Positions 1-64,000 of a stretch of DNA of 64,000 nt are shown here, one piece after another. The notes beneath the pieces are model-generated. The model ran no database searches. It had not been told where the DNA came from and saw only the letters and a program-made list of their open reading frames with translations. Position numbers and translations under genes: made by a program. This DNA is from Minisyncoccota bacterium. Lineage in GTDB: Bacteria; Patescibacteriota; Minisyncoccia; Phycocordibacterales; PALSA-1337. Within the stretch, counting starts at the first letter, position 1. Every line of letters starts with the position of its first letter. The stretch is from assembly GCA_041665325.1 (NCBI GenBank), contig JBAYJB010000001.1, positions 233,286-297,285 on the forward strand. The letters are read 5' to 3'.

Positions 1-11
1 CTCAGCAAAAA

Positions 12-857
12 ATGAATATGACATTTTTCGGCAATTCCCGCTTCTCGGTCTTCATCCTCGAAGAGCTCCTCAAGGCCGGATTGAAGCCGGCCAGGATCGT
101 CACCACGCCGGACAAGCCCGAAGGGCGCAAACTGACTATGACACCAACCCCGGTCAAGGTCTGGGCGCAGAAAAACAACATCCCCATCTATGAGCCAGTC
201 AAACTAGACGCCTCATTCATCGAGCTCCTCAAGAAAGACGATTCCGACCTCTTTATCGTGGCCTCTTACGGCAAGATCATCCCTGAAGCGATCCTGGAGA
301 TGCCCAATCACAAGACCCTGAACGTCCATCCTTCCCTGCTCCCACTGTATCGCGGCCCATCACCCCTACCGTCATCTATGCTCGACGACGCCAAGGAGAC
401 CGGCGTGACCATCATGCGCATCGACAAGGAAGTGGACCACGGCCCCGTCCTGGCCCAGAAGAAAGTCGCCATAGCCGAATGGCCGACATACGAGGAGTTC
501 GAGGAGCGTATGGCCCGCGAGGGCGGCCAGCTATTGGCCGCGACGATCCCGGAATGGGTCGCCGGCAAGCTCAAGGAGCAGGAGCAAGATCACAGCAAGG
601 CGACATTCACGAAAAAAGTAAAGAAGGAGGATGGTCTGATCATCCTCGGCGCCGACAACTACATCAATTTCCGCAAGATCCAAGCCTATCACGAATGGCC
701 ACAGGCCTATTTCTTCCGGGAAAGCGGCGGTAGGAAATTCCGCGTCAAAGTGACAAAAGCATCATACAAGGACGGCAAGCTCGGGATCGAGAGCGTCATT
801 CCGGAAGGCGGCAAAGAGATGAGCTACGAGGATTTCCTTCACGGGTACAAAAAGTAG
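12..857 (+). CDS. fmt: methionyl-tRNA formyltransferase
   Basis: Translation has the Fmt N-terminal formyltransferase fold and the motif NVHPSLLPLYRGPSPL (HPSLLP...RG). Length 281 aa is typical of compact Fmt. Confidence 0.85.
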   Translation: MNMTFFGNSRFSVFILEELLKAGLKPARIVTTPDKPEGRKLTMTPTPVKVWAQKNNIPIYEPVKLDASFIELLKKDDSDLFIVASYGKIIPEAILEMPNHKTLNVHPSLLPLYRGPSPLPSSMLDDAKETGVTIMRIDKEVDHGPVLAQKKVAIAEWPTYEEFEERMAREGGQLLAATIPEWVAGKLKEQEQDHSKATFTKKVKKEDGLIILGADNYINFRKIQAYHEWPQAYFFRESGGRKFRVKVTKASYKDGKLGIESVIPEGGKEMSYEDFLHGYKK

Positions 858-858
858 A

Positions 859-1041
859 TCAGTTGCCGGCCGCCTGGATAACCTGGTTCCACTCGTATAT
901 GTAGTTATTGCCGAAGGCCTCGGTCTTCTGCACGAAATAATTGAGGACCACCCAGAAGCACATCACCGAGACGAGAGCGATGCACATCCATTGGTTGACC
1001 TGCTGACGGAGATCGAGTGAAAAGAAAGACCGTGGGGGCAT
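859..1041 (-). CDS. small hydrophobic protein (hypothetical)
   Basis: 60-aa ORF with one predicted TM helix, lying between convergent fmt and hpf. No homology recognised. Confidence 0.2.
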   Translation of the reverse strand: MPPRSFFSLDLRQQVNQWMCIALVSVMCFWVVLNYFVQKTEAFGNNYIYEWNQVIQAAGN

Positions 1042-1053
1042 GCTGTGGAGATA

Positions 1054-1455
1054 TTATTGCTTAGAACGCCTCTTGTACCATCCGTCCTCTCCCCACGGCA
1101 TGAGACCTTTGACTATAGCCTTGACGCGGGCGCCGCCACGTCTCACCGCTGACTGACGCTTGTCTTTGCGATTATTCAATTCGTGCAGGATCTCGGAGCG
1201 GACGCCGTCGATGGCCCGATAGAGGTCCTCGGCTTCGGACGAAGCGTACGCGTCGATGCCAGCGCCCAGGATGTGGATCTCAGCACGGAAGATCTCGCCT
1301 TTCTGGTGATGGTCCGATGTACGAGCCAGTTCGACATCGCACTGGATAGCCGGATTACTGCCGACTAGCTTGACGATCTTGCGGATGTGCTTATCAAGGT
1401 ATTCGGTGATGGCTGGAGTCAGAGTGATATTGGTAGCTTTGGTGCGGATATTCAT
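1054..1455 (-). CDS. hpf: ribosome hibernation promoting factor / RaiA (sigma-54 modulation protein family)
   Basis: 133 aa with YfiA/HPF-like sequence (ITLTPAITEYLDKHIRK...EIHILGAGIDAYASSEAEDLYRAIDGV). An extended -10 (TGCTATAAT) lies upstream on the minus strand near 1482-1490. Confidence 0.75.
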   Translation of the reverse strand: MNIRTKATNITLTPAITEYLDKHIRKIVKLVGSNPAIQCDVELARTSDHHQKGEIFRAEIHILGAGIDAYASSEAEDLYRAIDGVRSEILHELNNRKDKRQSAVRRGGARVKAIVKGLMPWGEDGWYKRRSKQ

Positions 1456-1631
1456 GTTTTTAATCGATTATTGATTGATATGGCTATTATAGCATCCCCT
1501 GAGATTCAAACCCAAGACCCACCCTTATTATTGTTAGATTTTTTGATTTTAGGTGCCTGCTGTGGTACATTTTCATCTGTCATAGTAAGACGTTCATCGG
1601 TGATATTTATTTCTCGATGAAATAAGCACAT

Positions 1632-1707
1632 TCCGGGATAGCTCAGCTGGTAGAGCGGCTCCCTGTTAAGGAGTTGGTCGCAGGTTCGAATCCTGCTCCC
1701 GGAGCCC
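1632..1707 (+). tRNA. tRNA-Asn (anticodon GTT)
   Basis: Hand-folded cloverleaf: acceptor TCCGGGA/TCCCGGA, D-arm GCTCAGCTGGTAGAGC, anticodon loop CTGTTAA, T-arm GCAGGTTCGAATCCTGC. CCA is not fully encoded. Confidence 0.8.
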
Positions 1708-1750
1708 ATTCTCTTAGTTAACCAAGAACGATTGTGGTACGATCCTTCAT

Positions 1751-1960
1751 ATGAATAAAGGTTTGATAGCATGCTCCATTCTCGCAATATTATTCGGGGC
1801 TTTTCTCATCGTATATGGTGGATACGATGACAGTCCCGGCGGACAATTGATCGGGCTCATCGCTGTTGTCGCAGGCATAGTGGGCGTGAAAAAGCCGAGA
1901 GTGAAGTCAACCATACCGATGAGTTCAACGGAAAAACCACGGAATAAAGATGATCGCTGA
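1751..1960 (+). CDS. small membrane protein (hypothetical)
   Basis: 69-aa ORF with two hydrophobic helices and no recognisable homology. Confidence 0.25.
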   Translation: MNKGLIACSILAILFGAFLIVYGGYDDSPGGQLIGLIAVVAGIVGVKKPRVKSTIPMSSTEKPRNKDDR

Positions 1961-2106
1961 GTCCCAGGGTATATGCGCAGCCACCGTCTTATAGGGCATT
2001 GATTTAAAATATAACTGTGGTATAATCTGCCTAGCGCTTTCAAAGTAATCCCATTTCAGGCATTTCCGCCGTGAATAGGGCTGAATAGCAAACAGAGGAC
2101 AGAACC

Positions 2107-2820
2107 ATGAAAAATACAACCGGTTGGTTGTTACTACGGGGTCCGATAGGACTCTTGATTGTATTGGTTTTCGGGCTGTGTCTGTGGACCTCGACGGTCC
2201 ACGCACAAAGTGTTGTGGCGGTCTCAAACATCGGCCAGCCGCACCTCACTGGGGTGTCGGTCGGCCTGAACGGTACAACCATCTTCAAGGAAGCGGTCAG
2301 CTTCACGACCGGCAGTACCGATCTCTCACTCGTCAATGTGACGATCGGCATCGACGGTGCCCTTTCGGGGGCCACGGGATTTACCCTCGGGCTTTACGGC
2401 TCATTCTCGGGCAGCGGTCCGGCAGACTTAGTGGATACGCTGGTCGGACCGACCGCGCCGACTGCGGCGGGTTATTATACCTACACACCGTCGGCACCCG
2501 TTGAATTCCAGCCAAACACGCAGTATGTGTTGGCGGCCTTTGCCGACACATCACCCGCTGTGTTCTTCGTCAAGATGACAGGATCGACGACGGAAGACGC
2601 CGGCGGATCTGCCGGATGGAGTATCGGCGACGATCACTGGGGTGGATCCCAGTTAGGTTGGGGAACCAATTCAGGAATCCTCCAGTTTTCGGTGACTTCG
2701 ACCACAGTCACAGCGGTCCCCGAACCGGCGACGTCTGCCACTTGGATCGGTCTGATCATCCTGGGCACGATGCTCTTCCGCCGACTCCGCAGCCGGCAGA
2801 CGCATTCCCAGCCAGCCTAG
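2107..2820 (+). CDS. secreted protein with C-terminal PEP-CTERM sorting signal
   Basis: N-terminal signal peptide (LIVLVFGLCLWTSTVHA). C-terminus VPEPATSATWIGLIILGTMLFRRLRSR is PEP + TM helix + Arg cluster, the classic PEP-CTERM/exosortase signal. A GAGGA Shine-Dalgarno precedes the ATG. Confidence 0.6.
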   Translation: MKNTTGWLLLRGPIGLLIVLVFGLCLWTSTVHAQSVVAVSNIGQPHLTGVSVGLNGTTIFKEAVSFTTGSTDLSLVNVTIGIDGALSGATGFTLGLYGSFSGSGPADLVDTLVGPTAPTAAGYYTYTPSAPVEFQPNTQYVLAAFADTSPAVFFVKMTGSTTEDAGGSAGWSIGDDHWGGSQLGWGTNSGILQFSVTSTTVTAVPEPATSATWIGLIILGTMLFRRLRSRQTHSQPA

Positions 2821-2919
2821 CCTCAGGCGGCTACTGGAAAGTTCTTCAAGGGCTCACACACGCTGTGAGCCCTTTTTTGTCGTCCTTTTTTCGCCCTCGA
2901 CGTCACTCCAGCTTTCCTG

Positions 2920-4923
2920 TTACAAAACGAGTGCGTAGTCCAGAGTCTTCTTGTCGAGATCAGCTGCCACTACCTTGTACTTGATGGGATCACCGAGCGT
3001 CCACTTCTTCTTGGACTTCTCGCCAGAGATCGAGTAAGTCTTCTCATTGAACACATAGTAGTCAGTGCCAAGCGCGCGCATGCCGATCATACCTTCCGAC
3101 TTGGTCTCCTTGTCCTCGACATACATGCCCCACTTGGTCACGCCGGAGATGATGCCCTCGAAGACCTGGCCGACACGGGACGACATGTATTCGACTTGCT
3201 TCAGCTTCTTGGACTCGCGCTCAGCGATGGCCGCGTCGATCTCGCGCCTTGTCGAGCTCTCGGCAATGGTCTGGAAGGCTACGACGTCGCGGTCGCCGAA
3301 AGGCTCGTTGTGGAGGTGCTTGGCAAGGACGCGGTGAACTAGAAGATCTGGATAACGACGGATCGGCGAAGTGAAGTGTGTATAGAAATCGAAAGCCAAG
3401 CCGAAGTGCCCGACATTGCGCGTGGAGTAGATTGCCTTCTGCATGGACCTGATGGTAGCTGTGCGGATGAGCGACTCGTGCGGCGTATCCTCGATCTGAT
3501 CAAGCAAGTGGTTCAAGTCACGCGCGGTGACATGGCCATCCTTACCGGTGCGCAGCTCATAGCCGAGCGCCTTGACGAATACGGCCAGATTCTTGATCTT
3601 GTCCTTGTCCGGCACATCGTGGATGCGATAGATGGCGCCGGTATCGCGCGTCCCCTTCTTCTTGATCTGATCGAAGATGTACTTGGCCACTTCGCGGTTG
3701 GCCAGGAGCATGTATTCTTCGACCAACTTATGGGTGTCGAGGCGCTCGTAGACGAATACACCAACCGGCTTGCCCGTCTCGTCGAGGCGGAACTTGATCT
3801 CTTCCTGCTCGAACTCGATGGCTCCCTTGGAGAACTTCTCCTTCTTGAGGACTTTGGCGATGCGGTTCAGAGTGACGAGGTGCTCGCGATGCTTCATGCC
3901 GGCTTCGGCCGAGGCCGCCGTCTGGATGCCCTTGGAATACTTCACGGCCCCTTCGGCCACGCCATCGATGGCCGCTTGGGCGGTCTCGTAAGTGAAGCGG
4001 TGGGTGCTATTCATGACTGTCCGGCCGAACCAACGCTCGTGGATATGCGCCTTGTCGTCCATGACGAAGATGGCCGAGAATGAGAGCTTGTCCTCGTGCG
4101 GGTTGAGCGAACAGACATCGTTGGAGAGCACCTCCGGCAACATGGGAATGGTCCGGTCGACGAGATACACAGAACAACCGCGCTTGACGGCCTCCTTGTC
4201 GAGGGCGCCGCCCTCGCGGACATAGTGGGAGACATCGGCGATGTGGACGCCGATCTCGTAGCGTCCGTCAGGCAAGGCCTTGAATGAGATGGCGTCATCA
4301 AAATCTTTGGCATCGAAAGGGTCGATGGTAAAGGTCAGAGTCTCTCGCATGTCGCGACGCTTGGCGAGCTCTTCGGCCGGGATCTGCTTCTCTGTCTCTC
4401 CGATCGTCGCGGCTTCTTTCTCGACAGCTTCCGGAAAGCCAACGGCAAATCCCCTCTCGAGCACGATCGATTCCATCTCTACATCATTGACGCCCTTCTG
4501 GCCGAGGATCTTGATGACCTTGCCTGTCGGCAATTTCTTGGGATCAATCCAAGGCAACATCTGTACATAGACTTTCTGATCCTTCTCGATCCCGCCAGCC
4601 GGCAATACGGGAATCAGGATGTTCGCATACATCTTCTTGTCATCCGGTACGATCGAGTAGACACCGCCGTTCACGTCTACGATGCCGACGAAGTTCTCCT
4701 TGGCACGGCTAACGATCTCGATCACTTTGCCGACCCTGGTCTTCACACCACGGATATTCTTCTCGCTCAAGGCCACCTTGACGGTATCGCCATTCAAGGC
4801 CGTATTGAGATTGCCCTCTTCGATGTATATAGAGTCCTTCTTAGGATCGACATCATCTATATAGCCCGCCCCTTTGCGAGTGGTTGAGATGACGCCTGTG
4901 ATAGTATCATTTCCTGTTTTCAT
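2920..4923 (-). CDS. rnr: ribonuclease R (RNB-family 3'-5' exoribonuclease with C-terminal S1 domain)
   Basis: 667 aa with N-terminal cold-shock-like region, central RNB catalytic domain and C-terminal S1 domain (VGQVFEGIISGVTKWGMYVE). Confidence 0.9.
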   Translation of the reverse strand: MKTGNDTITGVISTTRKGAGYIDDVDPKKDSIYIEEGNLNTALNGDTVKVALSEKNIRGVKTRVGKVIEIVSRAKENFVGIVDVNGGVYSIVPDDKKMYANILIPVLPAGGIEKDQKVYVQMLPWIDPKKLPTGKVIKILGQKGVNDVEMESIVLERGFAVGFPEAVEKEAATIGETEKQIPAEELAKRRDMRETLTFTIDPFDAKDFDDAISFKALPDGRYEIGVHIADVSHYVREGGALDKEAVKRGCSVYLVDRTIPMLPEVLSNDVCSLNPHEDKLSFSAIFVMDDKAHIHERWFGRTVMNSTHRFTYETAQAAIDGVAEGAVKYSKGIQTAASAEAGMKHREHLVTLNRIAKVLKKEKFSKGAIEFEQEEIKFRLDETGKPVGVFVYERLDTHKLVEEYMLLANREVAKYIFDQIKKKGTRDTGAIYRIHDVPDKDKIKNLAVFVKALGYELRTGKDGHVTARDLNHLLDQIEDTPHESLIRTATIRSMQKAIYSTRNVGHFGLAFDFYTHFTSPIRRYPDLLVHRVLAKHLHNEPFGDRDVVAFQTIAESSTRREIDAAIAERESKKLKQVEYMSSRVGQVFEGIISGVTKWGMYVEDKETKSEGMIGMRALGTDYYVFNEKTYSISGEKSKKKWTLGDPIKYKVVAADLDKKTLDYALVL

Positions 4924-5015
4924 CGGGGGACTATATCATTACCTGACGAAGTTATCCACATCAGATATTTGTAAATATGGCCAAAATGCTTGACAATTGA
5001 AGATGTAGCGGAGTT

Positions 5016-5363
5016 TTGCCCCAAAAAATAATGGATAAAAAACCTTTGAATGTAACAGAGATCGTGTGGATACTCGTCGTGAGCATCCTCGTGCTCGGCG
5101 GGATCGCTTACTATCTGGCCTTCTATCAGCCCGGGATAGAACCGGGGCCAGATGTGCCTGCGGTACAGACGCCGACTTCGACTCTGCAGATCGGTGGCGA
5201 TACCCTCTTGGATGCGTTGAAGTCACAGACCAATATAAATACCACTACGATAGTCACGCCGGAACAGAACAACACCCTCAATGCCCTGAAATCGACGACC
5301 ACCCAGCCCCAGAATAGGACCGTCAACAATAGTTTGCTCGATTCCTTAAAAGCTAATAAATAA
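5016..5363 (+). CDS. membrane-anchored Thr/Asn-rich hypothetical protein
   Basis: 115 aa with an N-terminal TM anchor followed by a low-complexity T/N/Q-rich segment. First gene of a co-directional group of secreted proteins. Confidence 0.4.
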   Translation: MPQKIMDKKPLNVTEIVWILVVSILVLGGIAYYLAFYQPGIEPGPDVPAVQTPTSTLQIGGDTLLDALKSQTNINTTTIVTPEQNNTLNALKSTTTQPQNRTVNNSLLDSLKANK

Positions 5364-5365
5364 AT

Positions 5366-6196
5366 ATGCATAAAAATATAAAATACTCGGTGATCGTCGG
5401 TGGCGTAGCTCTCTTGGCCGGTCCGATCATGGCCCTAGCCCAATGGACGCCGGCTCCGGCCAACCCTCCAGCTAGTAATGTCGCCGCCCCGATCAACGTC
5501 GGTGCCAGCAACCAGATCAAGAGCGGCGGTTTAGAGGTAGCGTCTTTCATATCTGACGGCGGGGCTGTGATCATGGGCAACACCGGGATCGGTACTGCGG
5601 CACCAAACAGAAGGCTGCATGTAACGGGTGGGGACGTAAGACTACAAAGTTCCAGTCTGTATTTTAATGACTCGAGAGATACTTGGGGAGTAAGGCAAGT
5701 CATGCAAGATTACGGAAATGGTATGGGTCTTAATATAGATACCTCTGACGGTGCTGGTGTTTATGCAAATGCCATGGTTATAAGACACAGCAACGGATCG
5801 CGCAACGTCGGCATCGGCGTGACCGCTCCCGGATACAAGCTTCAGGTCGGCGCGGCCGGCGACGGCACATCTGTGGGAGCTAACGCTTATTTCTATATCT
5901 CCGATCGGTCCCTCAAGACCGACATCAAGCCCTTAACTGGCGCTCTCGACAGCATACTGAAGCTCCAGGGCGTATCCTTCGACTGGAAGTCGACCGGTGA
6001 GCCGAGTGTAGGTTTGGTCGCTCAAGATGTCGAGATGGTCTACCCCGAGCTCGTCAATACAAATAGTGTTACTGGTTTGAAATCAGTGCAGTACGGCAAC
6101 TTGGTAGCTCCGCTCATCGAAGCCGTCAAAGAACAACAGAAGGAAATCGAGGCTCTGAGGGCTGAGGTAGAATCGTTGAAGCAAGTAGTCAAATAA
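5366..6196 (+). CDS. secreted tail-fibre-domain protein with C-terminal intramolecular chaperone (peptidase S74-like) domain
   Basis: Signal peptide (LAGPIMALA). C-terminal ~110 aa (SDRSLKTDIKPLTGALDSILKLQGVSFDWKS...VGLVAQDVEMVYPELV...LVAPLIEAVKEQQKEIEALRAEVESLK) matches the auto-cleaving chaperone domain of phage tail-spike/endosialidase and T5 L-shaped tail fibre proteins. Confidence 0.6.
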   Translation: MHKNIKYSVIVGGVALLAGPIMALAQWTPAPANPPASNVAAPINVGASNQIKSGGLEVASFISDGGAVIMGNTGIGTAAPNRRLHVTGGDVRLQSSSLYFNDSRDTWGVRQVMQDYGNGMGLNIDTSDGAGVYANAMVIRHSNGSRNVGIGVTAPGYKLQVGAAGDGTSVGANAYFYISDRSLKTDIKPLTGALDSILKLQGVSFDWKSTGEPSVGLVAQDVEMVYPELVNTNSVTGLKSVQYGNLVAPLIEAVKEQQKEIEALRAEVESLKQVVK

Positions 6197-6198
6197 AC

Positions 6199-7233
6199 AT
6201 GAAATCTCCATTCAAGACAGATCTGAAGCGCCTAGTCATATTTACCATCATCCTGATCCTGGTGGCTGGAGTCACACAGGCGGCAAATATGTATCAGGTA
6301 AGCAACCTCGCCACTTCACAGATCAATGAGTGGGGCGTCTGCGGCAATATCAACAACCAGACCGGTAAGGCGCTTTTTGTACCCACTGGATCTTCTGCGG
6401 AGTGGCTAGCCTTCAGGAATCACCTACCTCCCAATGTGACAAATACGTCATGTGTGGTTTGCGACCCTGGTACGGGCAATGCATGCAACAGTTCGCCAAA
6501 CTCCTGCGGTCAGACCGGAGCCGGGACTATCCAGTGCGACGGCAGCTGTTCCGCCAGCGTACCGAGCGATCCGGCCGGATATGGCAACATGTGCAACAGT
6601 TCGCCAAACTCCTGCGGTCAGACCAACATCGGCTCGATCGATTGTAGCGGCAACTGTTCGGCTTCGACGCCTAGCGATCCGGCTGGATATGGCAATATGT
6701 GCAACAGTTCGCCAAACTCCTGCGGTCAGACCAACATCGGCTCGATCGATTGTAGCGGCAACTGTTCGGCAACAATACCACCTGACAGTTCTTGCCCACC
6801 AACTTTAACTTGTGTCGTTGGCACATCAGAACCAGCAAATGTTCTAGGCATACAATACTATCAAGGCCAAGGGACTCGCGTACAAGCCAACCAATCATCT
6901 GCCGACTTCGCTTGTCAACAGATGGGTTACATGAACGCTACAAGCTACACAACTCAAGGATGGTCAAGTTGCGGCGATAACTGGTACGCATACGCAAACG
7001 GTGGCACATGGGGGCATGTGAGTGGTTGCGACCCGAGTTCGGGTATCAATTATATCAATTGTTACGGAGAGGGTTCGGTGTGTCAAAATGTGTGCGGCAA
7101 TAACGTAGTCGATCCTGGAGAAAGCTGTGACGGCAACGATTCAGAGGATTACACTTATTGCGGCGACCCAACCTGGACTTGCAGTTCAAACTGTACCAAG
7201 AAATATGCCATCGTCGGAGGTGAATGCAACTAA
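6199..7233 (+). CDS. secreted cysteine-rich protein with three tandem ~36-aa repeats
   Basis: Signal peptide. Repeats CNSSPNSCGQT(G/N)xG(T/S)I(Q/D)C(D/S)G(S/N)CSAS(V/T)PSDPAGYGNM occur three times. There are more than 30 Cys overall and the C-terminal domain is also Cys-rich. Confidence 0.55.
   Translation: MKSPFKTDLKRLVIFTIILILVAGVTQAANMYQVSNLATSQINEWGVCGNINNQTGKALFVPTGSSAEWLAFRNHLPPNVTNTSCVVCDPGTGNACNSSPNSCGQTGAGTIQCDGSCSASVPSDPAGYGNMCNSSPNSCGQTNIGSIDCSGNCSASTPSDPAGYGNMCNSSPNSCGQTNIGSIDCSGNCSATIPPDSSCPPTLTCVVGTSEPANVLGIQYYQGQGTRVQANQSSADFACQQMGYMNATSYTTQGWSSCGDNWYAYANGGTWGHVSGCDPSSGINYINCYGEGSVCQNVCGNNVVDPGESCDGNDSEDYTYCGDPTWTCSSNCTKKYAIVGGECN
6484..6790 (+). repeat. tandem direct repeat, 108-bp unit, about 2.8 copies (in-frame within the Cys-rich CDS)
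   Basis: TGCAACAGTTCGCCAAACTCCTGCGGTCAGACC recurs at 6484, 6592 and 6700. Copies 2 and 3 are nearly identical over about 70 nt. Confidence 0.8.
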
Positions 7234-7289
7234 TCCACACCCTCTATAGTTTGTAGCTATTCTATCTATCTGATAGGATTAGTCCAATT

Positions 7290-8027
7290 ATGCATCAACA
7301 AAACAAAGAATTTGTGTCCCAATTATTCACGCCGGTAGCGATCATCGTTGGCTCGATCATCATCGCCTGGGCCATAGCCTCCGGCCCTTCAGCCGGTTCG
7401 ATCAATCCGACCGCAGCTGTAGCCCTCGGCAATACCAACAACAACCCGGCACCGACCGTAGCCGTAGATTCGGCCAAAGTCAGCACGGCTGGCAACCCGG
7501 TGGTCGGCAATCCCAATGCCAAGCTCACGATCGCCTATTGGTTCGACTACCAGTGCCCCTTCTGCAAGAAGAGCGAACAGACGATCATATCAGTGCTGAT
7601 GAAGGACTATGTCGATACCGGCAAAGTCAGGATCGTCTTCAAGGATTTGCAATTCCTTGGTACCGACTCGACCAAACTCGGAACTATCGGCCGAGCCGTA
7701 TGGGAAGCTACCCCGGACAAATATTACGCTTGGCATAAGGCTATGTTCGAGAACCAAGGACAGGAAAACTCCGGCTGGGCCACTGACGCGTATGTGCTCT
7801 CGATATCGACAAGCGTGCTCGGTGCTTCCGACGCCGCCCGAGTCATGGATCTAGCCAAACAGAAGTCTGAAAGCTACAAGAAGCTCCTCGACGCTGACAA
7901 GGCCGAGGGCGCCGCTATCGGCGTAAGGAGCACTCCGAACATGGTCATCGGCAAGACCCTCGTGACCGGCGCTCAACCGTACGAGCAAGTCAAGACTGCC
8001 GTCGACAAGGCCTTGAACTCAAAATAG
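7290..8027 (+). CDS. DsbA-like thioredoxin-fold thiol:disulfide oxidoreductase
   Basis: N-terminal TM anchor and CPFC active-site motif (YWFDYQCPFCKK), typical DsbA/thioredoxin family. Confidence 0.75.
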   Translation: MHQQNKEFVSQLFTPVAIIVGSIIIAWAIASGPSAGSINPTAAVALGNTNNNPAPTVAVDSAKVSTAGNPVVGNPNAKLTIAYWFDYQCPFCKKSEQTIISVLMKDYVDTGKVRIVFKDLQFLGTDSTKLGTIGRAVWEATPDKYYAWHKAMFENQGQENSGWATDAYVLSISTSVLGASDAARVMDLAKQKSESYKKLLDADKAEGAAIGVRSTPNMVIGKTLVTGAQPYEQVKTAVDKALNSK

Positions 8028-8099
8028 AAGCAGTGACCTACCGGCCGGGGCCCTCCTCATAAGGGGATAGTAAGGTCTGATTCATTTTTCTATATTCTG

Positions 8100-8184
8100 T
8101 GCCGAGAGTGGGGGTCGAACCCACAGGAGCTTTTGGCTCACAACATTTTAAGTGTTGCGTGTTTACCAGTTTCACCATCTCGGC
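8100..8184 (-). tRNA. tRNA-Leu (anticodon TAA), type II with long variable arm
   Basis: Reverse complement folds as acceptor GCCGAGA/TCTCGGC, anticodon stem CAACA/TGTTG with loop CTTAAAA, variable arm TGAGCCAAAAGCTCC and T-arm GTGGGTTCGACCCCCAC. No intron is present. Confidence 0.8.
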
Positions 8185-8656
8185 ATTTCTTAATATTCCT
8201 ACCCCGATGGGTTGGGCGCAAGCTATGACAATTAGGGCATAATATCCTCAAATTTTCAAGTCTGTTATCATAGCGATTGCCATTGATATGATCGAGTTCG
8301 AGAGGTAGTCTCCCATCTGGCGACATGGTTGCCCAACCACAATATTCACAGCGCCTTGGTTTTAAGCCCTCCTTGAACAATCTCATCTTCAGCTTGTAAC
8401 TCTGAAAATCACTGTTTTCGACCAAGATTTTTTCAGTAGAAATAATTGGCTTACCGATACCCTTCAGACCCTTATTCCAGCAGCTCCCCGTAAAATGGGT
8501 GATATCTACATCAAATTCTTTCAGATATTTTCTCAGCTGAGCATAATTACCACCTGCTTCCCTTAGACCAAGAATACCTAACATCTGCCGCTTACTTTTT
8601 GAAGCAGCTGCGGCTCTTTTAAGACTACTGTCTGTCCATGTTCTTTTTCTCATCAA
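8138..8656 (-). CDS. HNH homing-endonuclease-like protein
   Basis: 172 aa with an HNH motif (CEYCGW...LELDHINGNRYDNRLENLRILCPNCHS). The last ~15 codons run into the 5' 47 nt of tRNA-Leu on the same strand. Confidence 0.7.
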   Translation of the reverse strand: MMRKRTWTDSSLKRAAAASKSKRQMLGILGLREAGGNYAQLRKYLKEFDVDITHFTGSCWNKGLKGIGKPIISTEKILVENSDFQSYKLKMRLFKEGLKPRRCEYCGWATMSPDGRLPLELDHINGNRYDNRLENLRILCPNCHSLRPTHRGRNIKKCRDGETGKHATLKML

Positions 8657-8695
8657 ACTAATTATACCTGCTCAGTCAGCTTTGTCACGACAAAG

Positions 8696-9304
8696 TTATT
8701 TCAAATCAATTGAACCTTTCAAAAAGGAGCGGCGATGTTCCGGCGTCAAACCGTGCTTCTTAATGGCCTTGTAATGGGCCGCGGTCCCATAACCCTTGTG
8801 GATCTCGAATCCATACCCGGGATACTCGTGCGCCATCTTTTTCATTCTCCGATCCCTTAAAACCTTTGCACAAATAGAAGCCAACGCAATGACCGGCTCC
8901 TTGGCATCGCCATCGATGATGGTAGTCTGATCTGAATACCTAGAAGAAGCGTAGAGTGAACCATCCAGAAGGATTTTTGAGTTCACACAATCAACACCGT
9001 CCTTTTCCAATCGTCTCAGGGCACGATTTAATGCTGAGTACACGGCATAAGAGAGACCCCTTGAATCAATAGTGGCCGGCCGTGAAAAAGAAGCGGCGTA
9101 ATGCACTTCCCCATTCTTGGAAAAAGCCCTGATCTTGCGGAACCACTCTTCACGCTGCTTTTCCGAAAGTTGTTTGGAGTCTTTCACTCCGCGGAACTTC
9201 TTGAGAACGGATTTTGAGGGCACAGCGAACACCCCAACAGCCACCGAACCGGCCAAAGGCCCACGGCCGGCCTCATCGATACCTATCAGATAGCGTCTAG
9301 CCAT
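8696..9304 (-). CDS. rnhB: ribonuclease HII
   Basis: 202 aa with the N-terminal RNase HII signature IGIDEAGRGPLAGSV. Confidence 0.85.
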   Translation of the reverse strand: MARRYLIGIDEAGRGPLAGSVAVGVFAVPSKSVLKKFRGVKDSKQLSEKQREEWFRKIRAFSKNGEVHYAASFSRPATIDSRGLSYAVYSALNRALRRLEKDGVDCVNSKILLDGSLYASSRYSDQTTIIDGDAKEPVIALASICAKVLRDRRMKKMAHEYPGYGFEIHKGYGTAAHYKAIKKHGLTPEHRRSFLKGSIDLK

Positions 9305-9348
9305 ATCGCTTGAATTCTAGCATTTTTTGCTATACTGATATCACCGCC

Positions 9349-12300
9349 ATGCCCTCCCGTTTCGTCCATCTCCATACCCACTCGCACTACTCCCTGCTAT
9401 CGGCCCTGCCCAAGATCGATGAGCTCGTCGAGGAAGCCGCCAAACTCAAGATGGACGCGCTGGCCCTCACCGACAACGGCAACCTATACGCTGCCATCGA
9501 ATTCTACAAAGCTTGCAAGAAGGCGGATGTGAAGCCGATCATCGGAGTAGACTTCTATGTGGCAGTGCGTGGCCGGAAGGATATGCAAGCGGGAGTGGAC
9601 AACCGGCGCGCTCGCCTGGTCCTCCTGGCCCAGAATGAGGCCGGCTACAAGAACCTTTTGAAGCTTGTGACCCAATCAAACCTCGAGGGATTTTATTACA
9701 AGCCGCGCATCGACCGTGAATTGCTCGATCAGCACCACGAAGGCCTCATCGCCATCGTCCCTTCTTTTTCCGGCGAGATCGCCCAGGCGCTCAAAGGACG
9801 CAATCAAGACAAGGCCCTAGAGATCACCGCGTTCTACAAGCGGACGTTCGGCAAGGACCTATACATGGAGATCACCCGGCACTCCGAGATCGACGGCCAC
9901 GAACAGAATATGAAGACGCTTGTCGATTTCGCTCGCACGCAGGGCATCCCACTCATGGCCGCACACGACGTCTATTACATCAAGCCGGAAGACCGCTTCG
10001 CCCGTGAGACGCTGGTACGCGTCAATTCGCATACTGACGCCTCCGACCGCATGTCGGACAGCGACGAGGACGATTTCTCATTCATTTCGGCAGAGCGGGC
10101 CGAGGATCTCTTCCGTGATCTGCCGGAGGCGCTCGAGAACACCCGGAAGATCGCCGACTCATGCAACCTCGAATTGAAACTCGGCACCTGGGTTTTCCCG
10201 AACTATGTGGTCAAGAACGGCAAATCCTACGATGAGGAGCTCAAACGCCTAGTGGAAGAAGGCTTCGTGACTCGGGGCATGAATAAGACCAAAGAGCTCG
10301 AGGAGCGCGCCAACTACGAGCTTTCGGTCATCAAGAATAAGGGCTACGCCCCGTACTTCTTGGTCGTGTCCGACCTCCTGCACCACGCCCACGATAGCGG
10401 CATCCTAACGACCACCAGGGGCTCGGCAGCCGGCTCTCTGGTGTCATATCTGACCGGTATCACCAATGTGGACCCCATCGCCTTCCTCCTGCCATTCGAG
10501 CGCTTCCTGAACCCTGACCGCCCATCTCCGCCAGATATCGACATGGACATCGCCGACAACCGCCGCGACGAGATGATCGCGTACGCCAGGACTAAATACG
10601 GCATCGATCATGTCGCCCAGATCGGTACCTTCGGCACGATGCTCGCGCGCGGCTCGGTACGAGACGTCGCGCGCGCCCTGGGATTCCCATTCGAGGCCGG
10701 TGACCGTATCGCCAAGCTCATCCCCCTAGGCGCCCAAGGCTTCCCTATGACGCTAGACCGCGCCATGGCCGAAGTACCGGAGCTCAAGGCCATGTACGAG
10801 CAGGAGGCCGAGCCGCGGCGCATCATCGACATGGCCAAGAAGATCGAGGGCTGTGCGCGACACATCAGTGTCCACGCCGCCGGCGTGGTCATCGCGCCCG
10901 GACCGCTCGTCCAATACACCGCGCTCCAGTATGACCCGAAGAGCGAGGGTGAGAGCGGGGGCAAGATTATCACCCAATACGACATGTACGCCATCGAGGA
11001 GGCCGGCCTGCTCAAGCTAGACTTCCTGGGCATCCGCAATCTGGCCATCCTCGCCGATGCCGTGGCGCGCGTCAAAAAGATCGAGGGCGTCGATGTCGAC
11101 ATCGAGAATGTGCCGCTCGACGACAAGAAGACCTTCGCGATGCTGGCCCTAGGCGAGACCATCGGCCTCTTCCAGCTCAACGGTTCCGGCATGACGCGCT
11201 TCCTGGTAGAGCTCAAGCCGACGGCTATCCACGACATCAACACCATGGTAGCCCTGTACCGCCCCGGACCGATGGACAACATCAACGAATACATCCAACG
11301 CAAGCACGGCAAGAAGCCTGTGACTTATATGCATCCGGCCATGAAGAAATTCCTCGAACCGACCTACGGAGTGCTGGTCTATCAGGACGACCTTCTCATG
11401 ACCGCCGTCGAGGTGGCTGGTTATAGCTGGTCGGAAGTAGACAAGTTCCGCAAGGCCGTGGGCAAGAAGATCCCCGAAGAGATGGCCAAACAGCACAAGA
11501 TCTTCGTGGCGGGTTGCATCAAGCATGGCGGTACGACCGAGAAGAAGGCCGAGCAGATCTGGAAGCTCTTCGAGCCATTCCAGGGCTACGGCTTCAACAA
11601 GGCTCACGCCGCAAGCTACGGCAAGGTGGCCTATCAGACGGCCTATATGAAGGCCAACTTCCCCGAGATCTATATGTCTGCGGTGCTCACGGCCGAATCA
11701 GGCGATATCGACACCATCGGCGTGATCGTCACCGAATGCCGCCGCATGGGCATCCCGGTCCTGCCACCGGACGTCAATGAGAGCTTCAGTCAATTCACGG
11801 TGGTGAAAGGTCAGGTTTCAGGCGGCGAAACAGGAGTCGAACATCATCGCATCCGCTTCGGGCTTGTGACCATCAAGAACTTCGGCCAGGGCGTCTCGAC
11901 GGCCATCATCGAGGAGCGCAAGAAGGCCGGGCCGTTCAAGTCGCTCGCTGATTTCCTGAAACGCGTCAAGGATCGCAATCTCAACAAGAAGTCACTTGAG
12001 GCCCTGATCAAGTCCGGCGCGCTGGATTGCTTCGGTGAGGACCGCGGCATCATGTTCGCCAACATGGACCGTCTGCTCGAATACAACAAGGAGAACGAGG
12101 GTCACGCGTCTTCTCATGATTCGCTGTTCGGGGGCATGGGTGAGGATGCCGGCGTAGCCACGCTCAAGCTATCTGATGCTCCCAAGGCCGAGATGCGCGA
12201 CAAACTGGCTTGGGAAAAGGAGCTCCTCGGCTTGTATGTTTCCGGCCATCCACTTGAGCGCTATCGCGAGACTATCGAAAAGAAGAAGATGGATATCATG

Positions 12301-12570
12301 AAGGCCAAGGAGGGCGAGAAAGACGGAGCCGGCGTCGTCCTCGCGATCATCGTGAACGCGGTACGCACTGTCCAGACCAAGAACAACGAGACCATGGCTT
12401 TCCTGACTATCTCTGATTTTTCGGGCGCGTCGGATGCCGTGGCTTTCCCGCGCACTTACCGTGAATTCCGCGAGCTATTGGTGCCTGACGCCTGTATCGC
12501 GATCAAGGCTACTGTGAATACTCGGAATGGCGAGAAGGGGTTTGTGATTGAGCGGGCGAAGAGGTTGTAG
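9349..12570 (+). CDS. dnaE: DNA polymerase III alpha subunit
   Basis: PHP domain at the N-terminus (FVHLHTHSHYSLL), polymerase core and an OB-fold tail. The ORF track starts at 9310, but the conserved start aligns at 9349 (MPSRFVHLH). An extended -10 TGCTATACT lies at about 9325-9333. Confidence 0.9.
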   Translation: MPSRFVHLHTHSHYSLLSALPKIDELVEEAAKLKMDALALTDNGNLYAAIEFYKACKKADVKPIIGVDFYVAVRGRKDMQAGVDNRRARLVLLAQNEAGYKNLLKLVTQSNLEGFYYKPRIDRELLDQHHEGLIAIVPSFSGEIAQALKGRNQDKALEITAFYKRTFGKDLYMEITRHSEIDGHEQNMKTLVDFARTQGIPLMAAHDVYYIKPEDRFARETLVRVNSHTDASDRMSDSDEDDFSFISAERAEDLFRDLPEALENTRKIADSCNLELKLGTWVFPNYVVKNGKSYDEELKRLVEEGFVTRGMNKTKELEERANYELSVIKNKGYAPYFLVVSDLLHHAHDSGILTTTRGSAAGSLVSYLTGITNVDPIAFLLPFERFLNPDRPSPPDIDMDIADNRRDEMIAYARTKYGIDHVAQIGTFGTMLARGSVRDVARALGFPFEAGDRIAKLIPLGAQGFPMTLDRAMAEVPELKAMYEQEAEPRRIIDMAKKIEGCARHISVHAAGVVIAPGPLVQYTALQYDPKSEGESGGKIITQYDMYAIEEAGLLKLDFLGIRNLAILADAVARVKKIEGVDVDIENVPLDDKKTFAMLALGETIGLFQLNGSGMTRFLVELKPTAIHDINTMVALYRPGPMDNINEYIQRKHGKKPVTYMHPAMKKFLEPTYGVLVYQDDLLMTAVEVAGYSWSEVDKFRKAVGKKIPEEMAKQHKIFVAGCIKHGGTTEKKAEQIWKLFEPFQGYGFNKAHAASYGKVAYQTAYMKANFPEIYMSAVLTAESGDIDTIGVIVTECRRMGIPVLPPDVNESFSQFTVVKGQVSGGETGVEHHRIRFGLVTIKNFGQGVSTAIIEERKKAGPFKSLADFLKRVKDRNLNKKSLEALIKSGALDCFGEDRGIMFANMDRLLEYNKENEGHASSHDSLFGGMGEDAGVATLKLSDAPKAEMRDKLAWEKELLGLYVSGHPLERYRETIEKKKMDIMKAKEGEKDGAGVVLAIIVNAVRTVQTKNNETMAFLTISDFSGASDAVAFPRTYREFRELLVPDACIAIKATVNTRNGEKGFVIERAKRL

Positions 12571-12574
12571 GAAA

Positions 12575-12853
12575 TCAAGATCTCATCCTAGACCACCCCT
12601 CCTCTCTAAGTATTTCCTCTTTCCTATCAGCTCCACCTCTGTTGTAGTTCCCGATCTTCCCATCAGCGCGGATGACGCGGTGACAAGGGATCTTCGGGTC
12701 GAAATTGTGTGACATGATCGTACCGACTGCCCTGGCAGCGCCTGGCCGGCCAGCCTTCTTGGCGACTTCCCCATAAGTCATAGTTTTGCTGCGCGGTATA
12801 TGGCGGACTATGGCTTGGACTTTTTCCTTGAATGTCTTCATGTGTGAGGGCAT
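12575..12853 (-). CDS. MGMT-family protein (methylated-DNA-protein-cysteine methyltransferase DNA-binding domain-like)
   Basis: Translation has YGEVA...GRPGAARAVG...IPCHRVIRADGKIGNY (PCHR motif). The start was chosen at an internal Met (MPSHMKTF). The longer ORF to 12925 is probably upstream read-through. Confidence 0.55.
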   Translation of the reverse strand: MPSHMKTFKEKVQAIVRHIPRSKTMTYGEVAKKAGRPGAARAVGTIMSHNFDPKIPCHRVIRADGKIGNYNRGGADRKEEILREEGWSRMRS

Positions 12854-13118
12854 TTTACGGGGCACAAAGCAATAAATCAAATAGGTGGTTGTTTTGACAA
12901 CGCATCTTGAACACCCGGCTAACATATCGCCTTTCTATCAAAAATTTCTAAGACATTTCACGAAAAGCATTGTCTAGTAACATCGGCGGCGTAAGGCTCG
13001 TTTGGAATGCAAAAATATTATACGACACAAAACAGGCCTTCCGTTTTTACGAGAAAAAGAAGGTCGAACCGGCGGGGCAAGTCAAAAAAAGTCGCTCCAC
13101 ACCCCTCACCAGCACCTT

Positions 13119-13149
13119 CCCTTGACCGTTTCCTATATGCTAAAATACT
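13119..13149 (+). promoter_or_regulatory. sigma-70-like promoter for the thrS leader
   Basis: TTGACC, a 16-17 nt spacer, then TAAAAT at about 13119-13149. It lies about 230 nt upstream of the thrS ATG. Confidence 0.3.
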
Positions 13150-13360
13150 CCCATCAGAGATCGTTACGGCCACCAACCGTAAACGGGAAACCGAGGCTAT
13201 TGAGCCCTAATCTGATCAACGAGCGTCCGGCCTTGCCGGAAAGTCAGGTGGAACCACGGTCGCGCGGGCATTCGCCCCACAGATCGCCCTGACAAAGTCA
13301 CGATTGCCTCCGTCAGCTGACGGATGGCGAAAATTCGCGATTTTGTCAGGGCTATTTTAT
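13150..13360 (+). ncRNA. candidate T-box riboswitch leader (threonine specifier) upstream of thrS
   Basis: The leader has four T-box-like elements. An AGAGA box sits at 13154-13158. An ACC-A candidate specifier lies in a loop at 13170-13176. AAAGTCAGGTGGAACCACGG at 13241-13260 matches the conserved T-box core AAnnnGGGUGGnACCnCGG, and its UGGA bulge is complementary to the UCCA end of tRNA-Thr. A long hairpin at 13286-13352 is followed by a TTTT run. Confidence 0.45.
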
Positions 13361-13379
13361 TACTCTAATTATTAACTAC

Positions 13380-15131
13380 ATGTCATCCTCCCAATCACTC
13401 GAACACCTCCGCCACACCCTCGCGCACCTCACGGCTGCCGCTATCCTGGAACTATACCCCGATGCCAAGCCATCTATCGGCCCGGCCATAGACAACGGCT
13501 TCTACTACGACTTCGAGTTCGCCCAGCCGATCGTCGAAACCGACCTCAAGGCCATCGAGAAGAAGATGCACAAGCTCCTCAACTCCTGGACCGCCATGAC
13601 CGGCAAGGAAGTCACGGAGAAAGAGGCGCGGGCGGCATTTGCTGGCAACCCCTACAAGCTCGAGCTCATCGATGAGATCGTGGCGAAGGGCGAGAAGATC
13701 ACACTCTATACGGCCGGCTCATTCACCGACCTTTGCCGTGGCGGACACACCGACAACCCAGCCAAAGAGATCGACCAGGACGGCTTCAAGCTCTCGCGCC
13801 TAGCCGGCGCCTATTGGCGCGGCGACGAGAAGAATAAACAGCTCACCCGCATATACGGCCTAGCATTCGAGTCAAGGGCCGCCCTCGACGAATACGAAAC
13901 CATGATGCGCGAAGCCGAGAAACGCGACCACCGCAAGCTCGGCAAGGAGATGGATATCTTCGAGTTCGACGACGATGTCGGCCCCGGCCTCCCACTATGG
14001 CTCCCCAACGGCGCCGTCATCGCCGAGGAGCTTGAGAAGCTCGCCAAAGAGACCGAATTCGCCGCCGGCTACAAGATCGTGCGCACCCCGCATATCGCCA
14101 AGGAATCGATGTACCTGAAAAGCGGACACCTGCCTTACTACAAGGAGAGCATGTTTCCTCCCATGGAGTACGAGGGCGGCAAATATTACCTGAAGGCCAT
14201 GAATTGTCCGCACCACCACAAGATCTTTGCTGCTCGGCCCCACTCATACCGCGACCTGCCGCTACGCCTCGCCGAATACGGCACCTGCTACCGCCACGAG
14301 AAGTCCGGCGAGCTCTTTGGCCTGATGCGTGTGCGCATGCTCGAGATGAACGACGCTCATATGTATTGCACCGAAGATCAGTTCGCCGACGAATTCAGAG
14401 CCGTAAATGAGATGTACATCAACTATTTTAAGATCTTCGGCATCGGCAAATATGTCATGCGCTTCTCCACCCATGACCCCAAGAAGCTCGGCCAGAAATA
14501 CGTCGATGAGCCGGGGCTCTGGAAGAAGACCGAGGATATGGTCCGCAAGGTCCTCGTGGACTCCAAGATCCCCTTCGTCGAGGTGGCAAACGAGGCAGCC
14601 TTCTACGGCCCCAAGATCGACGTCCAGGTCTGGAGCGCCATCGGCCGTGAATTCACGCTAGCGACCAACCAAGTAGACTTCGCCGTCCCGAAGCGGTTCG
14701 GCCTGGAATACATCGATGCCGACGGCCAAAAGAAGACTCCGCTCTGCATCCACCGTGCGCCGCTCGGCACCCACGAGCGCTTCATCGGCTTCCTCATAGA
14801 GCACTACGGCGGCAACTTCCCGCTCTGGCTCTCGCCCACGCAAGTCAAGGTCATTCCCGTGGCCGAATCTCATGTCGCAGCCGCCGAGAAGATCAATGCC
14901 GCCCTACGCGCCGTCATGATCCGCGCCGAAGTAGACCTGTCGAACGACAACTTCGGCAAGAAGGTCCGGAACGCCAAGAATGCCCGCATCCCCTATTTCA
15001 TCATCATCGGCGACAAGGATATCCAAGCCGGCAAGGTCACTCTGGAAAGTCGCGACCAGGGCCAGATCGGGCAATTAGATATCGGAGAGGTGCTGAAGAA
15101 ACTGGATGTCGAAATCAAGGACAGAAAATAG
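13380..15131 (+). CDS. thrS: threonyl-tRNA synthetase (N-terminally reduced form)
   Basis: 583 aa with class II aaRS core motifs and a C-terminal anticodon-binding domain. The N-terminus LEHLRHTLAHLTAAAI matches the ThrRS second additional domain. The TGS/editing domains are absent. Confidence 0.9.
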   Translation: MSSSQSLEHLRHTLAHLTAAAILELYPDAKPSIGPAIDNGFYYDFEFAQPIVETDLKAIEKKMHKLLNSWTAMTGKEVTEKEARAAFAGNPYKLELIDEIVAKGEKITLYTAGSFTDLCRGGHTDNPAKEIDQDGFKLSRLAGAYWRGDEKNKQLTRIYGLAFESRAALDEYETMMREAEKRDHRKLGKEMDIFEFDDDVGPGLPLWLPNGAVIAEELEKLAKETEFAAGYKIVRTPHIAKESMYLKSGHLPYYKESMFPPMEYEGGKYYLKAMNCPHHHKIFAARPHSYRDLPLRLAEYGTCYRHEKSGELFGLMRVRMLEMNDAHMYCTEDQFADEFRAVNEMYINYFKIFGIGKYVMRFSTHDPKKLGQKYVDEPGLWKKTEDMVRKVLVDSKIPFVEVANEAAFYGPKIDVQVWSAIGREFTLATNQVDFAVPKRFGLEYIDADGQKKTPLCIHRAPLGTHERFIGFLIEHYGGNFPLWLSPTQVKVIPVAESHVAAAEKINAALRAVMIRAEVDLSNDNFGKKVRNAKNARIPYFIIIGDKDIQAGKVTLESRDQGQIGQLDIGEVLKKLDVEIKDRK

Positions 15132-15147
15132 CAAGTATGATTACAAA

Positions 15148-15176
15148 CAAAAAAGCCCCGTCAGGGGCCTTTTTGC
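15148..15176. terminator. bidirectional rho-independent terminator between convergent thrS and the surface-protein gene
   Basis: AAAAAAGCCCCGTCAGGGGCCTTTTTGC: a GC stem GCCCC/GGGGC with a 4-nt loop, flanked by an A-run and a T-run. Confidence 0.55.
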
Positions 15177-15223
15177 TTATATATTTGGAGTCGCACCCGT
15201 CTGCCAATCGCACTCGATCGTTA

Positions 15224-16312
15224 TTAGATCTTCGGGCGATTGAAGAGGAGATACATCACCGTGCCACCGAGGACAAGGATGATGAGGACTGCTACCCAGC
15301 CCCAAGGCACATTGTTGAGTGAGAAGTAGGAAGCGGCACCAAGAGGGTTGCCCTGATTCTGGACGGCCGGCGATTGTACCGGAGCGGCTGAAGCCAGAGT
15401 GGTCGTGGTACGACGGATGGCAAGGGCGTTGGAACAAGCCTTGGTGCCGGTGCGGCCGTCGGCCGAGGTCACCGAGACGATGGCGCTCTTTTCGCCGGTA
15501 GTCTCATAGTACTTGGTGACCGAGCTCTGTGTGCCGGCAAGACTGTCGGAACCAGTCCAGGAATAGGTATAAGGGGCGATGCCGCCGGTCACTTCGACAG
15601 ACCAGGTGACAGGCTGATTCGGAGCAGCATTGGCCGGATCGGCGAAACAACCGATGTCGAGGCCGGTGTTGTTCGAGGCATAGACCGGAACCTGGTTGTA
15701 GCTGTAGTTGTTGTTATAGTACGGCTGGGTGTAGTTATAATTGTAGTTATAACCATAATTCTGTTGGTAGACGTTGACCGTAGACGAACAGTTGGCAGTG
15801 ACGCTCTGACCATTGGAATACACCGTGACCGTGGCGGTCTTCATGCCTTGGGAGTAATAACTGAAGCTGACCGTCTGGCCGTTTCCATAGAGTCCGTCAT
15901 TGCCTGTCCAGGTATAGCTGTAAGAACCATTGCCGCCGGAAGCGTAAGCCTGCCACTGGACCGAGGAACCGGTCTGCACCGAAGAGTTCAGAGCGGAACA
16001 GGTGGCGGTCAGAGACTGGTAGGTCGGCTGGTTATAGACCGGAGGAGTGTAGGTCGGGTAGTTATTGTAGACTACCGGAGCCTGGGTCTGGACCTGGTTC
16101 GGATAGTTACAGTAGTAATAGCCGTTCGGGGCTACGCTAGCGACCTGCGGATAAGAACAGTAAGGCAAAACGGGTGCCTCATAGTGATACTGATACTGGG
16201 CCTGTGCCTCGGCCGGGAAAGCGGCCATAGAGAGGCCGAAAACCAGGACGGCAAAAGCCGTACCGAGAGCGACGTTAGTTTTGTTGAATAGATTTTTCAT
16301 ATTTTTTGCCAT
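15224..16312 (-). CDS. secreted N/Y/Q-rich surface protein with two PKD/Ig-like repeats and a C-terminal TM anchor
   Basis: Signal peptide. Repeats SYSYTWTGNDG and PYTYSWTGSDS fit a PKD-like beta-sandwich. NYNYNY low-complexity segments. C-terminal hydrophobic helix followed by NRPKI. Confidence 0.5.
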   Translation of the reverse strand: MAKNMKNLFNKTNVALGTAFAVLVFGLSMAAFPAEAQAQYQYHYEAPVLPYCSYPQVASVAPNGYYYCNYPNQVQTQAPVVYNNYPTYTPPVYNQPTYQSLTATCSALNSSVQTGSSVQWQAYASGGNGSYSYTWTGNDGLYGNGQTVSFSYYSQGMKTATVTVYSNGQSVTANCSSTVNVYQQNYGYNYNYNYTQPYYNNNYSYNQVPVYASNNTGLDIGCFADPANAAPNQPVTWSVEVTGGIAPYTYSWTGSDSLAGTQSSVTKYYETTGEKSAIVSVTSADGRTGTKACSNALAIRRTTTTLASAAPVQSPAVQNQGNPLGAASYFSLNNVPWGWVAVLIILVLGGTVMYLLFNRPKI

Positions 16313-16455
16313 ATCATCCCCCGTTGTCTATGAGCTTTAATGTGGCTCAACTGACTGACAGGATCAGATATGATCGATTTAATATCGTAACACCAAGTAT
16401 TGTATACTATATAAAGCAAAAAGTCAAGGCCTAGAACGGGATTGGAACTATCAGG

Positions 16456-16528
16456 TGCCGAGGACCAGGATCGAACTGGTGACCCTTCCCTCTTCAGGGG
16501 AATGCTCTACCAACTGAGCTACCTCGGC
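16456..16528 (-). tRNA. tRNA-Phe (anticodon GAA)
   Basis: Reverse complement GCCGAGGTAGCTCAGTTGGTAGAGCATTCCCCTGAAGAGGGAAGGGTCACCAGTTCGATCCTGGTCCTCGGCA folds as a canonical cloverleaf with anticodon loop CTGAAGA. Confidence 0.85.
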
Positions 16529-16544
16529 AAGTTGACGATGTTAT

Positions 16545-16814
16545 CTACTTCAGCAGATCCTGCAGCTGCTTGGCGGCATCCTGGGCGGAGTTGAGATCAA
16601 AACCGCTCATATTGCCCGACAAGCCCGTGAGCAGAGCTACATAAGGCTGGATGAAATAATAAGCGCCGAACGAGACGATCAGGATGACGATCCAATAGAG
16701 GATATGCATGATCGTACCTAGGCGGTTCGTACGGCGGATGCTCCGAAGGATATTGTTGTTATCCTCCGCCATATTGTAGGTTCTCTCTAGCAGGGCTCTT
16801 TCTTCTGGGGTCAT
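16545..16814 (-). CDS. small membrane protein (hypothetical)
   Basis: About 90 aa from the internal Met MTPEERALLERTYN, with one TM helix. The longer track ORF to 17009 would overlap the plus-strand gene. Confidence 0.35.
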   Translation of the reverse strand: MTPEERALLERTYNMAEDNNNILRSIRRTNRLGTIMHILYWIVILIVSFGAYYFIQPYVALLTGLSGNMSGFDLNSAQDAAKQLQDLLK

Positions 16815-16913
16815 CGGAAAAAGTGTAGCAGAAATAAGGAAATGCCGCAAAAGCCTTGTGGATAGAGCAAGAGCGTTCTTGATTGTTAGTACACTATCCG
16901 TTAATATTAAGGG

Positions 16914-17567
16914 GTGCCCAGAAAATATGTTACCCAAGAAGAGATAAGGACGATGGTATCCCTGAGGAGAGGTGGTCATAGTTTGCCGGAGATAATGAGG
17001 GCTACACAAAGAGGTAGCTCAACAGTTTTTGCTCACGTAAAGAATGTGCAGGTGCTCCAAGCTAATATACAGAGCCTGAAGTTGAAACAGGGTGGGAGCA
17101 GGGAAAGATCGCAAAAGGCATGGGCCGAGGCCAGCACGAGAGCTAAAGAAATTTTGGGGACTTCCCTATCGGAAGATCAGCGACTTTTTTTGCTTTTAGG
17201 GATTTACTGGGGTGAAGGAAACAAGAAAGAACTAAACCTCATTAATTCCGACCCAGGACTTATCAAAACATTCATTTCCTGCTTAAAAGATATCGGCGTA
17301 GAAAACGATGAACTCAAGATCAGTTTGAGGATATACGAGGACATAGATCGGAGGAAATCTATCAGATTTTGGTCTGATTTTCTGTCTATAGATCAGGGCC
17401 GTATAACTAGTGTAGAAGTCCTAAGAGGTAGGAAATCCGGAAAACTAGAGCATGGGATGTGTCGAGTCAGGGTTGCAAAAAGCGCCACTTACTTTAAACT
17501 GCTAACAAGCCTCATCCGAGAGGTGAAGAAACACTTCGACGCCCTCGTAGTTCAACGGATAGAATAG
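16914..17567 (+). CDS. putative LAGLIDADG-type homing endonuclease with N-terminal HTH domain
   Basis: 217 aa with an N-terminal helix-turn-helix-like segment. FLLLGIYWGEGNKKE matches the LAGLIDADG pattern (compare I-CreI LAGFVDGDG). The last 9 codons overlap the 5' end of tRNA-Arg. Assignment is by motif only. Confidence 0.4.
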   Translation: MPRKYVTQEEIRTMVSLRRGGHSLPEIMRATQRGSSTVFAHVKNVQVLQANIQSLKLKQGGSRERSQKAWAEASTRAKEILGTSLSEDQRLFLLLGIYWGEGNKKELNLINSDPGLIKTFISCLKDIGVENDELKISLRIYEDIDRRKSIRFWSDFLSIDQGRITSVEVLRGRKSGKLEHGMCRVRVAKSATYFKLLTSLIREVKKHFDALVVQRIE

Positions 17568-17612
17568 CTCACTCCTAACGAGCTGATCCAAGTTCGATTC
17601 TTGGCGGGGGCA
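17541..17612 (+). tRNA. tRNA-Arg (anticodon CCT)
   Basis: Hand-folded: acceptor GCCCTCG/CGGGGGC (one G-U pair), D-arm GTTC-AACGGATA-GAAT, anticodon stem GCTCA/CGAGC with loop CTCCTAA, 4-nt variable loop, T-arm CCAAGTTCGATTCTTGG. CCA is not encoded. Confidence 0.65.
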
Positions 17613-17652
17613 CATACGGAAGCCGAGATCGGCGATATGATATAATTTTTGC

Positions 17653-27233: not shown

Positions 27234-29027
27234 TCACTCGGACCGCATCATCTTGACGAAGACTTCTTGAGGAATATTGACCGAGCCGTGCTCCTTGAGG
27301 CGCTTGCGGCCCTCTTTCTGCTTCTCGCGAAGCTTCATCTTCCTAGTGATATCTCCGCCGGAGAGCGTGGCGGCGGCGTCTTTCTTCTTGCCGGAGAGAG
27401 TCTCCGAAGCGATGATCCGACCAAAGGCCTTGGCCTGGACCTTGAATGTGAAGAGCTCGCGCGGCAGGACTTTGTGGAGCTTCTCGACCATGGCGGCGGC
27501 GTCCTCGGGTACCCGGCGACGCGAGACCACGCGGCTGAAGGCGGCCACCGGCTCGTCGGCGACCAGGATATCCATGCGGACCACGTCTGCCGGACGGTTC
27601 TCCGTGATGTCATACGAGATCGAGGCGTAGCCGGAAGAGATGCTCTTGACCTCATCAAAGAAGTTGCGCATGAGCTCGCGCAGAGGCATGAGCAAGGTGA
27701 TCATGTTGCGATTGTCACCGAAGGTATCCGTGGCGATGACTTCGGCTTCATGGTCATAGAGGGCCTTCATGAGCGCACCGAGGTATTTGGGCGGGGCGAT
27801 GATCTTCATGGTCACGATCGGTTCGGAGACGGACTTGATCTCGTGGTCGTCCGGGAACAAGGCCGGCGAATAGACTATAGCCTTCTTGCCATTCTTCATC
27901 TCCACGTTATAGGTGATCGAAGGCTGGGTGACGATGAGCTCCAGATTGAATTCGCGGCGCAGACGCTCGGTGACTATCTCCATATGGAGCATGCCGAGGA
28001 AGCCGCAACGGTAGCCCTTGCCGAGCGTGCCGGAGGCCTCTTCTTCGTACGTGAATGAGGAGTCGGACAGACGGAGGCGGCCGAGCGCCTGCCGCAGGAG
28101 GGCCAGATTGTCCTGAGATTCGGGATAGAGGGACGCCCAGACGACCGGACGAGGGCTCTTGTAGCCGGACAAGGGTGGCAGATCGTCTTTGACTGACGAT
28201 ATGGTGTCTCCGACGGAAGCGATACCTGGCTCCTTGATGCCGGTCGTGATATAGCCTATCTCGCCGGGGCCGAGCTGGCTGACCGGGGTGTTGTCGGGCT
28301 TGAATATGCCGACATCGATGGCCTCGAAGGTCTCGCCGGAGATCTTGAAGATCAGCTTGTCGTGCTTCTTGGCCGTGCCATTCATGACGCGTACATAGAC
28401 GATGACGCCGGTGTGGTTGGAATATTGGAAATCGAAGATTAGCGAACGAAAATCATCCGTGACATCAGGCGACTTTGGCGGAGGAACTCTCTTGACCACC
28501 TCTTGTAACAGATGTGCTACTCCTTCGCCGGTCTTGCCCGAGACTTTGAGCACGCTATCGACCGGGCAGTCCAGGAGCTGGCTGACTTCATGGATCACTT
28601 CTTCGGTGCGCGCGAGGGGTGAATCGATCTTAGAGACGACGGGGATGATCACGAGGCCAGCTTCGCGCGCCATGCCGAGCGTGGTAAGCGTCTGGGCCTG
28701 TACACCCTGCGTGGCATCAACAAGAAGGATAGATCCTTCGACGGCCTTGAGCGAGCGGGAGACTTCATAGGAAAAATCGATATGTCCGGGCGTGTCGATC
28801 AGGTTGAGCTGGTATTCCCTATCGCCGTCTGAATACTTCATGCGTACTGGCTGCATCTTGATAGTGATGCCACGCTCGCGCTCGAGCTCCATGGAGTCGA
28901 GGACCTGCTCCTGCATCTTGCGCTTCTCGATGGTCCCGGTGATCTCGAGCAGGCGATCAGCCAGCGTCGACTTGCCGTGGTCGATATGCGCGATGATCGA
29001 GAAGTTGCGGATATGGGCTAGATCCAT
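27234..29027 (-). CDS. lepA: elongation factor 4 (LepA)
   Basis: GTP-binding domain (NFSIIAHIDHGKSTLADRLL) and a LepA-specific C-terminal domain. The start was taken at MDLAHIRNF, 10 codons inside the track ORF. Confidence 0.9.
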   Translation of the reverse strand: MDLAHIRNFSIIAHIDHGKSTLADRLLEITGTIEKRKMQEQVLDSMELERERGITIKMQPVRMKYSDGDREYQLNLIDTPGHIDFSYEVSRSLKAVEGSILLVDATQGVQAQTLTTLGMAREAGLVIIPVVSKIDSPLARTEEVIHEVSQLLDCPVDSVLKVSGKTGEGVAHLLQEVVKRVPPPKSPDVTDDFRSLIFDFQYSNHTGVIVYVRVMNGTAKKHDKLIFKISGETFEAIDVGIFKPDNTPVSQLGPGEIGYITTGIKEPGIASVGDTISSVKDDLPPLSGYKSPRPVVWASLYPESQDNLALLRQALGRLRLSDSSFTYEEEASGTLGKGYRCGFLGMLHMEIVTERLRREFNLELIVTQPSITYNVEMKNGKKAIVYSPALFPDDHEIKSVSEPIVTMKIIAPPKYLGALMKALYDHEAEVIATDTFGDNRNMITLLMPLRELMRNFFDEVKSISSGYASISYDITENRPADVVRMDILVADEPVAAFSRVVSRRRVPEDAAAMVEKLHKVLPRELFTFKVQAKAFGRIIASETLSGKKKDAAATLSGGDITRKMKLREKQKEGRKRLKEHGSVNIPQEVFVKMMRSE

Positions 29028-29207
29028 GGAGTTTCGGGCCTGTTTATGTCTAAACAAAATAACACAAATCAGTATTTTTCGCTAATTTTGGCCTTATTTT
29101 GAGCCAGAATTGATAGGGCTGATGATCAGTACTAGAACATACTTTTACGGTTTTGACTTAGAAATTTCTGACGGAAAAGTAGGGTTAGCTGGCCGCTCTC
29201 ACATACC

Positions 29208-30887
29208 CTACATATGCTCCACTTCCGCCGGTGGGACAGCCGCCTTCCAGACTTTGTGGTGGAGCGTGCGCCAGACCTCGGCCAATTCCCTGTTCCGCAA
29301 GATCAAGAGCACTATGACTAGAACCACGACACCGATGATCGCCGAGAGGAAGCCCTGCATGAATATCCCCCAGGCCTTGGTCAGCGGGAAAACCGCGGCG
29401 AAGATACGGAGCGAGAGATAAGCGGCGTATCCCATGATCACCGAGGCGGCGAAGCTATGGAAGAGCGTACCCAAGACCGGCCTGGAGAAGCCGCGATATG
29501 AGCGCTCGAAAGCGACCCAGTGCAAGATCGTATTCAGGGTGATGCCGAAAGTGTAAGCCAGAGCAAGGATGAGCACGCTTGTGCCCGCCTGCCCGCCAAC
29601 CTTCAAGATTTCCTCTAGGAAATAACGGAAGACCGGGAAGGCGAAGAAGGCCTTATCCAATAGATAAGCCGAGAGCACCATGAAAACGGCCGAAACTACA
29701 TTGATGATGAGCGGTCTCGAGGTTTTGCCTTCGGAATAGAAACCGCGAACGAACAACAGGATCAGGCTTTGACCAACTGTTGAAAGGATGAAGAGCGCCA
29801 GCGCAGCGGCTGTGAGCCTCGTGTCCGCCCAGTCAAAATGGCCGGCGCCGAGGACCGTGCGGACAATCTGGGCGCGCAAAACGATGAAGAGCACGGCCAG
29901 GGGCGTCGACCAAAAGATGATGTGCTGGGCCGAGGCGATCATCTTCTCCAGGAATTCTTTGATATTCTTCTCATAGTAGAGCCGGGACAGGGTCGGAAAA
30001 ACAGCCGACGAATAACTAGCACCGATCAGAGTGAGAGGCACGGCTTGCAGGTTGAAAGCAAAATTGAAGACGGAGATCGATCCTACGGTCATGTAAGAAG
30101 CCAAAGATACCAGGACAAGCGAAGCCAGCTGGTTAGCCGATAGTGTGAGAGTGCGTGGTACGGAGACCAAGAAGATGCTCTTCATATTGGCCCAGTTGAT
30201 CTTTCTGGTGAAGCGCGGGGCCATCCCTTCATGGGCGATGAATGGCACCTGGATAGCCATATGCAGGAAAGCGCCGATGGCCACGCCGATGGCCAGACCT
30301 TTGACGCCGAAGAGCGGGTAACCGAGAAGGACGCCGAGGATGATGCCGGCGTTGTAGACGACCGGACTCGCGGCATACACCAAGAAACGATGGCGCATCT
30401 GGGTCAGACTGGAGAACAGATTGGATAGGCCGAGGAAGAATGGAGACAGGAGCATGATGCGCATCGAGAGGATGAGCGACGGCAAAGCTGGATCGTGAGC
30501 ATAGCCGGGGATGACGATCGGGACGATGATCGGCGCCAAGATGTAGGCGATGGCGCTCACGATGATCATCACAATGAAAAATACCGTAAAAATGCCGTCG
30601 GAGAATGCTGCACCCTCTTCCTTGTCCTTGCCAAAGTGCTCGATGAAATACGGTAGGAGGATCGAGGCCGAGACTAGCGAGCCAACCGACACGAAGATCA
30701 AGTCAGGAATGCGGAAAGCCGCATAGTATACATCGAGGACATGGCCGGCTCCAAAGGAGAAAGCCAAGAGCTTGTCCCTGACCAGGGCCAGGATGAGCGA
30801 GACCAGAGCGAAGAGGCCGAGGAGGTATGCGGCCTCGTGCAGGCCGCGCACCTCCCTACCGATCGCTCTGAACCAACGTTTGACCAT
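29208..30887 (-). CDS. murJ: lipid II flippase MurJ (MviN family)
   Basis: 559 aa, about 14 TM helices, MOP-superfamily/MurJ-like N-terminus (LLAFSFGAGHVLDVYYAAFRIPDLIF). Confidence 0.7.
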   Translation of the reverse strand: MVKRWFRAIGREVRGLHEAAYLLGLFALVSLILALVRDKLLAFSFGAGHVLDVYYAAFRIPDLIFVSVGSLVSASILLPYFIEHFGKDKEEGAAFSDGIFTVFFIVMIIVSAIAYILAPIIVPIVIPGYAHDPALPSLILSMRIMLLSPFFLGLSNLFSSLTQMRHRFLVYAASPVVYNAGIILGVLLGYPLFGVKGLAIGVAIGAFLHMAIQVPFIAHEGMAPRFTRKINWANMKSIFLVSVPRTLTLSANQLASLVLVSLASYMTVGSISVFNFAFNLQAVPLTLIGASYSSAVFPTLSRLYYEKNIKEFLEKMIASAQHIIFWSTPLAVLFIVLRAQIVRTVLGAGHFDWADTRLTAAALALFILSTVGQSLILLFVRGFYSEGKTSRPLIINVVSAVFMVLSAYLLDKAFFAFPVFRYFLEEILKVGGQAGTSVLILALAYTFGITLNTILHWVAFERSYRGFSRPVLGTLFHSFAASVIMGYAAYLSLRIFAAVFPLTKAWGIFMQGFLSAIIGVVVLVIVLLILRNRELAEVWRTLHHKVWKAAVPPAEVEHM

Positions 30888-30890
30888 CTT

Positions 30891-33299
30891 TTATCTGCTT
30901 GGAAGCGGCGGTTTGGCCTTGCTTTCCGGGGCGGCTACTGACTTGGTGGCTCCGCTGAAGAGCGGCTTGCCGGACCTCATGGTCGAAAGGATGGTAGAGA
31001 CATCGGCATTGTCAGGATTGGCTTCGGCCAGACGGGAGAATATACCGATCGCCTTGGCCATCTCTCCGACACGGGCATAAGCCAGACCAAGGAAGTACGA
31101 GGCATTGGCATAATTTGGCTCTATAGTGAGCGCTCGGCCGAAGGCCTCGATCGAAGGCCGATAATCGCCCTTGGTGTACTGCAACAGGCCTAACTGGAAG
31201 AAGACGAGCGGATTGGCCGGATTGAGCTTCGTGGCGAAGTCGGCGGCAGTGATAGCGTTCGGCAAGTTGCCCTTGGCAGCTTCGACCTGGGAAAGCAGGA
31301 AGACCGCGTCAAGATAGTTGTTCTTGACCTGGAGAGAGGCGCCGATGGCCTGGATCGCGGAGTCAAATTGACCCTTGGACGCATAAAGCCGGGCCAGATT
31401 GATATAGATCGACGGGTTCTGGGGATTGAGATTGATGGCATTGGTATACGCTCCCAGAGCCGTATCGTACGCGTTGGTCATATTGAGATTGGCGGCCAAT
31501 TCCGCTACCCGAGCTTGGGAGACATAGTTGTAATAATTATCTCGGTCGGCGCCGATGGCATTGTTGGCATAACTGAATGCCTGATTGATCGTATCGACGA
31601 CCTTGAGGGCCGCGGCCTGAGAAGTAGAGGCGTTTGAAGACGCAGTCACACTGGCCGCGATACTGTTGGCGATCGATATGTTGGCTTCGGCTCGAGCTTG
31701 CCAGTACACATCGAGCGGATTGAGAGCGATCGCCTTGCGAAACTTGGCATCTGCCTGAGCCGGATCATTCGCGAGAGTCAGAGTCTTCACGCCGCCGCCG
31801 AAATAGGCGAGAGCCGCGGTATTCTTGAGATAGACCACTCCCCAGACGATCGCAAGGATGAAACAGAGCAGTGTTACGATCGATACCAATCTCTGGGAAC
31901 GGCTGCCCGGAAGAGTAACCCAGTCGACGGGACGGAGACGTCCGTAAGCAACCGCCGCGCCGAGCCAAATGCCGGTCAAGATGAAAGCCAAGAAGACCAG
32001 TGCATGCGAAGGAACATATACGAGCGATACGAGCCACAGGAAGGTTGCGGAGGTATAGGAAGAGATGAGGACGAACCGAGCGTAGGACTGATCAGAAGGA
32101 TTGGCCTGGCTAACCGATCCTTGTGGCACGCGCGAAGGATTGCGGAGCGAACGGACCCCAAGGATGCCGTACAGCACGAAGAATAGGATCCAGACGATGC
32201 CGCCGAGCAATCCCTGGGTGACCAGGAATGTCGGAATCAATCCGAATCCGGTGTTGAATTCCACCCCCCAAGCATCGGTGACATTGATACCGGATGGCTT
32301 ATGGGTCAAGAAGGCCTGGGAAAAACGGTTCGGCCCAGAACCAAGGATAGGCTTGTCCTTGAGCTCGCCGGCAGCCACATCGATGGTCATCTGCCACGGC
32401 AACGAAAGCTCCGAATAACCGGCATTGAACTTGTTGATGATCGGGCCAGCAATCGTGACTCCCTTGTAGGCCAAAAGGGCGGAGACGACGCAAGCGACCA
32501 GAGGGATCCAAGCGAGCCTCCGCAAGAAAGAGCTGATCTTCCTGTCTGCCGGCTTAGGTTTCTGTAAGGAGAGATGTATCGTCAGGCCGAGAAGTACCAG
32601 CGCGGCCGCTTCCCAGACTTGCCAGCTGTTGACAAGGAACATGAGCGCGCCGGAGAGTGCTACGAGGACCCAGTAGACCGTGCGCAAGCGACGCGAAAGA
32701 GGCAGGTAGATGACGGCCAAAAGCGCGATCATAGCTACGATGCCCGCATACATAGCCAAACTGTACCAGTTGCCCACCATTGTCGCGGTCACAGTGTTCA
32801 AAAATCCGAGCGAGATGAATCCCGGACCGAACAAGAAGCGCAGAACCTGGAATAAGTAGACAAGGAGGAAGGGCGCGACGATACCGACATACAGGATCGG
32901 GACATGGCTGACTCTCTTTGCGACCAGACGATAGACGACCGCGGCTAAAACAAAAAGGATGAGGATCATACTGCCTGTGCCAAGCTCGAAGCCCTGGCCG
33001 AAGAACGACTTGGCGAAGTGCCCGCTCCCGACGGATGAGCCAATAACTGATACGGCCATGAGGCCTCCTATCCATAACATAGCCTTAGGAGGTAGATGGA
33101 TTTCCTTGGCACGCAGAGCTCCGAAAAGTAACAGAGAGGCTGAGACGATCGTGCCGATGGCAATGAAGATCGTCTTGACAGCATCAAGGGCAAAATACTG
33201 ACTGCCCCAGAAAGAGATCGGAACGATGATGATAGTGAACAGCAACGAATAAAAAGCCGCTGACTCGAGGCTTATCGAACGATTGTTTGTATTATTCAT
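30891..33299 (-). CDS. polytopic membrane protein with C-terminal TPR repeats (O-antigen ligase/Wzy_C-like, unassigned)
   Basis: 802 aa. About 12 TM helices in the first ~450 aa, then at least 5 TPR-like repeats in the C-terminal 300 aa (for example YFLGLAYARVGEMAKAIGIFSRL). The family call is tentative. Confidence 0.4.
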   Translation of the reverse strand: MNNTNNRSISLESAAFYSLLFTIIIVPISFWGSQYFALDAVKTIFIAIGTIVSASLLLFGALRAKEIHLPPKAMLWIGGLMAVSVIGSSVGSGHFAKSFFGQGFELGTGSMILILFVLAAVVYRLVAKRVSHVPILYVGIVAPFLLVYLFQVLRFLFGPGFISLGFLNTVTATMVGNWYSLAMYAGIVAMIALLAVIYLPLSRRLRTVYWVLVALSGALMFLVNSWQVWEAAALVLLGLTIHLSLQKPKPADRKISSFLRRLAWIPLVACVVSALLAYKGVTIAGPIINKFNAGYSELSLPWQMTIDVAAGELKDKPILGSGPNRFSQAFLTHKPSGINVTDAWGVEFNTGFGLIPTFLVTQGLLGGIVWILFFVLYGILGVRSLRNPSRVPQGSVSQANPSDQSYARFVLISSYTSATFLWLVSLVYVPSHALVFLAFILTGIWLGAAVAYGRLRPVDWVTLPGSRSQRLVSIVTLLCFILAIVWGVVYLKNTAALAYFGGGVKTLTLANDPAQADAKFRKAIALNPLDVYWQARAEANISIANSIAASVTASSNASTSQAAALKVVDTINQAFSYANNAIGADRDNYYNYVSQARVAELAANLNMTNAYDTALGAYTNAINLNPQNPSIYINLARLYASKGQFDSAIQAIGASLQVKNNYLDAVFLLSQVEAAKGNLPNAITAADFATKLNPANPLVFFQLGLLQYTKGDYRPSIEAFGRALTIEPNYANASYFLGLAYARVGEMAKAIGIFSRLAEANPDNADVSTILSTMRSGKPLFSGATKSVAAPESKAKPPLPSR

Positions 33300-33377
33300 G
33301 CCCCTTATTATATCAAGTCATCTTTCATCCGCCAACTTATACAAAGAACAAGCGCCCCGTTAAGGAGCGCTTATTCA

Positions 33378-33720
33378 TGTGCGTCGCACATAAGCCGAAT
33401 TCTGTCGAGGACAACCATATATCTTGGATGCATGTTGCCATGCACCTCTAGCGGTTCTTCCCTCTGCCTTGCGGCATGGGACGCGACCTTGCACCGAGGT
33501 AAGGATTTGGCCGTTGCACCTCCCAAGTTTCCATGGGAGCTAATCCCGAAGGATCCGCGTGCCGTTTCCAGCCCGCGCGTCTCTGTTCGCACCTCTAGGA
33601 TCACCCTGACGGGCATTACCCGCTACCCTGCTATCTGGCCTTGCGGCCAGCCGGTGTTCGGACTTTCCTCACGCGAGACGCTCCTTGCGAAGGCCCGCGC
33701 GCGATTGCCTATGCGACTGA
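33378..33720 (-). ncRNA. rnpB: RNase P RNA (bacterial, reduced type A-like)
   Basis: On the minus strand the P4 5' strand GAGGAAAGUCCGAACACC is the complement of plus 33653-33670. The P4 3' strand ACAGAAUUCGGCUUAUG is the complement of 33389-33405, with perfect complementarity between them. P1 termini pair (GUCGCAUAGG with CUUAUGUGCGAC). Length is about 340 nt. Not in the ORF track. Confidence 0.7.
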
Positions 33721-33745
33721 TATAACCATACAATAGTTTTGTCTT

Positions 33746-36073
33746 CTACACAATCTCACAGACCCCCGACACACAGGCCAACTCCCTCTTGAGATCAGTC
33801 TCATTTTGCTTCTCGTATGTCATGATCTTCGAGTAGTCGATATGCTCCATGCGCTTAGCGAGCTCCTTGTAGGTCTTCTCGTTGATCTCTTCGTAAGGGG
33901 CCAGCTGGTAGACATGGTCTTCCCTTGGCAGGAATGATAAGCCGCCCACGATGTCCCAGTTCTCATAGACCCAGTTGGCCACGGAGATCCATTCGTCATT
34001 GCCGATCGAGATGGTCACTGACGGATTGTGTTCGGTGAAATTGACCTTGACCATCTTCCAATACTCAAGCTGCTCGATGGCCGTAAGGTCGTTCTTGAAG
34101 GTGGTCGTTCCTTGCGGCGCTTTGACTGGGAACTCCAGGACAAAAGTCGTGGCATTTTCCATGGTCTGTCCGACCTCCGGATGGAACGGCACACCCTGGT
34201 CTTTGAGCATCTTGAAGAGTGCATCGGTCGAGGCGATACGGGCACGGCGGATATAATACTTAGCATGGCGCGGATGCATGCCTGAGGAACAATCAAATGT
34301 CTGCGAACCGTTGCCGGATGGTTTGACGCAAGTGACGGCAGTCGAAGCATTGATGCCAAAGCGCTTGGCATACTCCTGGTTGACGCGGATGGCCTCGTCA
34401 CGCAGGCGCTTCATGACCTCCGGCTTCCTTACGGCCGGACAATCCCATTGTCCGGTGATCGAGACGCCGAGAAGGCGCTCTTTCTCGCAACGCTCCTTCC
34501 ATTCCTTGGAAAGATATTCGAAATGAGTCAGCATCGACTGGTAGGTGCCGAGGATGGCGGCAACACGGATCTTCTTCATCAGCGTCTTCTCGGTGTCATC
34601 GGCACGGGCCACGACCTCTGAGAGATTGCAGAATTGTTTGGACTGGAGGATGATCTCGCCGCAAGGATTGGTGCCCATGAGGCCGATGATGTGCCGTCCG
34701 GAGTGATCAAAGTAGCCCTTGTACTCCTTGAGCACTTTGATGCGACGCTCCGGCAAGGTCGCGGCTAGCGATCCACGGTTGAAGATGCCGCGTTCGCCGG
34801 AACGGCTCTCGATAAGGGACATCCATTCCTTGAGAAACTGCTCGTTCGTAGGCTTGCTGACATAGACGGCTGAATTGTTGGCCAGGGAACGGTGCGGATG
34901 CGTCATATAGAAGGCCCCCTTCTTGGCATCTCGGATCTCCGGATCATCCAGGTCGGACAGAGAGATGAGCGCGCTACGGCGGACACCACCGGCAACGATA
35001 CATTCGCCCATCATGCAGATGATGTCATGGACGTCCACATTGCGCATGCGCCGGCCCTGCCTATCGAGCATGATCTCTCGGGTGAAAGCGAGTAGACGAC
35101 GAAGCGGTTCCGGACCGGAAGCTTTGCCGCCGCCAGTCTTGAGACGGGCGCCCAAAGGTCTGATCTCCGAAAAATCAAAATCAATGTCTTTACCGGAGGC
35201 CCAGGTCGTGGCACCGATCACGAAAGCTTGGCACCAGCCTTCCTTGGAGTCGCCGATCACATGAGCTTTGAGTTTCTCTCCGGTCTGGATCTGGATCTGC
35301 GGGAATTTCTGCACATTGGCGCTCTCGGCTGAGAAACCGACGCCGGTGCCATTCATGGAGATGTACATGATCTCCGACATGTCTTGGAATGATTCCGGAG
35401 CGATGTATGAACAGTTGTAACCGCAGACATTGGTCCTCCGAGCGGCCGGGCCGGCAAACTGGAGAAGTCGCATCGACGGGATAGCGGCCTGAGTGAGGAT
35501 AGATTCGCGAACCTCCTTGTATTCAGTATCCTTGAGCTTGTTGCCGAGATTCTCGCGCATGAATCCAATGTAGCGATCGACAGTCTCGATCCAAGTCTCG
35601 CGGCGGCTCTCGGAATCTATCCACTTGGAATATGTACGATAGTAGACAAACTCTCCCAAGGCGTTCCTAAAATATTTCTTTGAGTCTTCGGCAAGCTTCC
35701 TGACATGTTCCGGAGCCTCCATACCCTTGGCGCGGAGCTTGGCGCGCTCCTCGCGGTAGAGGACGTAGTGCTTGGCGGTCTTGACGAAGTCAGAACGCAT
35801 CAGTTCGGCCTCTACAATATCCTGGATGCCCTCGACAGTCGGTAGAAAATTATTGAATTTGCGCTTGATGCGGATCAATTCGGCAAAAACCTGTCCCGCG
35901 ATCATGCGAGCCTCGTCGAGCGAGCCTTCGTGCACAGTATTCATGCCCTTCCAGACGGCATTGGTGATCTTTTCTACGTCAAAGGGGACGATGCGACCGT
36001 CTCTCTTGATGATTGTCGGGATGACGATAGTCTTGGCCGCTTGTCCCAAAGCGGTTTTCTTCTTCTTAGGCAT
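33746..36073 (-). CDS. nrdJ: adenosylcobalamin-dependent ribonucleotide reductase (class II) with N-terminal ATP-cone
   Basis: 775 aa. ATP-cone (IVIPTIIKRDGRIVPFDVEKITNAVW). Class II active-site region with NPCGEI (GTNPCGEIILQSKQFCNLSEV). C-terminal Cys pair. Confidence 0.85.
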   Translation of the reverse strand: MPKKKKTALGQAAKTIVIPTIIKRDGRIVPFDVEKITNAVWKGMNTVHEGSLDEARMIAGQVFAELIRIKRKFNNFLPTVEGIQDIVEAELMRSDFVKTAKHYVLYREERAKLRAKGMEAPEHVRKLAEDSKKYFRNALGEFVYYRTYSKWIDSESRRETWIETVDRYIGFMRENLGNKLKDTEYKEVRESILTQAAIPSMRLLQFAGPAARRTNVCGYNCSYIAPESFQDMSEIMYISMNGTGVGFSAESANVQKFPQIQIQTGEKLKAHVIGDSKEGWCQAFVIGATTWASGKDIDFDFSEIRPLGARLKTGGGKASGPEPLRRLLAFTREIMLDRQGRRMRNVDVHDIICMMGECIVAGGVRRSALISLSDLDDPEIRDAKKGAFYMTHPHRSLANNSAVYVSKPTNEQFLKEWMSLIESRSGERGIFNRGSLAATLPERRIKVLKEYKGYFDHSGRHIIGLMGTNPCGEIILQSKQFCNLSEVVARADDTEKTLMKKIRVAAILGTYQSMLTHFEYLSKEWKERCEKERLLGVSITGQWDCPAVRKPEVMKRLRDEAIRVNQEYAKRFGINASTAVTCVKPSGNGSQTFDCSSGMHPRHAKYYIRRARIASTDALFKMLKDQGVPFHPEVGQTMENATTFVLEFPVKAPQGTTTFKNDLTAIEQLEYWKMVKVNFTEHNPSVTISIGNDEWISVANWVYENWDIVGGLSFLPREDHVYQLAPYEEINEKTYKELAKRMEHIDYSKIMTYEKQNETDLKRELACVSGVCEIV

Positions 36074-36186
36074 ACTGATGCGAAGGTTAACTTAAAGATT
36101 TTTTAATAATCGAACACAATGAGCGCTAAAACTTATTTAAGTTCATTTTACTCTTCGCGCCCTCACAAAAAAAGTGGGGATAAGTG

Positions 36187-36747
36187 TTAGAACACGAGTT
36201 TCGTCCCAGTTGCAATGCCTGCCCTCTCGGCACCGCCCGAATCAAGCTCCAAAACGTAACGGATCGGTGACGGCGGCAGGAATACCTCCGGATATGTTTC
36301 GGGATAGATGCCACGCACGACACCTCGGACTGTTTTGGTCTGGTCGATCCACACGATGTCGATCGCAAAACGCATGTCCTTCATCCAAAATCCGTACGAT
36401 CCGTCCTCCGGGAAGACGAACAGCATGCCGGAATCGGCCCGGAGCACATCACGACCGCTCAATCCCCTGCCGCGATCTTGCTCGGAGTTGACGACCTCTG
36501 CGCGGATGATGCCAGACGCGGTTCTGATATCGATCGAAGACAATATTTCCGCCTGTGACGGAGTGGTTGTAGCCAGATTCTGCGTGGTCGTAGCCGTTCC
36601 ATCGATCGCCGGGAACGGTGTCACCGTAGCGATCTTTTTGCTGATCAAAAAGAGGATGTATAGGCTCGCCACAATGACAAGGACTGTAGAGATCCTCGAA
36701 AAGGCCTTTGATGATGCAGAGGTATCCATAGCCATTGGTGCAATCAT
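36187..36747 (-). CDS. DUF192 domain protein
   Basis: N-terminal TM anchor. The C-terminal domain carries the DUF192 (COG1430) signature (FWMKDMRFAIDIVWID). Confidence 0.6.
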   Translation of the reverse strand: MIAPMAMDTSASSKAFSRISTVLVIVASLYILFLISKKIATVTPFPAIDGTATTTQNLATTTPSQAEILSSIDIRTASGIIRAEVVNSEQDRGRGLSGRDVLRADSGMLFVFPEDGSYGFWMKDMRFAIDIVWIDQTKTVRGVVRGIYPETYPEVFLPPSPIRYVLELDSGGAERAGIATGTKLVF

Positions 36748-37106
36748 GATAGCATGGCACCGGCAGTTTATAAATTTGTAAAAAAGAGCGGGCCGTCATG
36801 CGGTCCGCTCTGCGTGCTAAGCTAGGCTGCTTGTTGAAAGTCTGACGGAGCTCTCGCCCTGATCAGACGATCGTTCCGAATGAGATGACGCTCTTTAAAA
36901 TTTTGGTATAGCTTTCCCAAAAAATGTGTTCGACATTCTACCCTTGTGGGTTGTCTGTCGAGTTCTATACCATAGAAGTAAGGATGGTCACCTTCGAACA
37001 TCTCTGTTCGCACGAGCCGGAGGTAATGTCTCCAAGAAGAACAAATTTGACGGGGTGGGGTATTCATTCCGCCTCCTTTGCGCTCAATTGTAGCTCTCTC
37101 CAAGGA

Positions 37107-37760
37107 TTAAACAATCCGGTTATCCCCTGTTTGCGACGGCGCGGCACTGACGGCGGCGATCCCAGCCTCCCGATCGGCTTCGGCTTCGCTCTCCGTGACC
37201 TGGACGCCGATCTTCCTCTGCAAAATGAGTCTGATATCCTCCGCGACTGCCACATCGATCGGCTCGAGGGTGATCTCTGACTCGTCGTGGCCGTCCTTGT
37301 CCTCCTCGCCGGCGGAGTCGATGGTCACTCTGGTCGTACCGGTCATCCGATGGATGAGACTGCGCTCTAGATTGATATTCTGCATCTGGCGGTACGGGAT
37401 CGAGATGATCCGGGTGCCGATGATACCGCGCTTCAACTTGAGGCCAAACTCCTCAAAGGTGAATGTGTAGTTCGTATATTCGAATCTGGCAGTAAAGATG
37501 CCTAGGATGCACACGGCCAAGCCGATGATGAAGCCCATAAGCACGATCCACTGCATGATGATCGAAGCGCCGGCCAGGGATTGGGTGCCGTTGGCTCCGC
37601 CGATCGTCATCATCCCGGCCACGAACCCGGTGAGACCGTTCTGCAAGACCAAAACGACCGCAGCGATGAGTATGATGACGAGTCCCGGCGTCAATTTGCG
37701 CGACACCATGAGCGTGTATGCTTTCTTGCCGAGATGCTGTTCTTGATTGAGGGGGATCAT
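37107..37760 (-). CDS. membrane protein with bacterial PH domain (YdbS/YdbT-like, bPH_2)
   Basis: Two or three N-terminal TM helices followed by a PH-like domain (EEFGLKLKRGIIGTRIISIPYRQMQNINLERSLIHRMTGTTRVTI). Acidic C-terminal tail. Confidence 0.55.
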   Translation of the reverse strand: MIPLNQEQHLGKKAYTLMVSRKLTPGLVIILIAAVVLVLQNGLTGFVAGMMTIGGANGTQSLAGASIIMQWIVLMGFIIGLAVCILGIFTARFEYTNYTFTFEEFGLKLKRGIIGTRIISIPYRQMQNINLERSLIHRMTGTTRVTIDSAGEEDKDGHDESEITLEPIDVAVAEDIRLILQRKIGVQVTESEAEADREAGIAAVSAAPSQTGDNRIV

Positions 37761-37787
37761 AGTCTATATCCTATCAGATCTGGCGCA

Positions 37788-38114
37788 TCAGGCAGCTCGA
37801 TCGGTCTTCAGGCCGAAGCGATCATTGTATTCGGATAGCGCTTCGACATAAGCGTCAGCCTTCTCGATCTCGGTCCCGAGACCGAGACTTTTGTTGTTGG
37901 AAAATAGCAGGTCCGCCAGAGCATCGCCCAGCATCTTATTGAACCTGGGATCTCTCTTGGCCAAGCTCTGGCCAAGCTCGAAGAGTTGAGCTCTCTCCTC
38001 CGGAGTAGTCTCGCGGCCAAAGGTATCAGTTTTCCACCTCTCAAATTCCTGAAGCTCTGGGAGGACGCCTTCCTCGATGCTGTGGATATTCTCTGGGGAT
38101 TCTATGCTGGGCAT
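37788..38114 (-). CDS. hypothetical protein (acidic, alpha-helical)
   Basis: 108 aa with no recognisable homology, immediately downstream of the large ATPase on the same strand. Confidence 0.3.
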   Translation of the reverse strand: MPSIESPENIHSIEEGVLPELQEFERWKTDTFGRETTPEERAQLFELGQSLAKRDPRFNKMLGDALADLLFSNNKSLGLGTEIEKADAYVEALSEYNDRFGLKTDRAA

Positions 38115-38123
38115 GGTGGTTGC

Positions 38124-40883
38124 TTATTTCTGATACTTCTTCATGACTTCGGCTTCGACCTCGGCGCGCGGGCGGCCGAATGTGAGGGCGGATATCTCCT
38201 TGAGCTTGTCTGCCTGACCGGAGTCGCCCTTCTCGGGCGGCATGATCGCGATATTGAAAGGCTTGGCCGGACGGCCACCGGAAAGGAGCTTCACATAGGC
38301 GTTGAAGTTGTCCAGGTTGGTGATGTCGGTTTGCGTGAAGACTGGCGTGAATTGCTTCTCGAGATATTCGGCATCATCACTGCCGACGCGGAAGACCGCC
38401 ATCGAACCGACGTTGCCAAAGACGGCATTCTTGATCTTGTCATCGAGCTGACCGATGAACTGATGCGCCACAGTGAGCGCCAGGCGGTACTTGCGCGCTT
38501 CGGAAAGGATGGTGGAGATCGAGTCGGTGGTGATATTTTGGAACTCATCCAGATACAGGAAGAAGTCAGGCATATCCTTGCCGAATGAGTCCACGCGGGA
38601 GAGCGCGGCCATGAGGATCTTGCCGACTAGGATGAGGCCAATCAGGTGCGAGTTGATGTCGCCGAGGCGGCCCTTGGAGAGATTGACTAGCAGGATCTTC
38701 TTCTTGTCCATGATCTCGCGCATATTGAAAGACGACTGCTCTTGGGCGATGATCGGGCGCATGACCTCGTTCGAGAGGAAGACATCGAACTTCGAGGTGA
38801 TATAGGGCACGATATTGGCGAGCGAAGCTTCCCCGCCGGCCTTCTCGGCGATCTCCTTCCAGAACTGGACGACCACGGGATTCTTGCACCGGCTGATCTT
38901 GAGCTCGCGGAAAGCCTTGTTGGACATGACGCGCGAGACATCAAGGAGCGTCGAACCACTATCAGGATCTTCGATGACCAGGTTGGTGGCGTTGCGGAAA
39001 TACTGCTCGAACATCGGCCCCATGGATTCCGGCACAGCGCCGTAGAGCTTCTGGAAGATGCTGAACATCTCGTTGACCACGAAAGTCTTCTGCTCGGGAT
39101 AACGGCGGTCGAACTCGAGCATATTGAGGCCCATCGGCCGCTCGACGGATGCCGGGTCGAAATAGATGACATCCTCATAGCGCTCCGGCGGGATGCGGGC
39201 GAGGATATCGGCGACGTCGGAGCCGTGCGGATCGATGAAACACACGCCGTGGCCGTCCTCGATGTCCTGGATGATCATGTTCTTGAGGAGTGTGGTCTTG
39301 CCGGTGCCGGTCTGGCCGATGACATAGAAGTGGCGCATGCGGTCCTCCGGCGCGATGTATACCGGCACTTCGGAGCCGCGGTGGCGGTTGACACCGAGGA
39401 GTGTGCCGGCCTTGGGCAGGTCGAGTGGCAAGGGCGACGTACCGGCCTTGGACTGTTTGAGCTGCGGCGCGGCCTTGCCGACATGCGCGGCCGGGAAATG
39501 CATGGTCGTGGTCAGCTCCTCGAGATTGAGGACGATCGAATCCTTCTCATCAAAAGTACGCAAGGAGAACCTTTCCAGTAGATTTTCCAGATTATCTTTC
39601 TCTATCTTCTGCCATTCGATACGATTGCCATGGCCGTCCTCGAACTGGTTGAAGCTTGATTCGAGGTCATGAAGGATGCCGGCCGCCTCAGCCTGACTCG
39701 CGGCCGAAGCGACAATGCGGATGTCTACAGAGACAAGCGGGCTCTTGATCTTGCGCGTGAACTGTTCCACGGCAGTCTGGTCGACGGCCCCGACGCGCTT
39801 CTCCCGGTCCTCCTTGTCCTTCTTGATCTGTTCAACGCTTTTGAACATGTTGAGGACATCCTTGGTGAATCCTCCAATGAGCGACTGCCCGACTTCCTTG
39901 AGCGCCTCACCCACCTTCTCTCCCTTACGAATCTTCTCGATAGCCCTGGTCGCTTCTTTCATGTATCCGTCGCGGCGCGCGCCAATCACGAATTGGATGG
40001 CCGCACCCTCGCCCTCACGATCGATCTTGGAAAAGCTGTTCAGGATGCCGGAAAGCGGGTCGATATCAAAAGATTCGTAAGATTTGAGCGGGTAGAGGAA
40101 ATGTCTAGAGAGCCGGGCGCAAGAAGCAGCCGAGGCGCCGGCCGGGTTGAAGATATTATAGTCATCCTTGTGCTCGTGGATGTGTGCTTCCGAGAAGACG
40201 GCCAGGATCTGCTTCTCGAAGAGCTCCTTGCGCGGGGTCGGCACGGAGACATAGAAGACAAACTCGTCGCTGCCGTTCGACTTGGTGATCTCCACGGTGA
40301 ACCAGGCGGGATCCTTGGGGTCGGCGGAGACCGAAAGCATGCCGGCGTAGAATTGTTCCATGCCGGAGATGAGCGCCTTGAGCTCCTTCTGCTTGTCCTC
40401 CTCACTCGTGTCGGGCAGGCTGACCTCATAGAGCGTCATATGGAGCGGCTTCCAGAGCTCGTCGCCCTCCTTGAGACCGGAGATCGGATAGCCCGAAGAA
40501 ATAAATTGGACGAGGAAGCGGTGGAAGTCGTCTAGGAGGTGAGGATTGCCCATCTTCTCCACGACATGCATGGCATTCCTGATGCCTTTCTCCTGCATCA
40601 CGACGATCAGACCCTCGATCTGTTTGTCATGCGGCTCCGGCGAGAGCTCGAGGGTGATAGCTTCGGTCTCATGTTTAGCGATGGCGTAGTCAGGATGCAA
40701 AAGCTCGCCATGAGGGATCTTGGCGTACTGCTTCAGAGTCTCCTTGGCGACTTGCTCGCGCGTCATCTCGGCCCCGCTCTCCCGGGCACGCTCGGCGCCT
40801 TGGTCGGTGGCTTCGCGCAAGCGCGAAAGCTCTTCTTGCGGAGTCGACGCTTTTTCAACAGTCTCAAAACCGAGAGGCTTCAT
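38124..40883 (-). CDS. VirB4/TraC/HerA-like (DUF87, FtsK-HerA superfamily) P-loop ATPase with ~500-aa N-terminal domain
   Basis: 919 aa. Walker A GQTGTGKTT at aa 523-531 (nt about 39291-39317). The HerA-like motif CFIDPHGSD follows at aa 548-556. Walker B FFLYLDEFQ at aa 774-782. The N-terminal 500 aa have no recognised family. NCBI-style name: type IV secretion system DNA-binding domain-containing protein. Confidence 0.6.
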   Translation of the reverse strand: MKPLGFETVEKASTPQEELSRLREATDQGAERARESGAEMTREQVAKETLKQYAKIPHGELLHPDYAIAKHETEAITLELSPEPHDKQIEGLIVVMQEKGIRNAMHVVEKMGNPHLLDDFHRFLVQFISSGYPISGLKEGDELWKPLHMTLYEVSLPDTSEEDKQKELKALISGMEQFYAGMLSVSADPKDPAWFTVEITKSNGSDEFVFYVSVPTPRKELFEKQILAVFSEAHIHEHKDDYNIFNPAGASAASCARLSRHFLYPLKSYESFDIDPLSGILNSFSKIDREGEGAAIQFVIGARRDGYMKEATRAIEKIRKGEKVGEALKEVGQSLIGGFTKDVLNMFKSVEQIKKDKEDREKRVGAVDQTAVEQFTRKIKSPLVSVDIRIVASAASQAEAAGILHDLESSFNQFEDGHGNRIEWQKIEKDNLENLLERFSLRTFDEKDSIVLNLEELTTTMHFPAAHVGKAAPQLKQSKAGTSPLPLDLPKAGTLLGVNRHRGSEVPVYIAPEDRMRHFYVIGQTGTGKTTLLKNMIIQDIEDGHGVCFIDPHGSDVADILARIPPERYEDVIYFDPASVERPMGLNMLEFDRRYPEQKTFVVNEMFSIFQKLYGAVPESMGPMFEQYFRNATNLVIEDPDSGSTLLDVSRVMSNKAFRELKISRCKNPVVVQFWKEIAEKAGGEASLANIVPYITSKFDVFLSNEVMRPIIAQEQSSFNMREIMDKKKILLVNLSKGRLGDINSHLIGLILVGKILMAALSRVDSFGKDMPDFFLYLDEFQNITTDSISTILSEARKYRLALTVAHQFIGQLDDKIKNAVFGNVGSMAVFRVGSDDAEYLEKQFTPVFTQTDITNLDNFNAYVKLLSGGRPAKPFNIAIMPPEKGDSGQADKLKEISALTFGRPRAEVEAEVMKKYQK

Positions 40884-40988
40884 GGAGATATTATAGCAAC
40901 AAGCGAGGACTTGAGACAGCTTGCTGGTTCATAGTCCGAGCACTGTTGCTAAACGATCGAAGCGGGTATATCAGATGTCGAGCATGGC

Positions 40989-42431
40989 CTAATAACCAAG
41001 TTCCTGCGCAAGTTCGGCGAAGAGCTTGTCTTGAGCGGGATAGGCGTTCGGGGACAAGAGGACGCCATATTTCTCGGCGATCCTGACATCTCGCTCGATC
41101 GCTCCAACAAGATTATTATCAAAACGCGGGTATAGGTCTCTCAATCCCTTCTTGATAGCATCGCCAGCGGGATCGTTGTTGATGATCAGATTATCATCTA
41201 GTTTCTTCTCAAAAAGCATGGCCTGTGTCTTGGCGAATGGTACCTGACTAGTGACCCACTGCAACATCTGTCCGGCGATGGATGATTTGCGCAGGCCATC
41301 TAGATTCTCGACACCTCTCTTGAGATCGGTGCCGATATCCTCGTTGATCTCGCGGAACTCGGCATTGCCGCGCTCTGCGAACTCTTCCGCGGACACCTGA
41401 CCGACATAAGATAGGTCGCCGATGGCCACCGCTAAAGTAGACAGGCTTGATTCCGGCTTGAGATGGTTCTGATCAAAAGCGAAGACCGACACCTCCCCTT
41501 TCTCATTCGCAGGAAAATACTTCTTGAATGGCTCATCTACCTCCTTAGGATCAAAACGCAGGAATGTCACGGCAGGATGAGTAGCATCTATGGCCGCTCT
41601 GACCTCGTCGTTCATCTCCCTGGTAAATACCGCTCCGGTACGATCAACATCGCCGATCATCTGGACAGCCAGCTTAGCGCTCAATTCTTCGTTGCCGCCT
41701 CCACTAGCGGCTACTTCGGCCTTGATATTCTCCGGCAGTTTGTCGGTGTCAGCCGGACCGGCGCCGCGGTTCCTCTGGAATTTGCCGGTCTCCCTGTTAA
41801 CCACGCCGTTCACGACGCTGTCATGGAAATCAGCCGCGGCCGCGACAATACGAGATGCGTCAATGTCGACGAGGTTGGGGGCGATGGCCTGGATGGCATC
41901 TAGGATCTTGAGGGCGGCTGTTTTGACATCTTGAGCATGTTCTAGATTATGAAAAGAGCGGTCATGCCCCGCCTCGATGGCCTCCACCATATTCTCGCTC
42001 ATCTCTTCCACGGCTCTCTGACTGACTTGGTCCATGACCTTCTGCACAGCCGGGCTTTCCACGCGGTACTCCGGAACAACGATCACCTCTTCATGTCTGG
42101 AAGAATCCAGATTGGATCTCTCCCTATCAACCAGTTCGATGACTTTGGCACGGAGGCCGTGGGCTTCCGGAATCTCTTTGACAAAAAGCATGTCGCCCGC
42201 GGAATATACACGCTCGGCCGGAGATTGCCGGAGATCAGCCAAACCTGCCTCCACAATGGACTCTATTTCTTTGGCTGTATAAGTCCTTTCCGATCCCTCG
42301 ATGACCTGTTCGGCCTCGAGAACCGCAAAAAGCTCGTCAAAATCCGGAGAAGATGATATCAGGGATTCGAAATCGCTGACTTGCTGTTCGAGATCTTCGA
42401 GTTGTGGGTCTGGACCGTCTTCTAGAGACAT
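40989..42431 (-). CDS. hypothetical acidic protein with possible HD-like metal-binding motif
   Basis: 480 aa, pI clearly acidic, no TM helix. SFHNLEHAQDV (H161, H165) is followed 38 aa later by ADFHDSV (H203-D204), the spacing of HD-domain motifs I and II. This is a weak motif-only call. Confidence 0.35.
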   Translation of the reverse strand: MSLEDGPDPQLEDLEQQVSDFESLISSSPDFDELFAVLEAEQVIEGSERTYTAKEIESIVEAGLADLRQSPAERVYSAGDMLFVKEIPEAHGLRAKVIELVDRERSNLDSSRHEEVIVVPEYRVESPAVQKVMDQVSQRAVEEMSENMVEAIEAGHDRSFHNLEHAQDVKTAALKILDAIQAIAPNLVDIDASRIVAAAADFHDSVVNGVVNRETGKFQRNRGAGPADTDKLPENIKAEVAASGGGNEELSAKLAVQMIGDVDRTGAVFTREMNDEVRAAIDATHPAVTFLRFDPKEVDEPFKKYFPANEKGEVSVFAFDQNHLKPESSLSTLAVAIGDLSYVGQVSAEEFAERGNAEFREINEDIGTDLKRGVENLDGLRKSSIAGQMLQWVTSQVPFAKTQAMLFEKKLDDNLIINNDPAGDAIKKGLRDLYPRFDNNLVGAIERDVRIAEKYGVLLSPNAYPAQDKLFAELAQELGY

Positions 42432-42449
42432 GGATGTTTATTTAGACGC

Positions 42450-42794
42450 TTAGGCTGCTTGTTCGGTCTCGTCTGACTCAAGCTTCTCGCCATTTATATA
42501 CCGGCCTTCTAGAGCCTGCGCCTGTTTGCGGATCTCTGCTTCGAGATCGGGATCTGCGACAACCGCGTTGAGCGCCAACTCAACCAATTGTTCTTGCGGC
42601 ATTTTGTCGAAATACGCCTTAAGCTCGGCTCTCTCCTTCAGACGGCGGCGATCTACCTTCTCTACCGGACCAGTACGCTTCTCTGTGACGGGCTTTTCCG
42701 AGTTATTCTTGACGCCCATGGCCTCGTCCATGATATTGCCGAGATTGGTAACAACTTCCTCCGAACCCTGTGGTGACTCAAATTTGTTTGTCAT
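42450..42794 (-). CDS. hypothetical acidic protein
   Basis: 114 aa, first gene of the co-directional 42794 to 38124 unit. No homology recognised. Confidence 0.3.
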   Translation of the reverse strand: MTNKFESPQGSEEVVTNLGNIMDEAMGVKNNSEKPVTEKRTGPVEKVDRRRLKERAELKAYFDKMPQEQLVELALNAVVADPDLEAEIRKQAQALEGRYINGEKLESDETEQAA

Positions 42795-42857
42795 AGTGGA
42801 TATATCATACCATGAATTATGGTTTTATACTATAGACTGTAGTATAATTGACGAACA

Positions 42858-44039
42858 ATGGAAAAACCACCGGAAGCAGAGCTTGGGCCGGAAATACAAG
42901 GAGAAGGTGAGCCCGTCAAGAATCTCATCGAATCTTTCGATAAACTCTACTACACCCAAGGCACAGTCACTCACCGTAGCCGCTTTGCCCGAACTCCTGA
43001 AGATGCGAAGGGTAAGGAGCGACCGCTCTTTATCCGTGCGCAAAGGGCAGAACTCTACAAACAGATCCTCGCACTGCCCCACAACACCGAGCAAGAAAAA
43101 GAAAATAGTCGTGCCAAAAGGAAGGTGATCATCGAAGAGGGCCATCTGCGAGATGAAATAAATGAACAATACTTCAAACAGAGAGAAATTGCGATCAACT
43201 TGCCTCGATATGGAGAACAAAAATCTCGGGTAGTCGATATCCACCCGCCGGAAGAGTTGCAGACTCCGGAAACAGAGGCAAAACCGCCGATCTTCCTGAT
43301 CCCCGGCATATCAAATGATATCGAGTGTGTAAGCTCCTTTATCGCAGAAGTCGCATTCCAAGGCAGGCGGATCGTCACTGTCGGTTATCCGGAATCATTT
43401 ATGGGACACACGACACAGGAGTTCGCGGATGCTGTAGAGAAAGACCCAGGCTTCGCTCCACACATAGAATTCTATAAGGCAGTGATAGATAAGCTGTTCA
43501 ACAAAGGCGAACTGATCGAATTGTGGGGTTTCTCTACTGGCGCCCCCATCATCTCGGGCATCTTGAAAGATAAAAAGTATTCTCAAATGACCAAGGACGC
43601 CGCCCTGATTCTTCCCGCCGCGGTCGTCGACCAGAGCCTGAACAGTCTCAAAATGGGAGTAGTCCAAGAACTCGGATTATTGAAAGGCAATAGCACAGCA
43701 TCTTTGAACTTGACTGTTGCTTCAAAGGTGCCGAAGGAGAAAGAACAAACCAAGCTTAGGGAGGAGGTATTGGAATCACTGCTAAATAAGATTTGTGTGA
43801 ATAACAACGACTGGAGAGATGCTCGCGTCCGGGAAGGAGGAAATATAATCGTGGTCACTGGCGGCAAAGACAAGATAACAAAGGGCACAATGATGAATGA
43901 AGAATTCAAGACCGGTAATGGTCAGATGAGGGTCGTAGACATTCCAGACGCATATCATTCGACAGTGCAGATAGATCCTGAATCTGTGGTCTCGAAGCTC
44001 TTTGCGACAGAAAGAGAGATGGAGGAAAATCTCACCTGA
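42858..44039 (+). CDS. alpha/beta-hydrolase-fold protein (GxSxG esterase/lipase-like)
   Basis: 393 aa. Nucleophile elbow GFSTG in ELWGFSTGAPIISGIL, preceded by an HG-like oxyanion region (IFLIPGISND). Divergently transcribed from the ATPase operon. A TATAAT lies 16 nt upstream. Confidence 0.5.
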   Translation: MEKPPEAELGPEIQGEGEPVKNLIESFDKLYYTQGTVTHRSRFARTPEDAKGKERPLFIRAQRAELYKQILALPHNTEQEKENSRAKRKVIIEEGHLRDEINEQYFKQREIAINLPRYGEQKSRVVDIHPPEELQTPETEAKPPIFLIPGISNDIECVSSFIAEVAFQGRRIVTVGYPESFMGHTTQEFADAVEKDPGFAPHIEFYKAVIDKLFNKGELIELWGFSTGAPIISGILKDKKYSQMTKDAALILPAAVVDQSLNSLKMGVVQELGLLKGNSTASLNLTVASKVPKEKEQTKLREEVLESLLNKICVNNNDWRDARVREGGNIIVVTGGKDKITKGTMMNEEFKTGNGQMRVVDIPDAYHSTVQIDPESVVSKLFATEREMEENLT

Positions 44040-45636
44040 TCATTTCCTGCAGACGTCTCCATATCACATACATCACCTCGGTGTCGTATTTGCAGTACTC
44101 CAACATCTCGCGTCTCTTCTTTTCGGCGGCATCTCCGGTCAATTCGCCCCGCGAGATCTGCCGGTAAGCCTCTATGGCTTCGGTGCCGTTCTTGACGCCA
44201 AGCTTCTTGTAGGCGAACTCGGGGGCCAGCACTTCCTGGACCTTCTTGATCGAGGCACTGCCCCGGAAGCCGTGGTGCACATAATGCTGTTGGTCGACGA
44301 TATCCATGAGATCATATGTGCGCTTGATCACATCATGCAAGAATTCTTTTTGCGCCGGAATGAGCCGCGCCAATTCCTTGTTTCGTGAATTCTCGAATTT
44401 CTTATTCCAAGAAATGACCGTGCCCACATTGCCGATATCTTTTCTCAATCCAGCGACAATCTGTTCCGCCGGATCACCTTCGAGCACCAGACACTCGCGA
44501 TGCTCCGGCGCGGCGTCTGGCGCATTCAATATATGGAGCGAATACTGGAAGACGATGTGTTGGTAAGGACTGTAGCCGCTGAATGGCGGGATAGCCGTGG
44601 GATATGTCTCGTAATCCAGGAAGTAGAGCGGGAATTGTAGAGAATCAAGTTCTTTTTTGATCGCATCCAAATCAACTATCGGCTGTTTGGTCTTGTGAAC
44701 GCGCACTTGATTGAGCTTACGCGGCTTGGTCTGCTTCTCGTTTGCCTTGGCTGGCTTCGGATGTAATCTGTCATCTTCCGGCACTTGGTCTATCTCCAAG
44801 ATCCCTTCGTCGAGAAGTTCCTTGAGATATTTCTTGCTGTTCCCAATGCGGTTCAGGTCATGGACGCTGTACGCCGGCACCTGCGGGTTGCTCAAGGTGA
44901 ATGAAGTGCAATGCGACGAGCGGCCCTTGTAGTAGCACTCACAAGGACCAACGGGCATTTTATCTTGAGATAAATATGAGAGCGCGCCCTCCATCTCAGA
45001 AAGGATCGCGGATAGACGATCCTCATAAAGTTCCTCTGTCTTATCCGTGAGTTTGAATAGCTTGCTGTAGTCTAGATCACCCACGCGCACATAATCCCTA
45101 TTTAATCGCACCAAATACTTCTTATTAAAATTCACACCGCACAACTTGGCAACATTTACCTGAAAAGCTAAGTCATACTCAAATTGTTCCTCCTTCTTCT
45201 TGTTTATTTTCTTAGGCTTACCAGATTCGTCTTCCTCCTCTTCGTCGGTCGAAGACATCTTGATCTCATAGACATCGTAAGCGTTCGCTTCGGTGTTCCA
45301 TACGATCACGTCAGCAGCAGCCAAGAATCTGTCAGTGCTGAAAACCGGCTGGAAGATGACGGGATGTCTCTCCTTGATGAGTTTCTCCGTCAGTTCCTGG
45401 GCACCTTCGCTCCTCTTCTCGACTAGATAGCCCCCCGGGAACATCCCGCGCGCCATTTCTTCGACTTCATTTCCCATGACGCCAAGCGACTTCTCGAATT
45501 CGGACACCTCAAACTTGCGGTACTCCTCCGGCAGATGCCACTTGTTCCAGACATTCCTGGCGCAGTCGCGGTAAAGGATGAAATCGGTCTTGGTGAGGAG
45601 TTTCATGAGACTTATATTAACACCAATGTATTGCAA
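44032..45636 (-). CDS. Cas4/RecB-like PD-(D/E)XK nuclease fused to DUF2779 (RNase H-like) domain
   Basis: 534 aa. An N-terminal Cys (YRDC) plus the C-terminal cluster CECYYKGRSSHC (CxC-x7-C) suggest a Cas4-type Fe-S nuclease. FPLYFLDYETYPTAIPPFSGYSPYQHIVFQYSLH is the hallmark motif of the DUF2779 family. Confidence 0.5.
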   Translation of the reverse strand: MQYIGVNISLMKLLTKTDFILYRDCARNVWNKWHLPEEYRKFEVSEFEKSLGVMGNEVEEMARGMFPGGYLVEKRSEGAQELTEKLIKERHPVIFQPVFSTDRFLAAADVIVWNTEANAYDVYEIKMSSTDEEEEDESGKPKKINKKKEEQFEYDLAFQVNVAKLCGVNFNKKYLVRLNRDYVRVGDLDYSKLFKLTDKTEELYEDRLSAILSEMEGALSYLSQDKMPVGPCECYYKGRSSHCTSFTLSNPQVPAYSVHDLNRIGNSKKYLKELLDEGILEIDQVPEDDRLHPKPAKANEKQTKPRKLNQVRVHKTKQPIVDLDAIKKELDSLQFPLYFLDYETYPTAIPPFSGYSPYQHIVFQYSLHILNAPDAAPEHRECLVLEGDPAEQIVAGLRKDIGNVGTVISWNKKFENSRNKELARLIPAQKEFLHDVIKRTYDLMDIVDQQHYVHHGFRGSASIKKVQEVLAPEFAYKKLGVKNGTEAIEAYRQISRGELTGDAAEKKRREMLEYCKYDTEVMYVIWRRLQEMIR

Positions 45637-45770
45637 TCGCTTAACTCTAGATATAGTATATTAATAGATTTCAATCTTGGGCGAAGCACCCCGTGTCATG
45701 GTCCCATGATGATTGGCTTGTTGCGGAATCATCACGCAACGAGAGTACCAGCGGCAAGTGCCACCCCCTC

Positions 45771-45810
45771 GGCCTGCACAGCTTTAAGCTTGTGCAGGCC
45801 CTTCGTTTAT
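45771..45810 (+). terminator. strong hairpin + T-tract (orphan, plus-strand orientation)
   Basis: GGCCTGCACAGCTTTAAGCTTGTGCAGGCC (13-bp stem with one bulge) followed by CTTCGTTTAT. No plus-strand CDS lies upstream. It sits between the nuclease gene start and tRNA-Ser. Confidence 0.35.
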
Positions 45811-45826
45811 AGAACATTAATTTTAT

Positions 45827-45916
45827 TGGCGGAGGGTAGGAGATTCGAACTCCTGATACCCGTTAGGGTATGCCACCTTTCCAAGGTGGTGCACTAGACC
45901 GCTATGCGAACCCTCC
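45827..45916 (-). tRNA. tRNA-Ser (anticodon GGA), type II, CCA encoded
   Basis: Reverse complement GGAGGGTTCGCATAGCGGTCTAGTGCACCACCTTGGAAAGGTGGCATACCCTAACGGGTATCAGGAGTTCGAATCTCCTACCCTCCGCCA. Anticodon loop TTGGAAA and a long variable arm. Confidence 0.8.
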
Positions 45917-45971
45917 ATATATAAGGAGCGCGTAGAGACAGATTAGCAGAACATCCCGAAATCACCAACCT

Positions 45972-46961
45972 TCACCACCGCCCGCTGGCGCCGCCGCCGC
46001 CGGACATGCCGCCGCCGAAACCGCCAAACCCTCCGCCGCCAGAGCCGCCGCGTCCGCCACCGAGGAAGATCGGCCAGATACCGCCAGAGCTGCCGGGGCC
46101 GGGCGGATGCTTCGAGATGAAGTAATCAAAGATGAGACCGAGGATGGTCAGCACGATGATCAGGATGATCCCTACTGGAACGAACCCTGTGAAAATTCCG
46201 ATAATCCCGCCAGCGATCGCGCCGAGGACGCCGCCGAGCCACCATGATTTGGTCTTGCCCAGAATCTTGGCAAGGATATTGAATATGATGATAACGAAGA
46301 AGAATATCGCCGCCGGATTGAAACTGCTCTCTAGAGAACTTTCGCTTGAGGGCTCTGAATACTGCGCGGCATCCGCCGAGCCAGTGATGATATCCGACAC
46401 CGCTTGGACCGCCCCAGTCACACCGGCATCATAATCCCCCTCCTTGAAGGCCGGGATCATCACCTTGCGGATGATGTTGCCGGACTGGAGATCGGTGACA
46501 GTCCCTTCGAGGCCATAACCGACTTCGATGCGGACTTCACGATCGGCGACGGAAACTAGGATAAGGAGACCGTTGTCATGCTCTTTGTTCCCGATTCCCC
46601 ATTCTTGGAACAATTTGTTCGCATAGTTCTCGATGGTATCGCCGACGATCGCGTCGACGGTCACCACCGTGATCTGATCGCCGGTCGCATCCTGCAGAGA
46701 CTTCAGTTGCCCATTCAGTGATTGGACGGTCGTAGTTTGGAGCACATGCGCAAAATCATTGACATAGCCGGTAGCTTTGCCGGGACTCGTATAGGCAAGG
46801 GCGACGTTCGCAATGAGTAAGGAGAGACTTGCGAGCGCGACTGGCGCGAGCACGAGGAATTTCCTAGCAAGCGATCCAGCAGGATCGTGCAGAGCTAAAT
46901 ATCCGTGCTCTACTTGCTCATTGCGAATGAAGCCTTTACTAGAGACTGACTTTCGGTGCAT
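45972..46961 (-). CDS. TPM-domain protein (YgcG-like) with C-terminal TM segment and Gly-rich tail
   Basis: TPM/DUF477 motifs (GYVNDFAHVL...QITVVTVDAI...GLLILVSVADREVRIEVGYGLEG), a TM helix and a C-terminal GGGRGGSGGGGFGGFGGG tail. Sits downstream of lemA, as in LemA-TPM operons. The start is uncertain (46961, 46982 or 47009). Confidence 0.65.
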   Translation of the reverse strand: MHRKSVSSKGFIRNEQVEHGYLALHDPAGSLARKFLVLAPVALASLSLLIANVALAYTSPGKATGYVNDFAHVLQTTTVQSLNGQLKSLQDATGDQITVVTVDAIVGDTIENYANKLFQEWGIGNKEHDNGLLILVSVADREVRIEVGYGLEGTVTDLQSGNIIRKVMIPAFKEGDYDAGVTGAVQAVSDIITGSADAAQYSEPSSESSLESSFNPAAIFFFVIIIFNILAKILGKTKSWWLGGVLGAIAGGIIGIFTGFVPVGIILIIVLTILGLIFDYFISKHPPGPGSSGGIWPIFLGGGRGGSGGGGFGGFGGGMSGGGGASGRW

Positions 46962-47493
46962 TTTCTGCGCCCGGCTGGGCATCGAAGTATTGCATGTCGC
47001 CGAAGCCAAACATGGCGGCGAATATCGAGCGTGGAAATCTCTTGATGGAGAGCTCGTAGGCCTTCACATCATCATTGAAGCGTGCGCGTTCTACGGCCAC
47101 GCGGTTCTCGGTGCCTTCGAGTTGGGTCATCAGGTTCTGGACGGTCTCGGACGACTTGAGAGTCGGGTAGTTCTCGACGACGGCCAGGAGACGGCCGAGC
47201 GCTGACTCTACCTGACCGGCTGCCACTGCCTTATCATTCACGCCAACCGCTCCGGAATAGCGAGTGCGGGCATCGGCGATAGCGGTGAACACGGCTTGTT
47301 CCTGCTTCATCACTCCCTTGACTGACTCGACGAGGTTCGGGATGAGGTCGAAGCGGCGCTGATACTGGGTCTCGACTTGCTGCCATCCGGCCGTGGCCGT
47401 CTCCTTGAGCGTGACTAGGCTGTTGTAAGATGACCAGCCGTAGAGGACGATCAAAACTACGATGATGCCGATGGCGATGAGTGTCTTCTTCAT
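46939..47493 (-). CDS. LemA family protein
   Basis: N-terminal TM helix and a LemA fold (NSLVTLKETATAGWQQVETQYQRRFDLIPNLVESVK). The start was taken at MKKTLIAIG. Confidence 0.7.
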   Translation of the reverse strand: MKKTLIAIGIIVVLIVLYGWSSYNSLVTLKETATAGWQQVETQYQRRFDLIPNLVESVKGVMKQEQAVFTAIADARTRYSGAVGVNDKAVAAGQVESALGRLLAVVENYPTLKSSETVQNLMTQLEGTENRVAVERARFNDDVKAYELSIKRFPRSIFAAMFGFGDMQYFDAQPGAENAPKVSL

Positions 47494-47497
47494 AGGT

Positions 47498-48202
47498 TTA
47501 TTTCTTGACTGCCGGCGCCTGGGTCTCATCCTTGCCTTGTGGCGGAGCAACTAGGCCGAAAGACTTGACCATGGCGGTAAAAGCTGTGTCAGCGGCCGTC
47601 TTGATGGCCTTGTTGTTGTTCGTGGCCTGGGTCAGGTTGGAACCGGTGAGCCCCTTGCTGTCCGGCGAGAGCGCGATATAGGAGAAGGCAAAGAAGTAAC
47701 AGAGGCCTCCCTTCTCATAAGAATACATGCGGTTGAAATACGAGCGTCCCTGCACGCTGTTCGAGATGGCGATCATATTGAAGGAGATCGCACCCACAGT
47801 CACAACGCTCCTGTCATCGATAGTTGTGACCGGAGGAAAGGCACATTTACCGAAGGTAACAGTGACATCGGCTTCGATCTTGGCCACGGTAGAGACCTGG
47901 GACTGATCGATCGGCATGATGAAGTGAGCGCCAGAAGAGAGCTCTTCCTTCTCCCAAGAGCTAGGATACTTCACGGAGATGCCGAGCTCGGCGTTCTGAT
48001 ATTGTGAGAGCGAACTGGAGACCTGCGTCGTCTCAGAGACCGGCAGGACTGCGTTCGAACCATTGGTCACCTGATCGAGCGGATTGGCGACAGTGTCGGT
48101 ATCAGAACCCTTATCCGAACGGCCGCCGAACCACACGATACCAGCTACCACGACGATGATAAGGACTATGACGACGATGGCTTTGTTGGAATTATTTCTC
48201 AT
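47498..48202 (-). CDS. membrane-anchored hypothetical protein (paralog A)
   Basis: 234 aa with a TM anchor, then an extracytoplasmic domain containing a (I/V)xYPSxW motif. Similar architecture to the next gene. Confidence 0.35.
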   Translation of the reverse strand: MRNNSNKAIVVIVLIIVVVAGIVWFGGRSDKGSDTDTVANPLDQVTNGSNAVLPVSETTQVSSSLSQYQNAELGISVKYPSSWEKEELSSGAHFIMPIDQSQVSTVAKIEADVTVTFGKCAFPPVTTIDDRSVVTVGAISFNMIAISNSVQGRSYFNRMYSYEKGGLCYFFAFSYIALSPDSKGLTGSNLTQATNNNKAIKTAADTAFTAMVKSFGLVAPPQGKDETQAPAVKK

Positions 48203-48267
48203 GTTGTAGATTATTTAGAGCGCACGAATATGCGCACAGGTGATAATATCACGCTATTATACTGCTT

Positions 48268-49008
48268 TTAGTGCTTTTGGGCAAGGATACGGAGAGTGCC
48301 GACCATGCCATTCAAGATATCGACGACGGCCTCCATATCTACCTCGTGTTGAGCATCATACTTCTTGACGAGCGCCGCATCATCCACATAGAAGCCGGCC
48401 CCGTTCGCCCCATGGCCAAGGAGACTCACGCGATAGCACGAACCGTCCTGCAGGAGATCATAGGCGATCTCCTCATAGCGCTGGCCCGCGCCCACATCAG
48501 TCCCCATAGTACGGACGAAGCTGTATCCATTCAACAAAAATTCAACCGGTTGTCCGTCGGTCGGACCACCCTCGATGGTCTTGGGACAAGAGGATGCTAC
48601 GGATATCGTCACCTTCACATCATCGAGAAGCGGCCAGTGGAAATAGGTGTTCTTCGGAAAAACCAAAGTGAACCGATCGCCGCTCTGACCAGTGATCAGA
48701 TCCGAAGGATATTCGATGGAGTAGCCGAGCTTGTCATCGACATTGATGAACCAGGAAGACGTGTTGATCGGCGGATTCCGTTGGCCGGGGAGCGGGATAG
48801 CGGGAAGAGTGGATGAGGCAGTCGTAGAAGTCGAGGTGGCGTTCGTATCAGATGGTTCGGACGGTGCAGAGGTTGAGACGATGGGGACAGATGTATCGGG
48901 ACCGTTGACGAGCGTGTCGCCCTGGCCGCTGATGATATACCCAGCGGCGGCGATGCCCGCAATGATGACGATCACGAAACCAAGAATGACAAGAGGACGA
49001 GAAGTCAT
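48268..49008 (-). CDS. membrane-anchored hypothetical protein (paralog B)
   Basis: 246 aa with a TM anchor, an S/T-rich linker and the motif SIEYPSDL, aligning with SVKYPSSW of 47498-48202. Confidence 0.35.
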   Translation of the reverse strand: MTSRPLVILGFVIVIIAGIAAAGYIISGQGDTLVNGPDTSVPIVSTSAPSEPSDTNATSTSTTASSTLPAIPLPGQRNPPINTSSWFINVDDKLGYSIEYPSDLITGQSGDRFTLVFPKNTYFHWPLLDDVKVTISVASSCPKTIEGGPTDGQPVEFLLNGYSFVRTMGTDVGAGQRYEEIAYDLLQDGSCYRVSLLGHGANGAGFYVDDAALVKKYDAQHEVDMEAVVDILNGMVGTLRILAQKH

Positions 49009-49014
49009 ATGCCT

Positions 49015-50987
<1,973 letters not shown>

Positions 50988-51112
50988 GTCTTTCATGTTT
51001 TTCGTGATATTCATTAGGTTTTTTGTAATTCTTAAGGTATCGGCCATTATAGGCAAAAAGATACCTTAGTAGCAAGCGATAATATTTTGACTTTGCGACA
51101 TCTCATGTATAA

Positions 51113-53539
51113 TTGAGTGCGATGAAAACCGCGAATGCTCTGATTATTTCCTCCTTTCTGATGCTCGGAATTTCATTTATGCCTTCGTGGGCACGCGCTT
51201 CCACCCTCATCGACAAGCAGATAACCGTCCAGCCGATCCAGGTCACCAGCCTTGACGGGACGACGATAGTCCCCAACCCCTCGCTGATCACTTATGAAGC
51301 CGAGACGGATAAGATATACGCCCAAGCCGGTATAGATATCAAATTCCTCCCATGGATGACCTGGGCTTCCACAACTGCCACCAATGCGTCATCGAACGTC
51401 ACAGCCTTCAATGGTCCCTATGGCCTGACTCAATACCCGAACCAGCCCTGGAGCCTATCCTATTATGGCGGGACTGGTGGATTGAGCGATAAGGTGGTCA
51501 GACTATTCTTCGTCAATTCAATCGGGGGTTCCTCCAGCATTTACGGATTTTCTCTGCAGAGCGGATTGTACGATGGAGGTTTAGGTGTGGTAGTCAATCA
51601 ACAGGTCGGGGGTATCATTTCCAACAACACATTTACGAGCAATCGGATCGATGTGATAGCGCATGAGATCGGACATTTGTTAGCGCTCGATCATGACGAT
51701 ATGGGTGCTGGCGGAGCCACGAATCTTATGACATCCGGCAGTTCTAGGACTGCCGTCAATTCTATCAGCAATATCTATCCCGACGGGATCGACGCTGACT
51801 TCATGACTGGGACGATCGGTGGCACCGATTGGGGGAACGATGTCGGTCCTGTCGATGGTTTCCAGATCGATCGCGCTCGAAAAATGAAGATAACTCAAGA
51901 CCTTCCGCTCAATGAGCAATATTATTACCCCCCTGAAGGAGATATCACCGCCCCCAGCGTCTCCATGACAGCCCCGTCGAACGGAGCCACGGTCTCGGGC
52001 GCTTCGGTCACAGTCTCGGCCACGGCGTCTGACGATGTCGGGGTTTCCGGCGTGCAATTCAAGCTCGATACCAATACCTTGGTCGGAGCCGAGGATACTA
52101 CGAGCACATATGGTGTGACTTGGGATTCGACAGGTGTGGCCGATGGGTCACATACCCTCATCGCCGTAGCCCGCGATGACGCCGGGAACCGCGCCACTTC
52201 TACGGCCGTCACGGTCACGGTGGATAATACCGCACCGGTGCGTTCGGCCGGGGCACCTTCGGGTACGCTGGCGGCAAATACAACCGCCACTACCCTCTCG
52301 CTCACCACAAATGAAAGCGCCACCTGCAAGTATTCCACGAGCGCCGATACAGCCTACGGCTCCATGACATCATTCAGCACGACCGGCGGGACTTCGCATT
52401 CAACAGCGGTCTCCGGACTGACGAACTCCACTTCCTACACCTATTACGTCAAATGTTCCGACGGACAGGTCAATACGAGCGCCACTGACTATTCGATCTC
52501 ATTCAGCGTCGCCGCGGACACGACTGCTCCCGTCATCTCTTCGGTCACCGCCTCGGTCGTCACAGTCTCCGGCGCGACCATCACCTGGACGACCGATGAG
52601 AACGCCGACAGTCAGGTGGAATACGGTCTCACCGCCGGGTACGGCAGTCAGACGACCCTGGACGCTACCCTGACGACTTCGCATTCACAGACTCTGACCG
52701 GGTTGAGCGCCAATACGGTGTATTATTATAGGGTCATCTCCGCCGATTCCTTGGCGAACAGCGCCAGCTCTCCTGGCGCTACATTCACCACCTCGGCGGC
52801 AGCAACAGGTAGTAGTGGAGGTGGAGGCGGAGGGGGTGGTGGAGGCGGAGGTGGGGGCAGTGCGGCAAACACAAACTTCTTCCTACCAAACACCTTGCCG
52901 ACATCTACTGCGGCCGTAATACCTAGGGTACCGATTTTGCCGGCAACGAGCCCGGCCACCAATCACTCATCCTTCAGTCATGACCTGATGCTGGCCACGA
53001 GAGACCCGGACGTCAGGAACCTACAGAAATATCTCAATGCCAACGGCTTCATCGTGGCGGCAAGCGGACCGGGATCATCTGGGAATGAAACCGACTATTT
53101 CGGACCGGCTACCACAAGAGCTGTAGCTATGTTCCAGGCCAAGAATGGCATCGTCCCGGCCGTCGGATATTTCGGCCCGAAGACCAGGGCTCTGCTCAAT
53201 AGCCTGACCTCCGCCACGGGCGCTACTAACACCACTGCCCTGCCGATCACGGATATACCGATCTACAATCTGCCCGTCTCGACCACGACCGGGATCATCC
53301 CCAGCCGCGACTTATTCCTCGGCATCAAAGATCCCGAAGTCAGAACACTTCAAATCTTCCTGAACGCGCACGGGTATACGATCTCCGCCGTTGGCGCCGG
53401 TTCCCCTGGTCTCGAATCCGATTTCTTTGGTCCAGCCACCAATGCGGCCCTGATCAGATTCCAAACCGCCTACGGTATCATCCCAGCTGTCGGATATTTC
53501 GGTCCGAAGACCAGAGAGGCTTTGTCGAAACTCCGCTAA
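51113..53539 (+). CDS. secreted multidomain zinc metalloprotease (zincin HExxH) with Ig/FN3-like repeats, poly-Gly linker and two peptidoglycan-binding domains
   Basis: Signal peptide. VIAHEIGHLLALDHDD is a HExxH+H zinc site. At least three Ig/FN3-like beta-sandwich repeats (TAPVISSVTA...). G14 run at aa 568-581 (nt 52814-52855). Two PG_binding_1-like repeats (DPDVRNLQKYLNANGF..., DPEVRTLQIFLNAHGY...). Confidence 0.65.
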   Translation: MSAMKTANALIISSFLMLGISFMPSWARASTLIDKQITVQPIQVTSLDGTTIVPNPSLITYEAETDKIYAQAGIDIKFLPWMTWASTTATNASSNVTAFNGPYGLTQYPNQPWSLSYYGGTGGLSDKVVRLFFVNSIGGSSSIYGFSLQSGLYDGGLGVVVNQQVGGIISNNTFTSNRIDVIAHEIGHLLALDHDDMGAGGATNLMTSGSSRTAVNSISNIYPDGIDADFMTGTIGGTDWGNDVGPVDGFQIDRARKMKITQDLPLNEQYYYPPEGDITAPSVSMTAPSNGATVSGASVTVSATASDDVGVSGVQFKLDTNTLVGAEDTTSTYGVTWDSTGVADGSHTLIAVARDDAGNRATSTAVTVTVDNTAPVRSAGAPSGTLAANTTATTLSLTTNESATCKYSTSADTAYGSMTSFSTTGGTSHSTAVSGLTNSTSYTYYVKCSDGQVNTSATDYSISFSVAADTTAPVISSVTASVVTVSGATITWTTDENADSQVEYGLTAGYGSQTTLDATLTTSHSQTLTGLSANTVYYYRVISADSLANSASSPGATFTTSAAATGSSGGGGGGGGGGGGGGSAANTNFFLPNTLPTSTAAVIPRVPILPATSPATNHSSFSHDLMLATRDPDVRNLQKYLNANGFIVAASGPGSSGNETDYFGPATTRAVAMFQAKNGIVPAVGYFGPKTRALLNSLTSATGATNTTALPITDIPIYNLPVSTTTGIIPSRDLFLGIKDPEVRTLQIFLNAHGYTISAVGAGSPGLESDFFGPATNAALIRFQTAYGIIPAVGYFGPKTREALSKLR

Positions 53540-53576
53540 GTTGCAAATAAATGTCATTGTGTTACACTAATCGCCA

Positions 53577-53798
53577 ATGAAGTCTCTCCTCCCTTACGTC
53601 CAGATCATTCTGTCTGTGCTTTTGGTAGCTATAATCCTGCTCCAAAGAACGGGCGCACAAGTAGGAGGGGCCTTCGGTGGTAGCGATAACTGGTCCTCGG
53701 CATTCCACACTCGCCGCGGTCTCGAAAAAGTCCTATTCACGGCAACGATCATCATCGCTGTTCTGTTCGCCCTCTCGGCTCTCCTTAATCTCATATAG
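53577..53798 (+). CDS. secG: preprotein translocase subunit SecG
   Basis: 73 aa with two TM helices and the Gly-rich inter-helix segment LLQRTGAQVGGAFGG typical of SecG. Confidence 0.6.
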   Translation: MKSLLPYVQIILSVLLVAIILLQRTGAQVGGAFGGSDNWSSAFHTRRGLEKVLFTATIIIAVLFALSALLNLI

Positions 53799-53831
53799 AT
53801 CCGACCGTTCGGAAAACTCTTATTTCATATT

Positions 53832-55568
53832 GTGACTGATCAACAACCCAAAGAATTGCGCCTGAAAAACAGCGCCGCCATATTGGACTATATACAACGC
53901 TTCTCCGCGACCGAGAAGGCTATTTTCAGTTTGTTCGTCGCCGGGGCCGTGGTGACAGCCGTCATCATGGCTCTGCAGGTGAACGGCCTTTTTTTGACCG
54001 AAATCCCCGGACATGGCGGCACCCTTCATGAGGGCCTGATCGGCCTGCCCCACACAGTCAATCCGGTCCTGGCAGTGACCGACATCGATCGCGACATCTC
54101 TTCGCTCGTCTATGCCGGTCTCACCAAGTACCAAAACGGAACGATCGTGCCCGACCTTGCACAGGACTGGAATATCTCTCCCGACGGCCTGACTTATACT
54201 TTCAATCTGCGGCCGGAGTTAGAATTCCATGACGGCGTGCCGGTCACGACCCAGGATGTCCTATTCACCGTCTCTAAGATCCAAGATCCGGCCTTGAAGA
54301 GCCCGCGCCTGGCAGATTGGGCCGGCATATCCGCTACCACCACTTCGCCTCTTACTATCCAATTCACCTTAAAGAAACCTTACAGCTCATTCCTGTCTAG
54401 CACAGTCGTGGGCATCATCCCTAAGCATATCTGGGGATCCGTCAGCGACGATCAATTCATCTTCAGCGAATATAACATCAAACCGATCGGTGCCGGACCA
54501 TACCACATCATCGGGCTAGATCGCGATAAGGGCGGCATACCCACTGATTACCATTTGTCAGTCTGGAACGGTTATCATGGAGATAGTCCTTATATAAGCA
54601 ATGTAGACTTTTCTTTCTTCGCCGACGAAGATCATGCTCTGACTGCGTTCGGCAACGGCACGATCGACAGTCTTGCTTCGGTGTCGTCGGACGCCGCCGT
54701 TGAGCTGGCGTCGAATACCGGCGAACCCTACGCTATTTCATCTGCCCCGCTCAATCGCACCTTCGGCGTATTCTTCAACCAGAACTCCAATCGTGTGCTC
54801 GCCGATCTAGTCGTCCGTCGAGCGCTCAACATGTCTGTCGACCGCGAACGGATCATCGATACTGTCCTCGGCGGCTATGGCCAGGCGGTGAGCGGGCTCC
54901 TACCACCCGAGCTCCAGATCGGCTCAACCACAGCGGTCAAGACAGACTTGGCCGGAGCCCAGAACCTCATGAAGAAGAATGGTTGGATCATCGGATCCAA
55001 CGGAGTATACGAGACGAAAGTCACAAAGAAAAGCGCCACTACCACCCTCTCATTCACGCTCTACACGAGCAACACGCCGGACCTTAAGAAGACCGCCGAC
55101 CTCATCAAGGAAGACTGGGCCCGGTTCGGAGCGGCCGTCACGATCAAGACTTTCGAACCTGGAGATCTATACCAGAACATCATCAGAACTAGGAATTACG
55201 ACGCCCTGCTCTTCGGCGAAGCCCCGGGCCGCAACAATGATCTCTATTCATTCTGGCACTCATCGCAAAGGAACGCCCCGGGCCTCAATGTGGCCATGTA
55301 CACGAACAGCAAGGCGGACAAGATCCTCGATAGTATCCGCATTGCCACCGGCACGGATGCTGTCGCCTCTCTGTATGGACAGCTCGATCAATTGATCCGC
55401 AATGAGGTCCCAGCCATCTTCCTCTACACCCCGGATTTCATCTATGCCGTGCCCAAAACGCTCCGCGGGATGGCTCTCGGCACGATGGTCGTGCCGACAG
55501 ACCGCTTCGCTTCGATCGGCGACTGGTACCTGGAAACCGAGGATGTTTGGGATATCTTTGCACATTAA
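53832..55568 (+). CDS. ABC transporter substrate-binding protein, family 5 (OppA/DppA-like), membrane-anchored
   Basis: 578 aa with an N-terminal TM anchor and an SBP_bac_5 fold (LVYAGLTKYQNGTIVPDLAQDWNISPDGLTYTFNLRP). Confidence 0.75.
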   Translation: MTDQQPKELRLKNSAAILDYIQRFSATEKAIFSLFVAGAVVTAVIMALQVNGLFLTEIPGHGGTLHEGLIGLPHTVNPVLAVTDIDRDISSLVYAGLTKYQNGTIVPDLAQDWNISPDGLTYTFNLRPELEFHDGVPVTTQDVLFTVSKIQDPALKSPRLADWAGISATTTSPLTIQFTLKKPYSSFLSSTVVGIIPKHIWGSVSDDQFIFSEYNIKPIGAGPYHIIGLDRDKGGIPTDYHLSVWNGYHGDSPYISNVDFSFFADEDHALTAFGNGTIDSLASVSSDAAVELASNTGEPYAISSAPLNRTFGVFFNQNSNRVLADLVVRRALNMSVDRERIIDTVLGGYGQAVSGLLPPELQIGSTTAVKTDLAGAQNLMKKNGWIIGSNGVYETKVTKKSATTTLSFTLYTSNTPDLKKTADLIKEDWARFGAAVTIKTFEPGDLYQNIIRTRNYDALLFGEAPGRNNDLYSFWHSSQRNAPGLNVAMYTNSKADKILDSIRIATGTDAVASLYGQLDQLIRNEVPAIFLYTPDFIYAVPKTLRGMALGTMVVPTDRFASIGDWYLETEDVWDIFAH

Positions 55569-55583
55569 TCAATCATAAATACT

Positions 55584-57608
55584 ATGGATACATCACCACA
55601 GCCGAACAGCTCTGCCCCCAAGAAACCTTTTTCGCACTCGCATAATAGGGATGGCCACCGCCAGCATCAACAGGCGCGCACTAGGATATTGAGGAATGAT
55701 ACCCGCCCACCAGTTGCCGGTGGAGCGATAGCAGGCAACCGGCCGGCCAATCCAGCTCCGGCTCCGTACCAGGGCCATCATCGTATCGTACTCGGCCGAG
55801 GCGCCCGCAAAGTAGCCGGCGTCGGCCACATCGCCGGCGCGCGCATGTCGATCGTCAGGAAAGCCGGCAAGATGGGTCGGAAGGGCCCTTCCAAGCCACC
55901 CGGTCCGAATCGTGCCGGCGACATCATCCCACCTCTCTCCGACGGCGCGATTCGCATCGTGCCGCTAGGCGGCGTCGAGGAAGTCGGCCGCAACATGACC
56001 GCTATCGAATACAAGAACGAGATCATCATCGTGGACATGGGCTTCCAATTCAAGGAGGAAGGCACCCCGGGCATCGACTACATCCTGCCAAATACCAAAT
56101 ATCTCGAGGAACGCCGCGAGAAGATCAAGGGCGTCTTCATCACTCACGGCCACCTGGACCATATCGGCGGTATCCCCTACATCATGCCGAGGATCGGCAA
56201 TCCCCCCATGTATTCGAGACAATTCGGCGCCATCATGATCATGAAGCGTCAGACGGAATTCCCGCATGTCCCGCCGATCAACATGAAAGTTCTCGACAAG
56301 AATGAGACCATCACCATAAGCCCCCACTGGAAAGTCGAGACTTTCGCTATCTCCCACACCATTCCCGACGCCATGGGCCTGATCATCCATACCGGTGTCG
56401 GCGATATAGTCTTCATCGAGGATGTGCGCGTAGACAATGTGAAGGGTGTGCCGACCGAGGAAGAAGAGCGCCAGTATGCCCGCTTCAAGGGCAAGAAGGC
56501 TCTCCTCCTGACCATGGACTCGACATCGATCGAGAAGCACGGCTTCTCCCTGTCGGAGAGCACTGTGACCGAGAACATCGAGAAGCTCATCAGAGCGGCG
56601 GGTGGACGCATCATCATCGGCACCTTCGCCTCACAGGTGGAGCGCATCATCAATATCATCAAGATCGCCGAGCGCTACAACAAGAAGATCGCCATCGAAG
56701 GCCGTAGCATGAAGACGAACATCGAGATCATCAAGACCTTGAAGCTCGCCGAGATCACCAATATCATCCCGATCGAAGAGATCGAGAATCACGCTCCGGA
56801 CAGGATCATCATGCTCGTGACCGGCGCCCAGGGCGAGGAATTCGCCGCGCTCGGCCGTATCGCCAACAAGACCCACAAGTTCATCAAGCTCCGCCCGACT
56901 GACACAATCATCCTCTCCTCGTCGATCATCCCGACCAACCACAACGCCGTGATCAAGCTCAAAGACAACCTCTACAGGAGCGATGCCAAGGTCATCACCT
57001 ATCTCGACTCCGATATCCACGCTTCAGGGCACGGCAACCGTGACGAGCTCAAATGGATCCATGAGCATGTCGACTACAAATTCTTCATGCCGGTACACGG
57101 CCACCACTACATGCTCCGCCAGCACGCCGAGCTGGCCCTGTCCCTCGGCGCGCCTCGAGAGAATGTGGTCATCCCCGACAACGGCTCGATCATCGAGATC
57201 GACCCGACCGGAGACAAGATCACAGTGCGCAAAGAGAAGGCACCTTCTGGCCTCGTCCTCGTGGACGGCTTCTCCGTCGGCGATGTCCAGGATGTGGTCA
57301 TCCGCGACCGCCAGATGCTCGCCCAGGACGGCATCTTCATCATCTTCGGCATCATCAATGCCACCACCGGCAAGCTCAAGAAGTCACCCGACATCATCTC
57401 CCGCGGCTTCGTCTATCTGCGCGAATCACAGGAGCTCTTGCACGGCGTGCGCCTCCTCATCAAAGACACCATCGAAGGATCCACCCGCGGCATGAATCCG
57501 ATCAACCTCGACCTAGTCAAAGACAACGTCACTGACGCCGTATCCAAGTTCCTCCTCCAAGAGACCGCCAAAAGGCCGATGGTCATCCCCGTTATATTGA
57601 CGATCTAA
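55584..57608 (+). CDS. rnj: ribonuclease J (metallo-beta-lactamase/beta-CASP) with ~125-aa low-complexity N-terminal extension
   Basis: MBL HxHxDH motif (ITHGHLDHIGG), beta-CASP and C-terminal domain. The conserved core begins about IRIVPLGGVEEVG (aa about 127). The first 125 aa are Pro/Gly/Arg/His-rich. The true start may be internal, for example MSIVRK at about 55845. Confidence 0.8.
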   Translation: MDTSPQPNSSAPKKPFSHSHNRDGHRQHQQARTRILRNDTRPPVAGGAIAGNRPANPAPAPYQGHHRIVLGRGARKVAGVGHIAGARMSIVRKAGKMGRKGPSKPPGPNRAGDIIPPLSDGAIRIVPLGGVEEVGRNMTAIEYKNEIIIVDMGFQFKEEGTPGIDYILPNTKYLEERREKIKGVFITHGHLDHIGGIPYIMPRIGNPPMYSRQFGAIMIMKRQTEFPHVPPINMKVLDKNETITISPHWKVETFAISHTIPDAMGLIIHTGVGDIVFIEDVRVDNVKGVPTEEEERQYARFKGKKALLLTMDSTSIEKHGFSLSESTVTENIEKLIRAAGGRIIIGTFASQVERIINIIKIAERYNKKIAIEGRSMKTNIEIIKTLKLAEITNIIPIEEIENHAPDRIIMLVTGAQGEEFAALGRIANKTHKFIKLRPTDTIILSSSIIPTNHNAVIKLKDNLYRSDAKVITYLDSDIHASGHGNRDELKWIHEHVDYKFFMPVHGHHYMLRQHAELALSLGAPRENVVIPDNGSIIEIDPTGDKITVRKEKAPSGLVLVDGFSVGDVQDVVIRDRQMLAQDGIFIIFGIINATTGKLKKSPDIISRGFVYLRESQELLHGVRLLIKDTIEGSTRGMNPINLDLVKDNVTDAVSKFLLQETAKRPMVIPVILTI

Positions 57609-58981
57609 TACCCTTGCGTGAGATCGATCTGGGATTGTATAGAATTGGTACCGCTATACGCCATCGACAGGATATTGTTGGCGTAGCCGGTAGCGCCTGT
57701 CACTCTGCCGCAAGCCTGACCTGAATAATAGCGGCAAGCGGCATTCTTCTGGGCATTGGTCGAGACACCGTTTGCACTCGTACCGCCCAGGTCAGACAAG
57801 TACATGGCTGAAGCCATGAAGGCATCCAGGGGCTTCCAAGGATTTGCTACTGATACTCCTACGGCTGCTGCTATCCTGTCCTTGAGGAGCATCCAAGTCG
57901 AAGGGATGAATTGAGCCGGACCCATAGCGCCTCCGTAGCCGATCGATTGCGGACATGAGACTACGGTCGTCTTGTAGTCATAACCGAGAGATTTAGTGAT
58001 AGCCAGGAATGGCTGGACATCGCGGCTAGCCTTCATGACATTGGGGACAGCGGCATTAGTCTCGGTATTCACGCCAGAACCCACCGAAGTGTTGGTCAGA
58101 TAGCAGGTGCCGACATTACCACCGATGTTGGTCTCTTGCTTGAGAAGGGCCAGGAGGAATGCCGGCTGAACGCCGGTCTTTTGATATACGATACGGGCAT
58201 AGTTGAGCGCTTCACCGAAAGGTATGGCCTTGGATCCAGCCAGCGGGAAGAGCGCTGCCAAAACCTTGCTAGCTTGAGCAGCCTTCTGGGCCGCCAGAGA
58301 GGCGTAAGCCTTCTTGTTCTGCTCGCTGATATTGAGGAGGGCTTGGAGTTCCTTTTGATTGGTTTCGACCTTCTTCTGCTGTTCCTGGATCTCATAACGG
58401 GCATCTACCTCTGTATTGCGTCGTTTGTCGAGGGTATCCTTCTCTGCTTCAGTTTCGGCTTGATCTGAACGGAGCTTCTCGAAAAGGGTCTTTAGACTTT
58501 CCTGGACAGCCTGGAAAGTATCCACGTCATTGAAGAAACTAGAGATAGAGCTTTGAGACAAGAGCACCTCGGCCAGAGAAGCGGCCTCGAACTCATTGGT
58601 CTTACGCAAGAGCTGGGATAGTGTTTGGCGATTCTTGGCGATGTGCTCCTCGAGATCCTCTATGTGAGCCTGTTTGACCTGGATATCGTTGCCCAAAGTC
58701 TGGATCAGGAGTGTTTTAGCTTGGATGTCGAGCTGGGCTGCCTTGATCTTGGCGCGCAGAAGAGCGATATCCCGCTCATAGGAAGAGCTTTTGAGCTGTT
58801 GGGCAGCGGCGGCGGCTTCGGCCTCCTTGCGCTCTGCTTCCAGACGATTATATTCGATCTGGCATTGAGCCTTCTCCTGCGGAGTATCACACTTGATGGA
58901 TTGAGCATGCGCCGAACCAGGCACCACGATGGTCGCGGCAAACAAAAAAGCCCATGGTAGAACCTTGATCGTCGGCTTCAT
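57605..58981 (-). CDS. secreted coiled-coil protein with C-terminal lytic transglycosylase (SLT/MltB-like) domain
   Basis: Signal peptide, about 220 aa of heptad-repeat coiled coil, then a C-terminal domain with QETNIGGNVG and AMGPAQFIPSTW (compare G-x-MQF-PSTW of the MltB/SLT family). Confidence 0.55.
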   Translation of the reverse strand: MKPTIKVLPWAFLFAATIVVPGSAHAQSIKCDTPQEKAQCQIEYNRLEAERKEAEAAAAAQQLKSSSYERDIALLRAKIKAAQLDIQAKTLLIQTLGNDIQVKQAHIEDLEEHIAKNRQTLSQLLRKTNEFEAASLAEVLLSQSSISSFFNDVDTFQAVQESLKTLFEKLRSDQAETEAEKDTLDKRRNTEVDARYEIQEQQKKVETNQKELQALLNISEQNKKAYASLAAQKAAQASKVLAALFPLAGSKAIPFGEALNYARIVYQKTGVQPAFLLALLKQETNIGGNVGTCYLTNTSVGSGVNTETNAAVPNVMKASRDVQPFLAITKSLGYDYKTTVVSCPQSIGYGGAMGPAQFIPSTWMLLKDRIAAAVGVSVANPWKPLDAFMASAMYLSDLGGTSANGVSTNAQKNAACRYYSGQACGRVTGATGYANNILSMAYSGTNSIQSQIDLTQGY

Positions 58982-59004
58982 GGGCTAATTATAGCAAATT
59001 TATA

Positions 59005-59706
59005 TTATTTCTTTTCGGCTGGTTTGGCTGGGGCGCCCTTGGCGGCGGCCGGGGTACCGGCAGCAGCCGCATCGCCCGTTTCGCCTTCCTTGGCTTCCTT
59101 GCCCTTGGCCTCTACCTCGATAGCTGACATGTCGATGGCCGTAGGTGCTTCGACAACCTCTTCCTTGGCTTCGGTGATCGAGGCTACGACCTCGTCCGGG
59201 TTGATCTTGAATTCGACTCCAGCCGGTGCCTTGACATCCTTGACGTGAATGACGTCGGTGAGTTCGACAAGCTTGGAGATATCGACGATGAGCTCACGAG
59301 GCAAGTCCTTCGGAGCGGCTTCAACCTCGATCTCGCGAAGCACCTTGACCAGGATGCCGCCCTTGTCCTTGACGGCCGGAGCGACCCCGGTGAAGACCAG
59401 GGTGACTCCCACCTTGACCTTCTTGCCCTTCTCGATGACATAGAAATCAGCGTGGCGCGGCTCGCCCGAGAGCGGGTGGACATCTACCTCGTGGATCAGA
59501 GCTTCATGCTCATTGGTGCCATCCTTCAAGACCAGGACAGACGACTCACCGGCCTGCTTCCAGGCCTTCTTGAAAGCGGTCAGCGGTACCATGATAGGCG
59601 TAGAAGCTTCTTTGGGGCCATAATACACAGCCGGCATCTTGCCCGCTTCGCGGATCTTGGCCAACTGGACCTTGGCATCTCGTTTTTCGATGGCTAAAGA
59701 CAACAT
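59005..59706 (-). CDS. rplY: 50S ribosomal protein L25/general stress protein Ctc
   Basis: L25 N-terminal domain (LSLAIEKRDAKVQLAKIREAGKMPAVYYG), Ctc-type beta-barrel and an Ala/Lys/Glu-rich C-terminal tail. Confidence 0.75.
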   Translation of the reverse strand: MLSLAIEKRDAKVQLAKIREAGKMPAVYYGPKEASTPIMVPLTAFKKAWKQAGESSVLVLKDGTNEHEALIHEVDVHPLSGEPRHADFYVIEKGKKVKVGVTLVFTGVAPAVKDKGGILVKVLREIEVEAAPKDLPRELIVDISKLVELTDVIHVKDVKAPAGVEFKINPDEVVASITEAKEEVVEAPTAIDMSAIEVEAKGKEAKEGETGDAAAAGTPAAAKGAPAKPAEKK

Positions 59707-59767
59707 AGAAGATACAGTATACACGCTTTTGTAGCGCTGTAAAGACTGTTATCGGTTCGCTTATGCG

Positions 59768-60256
59768 CTAGTTGCAGGAAGCGTATAAAGTGGTCGAAGT
59801 CGCCAAACTAGACTTGCCTGTCGAATCCATACAGAAATATTTCGTCGTATCACTGATCAGACGCCCGAAAACAGCATATGCCACGGCGTTGGGAGTCGTG
59901 GCATTCCCCGTCGTCGTGTTCGTATTGACCCTATATGTGAGCACGCTGCTTTGACCGGTGATATCAGCTTCCAAGGCCGTCAGGTTGGCATTGCTCGGAC
60001 CGTTGCTTGTCCGTGTGCCGAGAGCATTGTTGGTGGCGGCGCCGCCGTTGGCGAAAAATAGATCGCGATAGACGGGGTTGGTGAAACCAAAATGCAAGGC
60101 AATGCGTATCTGCTGGACGGCCGAAACGACCCTGGTATCCTTGGCCTTGTTCCTGCCGGAATTGGTGCCAGCCAAGACGACCGAAGCTAGAATGCCGATG
60201 ATGGAGATGACGACCAGAAGCTCAATAAGGGTAAAACCTCGTATGTTCTTTTTCAT
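59768..60256 (-). CDS. type IV pilin (prepilin-type N-terminal cleavage/methylation domain)
   Basis: MKKNIRG|FTLIELLVVISIIGILA class III signal, 162 aa, C-terminal Cys pair (CMDSTGKSS...YASCN). Confidence 0.7.
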   Translation of the reverse strand: MKKNIRGFTLIELLVVISIIGILASVVLAGTNSGRNKAKDTRVVSAVQQIRIALHFGFTNPVYRDLFFANGGAATNNALGTRTSNGPSNANLTALEADITGQSSVLTYRVNTNTTTGNATTPNAVAYAVFGRLISDTTKYFCMDSTGKSSLATSTTLYASCN

Positions 60257-60489
60257 ATGAATTTTTTAATCAAAATATAAGCAATGATTAGATTGATGAT
60301 AATGAAGACAATCATGATCGTCTGTGCAGATCCGGCGGATTTAGCCAGACCGTGCTTCATGAGCCAATTGGTCATCTTTGACTCGCTTCGGGCAGAGGAA
60401 TAGGCCCTATTGGCAGCACCAAACTTGTCCTCGTCAAATTCAACTCCTGATGCCATATTCTTATTGAAGATTACCCTCTTATAAAACAA
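60253..60489 (-). CDS. small membrane protein (hypothetical)
   Basis: 78 aa with a C-terminal TM helix, translationally coupled upstream of the pilin gene (4-nt overlap). Confidence 0.3.
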   Translation of the reverse strand: MFYKRVIFNKNMASGVEFDEDKFGAANRAYSSARSESKMTNWLMKHGLAKSAGSAQTIMIVFIIINLIIAYILIKKFI

Positions 60490-60519
60490 CCGTGAGCCAC
60501 AATATTGCTGTCTATTATA

Positions 60520-61383
60520 CTACAAACCGTTGATGATCCTCAACTTCTCTTCTACGACCTTTTGCATGGCCAATTTGGCCGGTTTGAGGTATTTGTACGG
60601 CGCTACCTCGTCGGGACTCTCCGAGAGAGATTTGACTAGGCCGGCGCGATAAGCCAGACGCAATTCGGTATTGACATGGACGATCGCCACGCCATTCTTG
60701 ACTGTCTGGGCGATATCATCAGCCGAGTTCCCCGAAGCGCCGTGCAAGACTAGCGGCAGACCGGTGGCCTCGCTGATCTCCTTGACGCGCCGGATATTCA
60801 GGGCCGGATCGCCGCCGCGGACGACACCGTGGATATTGCCGACTGCCGGGGCCAGGAGATCGACTCCGGTCTCCTTCACGAACCGCAGAGCGATATCCGG
60901 TTTGGTCATCATCTCTTCCCCGATGACGGCACCGGCAGGGATAGCATCCAGGACCTTCGAAGAAGTGCCGATGAAGCCGAGCTCGCCCTCGATCAATACA
61001 TCGCGACCACACTGTCGGGCGTAAGCGACGCACTGCTTGGCGATCTTGATATTCTCCTCCAGGGACAGCTGTGCCCCGTCGAAGATGGCCGCATCGAAGC
61101 CGTTGTCGATGGCCTCTTTGACCCGATCGAATGAATAGGTGTGATCGGCATTGAGGAATATCGGCTGATTGCGGCCCTCGCGCAAACTCCGGACGATGGC
61201 GGCGACTTGGGGGACACCGAGATAATCCCTTTCTCCCTCGGAAGCGCCGATCAGGACAGGCACACCGAGCGATTTGGCGGCATCAGCCACAGCGAAGGCC
61301 CCGTCGAGGGTCGAGATATTGAAATGGCCGATGGCTACACCCTTCTGCCTCGCTTCGGCTATGTATTCACGCAAAGTCAGCAT
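60520..61383 (-). CDS. fba: fructose-bisphosphate aldolase, class II
   Basis: Class II FBA/tagatose-bisphosphate aldolase fold (GVAIGHFNISTLDG...LHGASGNSADDI). The start was taken at MLTLREYIAEARQ. The track ORF extends to 61437. Confidence 0.8.
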   Translation of the reverse strand: MLTLREYIAEARQKGVAIGHFNISTLDGAFAVADAAKSLGVPVLIGASEGERDYLGVPQVAAIVRSLREGRNQPIFLNADHTYSFDRVKEAIDNGFDAAIFDGAQLSLEENIKIAKQCVAYARQCGRDVLIEGELGFIGTSSKVLDAIPAGAVIGEEMMTKPDIALRFVKETGVDLLAPAVGNIHGVVRGGDPALNIRRVKEISEATGLPLVLHGASGNSADDIAQTVKNGVAIVHVNTELRLAYRAGLVKSLSESPDEVAPYKYLKPAKLAMQKVVEEKLRIINGL

Positions 61384-61439
61384 ATTGTCCATACATTGTA
61401 GCATGCACGACCAAACCCAGGATGATATACTGTGCATAT

Positions 61440-62435
61440 ATGTTGAGGAAGAAAATCGATGTCTTGGCGGTAGGCGACTTGACCACTGACGCCTTCATTC
61501 GTCTCAAGGACGCGGCTGTCCACTGTAAGATCAAGGAAGAAGACTGTGAACTCTGCGTACGCTTCGGTGACAAGGTCCCTTTTGAATATGTGAAGGTCGT
61601 GAAGGCCGTCGGCAACGCGGCCAATGCAGCTGTGTCCGCTTCCCGGCTAGGACTGCGGGCGGCGCTCGTGGCGAATATCGGCAATGACCAGAATGGCAAG
61701 GAATGTCTGACCGAGCTCCAGAGGAACAAGGTAGTGACTTCGATGATCAAGGTCCACAAGAACAAGCCGACGAACTACCATTTCGTCTTGTGGTACGAGG
61801 CCGACCGCACAATCCTCGTCAACCATACGGAGTATGACTATGTCTGGCCCAAGATGGACCCCCCGAAATGGATATATCTGACATCGCTCGGCGGCAACAC
61901 CTTCCCCTATCACATGGCGATCGCTGACTACCTGGAGGCCAACCCGAGCGTCAAACTAGCCTTCCAGCCGGGTACTTTCCAGATGAAACTTGGCTTTGAA
62001 GAGCTCAAGAGGATATACGCGCGGACGGATGTCTTTGTCGTGAATGTAGAGGAGGCTCAGCGCATGTTGAAGACTGACTCACGCGATGTGAAGACACTCA
62101 TGAAGAGCTTCATGGAGCTTGGGCCGAAGCTCGTGATCATCACCGACAATACGAACGGCGCCTACATGTACGACGGAGAGCACTACTATCATGTGCCGAT
62201 GTATCCTGATCCGAGGCCGGCTTTCGACCGGACCGGCTGTGGCGATGCCTTCGCTTCTACTTTTGTGTCAGCGCTGTCGCTCGGCAAGACGCCGCTCGAA
62301 GCTCTGATGTGGGCCCCGATCAATCCGATGTCCGTAGCACAATTCGTCGGCGCCCAAGAAGGCCTGCTCTCGCTTGAACAGCTCGAATGGTGGCTCACCC
62401 GCGCGCCGGCGGAATTCAAGCCGAAGGAAATCTAA
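61440..62435 (+). CDS. PfkB-family carbohydrate/nucleoside kinase (ribokinase-like)
   Basis: PfkB signature 2 DRTGCGDAFASTF and an N-terminal Gly-rich motif (VLAVGDLTTD). The start is at MLRKKIDVL. Confidence 0.7.
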   Translation: MLRKKIDVLAVGDLTTDAFIRLKDAAVHCKIKEEDCELCVRFGDKVPFEYVKVVKAVGNAANAAVSASRLGLRAALVANIGNDQNGKECLTELQRNKVVTSMIKVHKNKPTNYHFVLWYEADRTILVNHTEYDYVWPKMDPPKWIYLTSLGGNTFPYHMAIADYLEANPSVKLAFQPGTFQMKLGFEELKRIYARTDVFVVNVEEAQRMLKTDSRDVKTLMKSFMELGPKLVIITDNTNGAYMYDGEHYYHVPMYPDPRPAFDRTGCGDAFASTFVSALSLGKTPLEALMWAPINPMSVAQFVGAQEGLLSLEQLEWWLTRAPAEFKPKEI

Positions 62436-62443
62436 AAGTAAAA

Positions 62444-64000
<1,557 letters not shown>

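What the first reader, a model, noticed from the sequence alone, without database searches (positions are those of the whole stretch)
8100..8656. HNH homing-endonuclease gene running into the 5' half of an intact tRNA-Leu(TAA)
A free-standing HNH endonuclease ORF ends 47 nt inside tRNA-Leu(UAA) on the same strand. tRNA-Leu(UAA) is the classic host of bacterial group I introns, but here the anticodon loop is uninterrupted. The endonuclease therefore sits immediately upstream of the tRNA rather than inside an intron. Together with the second case at 16.9-17.6 kb, this suggests homing endonucleases that use tRNA-proximal intergenic DNA as a landing site, as phage T4 seg genes do in its tRNA cluster. 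It may also be an intron-loss remnant.
Basis: seen in the sequence. Interest (0 to 1): 0.55.

Follow-up and report, generated by a model that had tools for sequence, protein, structure and literature searches.

The report
Homing-endonuclease gene glued to tRNA-Leu
A small HNH nuclease gene sits directly upstream of an intact tRNA-Leu(UAA) gene and reads 47 bases into it; the same gene–tRNA pair recurs in many ultra-small (CPR/Patescibacteria) bacteria and looks like the selfish homing-endonuclease genes found in phage tRNA clusters, so it is a new example of a known kind, not a new mechanism.

Summary
An HNH ORF (8653→8138, minus strand) ends 47 nt inside an intact, intron-free tRNA-Leu(UAA) (8184→8099).

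The ORF belongs to a very large CPR/Patescibacteria family.
- In 103 of 104 full-length copies examined, tRNA-Leu(UAA) follows on the same strand. The median gap from the conserved core to the tRNA is 14 nt.
- The stop codon lies inside the tRNA in 61 of 103 copies, in all three reading frames. The overlap is therefore a by-product of very tight juxtaposition. The tRNA-encoded tail is predicted to be disordered.

An unbiased sample of tRNA-Leu(UAA) loci shows the pattern expected of a homing endonuclease.
- 26 of 68 loci are occupied, four of them by decayed copies (a fifth, L084, is intact but detached from the tRNA).
- 23 are clean empty sites with an upstream same-strand tRNA 2–132 nt from tRNA-Leu (21 of them tRNA-Cys).
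- Three carry LAGLIDADG ORFs or remnants in the same slot.

A strong promoter-like site ends 7 nt before the ATG, and there is no room for another promoter before the tRNA. The tRNA is therefore probably made as the 3' end of the HNH transcript. RNase P cleavage would then remove the stop codon.

The closest precedents are T4 SegB and HNH genes that fill inter-tRNA spacers in actinophages. The second case (16914–17567 into tRNA-Arg(CCU)) behaves the same way. Nuclease activity, target site and mobility were not demonstrated.

The parts
8661..8688 (-). Promoter-like site GTGACA-16 nt-TATAAT. The -10 hexamer ends 7 nt before ATG 8653, which suggests a leaderless or near-leaderless HNH mRNA.
   Evidence: It is the best site in 7900-9400, matching 11 of 12 positions. 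In 46 of 95 family loci a hexamer matching TATAAT at 5 or more of 6 positions ends 6-7 nt before the start codon.
8138..8653 (-). HNH endonuclease gene, 171 aa; an alternative TTG start lies at 8656. It is a free-standing homing-endonuclease candidate.
   Evidence: Pfam HNH_3 and HNH pass their cut-offs. PHROG 10822 'HNH endonuclease' matches full length at E 5.7e-42, and PADLOC 'HEase' at 1.6e-24. At least 7983 homologues are found. G+C is 42% against 50-58% in the flanks.
8516..8632 (-). N-terminal three-helix domain (residues 8-46), presumed to bind DNA.
   Evidence: The AlphaFold2 model has helices at 8-17, 21-28 and 34-46 with pLDDT 86-93. Conserved residues include W6, L11, S20, G34, N36, Y37, Q39 and Y43. 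DNA binding is an inference.
8204..8362 (-). HNH (beta-beta-alpha-metal) catalytic domain with a four-Cys zinc site (residues about 98-150).
   Evidence: C102, C105, C139, C142, H122, N134 and H143 are invariant. Pfam matches cover residues 103-145. Foldseek gives weak matches to McrA, Cap5 and PacI HNH domains.
8138..8184 (-). The 47-nt overlap: the last 15 codons and the stop of the ORF are the 5' half of the tRNA gene.
   Evidence: Read directly from the sequence. The tail has pLDDT below 50. Homologues enter the tRNA in all three frames.
8099..8184 (-). Intact tRNA-Leu(UAA) without an intron. It has no promoter of its own between itself and the HNH gene.
   Evidence: ARAGORN; Rfam 58.9 bits; no promoter-like or terminator-like site between the ORF and the tRNA.
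16914..17567 (+). Second case: a 217-aa protein with an N-terminal helix-turn-helix domain and a probable single LAGLIDADG domain. It ends 27 nt inside tRNA-Arg(CCU).
17541..17613 (+). tRNA-Arg(CCU), the partner of the second endonuclease-like ORF.
   Evidence: ARAGORN; Rfam 58.2 bits.
33376..33720 (-). RNase P RNA gene. This ribozyme would release the tRNA 5' ends from the endonuclease-tRNA co-transcripts (context only).
   Evidence: Rfam RNaseP_bact_a, 102.1 bits. Its role here is an inference.

Best explanation
The ORF is a free-standing HNH homing-endonuclease gene. It belongs to a CPR-wide family whose fixed home is the few nucleotides immediately 5' of the tRNA-Leu(UAA) gene.

Expression (inferred from sequence):
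- Transcription starts from the promoter-like site at 8688..8661, about at the ATG.
- It runs through the ORF into the tRNA, so tRNA-Leu is the 3' part of the HNH transcript.
- RNase P releases the tRNA. That cut removes the last 15 codons and the stop codon of the mRNA.
- Full-length protein can then come only from unprocessed transcripts. This probably keeps nuclease levels low, as was proposed for T4 SegB.

The 47-nt run-in itself has no function. It exists because the conserved protein core ends only about 10 nt before the tRNA, and the first in-frame stop happens to lie inside it.

Spread (inferred by analogy):
- The nuclease cuts endonuclease-free tRNA-Leu loci in or near the conserved tRNA gene.
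- Repair copies the cassette.
- The conserved tRNA genes (tRNA-Leu, and usually tRNA-Cys upstream) supply the homology.
For: - Identity: HNH by Pfam. Full-length match to a phage HNH endonuclease family and to PADLOC's homing-endonuclease model.
- Linkage: 79 of the 80 best genomic loci, and 103 of 104 full-length copies overall, are followed by tRNA-Leu(taa) on the same strand. The median gap from conserved residue 153 to the tRNA is 14 nt.
- Overlap is incidental: the stop lies inside the tRNA in 61 of 103 copies, in three frame classes, and the tail is disordered.
- Homing-endonuclease life cycle: in tRNA-anchored sampling, 26 of 68 loci are occupied. Four of these copies are decayed (L092, L097, L139, L141) and a fifth (L084) is intact but 120 nt from the tRNA. 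23 loci are empty sites with an upstream same-strand tRNA 2-132 nt from tRNA-Leu (21 tRNA-Cys). LAGLIDADG ORFs or remnants occupy the same slot in L114, L123 and L156.
- Occupied and empty tRNAs share the same 5' sequences.
- A relative with 77% identical RNase HII has tRNA-Leu(UAA) near rnhB without the gene.
- Expression: an 11/12 promoter-like site lies 7 nt from the ATG, and no promoter or terminator precedes the tRNA. The -10-to-start spacing is conserved in 46 of 95 loci. RNase P RNA is present in the window.
- Precedents: SegB (PMC2330249). Homologous HNH genes exactly fill inter-tRNA spacers in phages GodonK and Dorin.
Against: - No cleavage, target site or gene-conversion event is shown.
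- No pair of near-identical flanks with and without the gene was found, so exact insertion boundaries are not defined.
- The protein is unusually conserved for a selfish gene. Mean identity is 66%, against 35% for the adjacent RbfA. It is almost flat with host divergence, and no very similar copies occur in distant hosts.
- It is under purifying selection between two strains: 9 nonsynonymous against 17 synonymous codon differences.
- How occupied alleles avoid self-cleavage is unknown, because their tRNA sequence does not differ from that of empty alleles.
- Transcription start, co-transcription and RNase P truncation are sequence inferences.
Confidence: 0.72

Rival explanations
1. Domesticated host gene. 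The HNH protein is an old, vertically inherited CPR protein with a cellular role, for example linked to tRNA-Leu expression or to DNA uptake and repair. It happens to share an operon with tRNA-Leu(UAA) and is lost in some lineages.
For: - It is strongly conserved: 66% mean identity against 35% for neighbouring RbfA, with many invariant residues in both domains.
- It is under purifying selection and retained in a sister strain.
- There is a weak positive correlation with host divergence, and no recent cross-lineage copies were seen.
Against: - Most sampled tRNA-Leu(UAA) loci lack it, including lineages with identical tRNA 5' sequences.
- Decayed copies exist.
- Unrelated LAGLIDADG endonucleases occupy the same slot.
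- Full-length homologues are phage HNH genes wedged between tRNAs.
- An unrelated endonuclease-like family shows the same behaviour at tRNA-Arg(CCU).
Confidence: 0.14
2. Intron-loss remnant. The gene descends from an HNH ORF of a group I intron in the tRNA-Leu(UAA) anticodon loop. The ribozyme was lost, and an intact tRNA copy replaced the 3' exon.
For: - The endonuclease-type/tRNA pairings match those reported for intron-encoded endonucleases elsewhere: HNH in tRNA-Leu(UAA) introns of Bacteroidota, and LAGLIDADG in tRNA-Arg(CCU) introns of Cyanobacteria (PMC13011429).
- A few relatives carry a 5' third of the cognate tRNA upstream of the cassette: L021, L047 and L048 for HNH, and L214 for the second family.
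Against: - There is no group I intron signal at gathering score or at E<=1.
- The cassette has no room for a ribozyme: about 60-90 nt plus the ORF.
- tRNA-Leu(UAA) is called intact in all 79 of the 80 genome loci where it follows the gene.
- The upstream tRNA fragments stop near position 25-30, not at 34/35 or 36/37.
- The window itself has no such fragment.
- Phage homologues sit between tRNAs without introns.
Confidence: 0.08
3. Chance or annotation artefact. An ordinary small gene happens to end inside a tRNA because of a missing stop codon or an assembly error.
For: The overlap length is set only by where the first in-frame stop falls.
Against: The arrangement recurs in 103 of 104 independent loci from many assemblies. 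It is identical in a second strain at about 95% nucleotide identity.
Confidence: 0.02

Closest known systems
Phage T4 SegB, a free-standing homing endonuclease in the T4 tRNA gene cluster (PMC2330249)
   Same: - It is a free-standing endonuclease gene embedded among tRNA genes and transcribed as part of a tRNA precursor.
- Its ORF end abuts the next tRNA, so tRNA 5' maturation cuts between the last sense codon and the stop codon. This was proposed to limit expression.
- It targets a conserved tRNA-gene motif.
- Relatives lack the gene.
   Different: - SegB is a GIY-YIG enzyme in a phage. This one is an HNH enzyme in bacterial chromosomes.
- Here the gene is tied to one specific tRNA across a whole superphylum.
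- Here it appears to have its own promoter, which also serves the tRNA.
- SegB's activity and homing were shown experimentally; here they are inferred.
HNH endonuclease genes that fill inter-tRNA spacers in actinophages (Gordonia phage GodonK gene 149; Rhodococcus phage Dorin gene 94), and the phage T5 F-TflI/II genes in the tRNA region
   Same: - The proteins are homologous (43-48% identity over 69-80% of the query; PHROG 10822 matches full length).
- The geometry is the same. In Dorin, tRNA, HNH and tRNA follow each other with 0-nt gaps. In GodonK the CDS overlaps tRNA-Glu by 10 nt.
- The T5 enzymes are cited as lying in the tRNA cluster.
   Different: - These are in phage genomes, with different flanking tRNAs.
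- They are annotated but, in the library searched, not analysed as a class.
- There is no evidence there for fidelity to a single tRNA.
Homing endonucleases encoded in group I introns of tRNA genes (tRNA-Leu(UAA), tRNA-Arg(CCU), and tRNA-Asn in Patescibacteria; PMC13011429)
   Same: The host tRNAs and endonuclease classes are the same. The logic is also the same: living at a conserved, essential tRNA gene without inactivating it.
   Different: There is no intron and no ribozyme. Harmlessness comes from sitting in the 5' leader or spacer that RNase P removes, not from self-splicing.
I-TevI autorepression, and hairpin occlusion of translation starts in T4 endonuclease genes
   Same: In many relatives, though not in the window, an inverted repeat overlaps the endonuclease promoter or start codon. 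This resembles the operator or hairpin control described for T4 endonuclease genes (the I-TevI operator is recalled from my own knowledge).
   Different: Function was not tested. Base pairing is only moderately conserved. The repeat does not covary with the resident tRNA.

Membership tests
HNH (His-Me finger) endonucleases | A beta-beta-alpha-metal motif with the catalytic His, an Asn and a second His | tested here: met
   Pfam HNH_3 scores 27.2 bits (cut-off 24.8) and HNH 25.4 bits (cut-off 21.4). H122, N134 and H143 are invariant in 34 sequences. The model has strands 119-122 and 135-138 and helix 140-144.
HNH (His-Me finger) endonucleases | A structural zinc site made of two CxxC pairs (McrA-like subgroup) | tested here: met
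   C102, C105, C139 and C142 are invariant. The weak structural matches are to McrA-type HNH domains.
Free-standing homing-endonuclease genes | Presence/absence polymorphism at one fixed genomic site | tested here: met
   26 of 68 tRNA-anchored loci are occupied. 23 are empty sites with an upstream same-strand tRNA 2-132 nt from tRNA-Leu, 21 of them tRNA-Cys.
Free-standing homing-endonuclease genes | Decaying copies, as expected from an invasion-degeneration-loss cycle | tested here: met
   L097 keeps only residues 107-156. L092 and L139 are at 40-44% identity and shortened. L141 is split.
Free-standing homing-endonuclease genes | Horizontal spread, seen as a phylogeny incongruent with the host | tested here: inconclusive
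   HNH identity is flat at 64-68% while adjacent RbfA ranges from 20% to 60%. Spearman correlation is 0.41. No near-identical copies occur in distant hosts.
Free-standing homing-endonuclease genes | Site-specific cleavage of the endonuclease-free allele, followed by gene conversion | not testable with these tools
   This needs protein expression and cleavage or co-transformation assays.
Group I intron-encoded tRNA endonucleases | The ORF lies within a group I intron that interrupts the anticodon loop | tested here: not met
   The tRNA is intact. No Intron_gpI match is found at gathering score in the window or at E<=1 in 7900-8800.
T4 Seg (GIY-YIG) family | A GIY-YIG catalytic domain | tested here: not met
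   Only HNH families match. It resembles SegB in architecture, not in ancestry.
LAGLIDADG homing endonucleases (second case, 16914-17567) | The LAGLIDADG alpha-beta-beta-alpha-beta-beta-alpha fold with an acidic residue ending the motif helix | tested here: inconclusive
   - The motif LLLGIYWGEG is present, with invariant E101 and G102.
- Pfam LAGLIDADG_3 matches only 2 of 40 members, at E 0.02.
- Foldseek finds no LAGLIDADG structure.

The most novel reading that the evidence does not exclude
These cassettes may be an intron-free way of living at an essential tRNA gene. Under this reading:
- The endonuclease gene takes over the tRNA's 5' leader and supplies its promoter.
- It relies on RNase P to restore the tRNA, and incidentally to cut off its own stop codon.
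- It carries, upstream of itself, copies of the cognate tRNA's 5'/D-arm sequence. These would act as a portable left homology arm, or as an operator that mimics the target.

The cassette could then home into that tRNA gene in any genomic context. Two unrelated endonuclease families (HNH at tRNA-Leu(UAA), LAGLIDADG-like at tRNA-Arg(CCU)) would have converged on this design.
Probability: 0.15. Interest if true: 0.7.

Novelty: new member of a known kind. Interest (0 to 1): 0.42.

Why it matters
- It shows that the phage-style habit of parking homing-endonuclease genes in tRNA clusters is widespread in the chromosomes of CPR/Patescibacteria. At least 592 species-representative genomes carry the gene, and it occupied about 38% of the tRNA-Leu(UAA) loci sampled.
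- It explains a recurrent annotation oddity: CDSs that overlap tRNA genes, with 'conserved' C-terminal tails that are really translated tRNA.
- It provides two compact nuclease families that are likely to recognise conserved tRNA-gene sequences.
- It gives a natural system for asking how selfish genes persist in tiny, reduced genomes, and how mRNA translation and tRNA processing compete on one transcript.

Tried and rejected
1. Group I intron or other structured RNA around the ORF. Rfam at gathering score and at E<=1 finds only the tRNA.
2. Function for the tRNA-encoded tail. Rejected because three reading frames are used and the tail is disordered.
3. Exact insertion boundaries from near-identical occupied/empty pairs. 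None were found; the best flank identity is about 70-77%.
4. Orthologous empty site next to rnhB. Relatives at 73-80% RNase HII identity have rearranged neighbourhoods. Only L203/L204 keep tRNA-Leu nearby, inverted and without HNH.
5. Immunity polymorphisms in the tRNA 5' part. There is no systematic difference between occupied and empty loci.
6. The inverted repeat as an RNA hairpin with covariation. Pairing is only moderate: 35 G-U, 16 A-C and 49 other mismatches at five variable positions. The mean folding z-score is -1.0.
7. The repeat tracking the resident tRNA D-loop. Not supported (P about 0.35-0.40).
8. Whole-protein structural relatives of the HNH protein in the PDB. Only weak HNH-domain hits were found.
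9. Defence-system membership. Only the HNH motif matches ZorE and IscB models, far below their cut-offs.
10. Literature. No paper in the searched library describes this CPR arrangement.

Full report
**Observation.**
ARAGORN finds six tRNAs in the window, including tRNA-Leu(taa) at 8099..8184 on the minus strand. Rfam's tRNA model agrees, at 58.9 bits against a threshold of 29. The minus-strand ORF 8138..8656 (172 aa from TTG; 171 aa from ATG 8653, as in the NCBI protein P0001) passes the Pfam gathering scores for HNH_3 and HNH. Its stop codon (8140..8138) lies 47 nt inside the tRNA, so residues 157-171 (CRDGETGKHATLKML) are translated tRNA sequence. The anticodon loop is uninterrupted. No group I intron or any other RNA family is detected at gathering score in the window, or at E<=1 in 7900-8800. 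The second case is also real: ORF 16914..17567 (+) ends 27 nt inside tRNA-Arg(cct) 17541..17613.

**What the protein is.**
The AlphaFold2 model (mean pLDDT 80) has three parts:
- an N-terminal three-helix domain (residues 8-46);
- a C-terminal HNH domain (about residues 98-150);
- a tRNA-encoded tail (154-171) with pLDDT below 50.

The four cysteines of a zinc site and the H/N/H residues are invariant in an alignment of 34 homologues. The whole protein, both domains included, matches PHROG 10822 'HNH endonuclease' at E 5.7e-42, and PADLOC's homing-endonuclease model at 1.6e-24. Matches to ZorE and IscB cover the HNH motif only and fall far below their cut-offs. PDB searches give only weak HNH-domain hits.

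**The junction with tRNA-Leu(UAA) is a property of the family.**
- The protein search returned at least 7983 homologues at 60-72% identity, named from many CPR/Patescibacteria groups.
- About half of the top 120 end in ...R[DG]GE[TI]G[RK]HATLKM[LS], which is the translated 5' half of tRNA-Leu(UAA). Others end in tails that are the same tRNA read in other frames, for example ...ARVAERYTRNT, where the anticodon TAA serves as the stop.
In 79 of the best 80, tRNA-Leu(taa) starts within -101 to +20 nt of the HNH stop on the same strand.
- Over both data sets, 103 of 104 full-length copies are followed by tRNA-Leu(taa). The median distance from conserved residue 153 to the tRNA is 14 nt (interquartile range 10.5-19). 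The stop lies inside the tRNA in 61 of 103 copies, and the window's 47-nt class occurs 15 times.

The run-in is therefore a by-product of very tight juxtaposition. The conserved core ends just before the tRNA, and translation stops at whichever in-frame stop comes first.

**Presence, absence and decay.**
To sample without reference to the HNH gene, I scanned metagenome contigs for a tRNA-Leu(UAA) anticodon-arm pattern. Of 68 loci with at least 650 nt of upstream sequence:
- 26 have an HNH match next to the tRNA; four of these copies are decayed (L092, L097, L139, L141), and in a fifth, L084, an intact copy ends 120 nt before the tRNA;
- 23 are clean empty sites in which an upstream tRNA on the same strand ends only 2-132 nt before tRNA-Leu (21 tRNA-Cys(gca), one tRNA-Arg(tct), one tRNA-Leu(tag));
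- three carry LAGLIDADG ORFs or remnants in the same slot (L114, L123, L156), and L096 has one just upstream of tRNA-Cys.

The usual occupied arrangement is tRNA-Cys, then about 55-90 nt, then HNH, then tRNA-Leu(UAA), often followed by tRNA-Lys and tRNA-Leu(UAG). Occupied and empty loci share the same tRNA 5' sequences and acceptor-stem types. This patchy pattern is what a homing-endonuclease gene is expected to show.

**Relatives of this genome.**
- A strain at about 95% nucleotide identity (L201) has the same rnhB-HNH-tRNA-Leu-dsbA order. Its HNH gene differs by 17 synonymous and 9 nonsynonymous codons. For comparison, rnhB differs by 13 and 2, and dnaE by 87 and 26. The gene is therefore intact and under purifying selection.
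- Genomes with 73-80% identical RNase HII keep dnaE-rnhB but differ downstream.
- In L203/L204, tRNA-Leu(UAA) lies near rnhB on the other strand with no HNH gene.
- No near-identical occupied/empty pair was found, so exact insertion boundaries remain undefined.

**How it is probably expressed (inferred from sequence).**
- The best promoter-like site in 7900-9400 is GTGACA-16-TATAAT at 8688..8661, matching 11 of 12 positions. Its -10 hexamer ends 7 nt before the ATG.
- Across the family, a hexamer matching TATAAT at 5 or more of 6 positions ends exactly 6 or 7 nt before the start codon in 46 of 95 loci. This suggests leaderless mRNAs.
- No promoter-like or terminator-like site lies between the ORF and the tRNA, and there is no room for one. 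tRNA-Leu(UAA) is therefore most likely the 3' part of the HNH transcript, or of read-through from rnhB.
- RNase P, whose RNA gene is at 33376..33720, would cut at the tRNA 5' end and remove the last 15 codons and the stop codon. Only unprocessed transcripts could then be translated to a normal stop.

The same relationship was described for T4 segB. There, maturation of tRNA-Arg cuts between the last sense codon and the stop codon, and this was proposed to limit expression (PMC2330249).

**Selfish or domesticated?**
In 24 loci that also carry the adjacent rbfA gene, HNH proteins average 66% identity while RbfA averages 35%. HNH identity stays at 64-68% over RbfA identities of 20-60% (Spearman 0.41), and no very similar copies were seen in distant hosts. 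This high, flat conservation is unusual for a selfish gene. Two readings fit it:
- continuing selection for recognition of an invariant tRNA target, with homing mostly within populations;
- a host function.

Five observations favour the selfish reading:
- the patchy distribution;
- the decayed copies;
- competing endonuclease families in the same slot;
- phage homologues in the same arrangement;
- an unrelated family behaving the same way at tRNA-Arg(CCU).

I put the selfish reading at about 0.7 and domestication at about 0.15.

**Upstream element in relatives (absent from the window).**
- Between tRNA-Cys and the HNH start, many loci carry an imperfect inverted repeat, ATGGTA[GAT]AC...GT[CTA]T[AGT]CCAT. 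It has a constant span of about 38 nt (39 of 95 loci by a strict pattern).
- The motif is 13-fold enriched in the 90 nt upstream of the gene compared with the rest of the loci.
- The motif equals the D-loop/D-stem of tRNA-Leu.
- In one class the repeat arms flank the -35 hexamer. In another class the 3' arm abuts or includes the ATG, as in L010 at -18.4 kcal/mol.
- L021, L047 and L048 carry a whole 5' third of a tRNA-Leu that differs from the resident tRNA.
- Pairing is only moderately kept, and the motif does not covary with the resident tRNA.

I cannot distinguish between three readings: an RNA hairpin that blocks translation of read-through transcripts (as proposed for segB), a protein operator that mimics the target, or a relic of insertion. 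The window's own upstream region shows no significant structure (z = +0.4).

**Second case.**
- The 217-aa ORF has 150 CPR homologues. Their tails (NAAVVQRIEQGTPKP, SPRSSMDRTAAS and others) are translated tRNA-Arg(CCU).
- In all 7 loci examined, tRNA-Arg(cct) follows. The stop lies inside the tRNA in 5 of them.
- The model (pLDDT 90) has an N-terminal helix-turn-helix domain. HTH families match in 14-18 of 40 members.
- In the window, GGATAGAG (16860-16867) and CTATCC (16894-16899) flank a weak -35-like TTGATT. Both equal the D-loop of tRNA-Arg.
- L213 shows the matching variant of its own tRNA, and L214 carries a 25-nt 5' third of tRNA-Arg upstream. The parallel with the HNH cassettes is notable, but it rests on few loci.

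**Comparison with what is known.**
- The architecture matches free-standing endonuclease genes in phage tRNA clusters. T4 SegB is a GIY-YIG enzyme that recognises the T-psi-C motif of tRNA genes. The T5 F-Tfl enzymes are also cited as lying in a tRNA cluster.
- Homologous HNH genes exactly fill inter-tRNA spacers in Rhodococcus phage Dorin (0-nt gaps on both sides), and Gordonia phage GodonK has a 10-nt overlap with tRNA-Glu.
- The recent survey of tRNA introns in Patescibacteria (PMC13011429) reports HNH ORFs in tRNA-Leu(UAA) introns of Bacteroidota and LAGLIDADG ORFs in tRNA-Arg(CCU) introns of Cyanobacteria. In the passages that mention endonucleases, HNH, LAGLIDADG, tRNA-Leu or 'upstream', it does not describe intron-less upstream endonuclease genes.
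- No paper found in the library describes the CPR arrangement.

I therefore class this as a new member of a known kind. It is notable for its scale, its fidelity to one tRNA, and its occurrence in cellular genomes.

**Limits.**
- All mechanistic steps (transcription start, co-transcription, RNase P truncation, cleavage target, homing) are inferred from sequence.
- The 80 genomic loci were the copies most similar to the query.
- The tRNA-anchored sample covers only tRNAs that match one anticodon-arm pattern.
- More distant family members were not examined for context.

Noticed in passing
L001-L160, the 90 nt upstream of the HNH start (e.g. L013, L043, L067, L079, L080); absent from window 8654-8720: A conserved imperfect inverted repeat, ATGGTAnAC...GTnTnCCAT, spans about 38 nt and overlaps the HNH promoter or start codon. 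The motif equals the tRNA-Leu D-loop/stem and is 13-fold enriched there. It is absent from the empty sites whose spacers were read.
   Followed up: partly
L021, L047, L048 (upstream of HNH); L214 positions about 1133-1157 (upstream of the second-family ORF): A recognisable 5' third (acceptor strand plus D-arm) of the cognate tRNA lies upstream of the endonuclease gene. It forms a direct repeat with the intact tRNA downstream and differs in sequence from the resident tRNA. It ends near tRNA position 25-30.
   Followed up: partly
window 16860-16907: GGATAGAG (16860-16867) and its complement CTATCC (16894-16899) flank a -35-like TTGATT (16879-16884). They lie upstream of a -10-like TAATAT (16902-16907) that ends 6 nt before GTG 16914. 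The repeat equals the D-loop of the downstream tRNA-Arg(CCU). L213 carries the variant that matches its own tRNA.
   Followed up: partly
L114, L123, L156 (between tRNA-Cys and tRNA-Leu); L096 (upstream of tRNA-Cys): Canonical two-motif LAGLIDADG ORFs (222-243 aa), or a remnant of one, occupy the same tRNA-upstream slots in HNH-free loci and end about 10 nt before the tRNA.
   Followed up: no
L209 (Gordonia phage GodonK, 1287-1874); L216 (Rhodococcus phage Dorin, 1067-1656): Homologous phage HNH genes exactly fill the spacer between two tRNA genes. Dorin has 0-nt gaps on both sides. In GodonK the CDS overlaps tRNA-Glu by 10 nt.
   Followed up: partly
L009, L031, L033, L048, L079: between the called tRNA-Cys and the HNH cassette: Extra sequence ending in a T-arm plus acceptor 3' strand (...GGCCTCA) follows the called tRNA. 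This could be a duplicated 3' half or an interrupted tRNA that ARAGORN split.
   Followed up: no
L072: This is the only exception among the 80 genomic loci. The HNH ORF is longer and is followed by tRNA-Lys(ctt), with no tRNA-Leu(taa) called. The tRNA-Leu may have been deleted or missed.
   Followed up: no
window 33376-33720 (-): A bacterial type A RNase P RNA gene (102 bits, just above the gathering score of 100).
   Followed up: no
window 6199-7233 (+): A 344-aa Cys-rich secreted-looking protein contains near-identical tandem repeats (...NSSPNSCGQT[GN][AI]G[TS]I[QD]C[DS]G[SN]CSA...). Next to it lies a Peptidase_S74-containing gene in the sister strain's annotation.
   Followed up: no
window 8138-8653 compared with its flanks: G+C drops to about 42% over the HNH gene, against 50-58% in neighbouring genes. 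A similar dip (39-47%) covers the second endonuclease-like ORF at 16.9-17.6 kb.
   Followed up: no

Follow-up and report, generated by a model that had tools for sequence, protein, structure and literature searches.

A putative tRNA-Thr-sensing T-box leader with a compact decoding domain upstream of thrS in a Patescibacteria-type genome

Results

The thrS locus and its leader

The aminoacyl-tRNA synthetase gene thrS, the only one of its kind identified among the larger ORFs of the window (the whole stretch of DNA that was analysed, 64 kb long), encodes a protein in which Pfam recognizes the class II core, the anticodon-binding domain and the editing domain SAD, the TGS domain being absent. It is preceded by a non-coding gap of ~455-540 nt that reaches from a divergent MGMT-like gene (start at ~12842 to 12925) to position 13380. 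A preliminary description of this DNA had put the gap at ~450 nt and had proposed that it holds a T-box-like threonine leader. About 210 nt of the gap, positions 13153-13361 of the forward strand, are occupied by the element described here, which directly follows an extended -10 promoter and ends 19 nt before thrS. The locus comprises the following features:

13122..13146, + strand: promoter-like region, from the sequence and a consensus scan
13153..13158, + strand: 5' strand of helix P1, AUCAGA, pairing with 13211-13216; from the MFE fold of the truncated leader and covariation
13159..13163, + strand: J1/2, GAUCG (family consensus GAUUG), conserved in two alignments
13164..13182, + strand: P2, the specifier hairpin, with stem 13164-69 / 13177-82; from MFE and covariation
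13184..13193, + strand: P3, an optional mini-hairpin, CGG-GAAA-CCG; from MFE
13195..13206, + strand: P4, a mini-hairpin, GGCU-AUUG-AGCC, flush with the invariant C of CUAA
13207..13216, + strand: J4/1, CUAA (13207-10), then the 3' strand of P1, UCUGAU (13211-16); from conservation and P1 covariation
13217..13242, + strand: linker with the purine string GAGCG (13221-25), Stem III and AA (13241-42)
13226-31 / 13235-40, + strand: Stem III, 6 bp, loop CUU
13243..13293, + strand: antiterminator, forming in the truncated RNA with -19.5 kcal/mol
13243-48 / 13288-93, + strand: helix A1, GUCAGG/CCUGAC; from the truncated-RNA fold and covariation
13249-55, + strand: T-box bulge UGGAACC, 7 nt, whose UGGA (13249-13252) would pair with the tRNA 3' end UCCA
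13256-61 / 13282-87, + strand: helix A2, with an inner hairpin at 13266-77
13286..13361, + strand: intrinsic terminator, a hairpin (13286-13352, -44.0 kcal/mol) followed by a U-rich tract
13380..15131, + strand: thrS, 583 aa, the gene presumed to be regulated (Pfam)

Both promoter elements proposed earlier, TTGACC and TAAAAT, are indeed present within 13122-13146. The -35-like TTGACC occupies 13122-13127 and the -10 hexamer TAAAAT 13141-13146, with a spacing of just 13 nt; a TG at 13138-13139 upstream of TAAAAT gives the latter the form of an extended -10. The consensus promoter scan pairs TTGACC with AATACT instead, at a spacing of 16 nt. Of 122 distinct family members, 93 have a -10-like hexamer whose end lies 8-12 nt 5' of the AGA of P1, most often at 9 nt as in the window. 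Because the -10 stands at a fixed distance from the element, we infer that the transcript begins at P1, near 13153.

Discriminator and terminator

The 3' part of the leader contains the T-box core with a UGGA bulge that the preliminary description had recognized. The core GGTGGAACCACG (also given as GGUGGAACCACG) lies at 13247-13258, and over 13245-13258 the window shares 10 of the 13 positions that are specified in the published T-box sequence AGGGUGGNACCGCG, 14 nt long. In its form GGTGGNACCRCG the core has a single match in the 64-kb window, where 0.01 would be expected by chance. The top pair of A2 is A-C in the window versus the canonical G-U. Upstream of A1, the succession of purine string, Stem III and AA fits the RRRxG-Stem III-AA layout that is listed among the features of the discriminator (PMC7583486). 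Nearly all family members have AA before A1, RRRxG is common among them, and ~20% have no Stem III.

The long hairpin and U-run, likewise noted before, form the intrinsic terminator, in which the hairpin is followed by UAUUUUAUUA and the U-rich tract UAUUUUAUU takes up 13353-61. Its 5' arm reuses the antiterminator segment 13286-13293. When the full leader is folded the long hairpin results (z = -5.9 compared with shuffles), and RNA cut before the 3' arm of this hairpin folds into A1, the UGGAACC bulge and A2. The terminator exceeds the antiterminator in predicted stability in 123 of 123 members. These folds describe a predicted default-OFF arrangement, as in T-box leaders. A simple terminator scan missed the hairpin since its limits (stem of at most 20 bp, loop of at most 8) exclude long hairpins.

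A compact decoding domain

The 5' decoding domain measures 64 nt (13153-13216) and is a junction closed by the 6-bp helix P1. The loop of P2 has 7 nt, CCACCAA (13170-76), and contains the threonine codon ACC (13172-74) followed by a conserved purine, A 13175. The ACC-A that had been put forward as candidate specifier (13172-13175) is thereby placed inside a hairpin loop, and the reported AGAGA box, found at 13156-13160, is P1 and J1/2 combined. Just two mini-hairpins of 2-6 bp, one of them optional, separate P2 from the 3' strand of P1. P3 is present in many members and missing from the shortest ones, and P4 has 2-5 bp across the family, often with a GNRA loop. A hairpin at the P4 position occurs in 104 of 107 distinct sequences compared with ~55 in shuffles and is built from 50 distinct stems; a C stands before UAAUCU in 106 of these 107 sequences. 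Overall, the family anatomy consists of P1 (NNAGA/UCUNN), J1/2 (GAUUG), P2 with 6-7 bp and a 7-nt loop, and J4/1 (CYAA), with ~9 nt between the 3' strand of P1 and Stem III.

The leader in the window has neither a long Stem I with a K-turn nor an internal specifier loop with an S-turn nor an elbow-binding platform. A Stem II S-turn and a IIA/B pseudoknot are also absent from it, and no IIB pairing partner is evident. Two candidate assignments within the junction were discarded: CUA/CCA in J4/1, at the canonical specifier position, varies between Leu and Pro codons before the same gene, and in place of the alternative P1 register AGAUUG / CUAAUCU the covariation tracks NNAGA/UCUNN. The Rfam alignment places P4 and CCUAA on Stem IIA and the F-box, and the strands AGAGAUUG...UAAUCU also build the base of Stem I in three canonical T-boxes found in our scan (L089, L132 and L188). 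Given these shared parts, the junction is probably a rearranged remnant of canonical ones. A K-turn-like reading of AGA-GA / AA-UCU is conjecture.

Distribution among relatives

Relatives were collected from the GTDB species genomes by ThrS similarity, and the 50 best matches are 62-81% identical. Nearly all of these loci belong to labelled Patescibacteria-type MAGs (Paceibacterota, Nomura-, Taylor- and Kaiserbacteria, Parcubacteria or generic 'Saccharibacteria'), in line with the earlier assignment of the window to a Patescibacteria-like genome of the Candidate Phyla Radiation (CPR). Exceptions are a few 'uncultured bacterium' labels and Gammaproteobacteria on 1-3 MAGs, and one member MAG is labelled Peregrinibacteria; Bacteroidota and others come next at ~60% ThrS identity. 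The motif AARNNNGGUGGAACCRCG stands upstream of thrS in 17 of the 50 loci, always with UGGA, and our covariance model adds one further locus (L003), giving 18 Patescibacteria MAG loci with the architecture. In ~30 other close relatives only a short plain promoter region and no such leader was found, which indicates that the element is patchy and dispensable.

Metagenome contigs were scanned with the pattern AGAGATTG-N(35-65)-TAATCT-N(20-50)-GGTGGNACCRCG, in which the loop and the variable base of the bulge were left free, and at least 120 stretches with the architecture were obtained. For all 77 metagenome ThrS sequences long enough to compare, the nearest labelled relative is from the Patescibacteria and never from Bacteroidota or Verrucomicrobiota; taxonomy by nearest labelled ThrS is an approximation, the identity being just 46-61%. 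Judged in this way, the distribution fits, rather than proves, a spread across deep CPR lineages. Independent sequences of the class number well over a hundred; those with a taxon label are almost all from Patescibacteria MAGs, and the class is apparently CPR-wide.

Threonine specificity and the tRNA 3' end

Among the 120 metagenome matches listed, ~110 carry ACC as loop triplet and one carries ACG, also a threonine codon. The loop reads CUACCAA in 77 and CCACCAA in 8 of these matches, and nearly all other loops contain ACC as well. The bulge is UGGA in 116, UGGG in 3 and UGGU in 1. Downstream, thrS follows in 110 of the 120 matches listed, and for 7 of the remaining 10 less than 240 nt of downstream sequence is available. 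Of the 94 loops of exactly 7 nt, 93 have ACC at positions 3-5 and the remaining one has ACG; 92 have A and two have G at position 6, and position 7 is mostly A. A purine thus follows the triplet in all 94 loops, as a specifier codon requires and as ACC-A does in the window. The single UGGU match (L089) is a canonical T-box of tyrS: UAC stands at the usual internal position, and a TyrS-like N-terminus is encoded downstream. It is the sole non-threonine case among the matches listed, so that no use of the present scaffold for another amino acid was seen there. The matches L132 and L188 are thrS leaders of low GC content that carry ACU where canonical T-boxes have their specifier.

Two member contigs (L115 and L189) encode a tRNA-Thr(UGU), and both tRNAs end in ...AGGUGGC-U-CCA. 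Their U73-C-C-A is exactly complementary to UGGA. The agreement between UGGN and the discriminator base is therefore seen on the tRNA-Thr(UGU) of two related contigs and not on the window genome's own tRNA-Thr: neither the window nor the 10 kb added at its left end (L201) yielded a tRNA-Thr. The tRNAs that the window does contain have A73 (Leu, Phe, Arg and Gly) or G73 (Ser and Asn). No tRNA-Thr(GGU) isoacceptor was detected in the window, its left extension or 56 + 60 + 60 loci; the two tRNA-Thr(UGU) were the only tRNA-Thr found. The threonine assignment of the preliminary description is supported by the ACC loops and the thrS genes of the metagenome matches together with the U73 tRNAs, and the proposed match of UGGA to the UCCA end of tRNA-Thr holds for the two related contigs.

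Covariation

In a MAFFT alignment of 16 leaders, tested against slid controls and 500 shuffles, 85.4% of the pairs of the antiterminator model and 88.8% of those of the terminator model can form, compared with ~35% in the slid controls; the observed pairing was reached by 0 of the 500 shuffles. Compensatory pairs amount to 6 of 7 in P2, 4 of 6 in A1 and 12 of 18 in the terminator, the last being 91.7% paired. Columns 219-224 covary with both of their alternative partners. The second alignment comprises 99 sequences; it was fitted to the model and leans towards the model's structure, and its pairing is 90.5% compared with ~36% in slid controls. Here P1 is 95.5% paired with double-sided changes in 4 of 5 pairs, and A1 is 96% paired with compensatory changes. 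P1, P2, A1 and the terminator all gain support from compensatory changes. A mutually exclusive terminator/antiterminator pairing that includes GGUGGAACC, on which the preliminary description had made its proposal depend, is thus present, with compensatory changes towards both partners in the 16 and the 99 sequences.

Rfam scores

At the gathering thresholds, Rfam annotates only an RNase P RNA and six tRNAs in the 64-kb window, and RF00230, the T-box family, has no match in the window or in 19 related loci. In a permissive scan RF00230 is the sole meaningful family on the leader, with 12.2 bits and E = 3, where the gathering score is 93. The alignment is good over the 3' half and squeezes 92 Stem I positions into 13 nt, which bears out the word 'compact' that had been used for the leader. 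Of 20 metagenome members tested, 19 likewise have RF00230 as the top-scoring family over the leader, with 21-39.5 bits and E-values down to 2e-5, and no member tested reaches 93 bits. The covariance search suggested at the outset has a divided outcome: the window itself gives only the weak score, far under the threshold, and its relatives match at the same place. Judged by these scores, members are homologous to T-boxes in the discriminator, far below the threshold. A minus-strand match to mir-3660 reflects the terminator palindrome only.

Discussion

T-box riboswitches, which are described as mainly Gram-positive, serve as a model system for the recognition of tRNA by another RNA and are antibiotic targets. 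Patescibacteria have tiny genomes, and to our knowledge almost no RNA-based regulation has been described in them. The leader described here is very probably a T-box riboswitch that senses tRNA-Thr and regulates thrS through attenuation of transcription, with a canonical 3' discriminator and a compact, non-canonical 5' decoding domain. The T-box-like threonine leader of the preliminary description is thereby upheld, as a structural variant and not as a standard member: the leader is a thrS-dedicated, terminator-type variant of the T-box family, since it scores below the Rfam gathering threshold and has neither the canonical Stem I nor the canonical Stem II.

On the family mechanism, control would proceed as follows. 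Transcription would begin near 13153, and the first ~64 nt would fold into the P1-closed junction, in which the P2 loop CCACCAA presents ACC and the following purine to the anticodon GGU of tRNA-Thr. The 3' end U73-C-C-A of an uncharged tRNA would then pair with UGGA and stabilize the weak antiterminator (-19.5 kcal/mol), and RNA polymerase would read through into thrS. With a charged tRNA, or with none, the terminator (-44 kcal/mol) would take up segment 13286-13293 and transcription would stop at the U-tract before thrS. By analogy with known T-boxes, tRNA binding, sensing of its charge and termination in vivo are all inferred.

A different role for the P2 loop deserves consideration. Its CYACC could pair with the invariant GGUGG of the leader itself and act as an internal regulator or folding guide, instead of or besides being a specifier, which would make the switch independent of tRNA or only partly dependent on it. 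In 94 of 99 loops 5 nt are able to pair with GGUGG, and positions 1 and 2, which precede ACC, are conserved as pyrimidines (of the 94 7-nt loops, 82 have C and 12 have U at position 1, and 74 have U, 16 C, 3 A and 1 G at position 2). Moreover, the class is seen only with threonine among the matches listed, and ACC is the sole codon complementary to the GGU inside GGUGG. However, GGUGG is invariant and covariation can hence lend no support to this pairing, and two pyrimidines before the triplet would be equally expected of a fold resembling an anticodon loop. Four loops (CAACCAA in three cases and CGACCAA) break the pairing and yet keep ACC. Ordinary tRNA decoding would explain the association with thrS, the purine after ACC and the match of UGGA to U73 alike, and we regard an internal switch as unlikely.

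We consider it still less likely that the same T-box sensor acts on translation by sequestering the start site, as in the actinobacterial ileS T-boxes. Apical-loop specifiers described before belong only to translational T-boxes, and no obvious Shine-Dalgarno sequence is seen before the ATG at 13380. Against this, the hairpin extends only to 13352, which leaves 27 nt to the ATG, and it covers no ribosome-binding site and no start codon. A U-rich tract follows the competing hairpin in every member, and in some members the hairpin lies at least 450 nt upstream of thrS or before another ORF.

Two mechanisms known from Escherichia coli have hardly any plausibility here. In the E. coli thrS operator a hairpin mimics the anticodon arm of tRNA-Thr, and ThrS recognizes the anticodon GGU/CGU and thereby regulates its own gene; P2 does have a 7-nt anticodon-loop-like loop upstream of thrS, but this loop carries the codon ACC rather than the anticodon and lies ~200 nt from the start codon, not over the ribosome-binding site, and such an operator would leave a complete T-box discriminator and terminator unexplained. 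Attenuation by ribosomes stalling at threonine codons of a leader peptide, as in the E. coli thr operon leader, would likewise come with a terminator/antiterminator pair before a threonine-related gene, but no start-to-stop peptide with a run of threonine codons exists in any frame of 13100-13379, the conservation resides in paired RNA columns with compensatory changes and not in a reading frame, and RF00506 (Thr leader) is not matched in the permissive Rfam scan.

Several features are shared by the leader and canonical class I T-boxes (RF00230; Bacillus subtilis tyrS, thrS). These are the 7-nt UGGNACC bulge between A1 and A2, RRRxG-Stem III-AA, the mutually exclusive intrinsic terminator, a specifier with following purine that matches the regulated synthetase, a bulge base N complementary to the discriminator base, and the AGAGA...UCU base helix that is also seen in L089, L132 and L188. 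Unlike canonical T-boxes, it has no ~90-nt Stem I, no S-turn internal specifier loop, no distal elbow platform of interdigitated T-loops and no Stem II or IIA/B pseudoknot. A short hairpin within a P1-closed three- or four-way junction carries the codon in its 7-nt apical loop, whereas the canonical specifier position holds CYA-A.

Actinobacterial ileS translational T-boxes with a short or 'ultrashort' Stem I were reportedly described by Sherwood et al. in 2015. With these (6UFG, 6UFM) the present class shares the apical-loop specifier, the lack of an elbow platform and the compact decoding module. However, the ileS T-boxes have a linear layout in which Stem I contains a K-turn and Stem II is long and contains an S-turn; together with the IIA/B pseudoknot, these parts are reported to be essential. 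In the present class Stem II and pseudoknot are replaced by the closing helix P1 around P2-P4. The ileS T-boxes also sequester the Shine-Dalgarno sequence, are specific for isoleucine and occur in Actinobacteria, in contrast to the terminator, the threonine specificity and the Patescibacteria of the present class. When the leader is held against the TBDB 'class II' (ultrashort Stem I), the apical-loop specifier agrees, and Stem II, the pseudoknot and a sequestrator that masks the Shine-Dalgarno sequence are absent. According to the literature, apical-loop specifiers are a trait of translational, mostly actinobacterial ileS T-boxes in which Stem II and the IIA/B pseudoknot become essential (PMC7583486 and later papers).

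The glyQS T-boxes are similar in being of the terminator type and in working without Stem II. Stem II is considered dispensable in glycine T-boxes owing to the G+C-rich codon-anticodon pair GGC:GCC (PMC7583486), and ACC:GGU is also relatively strong. Unlike the present class, glyQS has retained the long Stem I, including the K-turn, the internal specifier loop and the elbow platform, and depends on it. Transcriptional T-boxes in general are held to require a long Stem I with an elbow-binding platform (PMC7583486). By its sequence and predicted structure, the present class unites an apical-loop specifier with a terminator platform and does so without Stem II, pseudoknot or elbow platform.

The P2 loop has the same layout as an anticodon loop, Y-U-NNN-R-N in 7 nt, with a triplet complementary to the anticodon of tRNA-Thr; its stem has 6-7 bp and not 5. 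This makes a kissing complex a lead, and the resemblance to anticodon-anticodon and other kissing-loop complexes is mechanistic only. Tentatively, and with doubts outweighing our confidence, we propose a thrS-dedicated minimal T-box class that is widespread in CPR and controls termination through a decoding domain of ~50-64 nt with no elbow contact or Stem II. P2 would act in it as an anticodon-stem-loop look-alike that forms a kissing complex with tRNA-Thr, its loop being complementary to the GGUGG of the T-box as well. The latter complementarity would explain why only Thr-ACC can use the scaffold. Alternatively, by comparison with glycine T-boxes, the strong ACC:GGU pair may be the reason why the reduced scaffold is seen only with threonine. 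A minimal CPR class, if true, would contradict the prevailing rule that a T-box acting on transcription cannot do without a long Stem I. Provided that it functions as inferred, the leader would represent the smallest natural tRNA-decoding module coupled to termination and the first amino-acid-sensing regulatory RNA for CPR biology, and would illustrate how much of the canonical apparatus a G+C-rich codon can spare.

The class is large and missed by standard annotation, as RF00230 scores of 12-40 bits stand against a threshold of 93. The TBDB search for T-boxes with a short Stem I covered Actinobacteria only, and a full-text literature search found no paper that joins T-boxes with the Candidate Phyla Radiation, Patescibacteria or Parcubacteria. 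On the same condition, this exposes a blind spot of Rfam and TBDB that a dedicated covariance model could fix. Our own covariance model R1 assigns 58-111 bits to members and, with no second copy in the window, detects exactly one copy of the element there.

Use of the compact scaffold outside thrS

The compact threonine T-box of the window, which precedes thrS, has counterparts in other loci (L numbers denote Patescibacteria MAG loci or metagenome contigs compared with the window), and in contig L146 it is present twice. The second copy (1484-1649) lies upstream of thrS. The first (561-690) has its own terminator and lies upstream of an ORF of about 170-220 aa that is unrelated to thrS and carries its own terminator at its end. 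Since this copy precedes an unrelated ORF, the compact scaffold is occasionally used for a gene other than thrS. In some members a small gene is located between T-box and thrS: in L044 (one contig with L151) at 2564-2992, encoding what was judged by eye to be a MazG-like protein (MDLKKYQKMCGDTAAHY...GDMLWY), and in L043 at 1136-1441, encoding a 101-aa protein. As predicted from this position, these genes would be co-regulated with thrS.

Divergent and reduced leaders

In L003, a close relative whose ThrS is 80% identical, the element at 762-922 retains the ACC hairpin, its bulge region is altered to GGUUGGAAAACG in place of GGUGGAACCG, and its score is just 41.9 bits, so that this copy may be divergent or in decay. 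Two further loci carry low-GC leaders:

L132 443-568, (-) strand, low-GC thrS leader
L188 3904-4004, (+) strand, low-GC thrS leader

Both precede a TGS-type ThrS and neighbour a tRNA Phe-Gly-Cys cluster. Stem I is short in both, at about 57 nt, Stem II is absent, and ACU-A occupies the internal specifier position of canonical T-boxes. These leaders represent a further kind of reduced terminator-type T-box, distinct from the compact CPR class.

Junction bases and a second promoter-like site

Two junction bases vary in concert among the leaders of L002-L057 and the window. One is at the fourth position of J1/2 (GAU[U/C]G, window 13159-13163), the other at the second position of J4/1 (C[U/C]AA, window 13207-13210): the pair is U/U in 11 leaders and C/C in 4, and C/U occurs in the window only. 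Either a non-Watson-Crick or tertiary contact or mere phylogeny could explain this joint change.

A second promoter-like site sits within the terminator 3' arm and U-tract of the window leader:

13343-13372, (+) strand, promoter-like site TTGTCA-18-AATTAT (consensus match only)

If active, it would permit basal thrS expression independent of the T-box.

Genomic surroundings and other RNAs

Contig L201 (ENA ERZ27249449, contig k141_186272, 143.7 kb) matches the left end of the window, with the same fmt protein and a shared gene order of tRNA-Asn, RNase R, tRNA-Leu, RNase HII and dnaE. It also shows differences, for example at the ORF of 344 aa at window 6199-7233, whose L201 counterpart has 308 aa; L201 comes from a different but closely related strain. 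Three window genes are interspersed with its housekeeping genes, and their products are predicted to have surface or transfer functions:

15224-16312, (-) strand, PKD-domain protein
19067-20119, (-) strand, ice-binding-like protein
38124-40883, (-) strand, VirD4/TraG-like coupling ATPase

Other RNA genes were found in the window and on two member contigs:

window 33376-33720, (-) strand, bacterial RNase P RNA class A (Rfam score 102.1)
L101 2198-2271, (-) strand, tRNA-Ile, anticodon UAU
L185 1795-1868, (+) strand, tRNA-Ile, anticodon UAU

The RNase P RNA score is barely above the Rfam gathering score of 100, which suggests that this RNA is divergent or reduced in the window genome. Both tRNA-Ile(UAU) genes lie near the thrS T-box; this tRNA is uncommon among bacteria, where AUA is usually read by a lysidine-modified CAU tRNA.

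Follow-up and report, generated by a model that had tools for sequence, protein, structure and literature searches.

We examined a window of DNA, the whole stretch analysed here, that spans 64 kb and has a housekeeping gene content. On the minus strand, genes encoding an acidic 114-aa protein (42450..42794), an acidic two-domain 480-aa protein (40989..42431) and a 919-aa ATPase (38124..40883) follow one another. The intervening gaps are 18 nt and 105 nt, respectively. The 114-aa gene is flanked by a plus strand gene for a 393-aa protein (42858..44039) and then a minus strand gene for a 534-aa DUF2779 protein (44032..45636). The ORF list agrees with the initial annotation on the coordinates of all five genes and on both gaps. 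However, the unit does not end at 38124, as had been supposed. On the same strand, a gene for a 108-aa acidic orphan (37788..38114) follows after 9 nt. A gene for a 217-aa bPH_2 membrane protein (37107..37760; Pfam bPH_2 E 1e-12, with hydrophobic segments) begins 27 nt further on. The bPH_2, DUF192 and class II RNR genes are local synteny common to the closest relatives (P0004 contig, L006). The 114-aa and 480-aa ORFs are real genes because pN/pS is ~0.08 against a sister strain.

The ATPase carries the motifs previously claimed for it. These are GQTGTGKTT at residue 523 (Walker A), CFIDPHGSD at residue 548 and LYLDEFQ at residue 776 (Walker B). Alignment A1 shows almost no variation at the Walker residues. 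The P-loop NTPase domain (residues ~490-870; 38274..39416, minus strand) exceeds Pfam gathering cut-offs for T4SS-DNA_transf (31.4 bits against 20.1), DUF87 (33.0 against 23.2) and TrwB_AAD_bind (27.5 against 20.5), and falls just below that for TraG-D_C (21.8 against 22). TraD and VirD4-like models score best in NCBIfam, all far below their cut-offs, and the top PDB sequence match is TrwB. By sequence, the domain is nearest to type IV coupling proteins (VirD4/TraD/TrwB). The first ~500 residues were thought to match nothing. This was incorrect; they have a precomputed Pfam assignment, PF26449 (DUF8128). Residues ~149-460 (39504..40439, minus strand) form the DUF8128 core, an alpha/beta domain predicted to fold like the VirB4 N-terminal domain. 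The model of the N-terminal region reaches moderate quality (pLDDT 78), with low Foldseek TM-scores to TrwK (~0.3). Residues 1-145 (40449..40883, minus strand) are helices in the AF2 model and contain invariant PExHD and NPHLxDDFHRF motifs in alignment A1. Phage and plasmid homologues align only from about residue 143-150. Residues 1-145 are a Patescibacteria-specific helical extension. No transmembrane segment was found in the ATPase, which is acidic (pI 5.6). The predicted fold is a soluble VirB4-like build, with the DUF8128 alpha/beta domain followed by the P-loop domain. The earlier description of a VirB4-like ATPase is borne out in architecture, with a VirB4-type N-terminal fold and a VirB4/T4CP-type P-loop domain.

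VirB4 is the signature ATPase of type IV secretion systems. The window ATPase differs from VirB4 proteins, such as TrwK of plasmid R388, in several respects. It scores 14 bits with TIGR00929 (cut-off 643), has no CagE_TrbE_VirB match, bears the extra 145-residue helical extension and lacks accompanying VirB3, VirB6, VirB8 or pilin genes. Furthermore, bona fide virB4 genes of Patescibacteria map close to dnaA/dnaN, unlike the window ATPase gene (PMC12102498). Type IV coupling proteins (VirD4/TraD/TraG/TrwB) have a similar P-loop domain (T4SS-DNA_transf, TrwB_AAD_bind). Their patescibacterial homologues are also dispersed away from virB4, as is the window gene; 5,713 VirD4-type homologues occur in 2,918 of 3,035 genomes and only 148 are near virB4 (Quinonero-Coronel et al. 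2025; PMC12102498). Conversely, the window ATPase has neither the N-terminal transmembrane anchor of coupling proteins nor linkage to a relaxase or T4SS. Instead, there is a soluble N-terminal region of ~490 residues with a predicted VirB4-like fold. Bacillus phage SPP1 gp32 and its relatives (PHROG 5156) are distant full-length homologues, 20-24% identical over about 75-82% of the window ATPase. They share the DUF8128 core (phrog_5156 E 1e-90 over residues 149-916) but lack the first ~145 residues. They are phage early genes, and gp32 is basic rather than acidic. The gp32 relatives are soluble with a C-terminus resembling TrwB, VirB4 and FtsK; gp32 itself is dispensable and uncharacterised (PMC6316719).

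More than 3,589 homologues of the ATPase have a precomputed PF26449/DUF8128 assignment, and the best 120 homologues are 59-100% identical. Among the pattern matches listed from a species-representative genome collection, at least 574 are confirmed relatives. Recurrent neighbours of the gene are Ndk, Map, Adk, SecY, L15, S5, L18, an RNase J-like protein and IF-3. The position of the gene with respect to LemA-TPM-tRNA-Ser and DUF192-RNR is kept in relatives that are ~70% identical. The ATPase is a vertically inherited, class-wide core gene of Paceibacteria.

The 105-nt gap contains a TATAAT hexamer (40890..40895, minus strand) whose end lies 6 nt ahead of the ATPase start codon. Of 79 homologous loci, 51 have a perfect TATAAT upstream of the ATG, which in most cases ends 6-9 nt ahead of it; another 19 carry the hexamer with a single mismatch. 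The element is kept whatever gene sits upstream. Among other genes of the window, a TATAAT so close to the ATG is rare. Judged by its sequence conservation, this -10 box is the putative promoter of the ATPase itself, placed for a leaderless or near-leaderless transcript. We found no terminator-like site on the minus strand between the 480-aa gene and the ATPase gene. Hence, read-through co-transcription is possible.

As first described, the 480-aa protein is soluble and acidic, with a pI of 4.5 and no hydrophobic segment. The proposal that it is HD-like is also upheld; the protein has the class I phosphodiesterase fold of the HD superfamily, with metal ligands intact. Key positions are FHNLEHAQDV at 160-169, HD at 203-204 and D339. 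Eleven residues (H161, H165, H203, D204, D339, R220, N247, E248, T284, E358 and E361) are invariant in 43/43 relatives, and the family profile aligns to PDE8A, PDE7A and RhoPDE on FHNxxHxxDV...HD. The structural model has a pLDDT of 92. The protein has two domains; an N-terminal helical module of ~110 aa (residues ~1-112; 42096..42431, minus strand) precedes the catalytic domain (residues ~127-480; 40992..42053, minus strand). The module matches P0147, P0166, P0179, P0184 and P0185 (BLASTP E 1e-19 to 1e-25), with two copies in P0147; elsewhere it also makes up small proteins by itself, singly or in tandem.

Class I cyclic-nucleotide phosphodiesterases (PDE1-11, RhoPDE; PDEase_I) are regarded as eukaryotic. 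In contrast, the 480-aa family occurs in contigs with bacterial housekeeping contexts. The 480-aa protein also differs in having no Pfam PDEase_I match, in missing the second His of the PROSITE-type HDxxHxG and in having the extra N-terminal module. The phosphodiesterase domain of the Legionella SidE family has a lower structural score to the 480-aa protein than eukaryotic phosphodiesterases do. SidE acts on ADP-ribosylated ubiquitin as part of a multidomain effector, whereas the 480-aa protein has no mART or DUB domain. We infer that the 480-aa protein is a previously undescribed enzyme folded like eukaryote-type cyclic-nucleotide phosphodiesterases, with that activity predicted from fold and residues. 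H161 would be the probable general acid, and H165, H203, D204 and D339 would make up a complete set of metal ligands.

The segment between tRNA-Ser(GGA) (45827..45916, minus strand; ARAGORN and Rfam) and the ATPase gene differs from species to species, and even among strains sharing 98% identity. The same tRNA borders this slot in L003, L010, L011 and L058. In the sister strains L003 and L004 (98% nt identity) the slot has no 393-aa gene and contains DUF3644, another 108-aa gene and a different DUF2779 allele. Unrelated genes occupy the slot elsewhere; there is one in L011, two in L010 and seven in L058, where the cargo includes HTH_3 and an AAA_15/AAA_21 ATPase. The 98% identity to the sister strains resumes at the -10 box, which places the ATPase in the conserved flank. 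In this strain the slot comprises the DUF2779 nuclease-like gene, the 393-aa orphan, the 114-aa orphan and the 480-aa gene.

G+C content is lower at 42-46 kb, and is 0.49 in the region of the 393-aa gene compared with ~0.55. The 393-aa gene is a strain-specific insertion, absent from L003 and L004. Its product was taken for an alpha/beta hydrolase. The GFSTG motif is present at residue 224 but is the sole basis for this assignment; no significant family or PDB match was found. The DUF2779 call on the 534-aa protein is solid (Pfam E 3e-38). Its N-terminal half has a Cas4-like pattern (Cys25, Cys232/234/243 and D108...E123-x-K125). DNA comparison with the sister strains gives 85% identity for this gene and 98% for its flanks, making it a divergent allele. 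The 114-aa protein is acidic, as annotated (pI 4.8), and has no family match in four libraries and no relatives in 81 other-species ATPase loci. It is 96.5% identical in L003/L004, with pN/pS of 0.08. On these sequence comparisons it is an apparent orphan, found solely in the same species and under purifying selection. The gene is probably co-transcribed with the 480-aa gene.

The trio had been proposed to form a defence or DNA-translocation module. This was not borne out, and a novel system is not supported; the neighbours fail to accompany the ATPase in related genomes, the outcome named beforehand as refuting the proposal. When 81 other-species loci were searched within 10 kb of the ATPase (tblastn, phmmer, family HMM), none contained a relative of the DUF2779 protein or of the 480-, 114-, 393- or 108-aa protein. 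The five informative contexts of the 480-aa family have housekeeping neighbours, unrelated to one another. Hence, there is no conserved module. We think it likely that the locus is a juxtaposition, in which a core motor ATPase lies beside a strain-variable islet that encodes an independent phosphodiesterase. In this species, the 114-aa, 480-aa and ATPase genes are nonetheless adjacent, co-directional and closely spaced, which counts against juxtaposition. The three could be a working unit in this lineage, in which the T4CP-like ATPase recognises the acidic phosphodiesterase and passes it to a secretion channel, the 114-aa protein serving as chaperone or adaptor. Such a hand-over would parallel Legionella SidE-family phosphodiesterase effectors, delivered via the Dot/Icm coupling complex. 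Patescibacteria depend on hosts, and repurposing of their T4SS has been suggested (PMC12102498). The closest 480-family member (L088) has a T4CP-like gene 5.3 kb away, a proximity that we roughly estimate would arise by chance in only a few per cent of cases. However, that gene is non-adjacent, encodes only 589 aa and has no DUF8128 match on record. The other four contexts have no such ATPase. Since the ATPase loci lack 480- and 114-family genes, the ATPase promoter is conserved independently of the upstream gene and the 114/480 pair sits in a variable slot, a working unit is unlikely.

Two further explanations bring in mobile or defensive functions. An anti-phage system would pair the HerA/FtsK ATPase with an effector, either the phosphodiesterase or the DUF2779 nuclease, as in HerA-Sir2, HerA-DUF4297 or MADS-like systems. 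PADLOC matches to the ATPase (mad8 E 2e-14; HerA models E ~1e-5), the nuclease-like gene close by and the defence-like cargo of the L058 slot are consistent with this. Yet the PADLOC matches are confined to the P-loop domain (residues 486-864), and partner genes of those systems are absent. Apart from an RT_VI hit of the DUF2779 protein (E 0.025), PADLOC finds nothing in the other proteins. Candidate effectors are not carried along with the ATPase, a class-wide and highly conserved gene whose synteny is ribosomal-operon or housekeeping, in contrast to the patchy distribution of defence genes. We consider defence highly improbable. Alternatively, the locus may be what is left of an integrative conjugative or mobilisable element at tRNA-Ser, with the ATPase as its coupling protein. 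The tRNA-adjacent site, the lower G+C, the T4CP-type signatures and the distant full-length relatives on Bacillus, Streptomyces and archaeal plasmids and Bacillus phages all fit. Conversely, integrase, relaxase, VirB4, VirB6 and pilin genes are absent from the window and flanking repeats were not found. The ATPase also belongs to the conserved flank, in the position kept by ~70% identical relatives. An element remnant is very doubtful.

For the favoured juxtaposition, we envisage two separate activities. The ATPase would begin its own transcription unit from the conserved -10 box just before the start codon. The protein may form a ring, either a hexamer or a trimer of dimers, and use ATP hydrolysis to drive the movement or loading of a DNA or protein substrate. 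The VirB4-like N-terminal domain may dock onto a membrane partner encoded elsewhere. That partner could be a type IV secretion-like apparatus of Patescibacteria or another translocon to which the ATPase has been exapted. The 480-aa protein, a predicted metal-dependent phosphodiesterase, would most likely hydrolyse a nucleotide phosphodiester and work independently of the ATPase.

The 919-aa ATPase is encoded at 38124-40883 (-), where the initial annotation placed it, and the three motifs quoted there are present at residues 523 (Walker A), 548 and 776 (Walker B). In Pfam, residues ~490-870 match type IV coupling-protein families. T4SS-DNA_transf (PF02534) reaches 31.4 bits (cut-off 20.1) and TrwB_AAD_bind (PF10412) 27.5 bits (cut-off 20.5), both in the P-loop domain; DUF87 also exceeds its gathering score. 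TraD and VirD4-like models are top-scoring in NCBIfam yet far under their cut-offs, as are all NCBIfam equivalogs for type IV coupling proteins. The best PDB sequence match is the coupling protein TrwB. Matches to VirB4, HerA and FtsK profiles in Pfam and NCBIfam are confined to the surroundings of the P-loop. The VirB4 profile TIGR00929 reaches 14.4 bits (cut-off 643) over the P-loop alone, and Pfam CagE_TrbE_VirB has no match in the protein.

Canonical coupling proteins carry a membrane anchor at the N-terminus. The ATPase shares the P-loop domain of VirD4 and TrwB, with Walker A and Walker B, but lacks this anchor. No 19-residue window exceeds 1.6 on the Kyte-Doolittle scale within residues 1-740, and the sole marginal hydrophobic window (743-747) lies within the ATPase fold. 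The AF2 model of residues 1-495 is of moderate quality (pLDDT 78, pTM 0.71). When this model was searched with Foldseek, 14 of 14 matches at E<=1e-3 were chains of TrwK, the VirB4 protein of plasmid R388, with TM-scores of only ~0.3. The earlier VirB4-like call therefore holds for the modelled N-terminal fold, although the protein falls outside the VirB4 sequence profile. Together, the TrwK-like N-terminal fold and the coupling-protein-type P-loop matches argue for a VirB4 architecture with a coupling-protein-like motor domain.

Precomputed annotation assigns PF26449 (DUF8128) to a database protein identical to the ATPase, and to all 120 listed homologues. Our literature search for DUF8128 or PF26449 found no paper mentioning the domain. 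A word-indexed search returned more than 3,589 ATPase homologues. The best 120 of these match over their full length, at 59-100% identity, and all come from Paceibacteria-type lineages. More distant full-length relatives (20-27% identity, DUF8128 core included) occur in phages and on plasmids. Phage relatives are from Bacillus and Geobacillus, with PHROG 5156 (E 1e-90), SPP1 gene 32 and phage G gp156 among the matches; plasmid relatives are from Bacillus, Streptomyces, haloarchaea and Sulfolobus. SPP1 gp32 is soluble, non-essential and uncharacterised (PMC6316719). The analysis thus ties a patescibacterial family to uncharacterised phage proteins of this kind. Residues 1-145 of the ATPase (40449-40883 (-)) form a Patescibacteria-specific helical extension, missing from the phage and plasmid relatives. 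Its invariant motifs are L80-x-P82-E83-x-H85-D86 and H115 ... D119-x-x-R122.

We fetched 80 species-representative ATPase loci (53-77% identity, up to +/-10 kb). Neighbouring ORFs were clustered de novo and searched with HMMs and phmmer across 81 loci, a set that leaves out L003 and L004, the sister strains of the same species. Nucleoside-diphosphate kinase lies immediately downstream of the ATPase gene in 31 loci. Upstream, on the same strand, the clustering recovered methionine aminopeptidase, adenylate kinase, SecY, L15, S5 and L18. Hence, in many Paceibacteria the ATPase gene stands at the tail of the spc ribosomal operon. Further recurrent neighbours are an RNase J-like protein and IF-3. 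In relatives with a ~70% identical ATPase, the gene sits in a block ordered LemA-TPM-tRNA-Ser ... ATPase ... DUF192-RNR. In ten other Paceibacteria loci a ~420-aa protein directly adjoins the ATPase on either side (for example L009 5411-6941, L007 6679-8239 and L044 8313-9587). It is followed in L007 and L009 by a ~95-aa protein, whose small-protein cluster is present in eight loci. Neither neighbour has a meaningful Pfam match.

Reading the gap upstream of the ATPase gene, and comparing loci, identified a perfect TATAAT at 40890-40895 (-), ending 6 nt before the ATG. A perfect TATAAT precedes the ATPase ATG in 51 of 79 homologous loci, mostly ending 6-9 nt before it, and another 19 of the 79 have the box with one mismatch. 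The box is often preceded by TG (TG-n-TATAAT) and is present whatever the upstream gene. Comparable geometry is rare in the window, being found only for a TPR gene (start 33299), the 393-aa gene (42858) and an SLT gene (58981), and approximately for RNase R. The conserved TATAAT just before the ATG indicates that the ATPase heads its own transcription unit, probably with a leaderless or near-leaderless mRNA. A consensus scan of the window for promoters and terminators gave counts not above shuffled expectation; the terminator scan placed no terminator-like site between the 480-aa gene and the ATPase gene. The 114-aa and 480-aa gene pair probably makes up a transcription unit separate from the ATPase, with read-through possible. 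On the other side, a 108-aa gene follows the ATPase after 9 nt, and a gene for a bPH_2 membrane protein lies 27 nt further on the same strand.

The initial annotation grouped the ATPase with the 480-aa (40989-42431 (-)) and 114-aa (42450-42794 (-)) genes as a candidate novel system. Both ORFs are correctly placed, as are the gaps of 18 and 105 nt that separate the three genes. Compared with a sister strain, the 114-aa and 480-aa ORFs each have 14 synonymous and 4 non-synonymous differences (pN/pS ~0.08), a ratio equal to that of the ATPase N-terminus. Both are real coding genes. The trio is not conserved. Neither tblastn nor phmmer, nor a search with an HMM built from the 480-aa family, detected relatives of the 480-aa, 114-aa, 393-aa, 108-aa or DUF2779 proteins in the ATPase loci of other species. 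Absence of the partners from 81 ATPase loci, a neighbourhood check that the initial annotation had itself proposed, speaks against a conserved trio and leaves the novel system built on it unsupported.

Part of the locus is variable between strains. We compared window positions 42794-45830 with L003 (4978-9806) and with L004. The flanks are 98% identical at the nucleotide level, whereas the slot between tRNA-Ser(GGA) and the ATPase gene is arranged otherwise. The 393-aa gene is found in the window and is missing from L003 and L004. Conversely, the sister strains alone have a gene for a DUF3644 protein and, between the 480-aa and ATPase genes, a 108-aa gene different from that of the window. The DUF2779 alleles of the window and the sister strains share no more than 85% nucleotide identity. 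Synonymous divergence of the 114-aa gene is 0.19, compared with 0.04 for the genes around it. Sequence identity is high again at the -10 box of the ATPase gene. The gene-content differences, the divergent DUF2779 allele and the elevated divergence of the 114-aa gene suggest a recombination hot spot adjoining tRNA-Ser(GGA). Both the 114-aa and the 480-aa gene belong to the cargo of the slot. G+C content at 42-46 kb is 0.49-0.50, compared with about 0.55.

In three relatives with ~70% identical ATPases the slot again runs from tRNA-Ser(GGA) to the ATPase. It holds one orphan gene in L011, the same orphan gene plus a Laminin_G_3 surface protein in L010, and seven genes in L058. The L058 set includes, at 2634-5527, a gene for an Xre-type HTH protein and another for a 584-aa AAA_15/AAA_21 (OLD/AbiEii-like) ATPase, a pair that is possibly defence cargo.

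Other slot genes in the window were also re-examined. The 393-aa ORF (42858-44039 (+)) and the 534-aa ORF (44032-45636 (-)) are where the initial annotation put them. A GFSTG motif is indeed present at residue 224 of the 393-aa protein, by this motif a putative alpha/beta hydrolase; the best hydrolase sequence match in the PDB has an E-value of 2.3, and there was no match in Pfam, NCBIfam, PADLOC or PHROGs. DUF2779 is confirmed in the 534-aa protein (Pfam E 3e-38). By eye, its N-terminal half shows the Cas4-like patterns Cys25/232/234/243 and D108..E123xK125, for which profile and PDB searches gave no match. The acidic 114-aa and 108-aa proteins are both orphans. Comparing the N-terminal module of the 480-aa protein, the 114-aa protein and both of the distinct 108-aa proteins revealed no similarity between any of them.

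Three alternative explanations treat the locus as one functional or mobile unit. The trio could be a defence system of HerA or MADS type, as PADLOC mad8 (E 2e-14) and HerA (E 1e-5) do match the ATPase. However, both matches are limited to residues 486-864, the P-loop domain. No other gene of the locus has a meaningful PADLOC match, and the mad8 and HerA partner genes are not present. We rejected the defence reading on these grounds. Alternatively, the trio could pair an effector with a coupling protein, or the locus could be what is left of a conjugative element. The latter was rejected because the repeat search and window ORF scan found neither flanking repeats nor an integrase at the slot, there is no relaxase, and the conserved side of the junction is the one that contains the ATPase. 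All three explanations are disfavoured because the genes do not co-occur, the ATPase has core-gene synteny and partner genes are absent. Among the identified recurrent neighbour clusters, which are housekeeping genes, there is no T4SS component (VirB3/PrgI, VirB6, VirB8, TrsD, pilin); likewise, the scanned ORFs of the window and the identified recurrent neighbours include no T4SS part and no relaxase. Given the housekeeping synteny, and the lack of trio partners at other loci, we conclude that the ATPase gene behaves as a vertically inherited core gene and unlike a mobile or defence gene. The proposed novel system is not supported, and the apparent discovery is therefore removed; the component-level calls were partly right, with VirB4-like and HD-like both holding. 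What remains is an uncharacterised ATPase family, known to databases, that now has a clearer structural and genomic definition.

A 2025 survey describes a true patescibacterial VirB4 clade, encoded near dnaA/dnaN with TrsD, VirB3, VirB6 and VirB2 (PMC12102498). The same survey counts 5,713 VirD4-type homologues in 2,918 of 3,035 patescibacterial genomes, only 148 of them near virB4, and leaves standing the possibility that the t4cp gene was exapted. In the one Tn-seq study that the survey cites, dispersed VirD4-like ATPase genes were non-essential. Judged by profile matches, and by a position remote from T4SS genes, the window ATPase appears to fit this dispersed VirD4-type set.

The 480-aa protein belongs to a separate family. 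It has nothing in Pfam, NCBIfam or PADLOC, and in PHROGs only a weak match to phrog_7407 (E 7e-4). A word-indexed search with the single sequence retrieved only itself, and the corresponding profile search added one member already known (P0195). Exhaustive HMMER searching found 209 relatives (E<=1e-3, 24-39% identity). The majority, with lengths of 350-430 aa, align to residues ~135-480, whereas residues 1-~110 are matched by a distinct group of short proteins. These first ~110 residues (42096-42431 (-)) are a separate helical module, which also occurs as stand-alone small proteins (P0166, P0179, P0184 and P0185) and as a tandem duplicate (P0147), at 37-44% identity.

The family alignment reads FHNxxHxxDV ... 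HD ... R.RG ... GNE..SA ... TYP ... GDL ... GN.EFRE. Invariant in 43 of 43 relatives are H161, H165, H203, D204, R220, N247, E248, T284, D339, E358 and E361. Hence, the metal-binding residues of the HD superfamily (H165, H203, D204 and D339, with H161) are kept. The fold matches phosphodiesterases and generic HD proteins. Of 48 relatives, two have a weak Pfam HD match, the better one at E 0.0076. When the family profile was compared with PDB sequences, class I phosphodiesterases came top; none of these matches is strong by itself (E-values from 0.014 upwards), but their alignments coincide exactly on FHNxxHxxDV...HD. The catalytic domain of the 480-aa protein has the fold of class I phosphodiesterases. 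These enzymes have the PROSITE signature HD[LIVMFY]xHx[AG]xxNx. The second His of this signature (HDxxHxG) is missing from the 480-aa protein (HDSVVNGVVN) and from the family consensus. PDEase_I (PF00233) has no match in the protein, and the list of 25 families for 48 relatives does not include it. The HD-like guess was right, and is made more precise by the invariant residues and the profile alignment. We describe the protein as a predicted HD enzyme of the phosphodiesterase type that has all of its metal ligands and falls outside Pfam PDEase_I.

Genomic context of this family was examined on seven contigs, five of them informative. Neighbours are unrelated housekeeping genes: ParA/ParB/TopA/DprA; pyruvate kinase with Mur ligases; GyrB/PheS; and ApbE with a cytidylyltransferase-like (CTP_transf_like) gene. 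A T4CP-like gene occurs near a family member in a single context, and it is not adjacent (L088 8753-9440, 5.3 kb downstream of P0122, the closest family member). This 589-aa gene product matches DUF87, T4SS-DNA_transf and TrwB_AAD_bind, with no DUF8128 match on record. It may be the second patescibacterial T4CP paralogue, and its proximity to P0122 is possibly coincidence. No relatives were found on annotated phages or plasmids, and a literature search on class I phosphodiesterases in bacteria found nothing useful. The family is an undescribed class I phosphodiesterase-like group in contigs with bacterial housekeeping contexts. It comprises ~200 relatives with a confident fold, intact catalytic residues and no Pfam model.

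By homology, the ATPase would most likely be a ring-forming, ATP-driven translocation or assembly motor. It would dock, via its VirB4-like N-terminal domain, on a membrane complex encoded elsewhere. This complex could be the T4SS-like apparatus of Patescibacteria or a different machine for which the ATPase was exapted. The 480-aa protein, from its fold and invariant residues, would be a binuclear-metal phosphodiesterase that works independently of the ATPase and has a nucleotide phosphodiester as its substrate.

A broader interpretation is offered tentatively, and we regard it as rather doubtful. DUF8128 ATPases would be a third, soluble VirB4/T4CP lineage, combining a VirB4-type N-terminal domain with a coupling-protein-like motor, and exapted in Paceibacteria as a housekeeping machine independent of conjugation and secretion. 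In addition, the 480-aa family would represent a genuine branch of the class I phosphodiesterase fold in prokaryotes. The housekeeping role is proposed because of the spc-operon-tail placement and the conserved leaderless-type promoter; it may involve, for example, DNA uptake, chromosome handling or membrane-complex assembly. Patescibacteria are host-dependent and make up a large share of bacterial diversity. With a VirB4-like N-terminal domain, no anchor, housekeeping synteny and its own promoter, the ATPase family passes from a bulk count to a defined target for genetics and structure. Apart from the 480-aa family, the class I fold is considered eukaryotic. This family would be relevant to the origin of eukaryotic cyclic-nucleotide phosphodiesterases and to nucleotide signalling or salvage in reduced genomes.

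The window is chromosomal DNA from a Candidatus Paceibacterota MAG, and the rest of it is housekeeping, including RNase R, DnaE, ThrRS, LepA, MurJ, class II RNR, GroEL, RNase J, RNase P RNA and six tRNAs. A 458-aa protein encoded at 57605-58981 (-) has a weak SLT_2 lytic transglycosylase domain and its gene a leaderless-type -10 box. Of all genes in the window, it alone might have a part in remodelling the cell wall for a secretion apparatus. At 33376-33720 (-), immediately downstream of the gene for class II ribonucleotide reductase, lies a bacterial RNase P RNA of class A, which scores 102 bits against a gathering score of 100.
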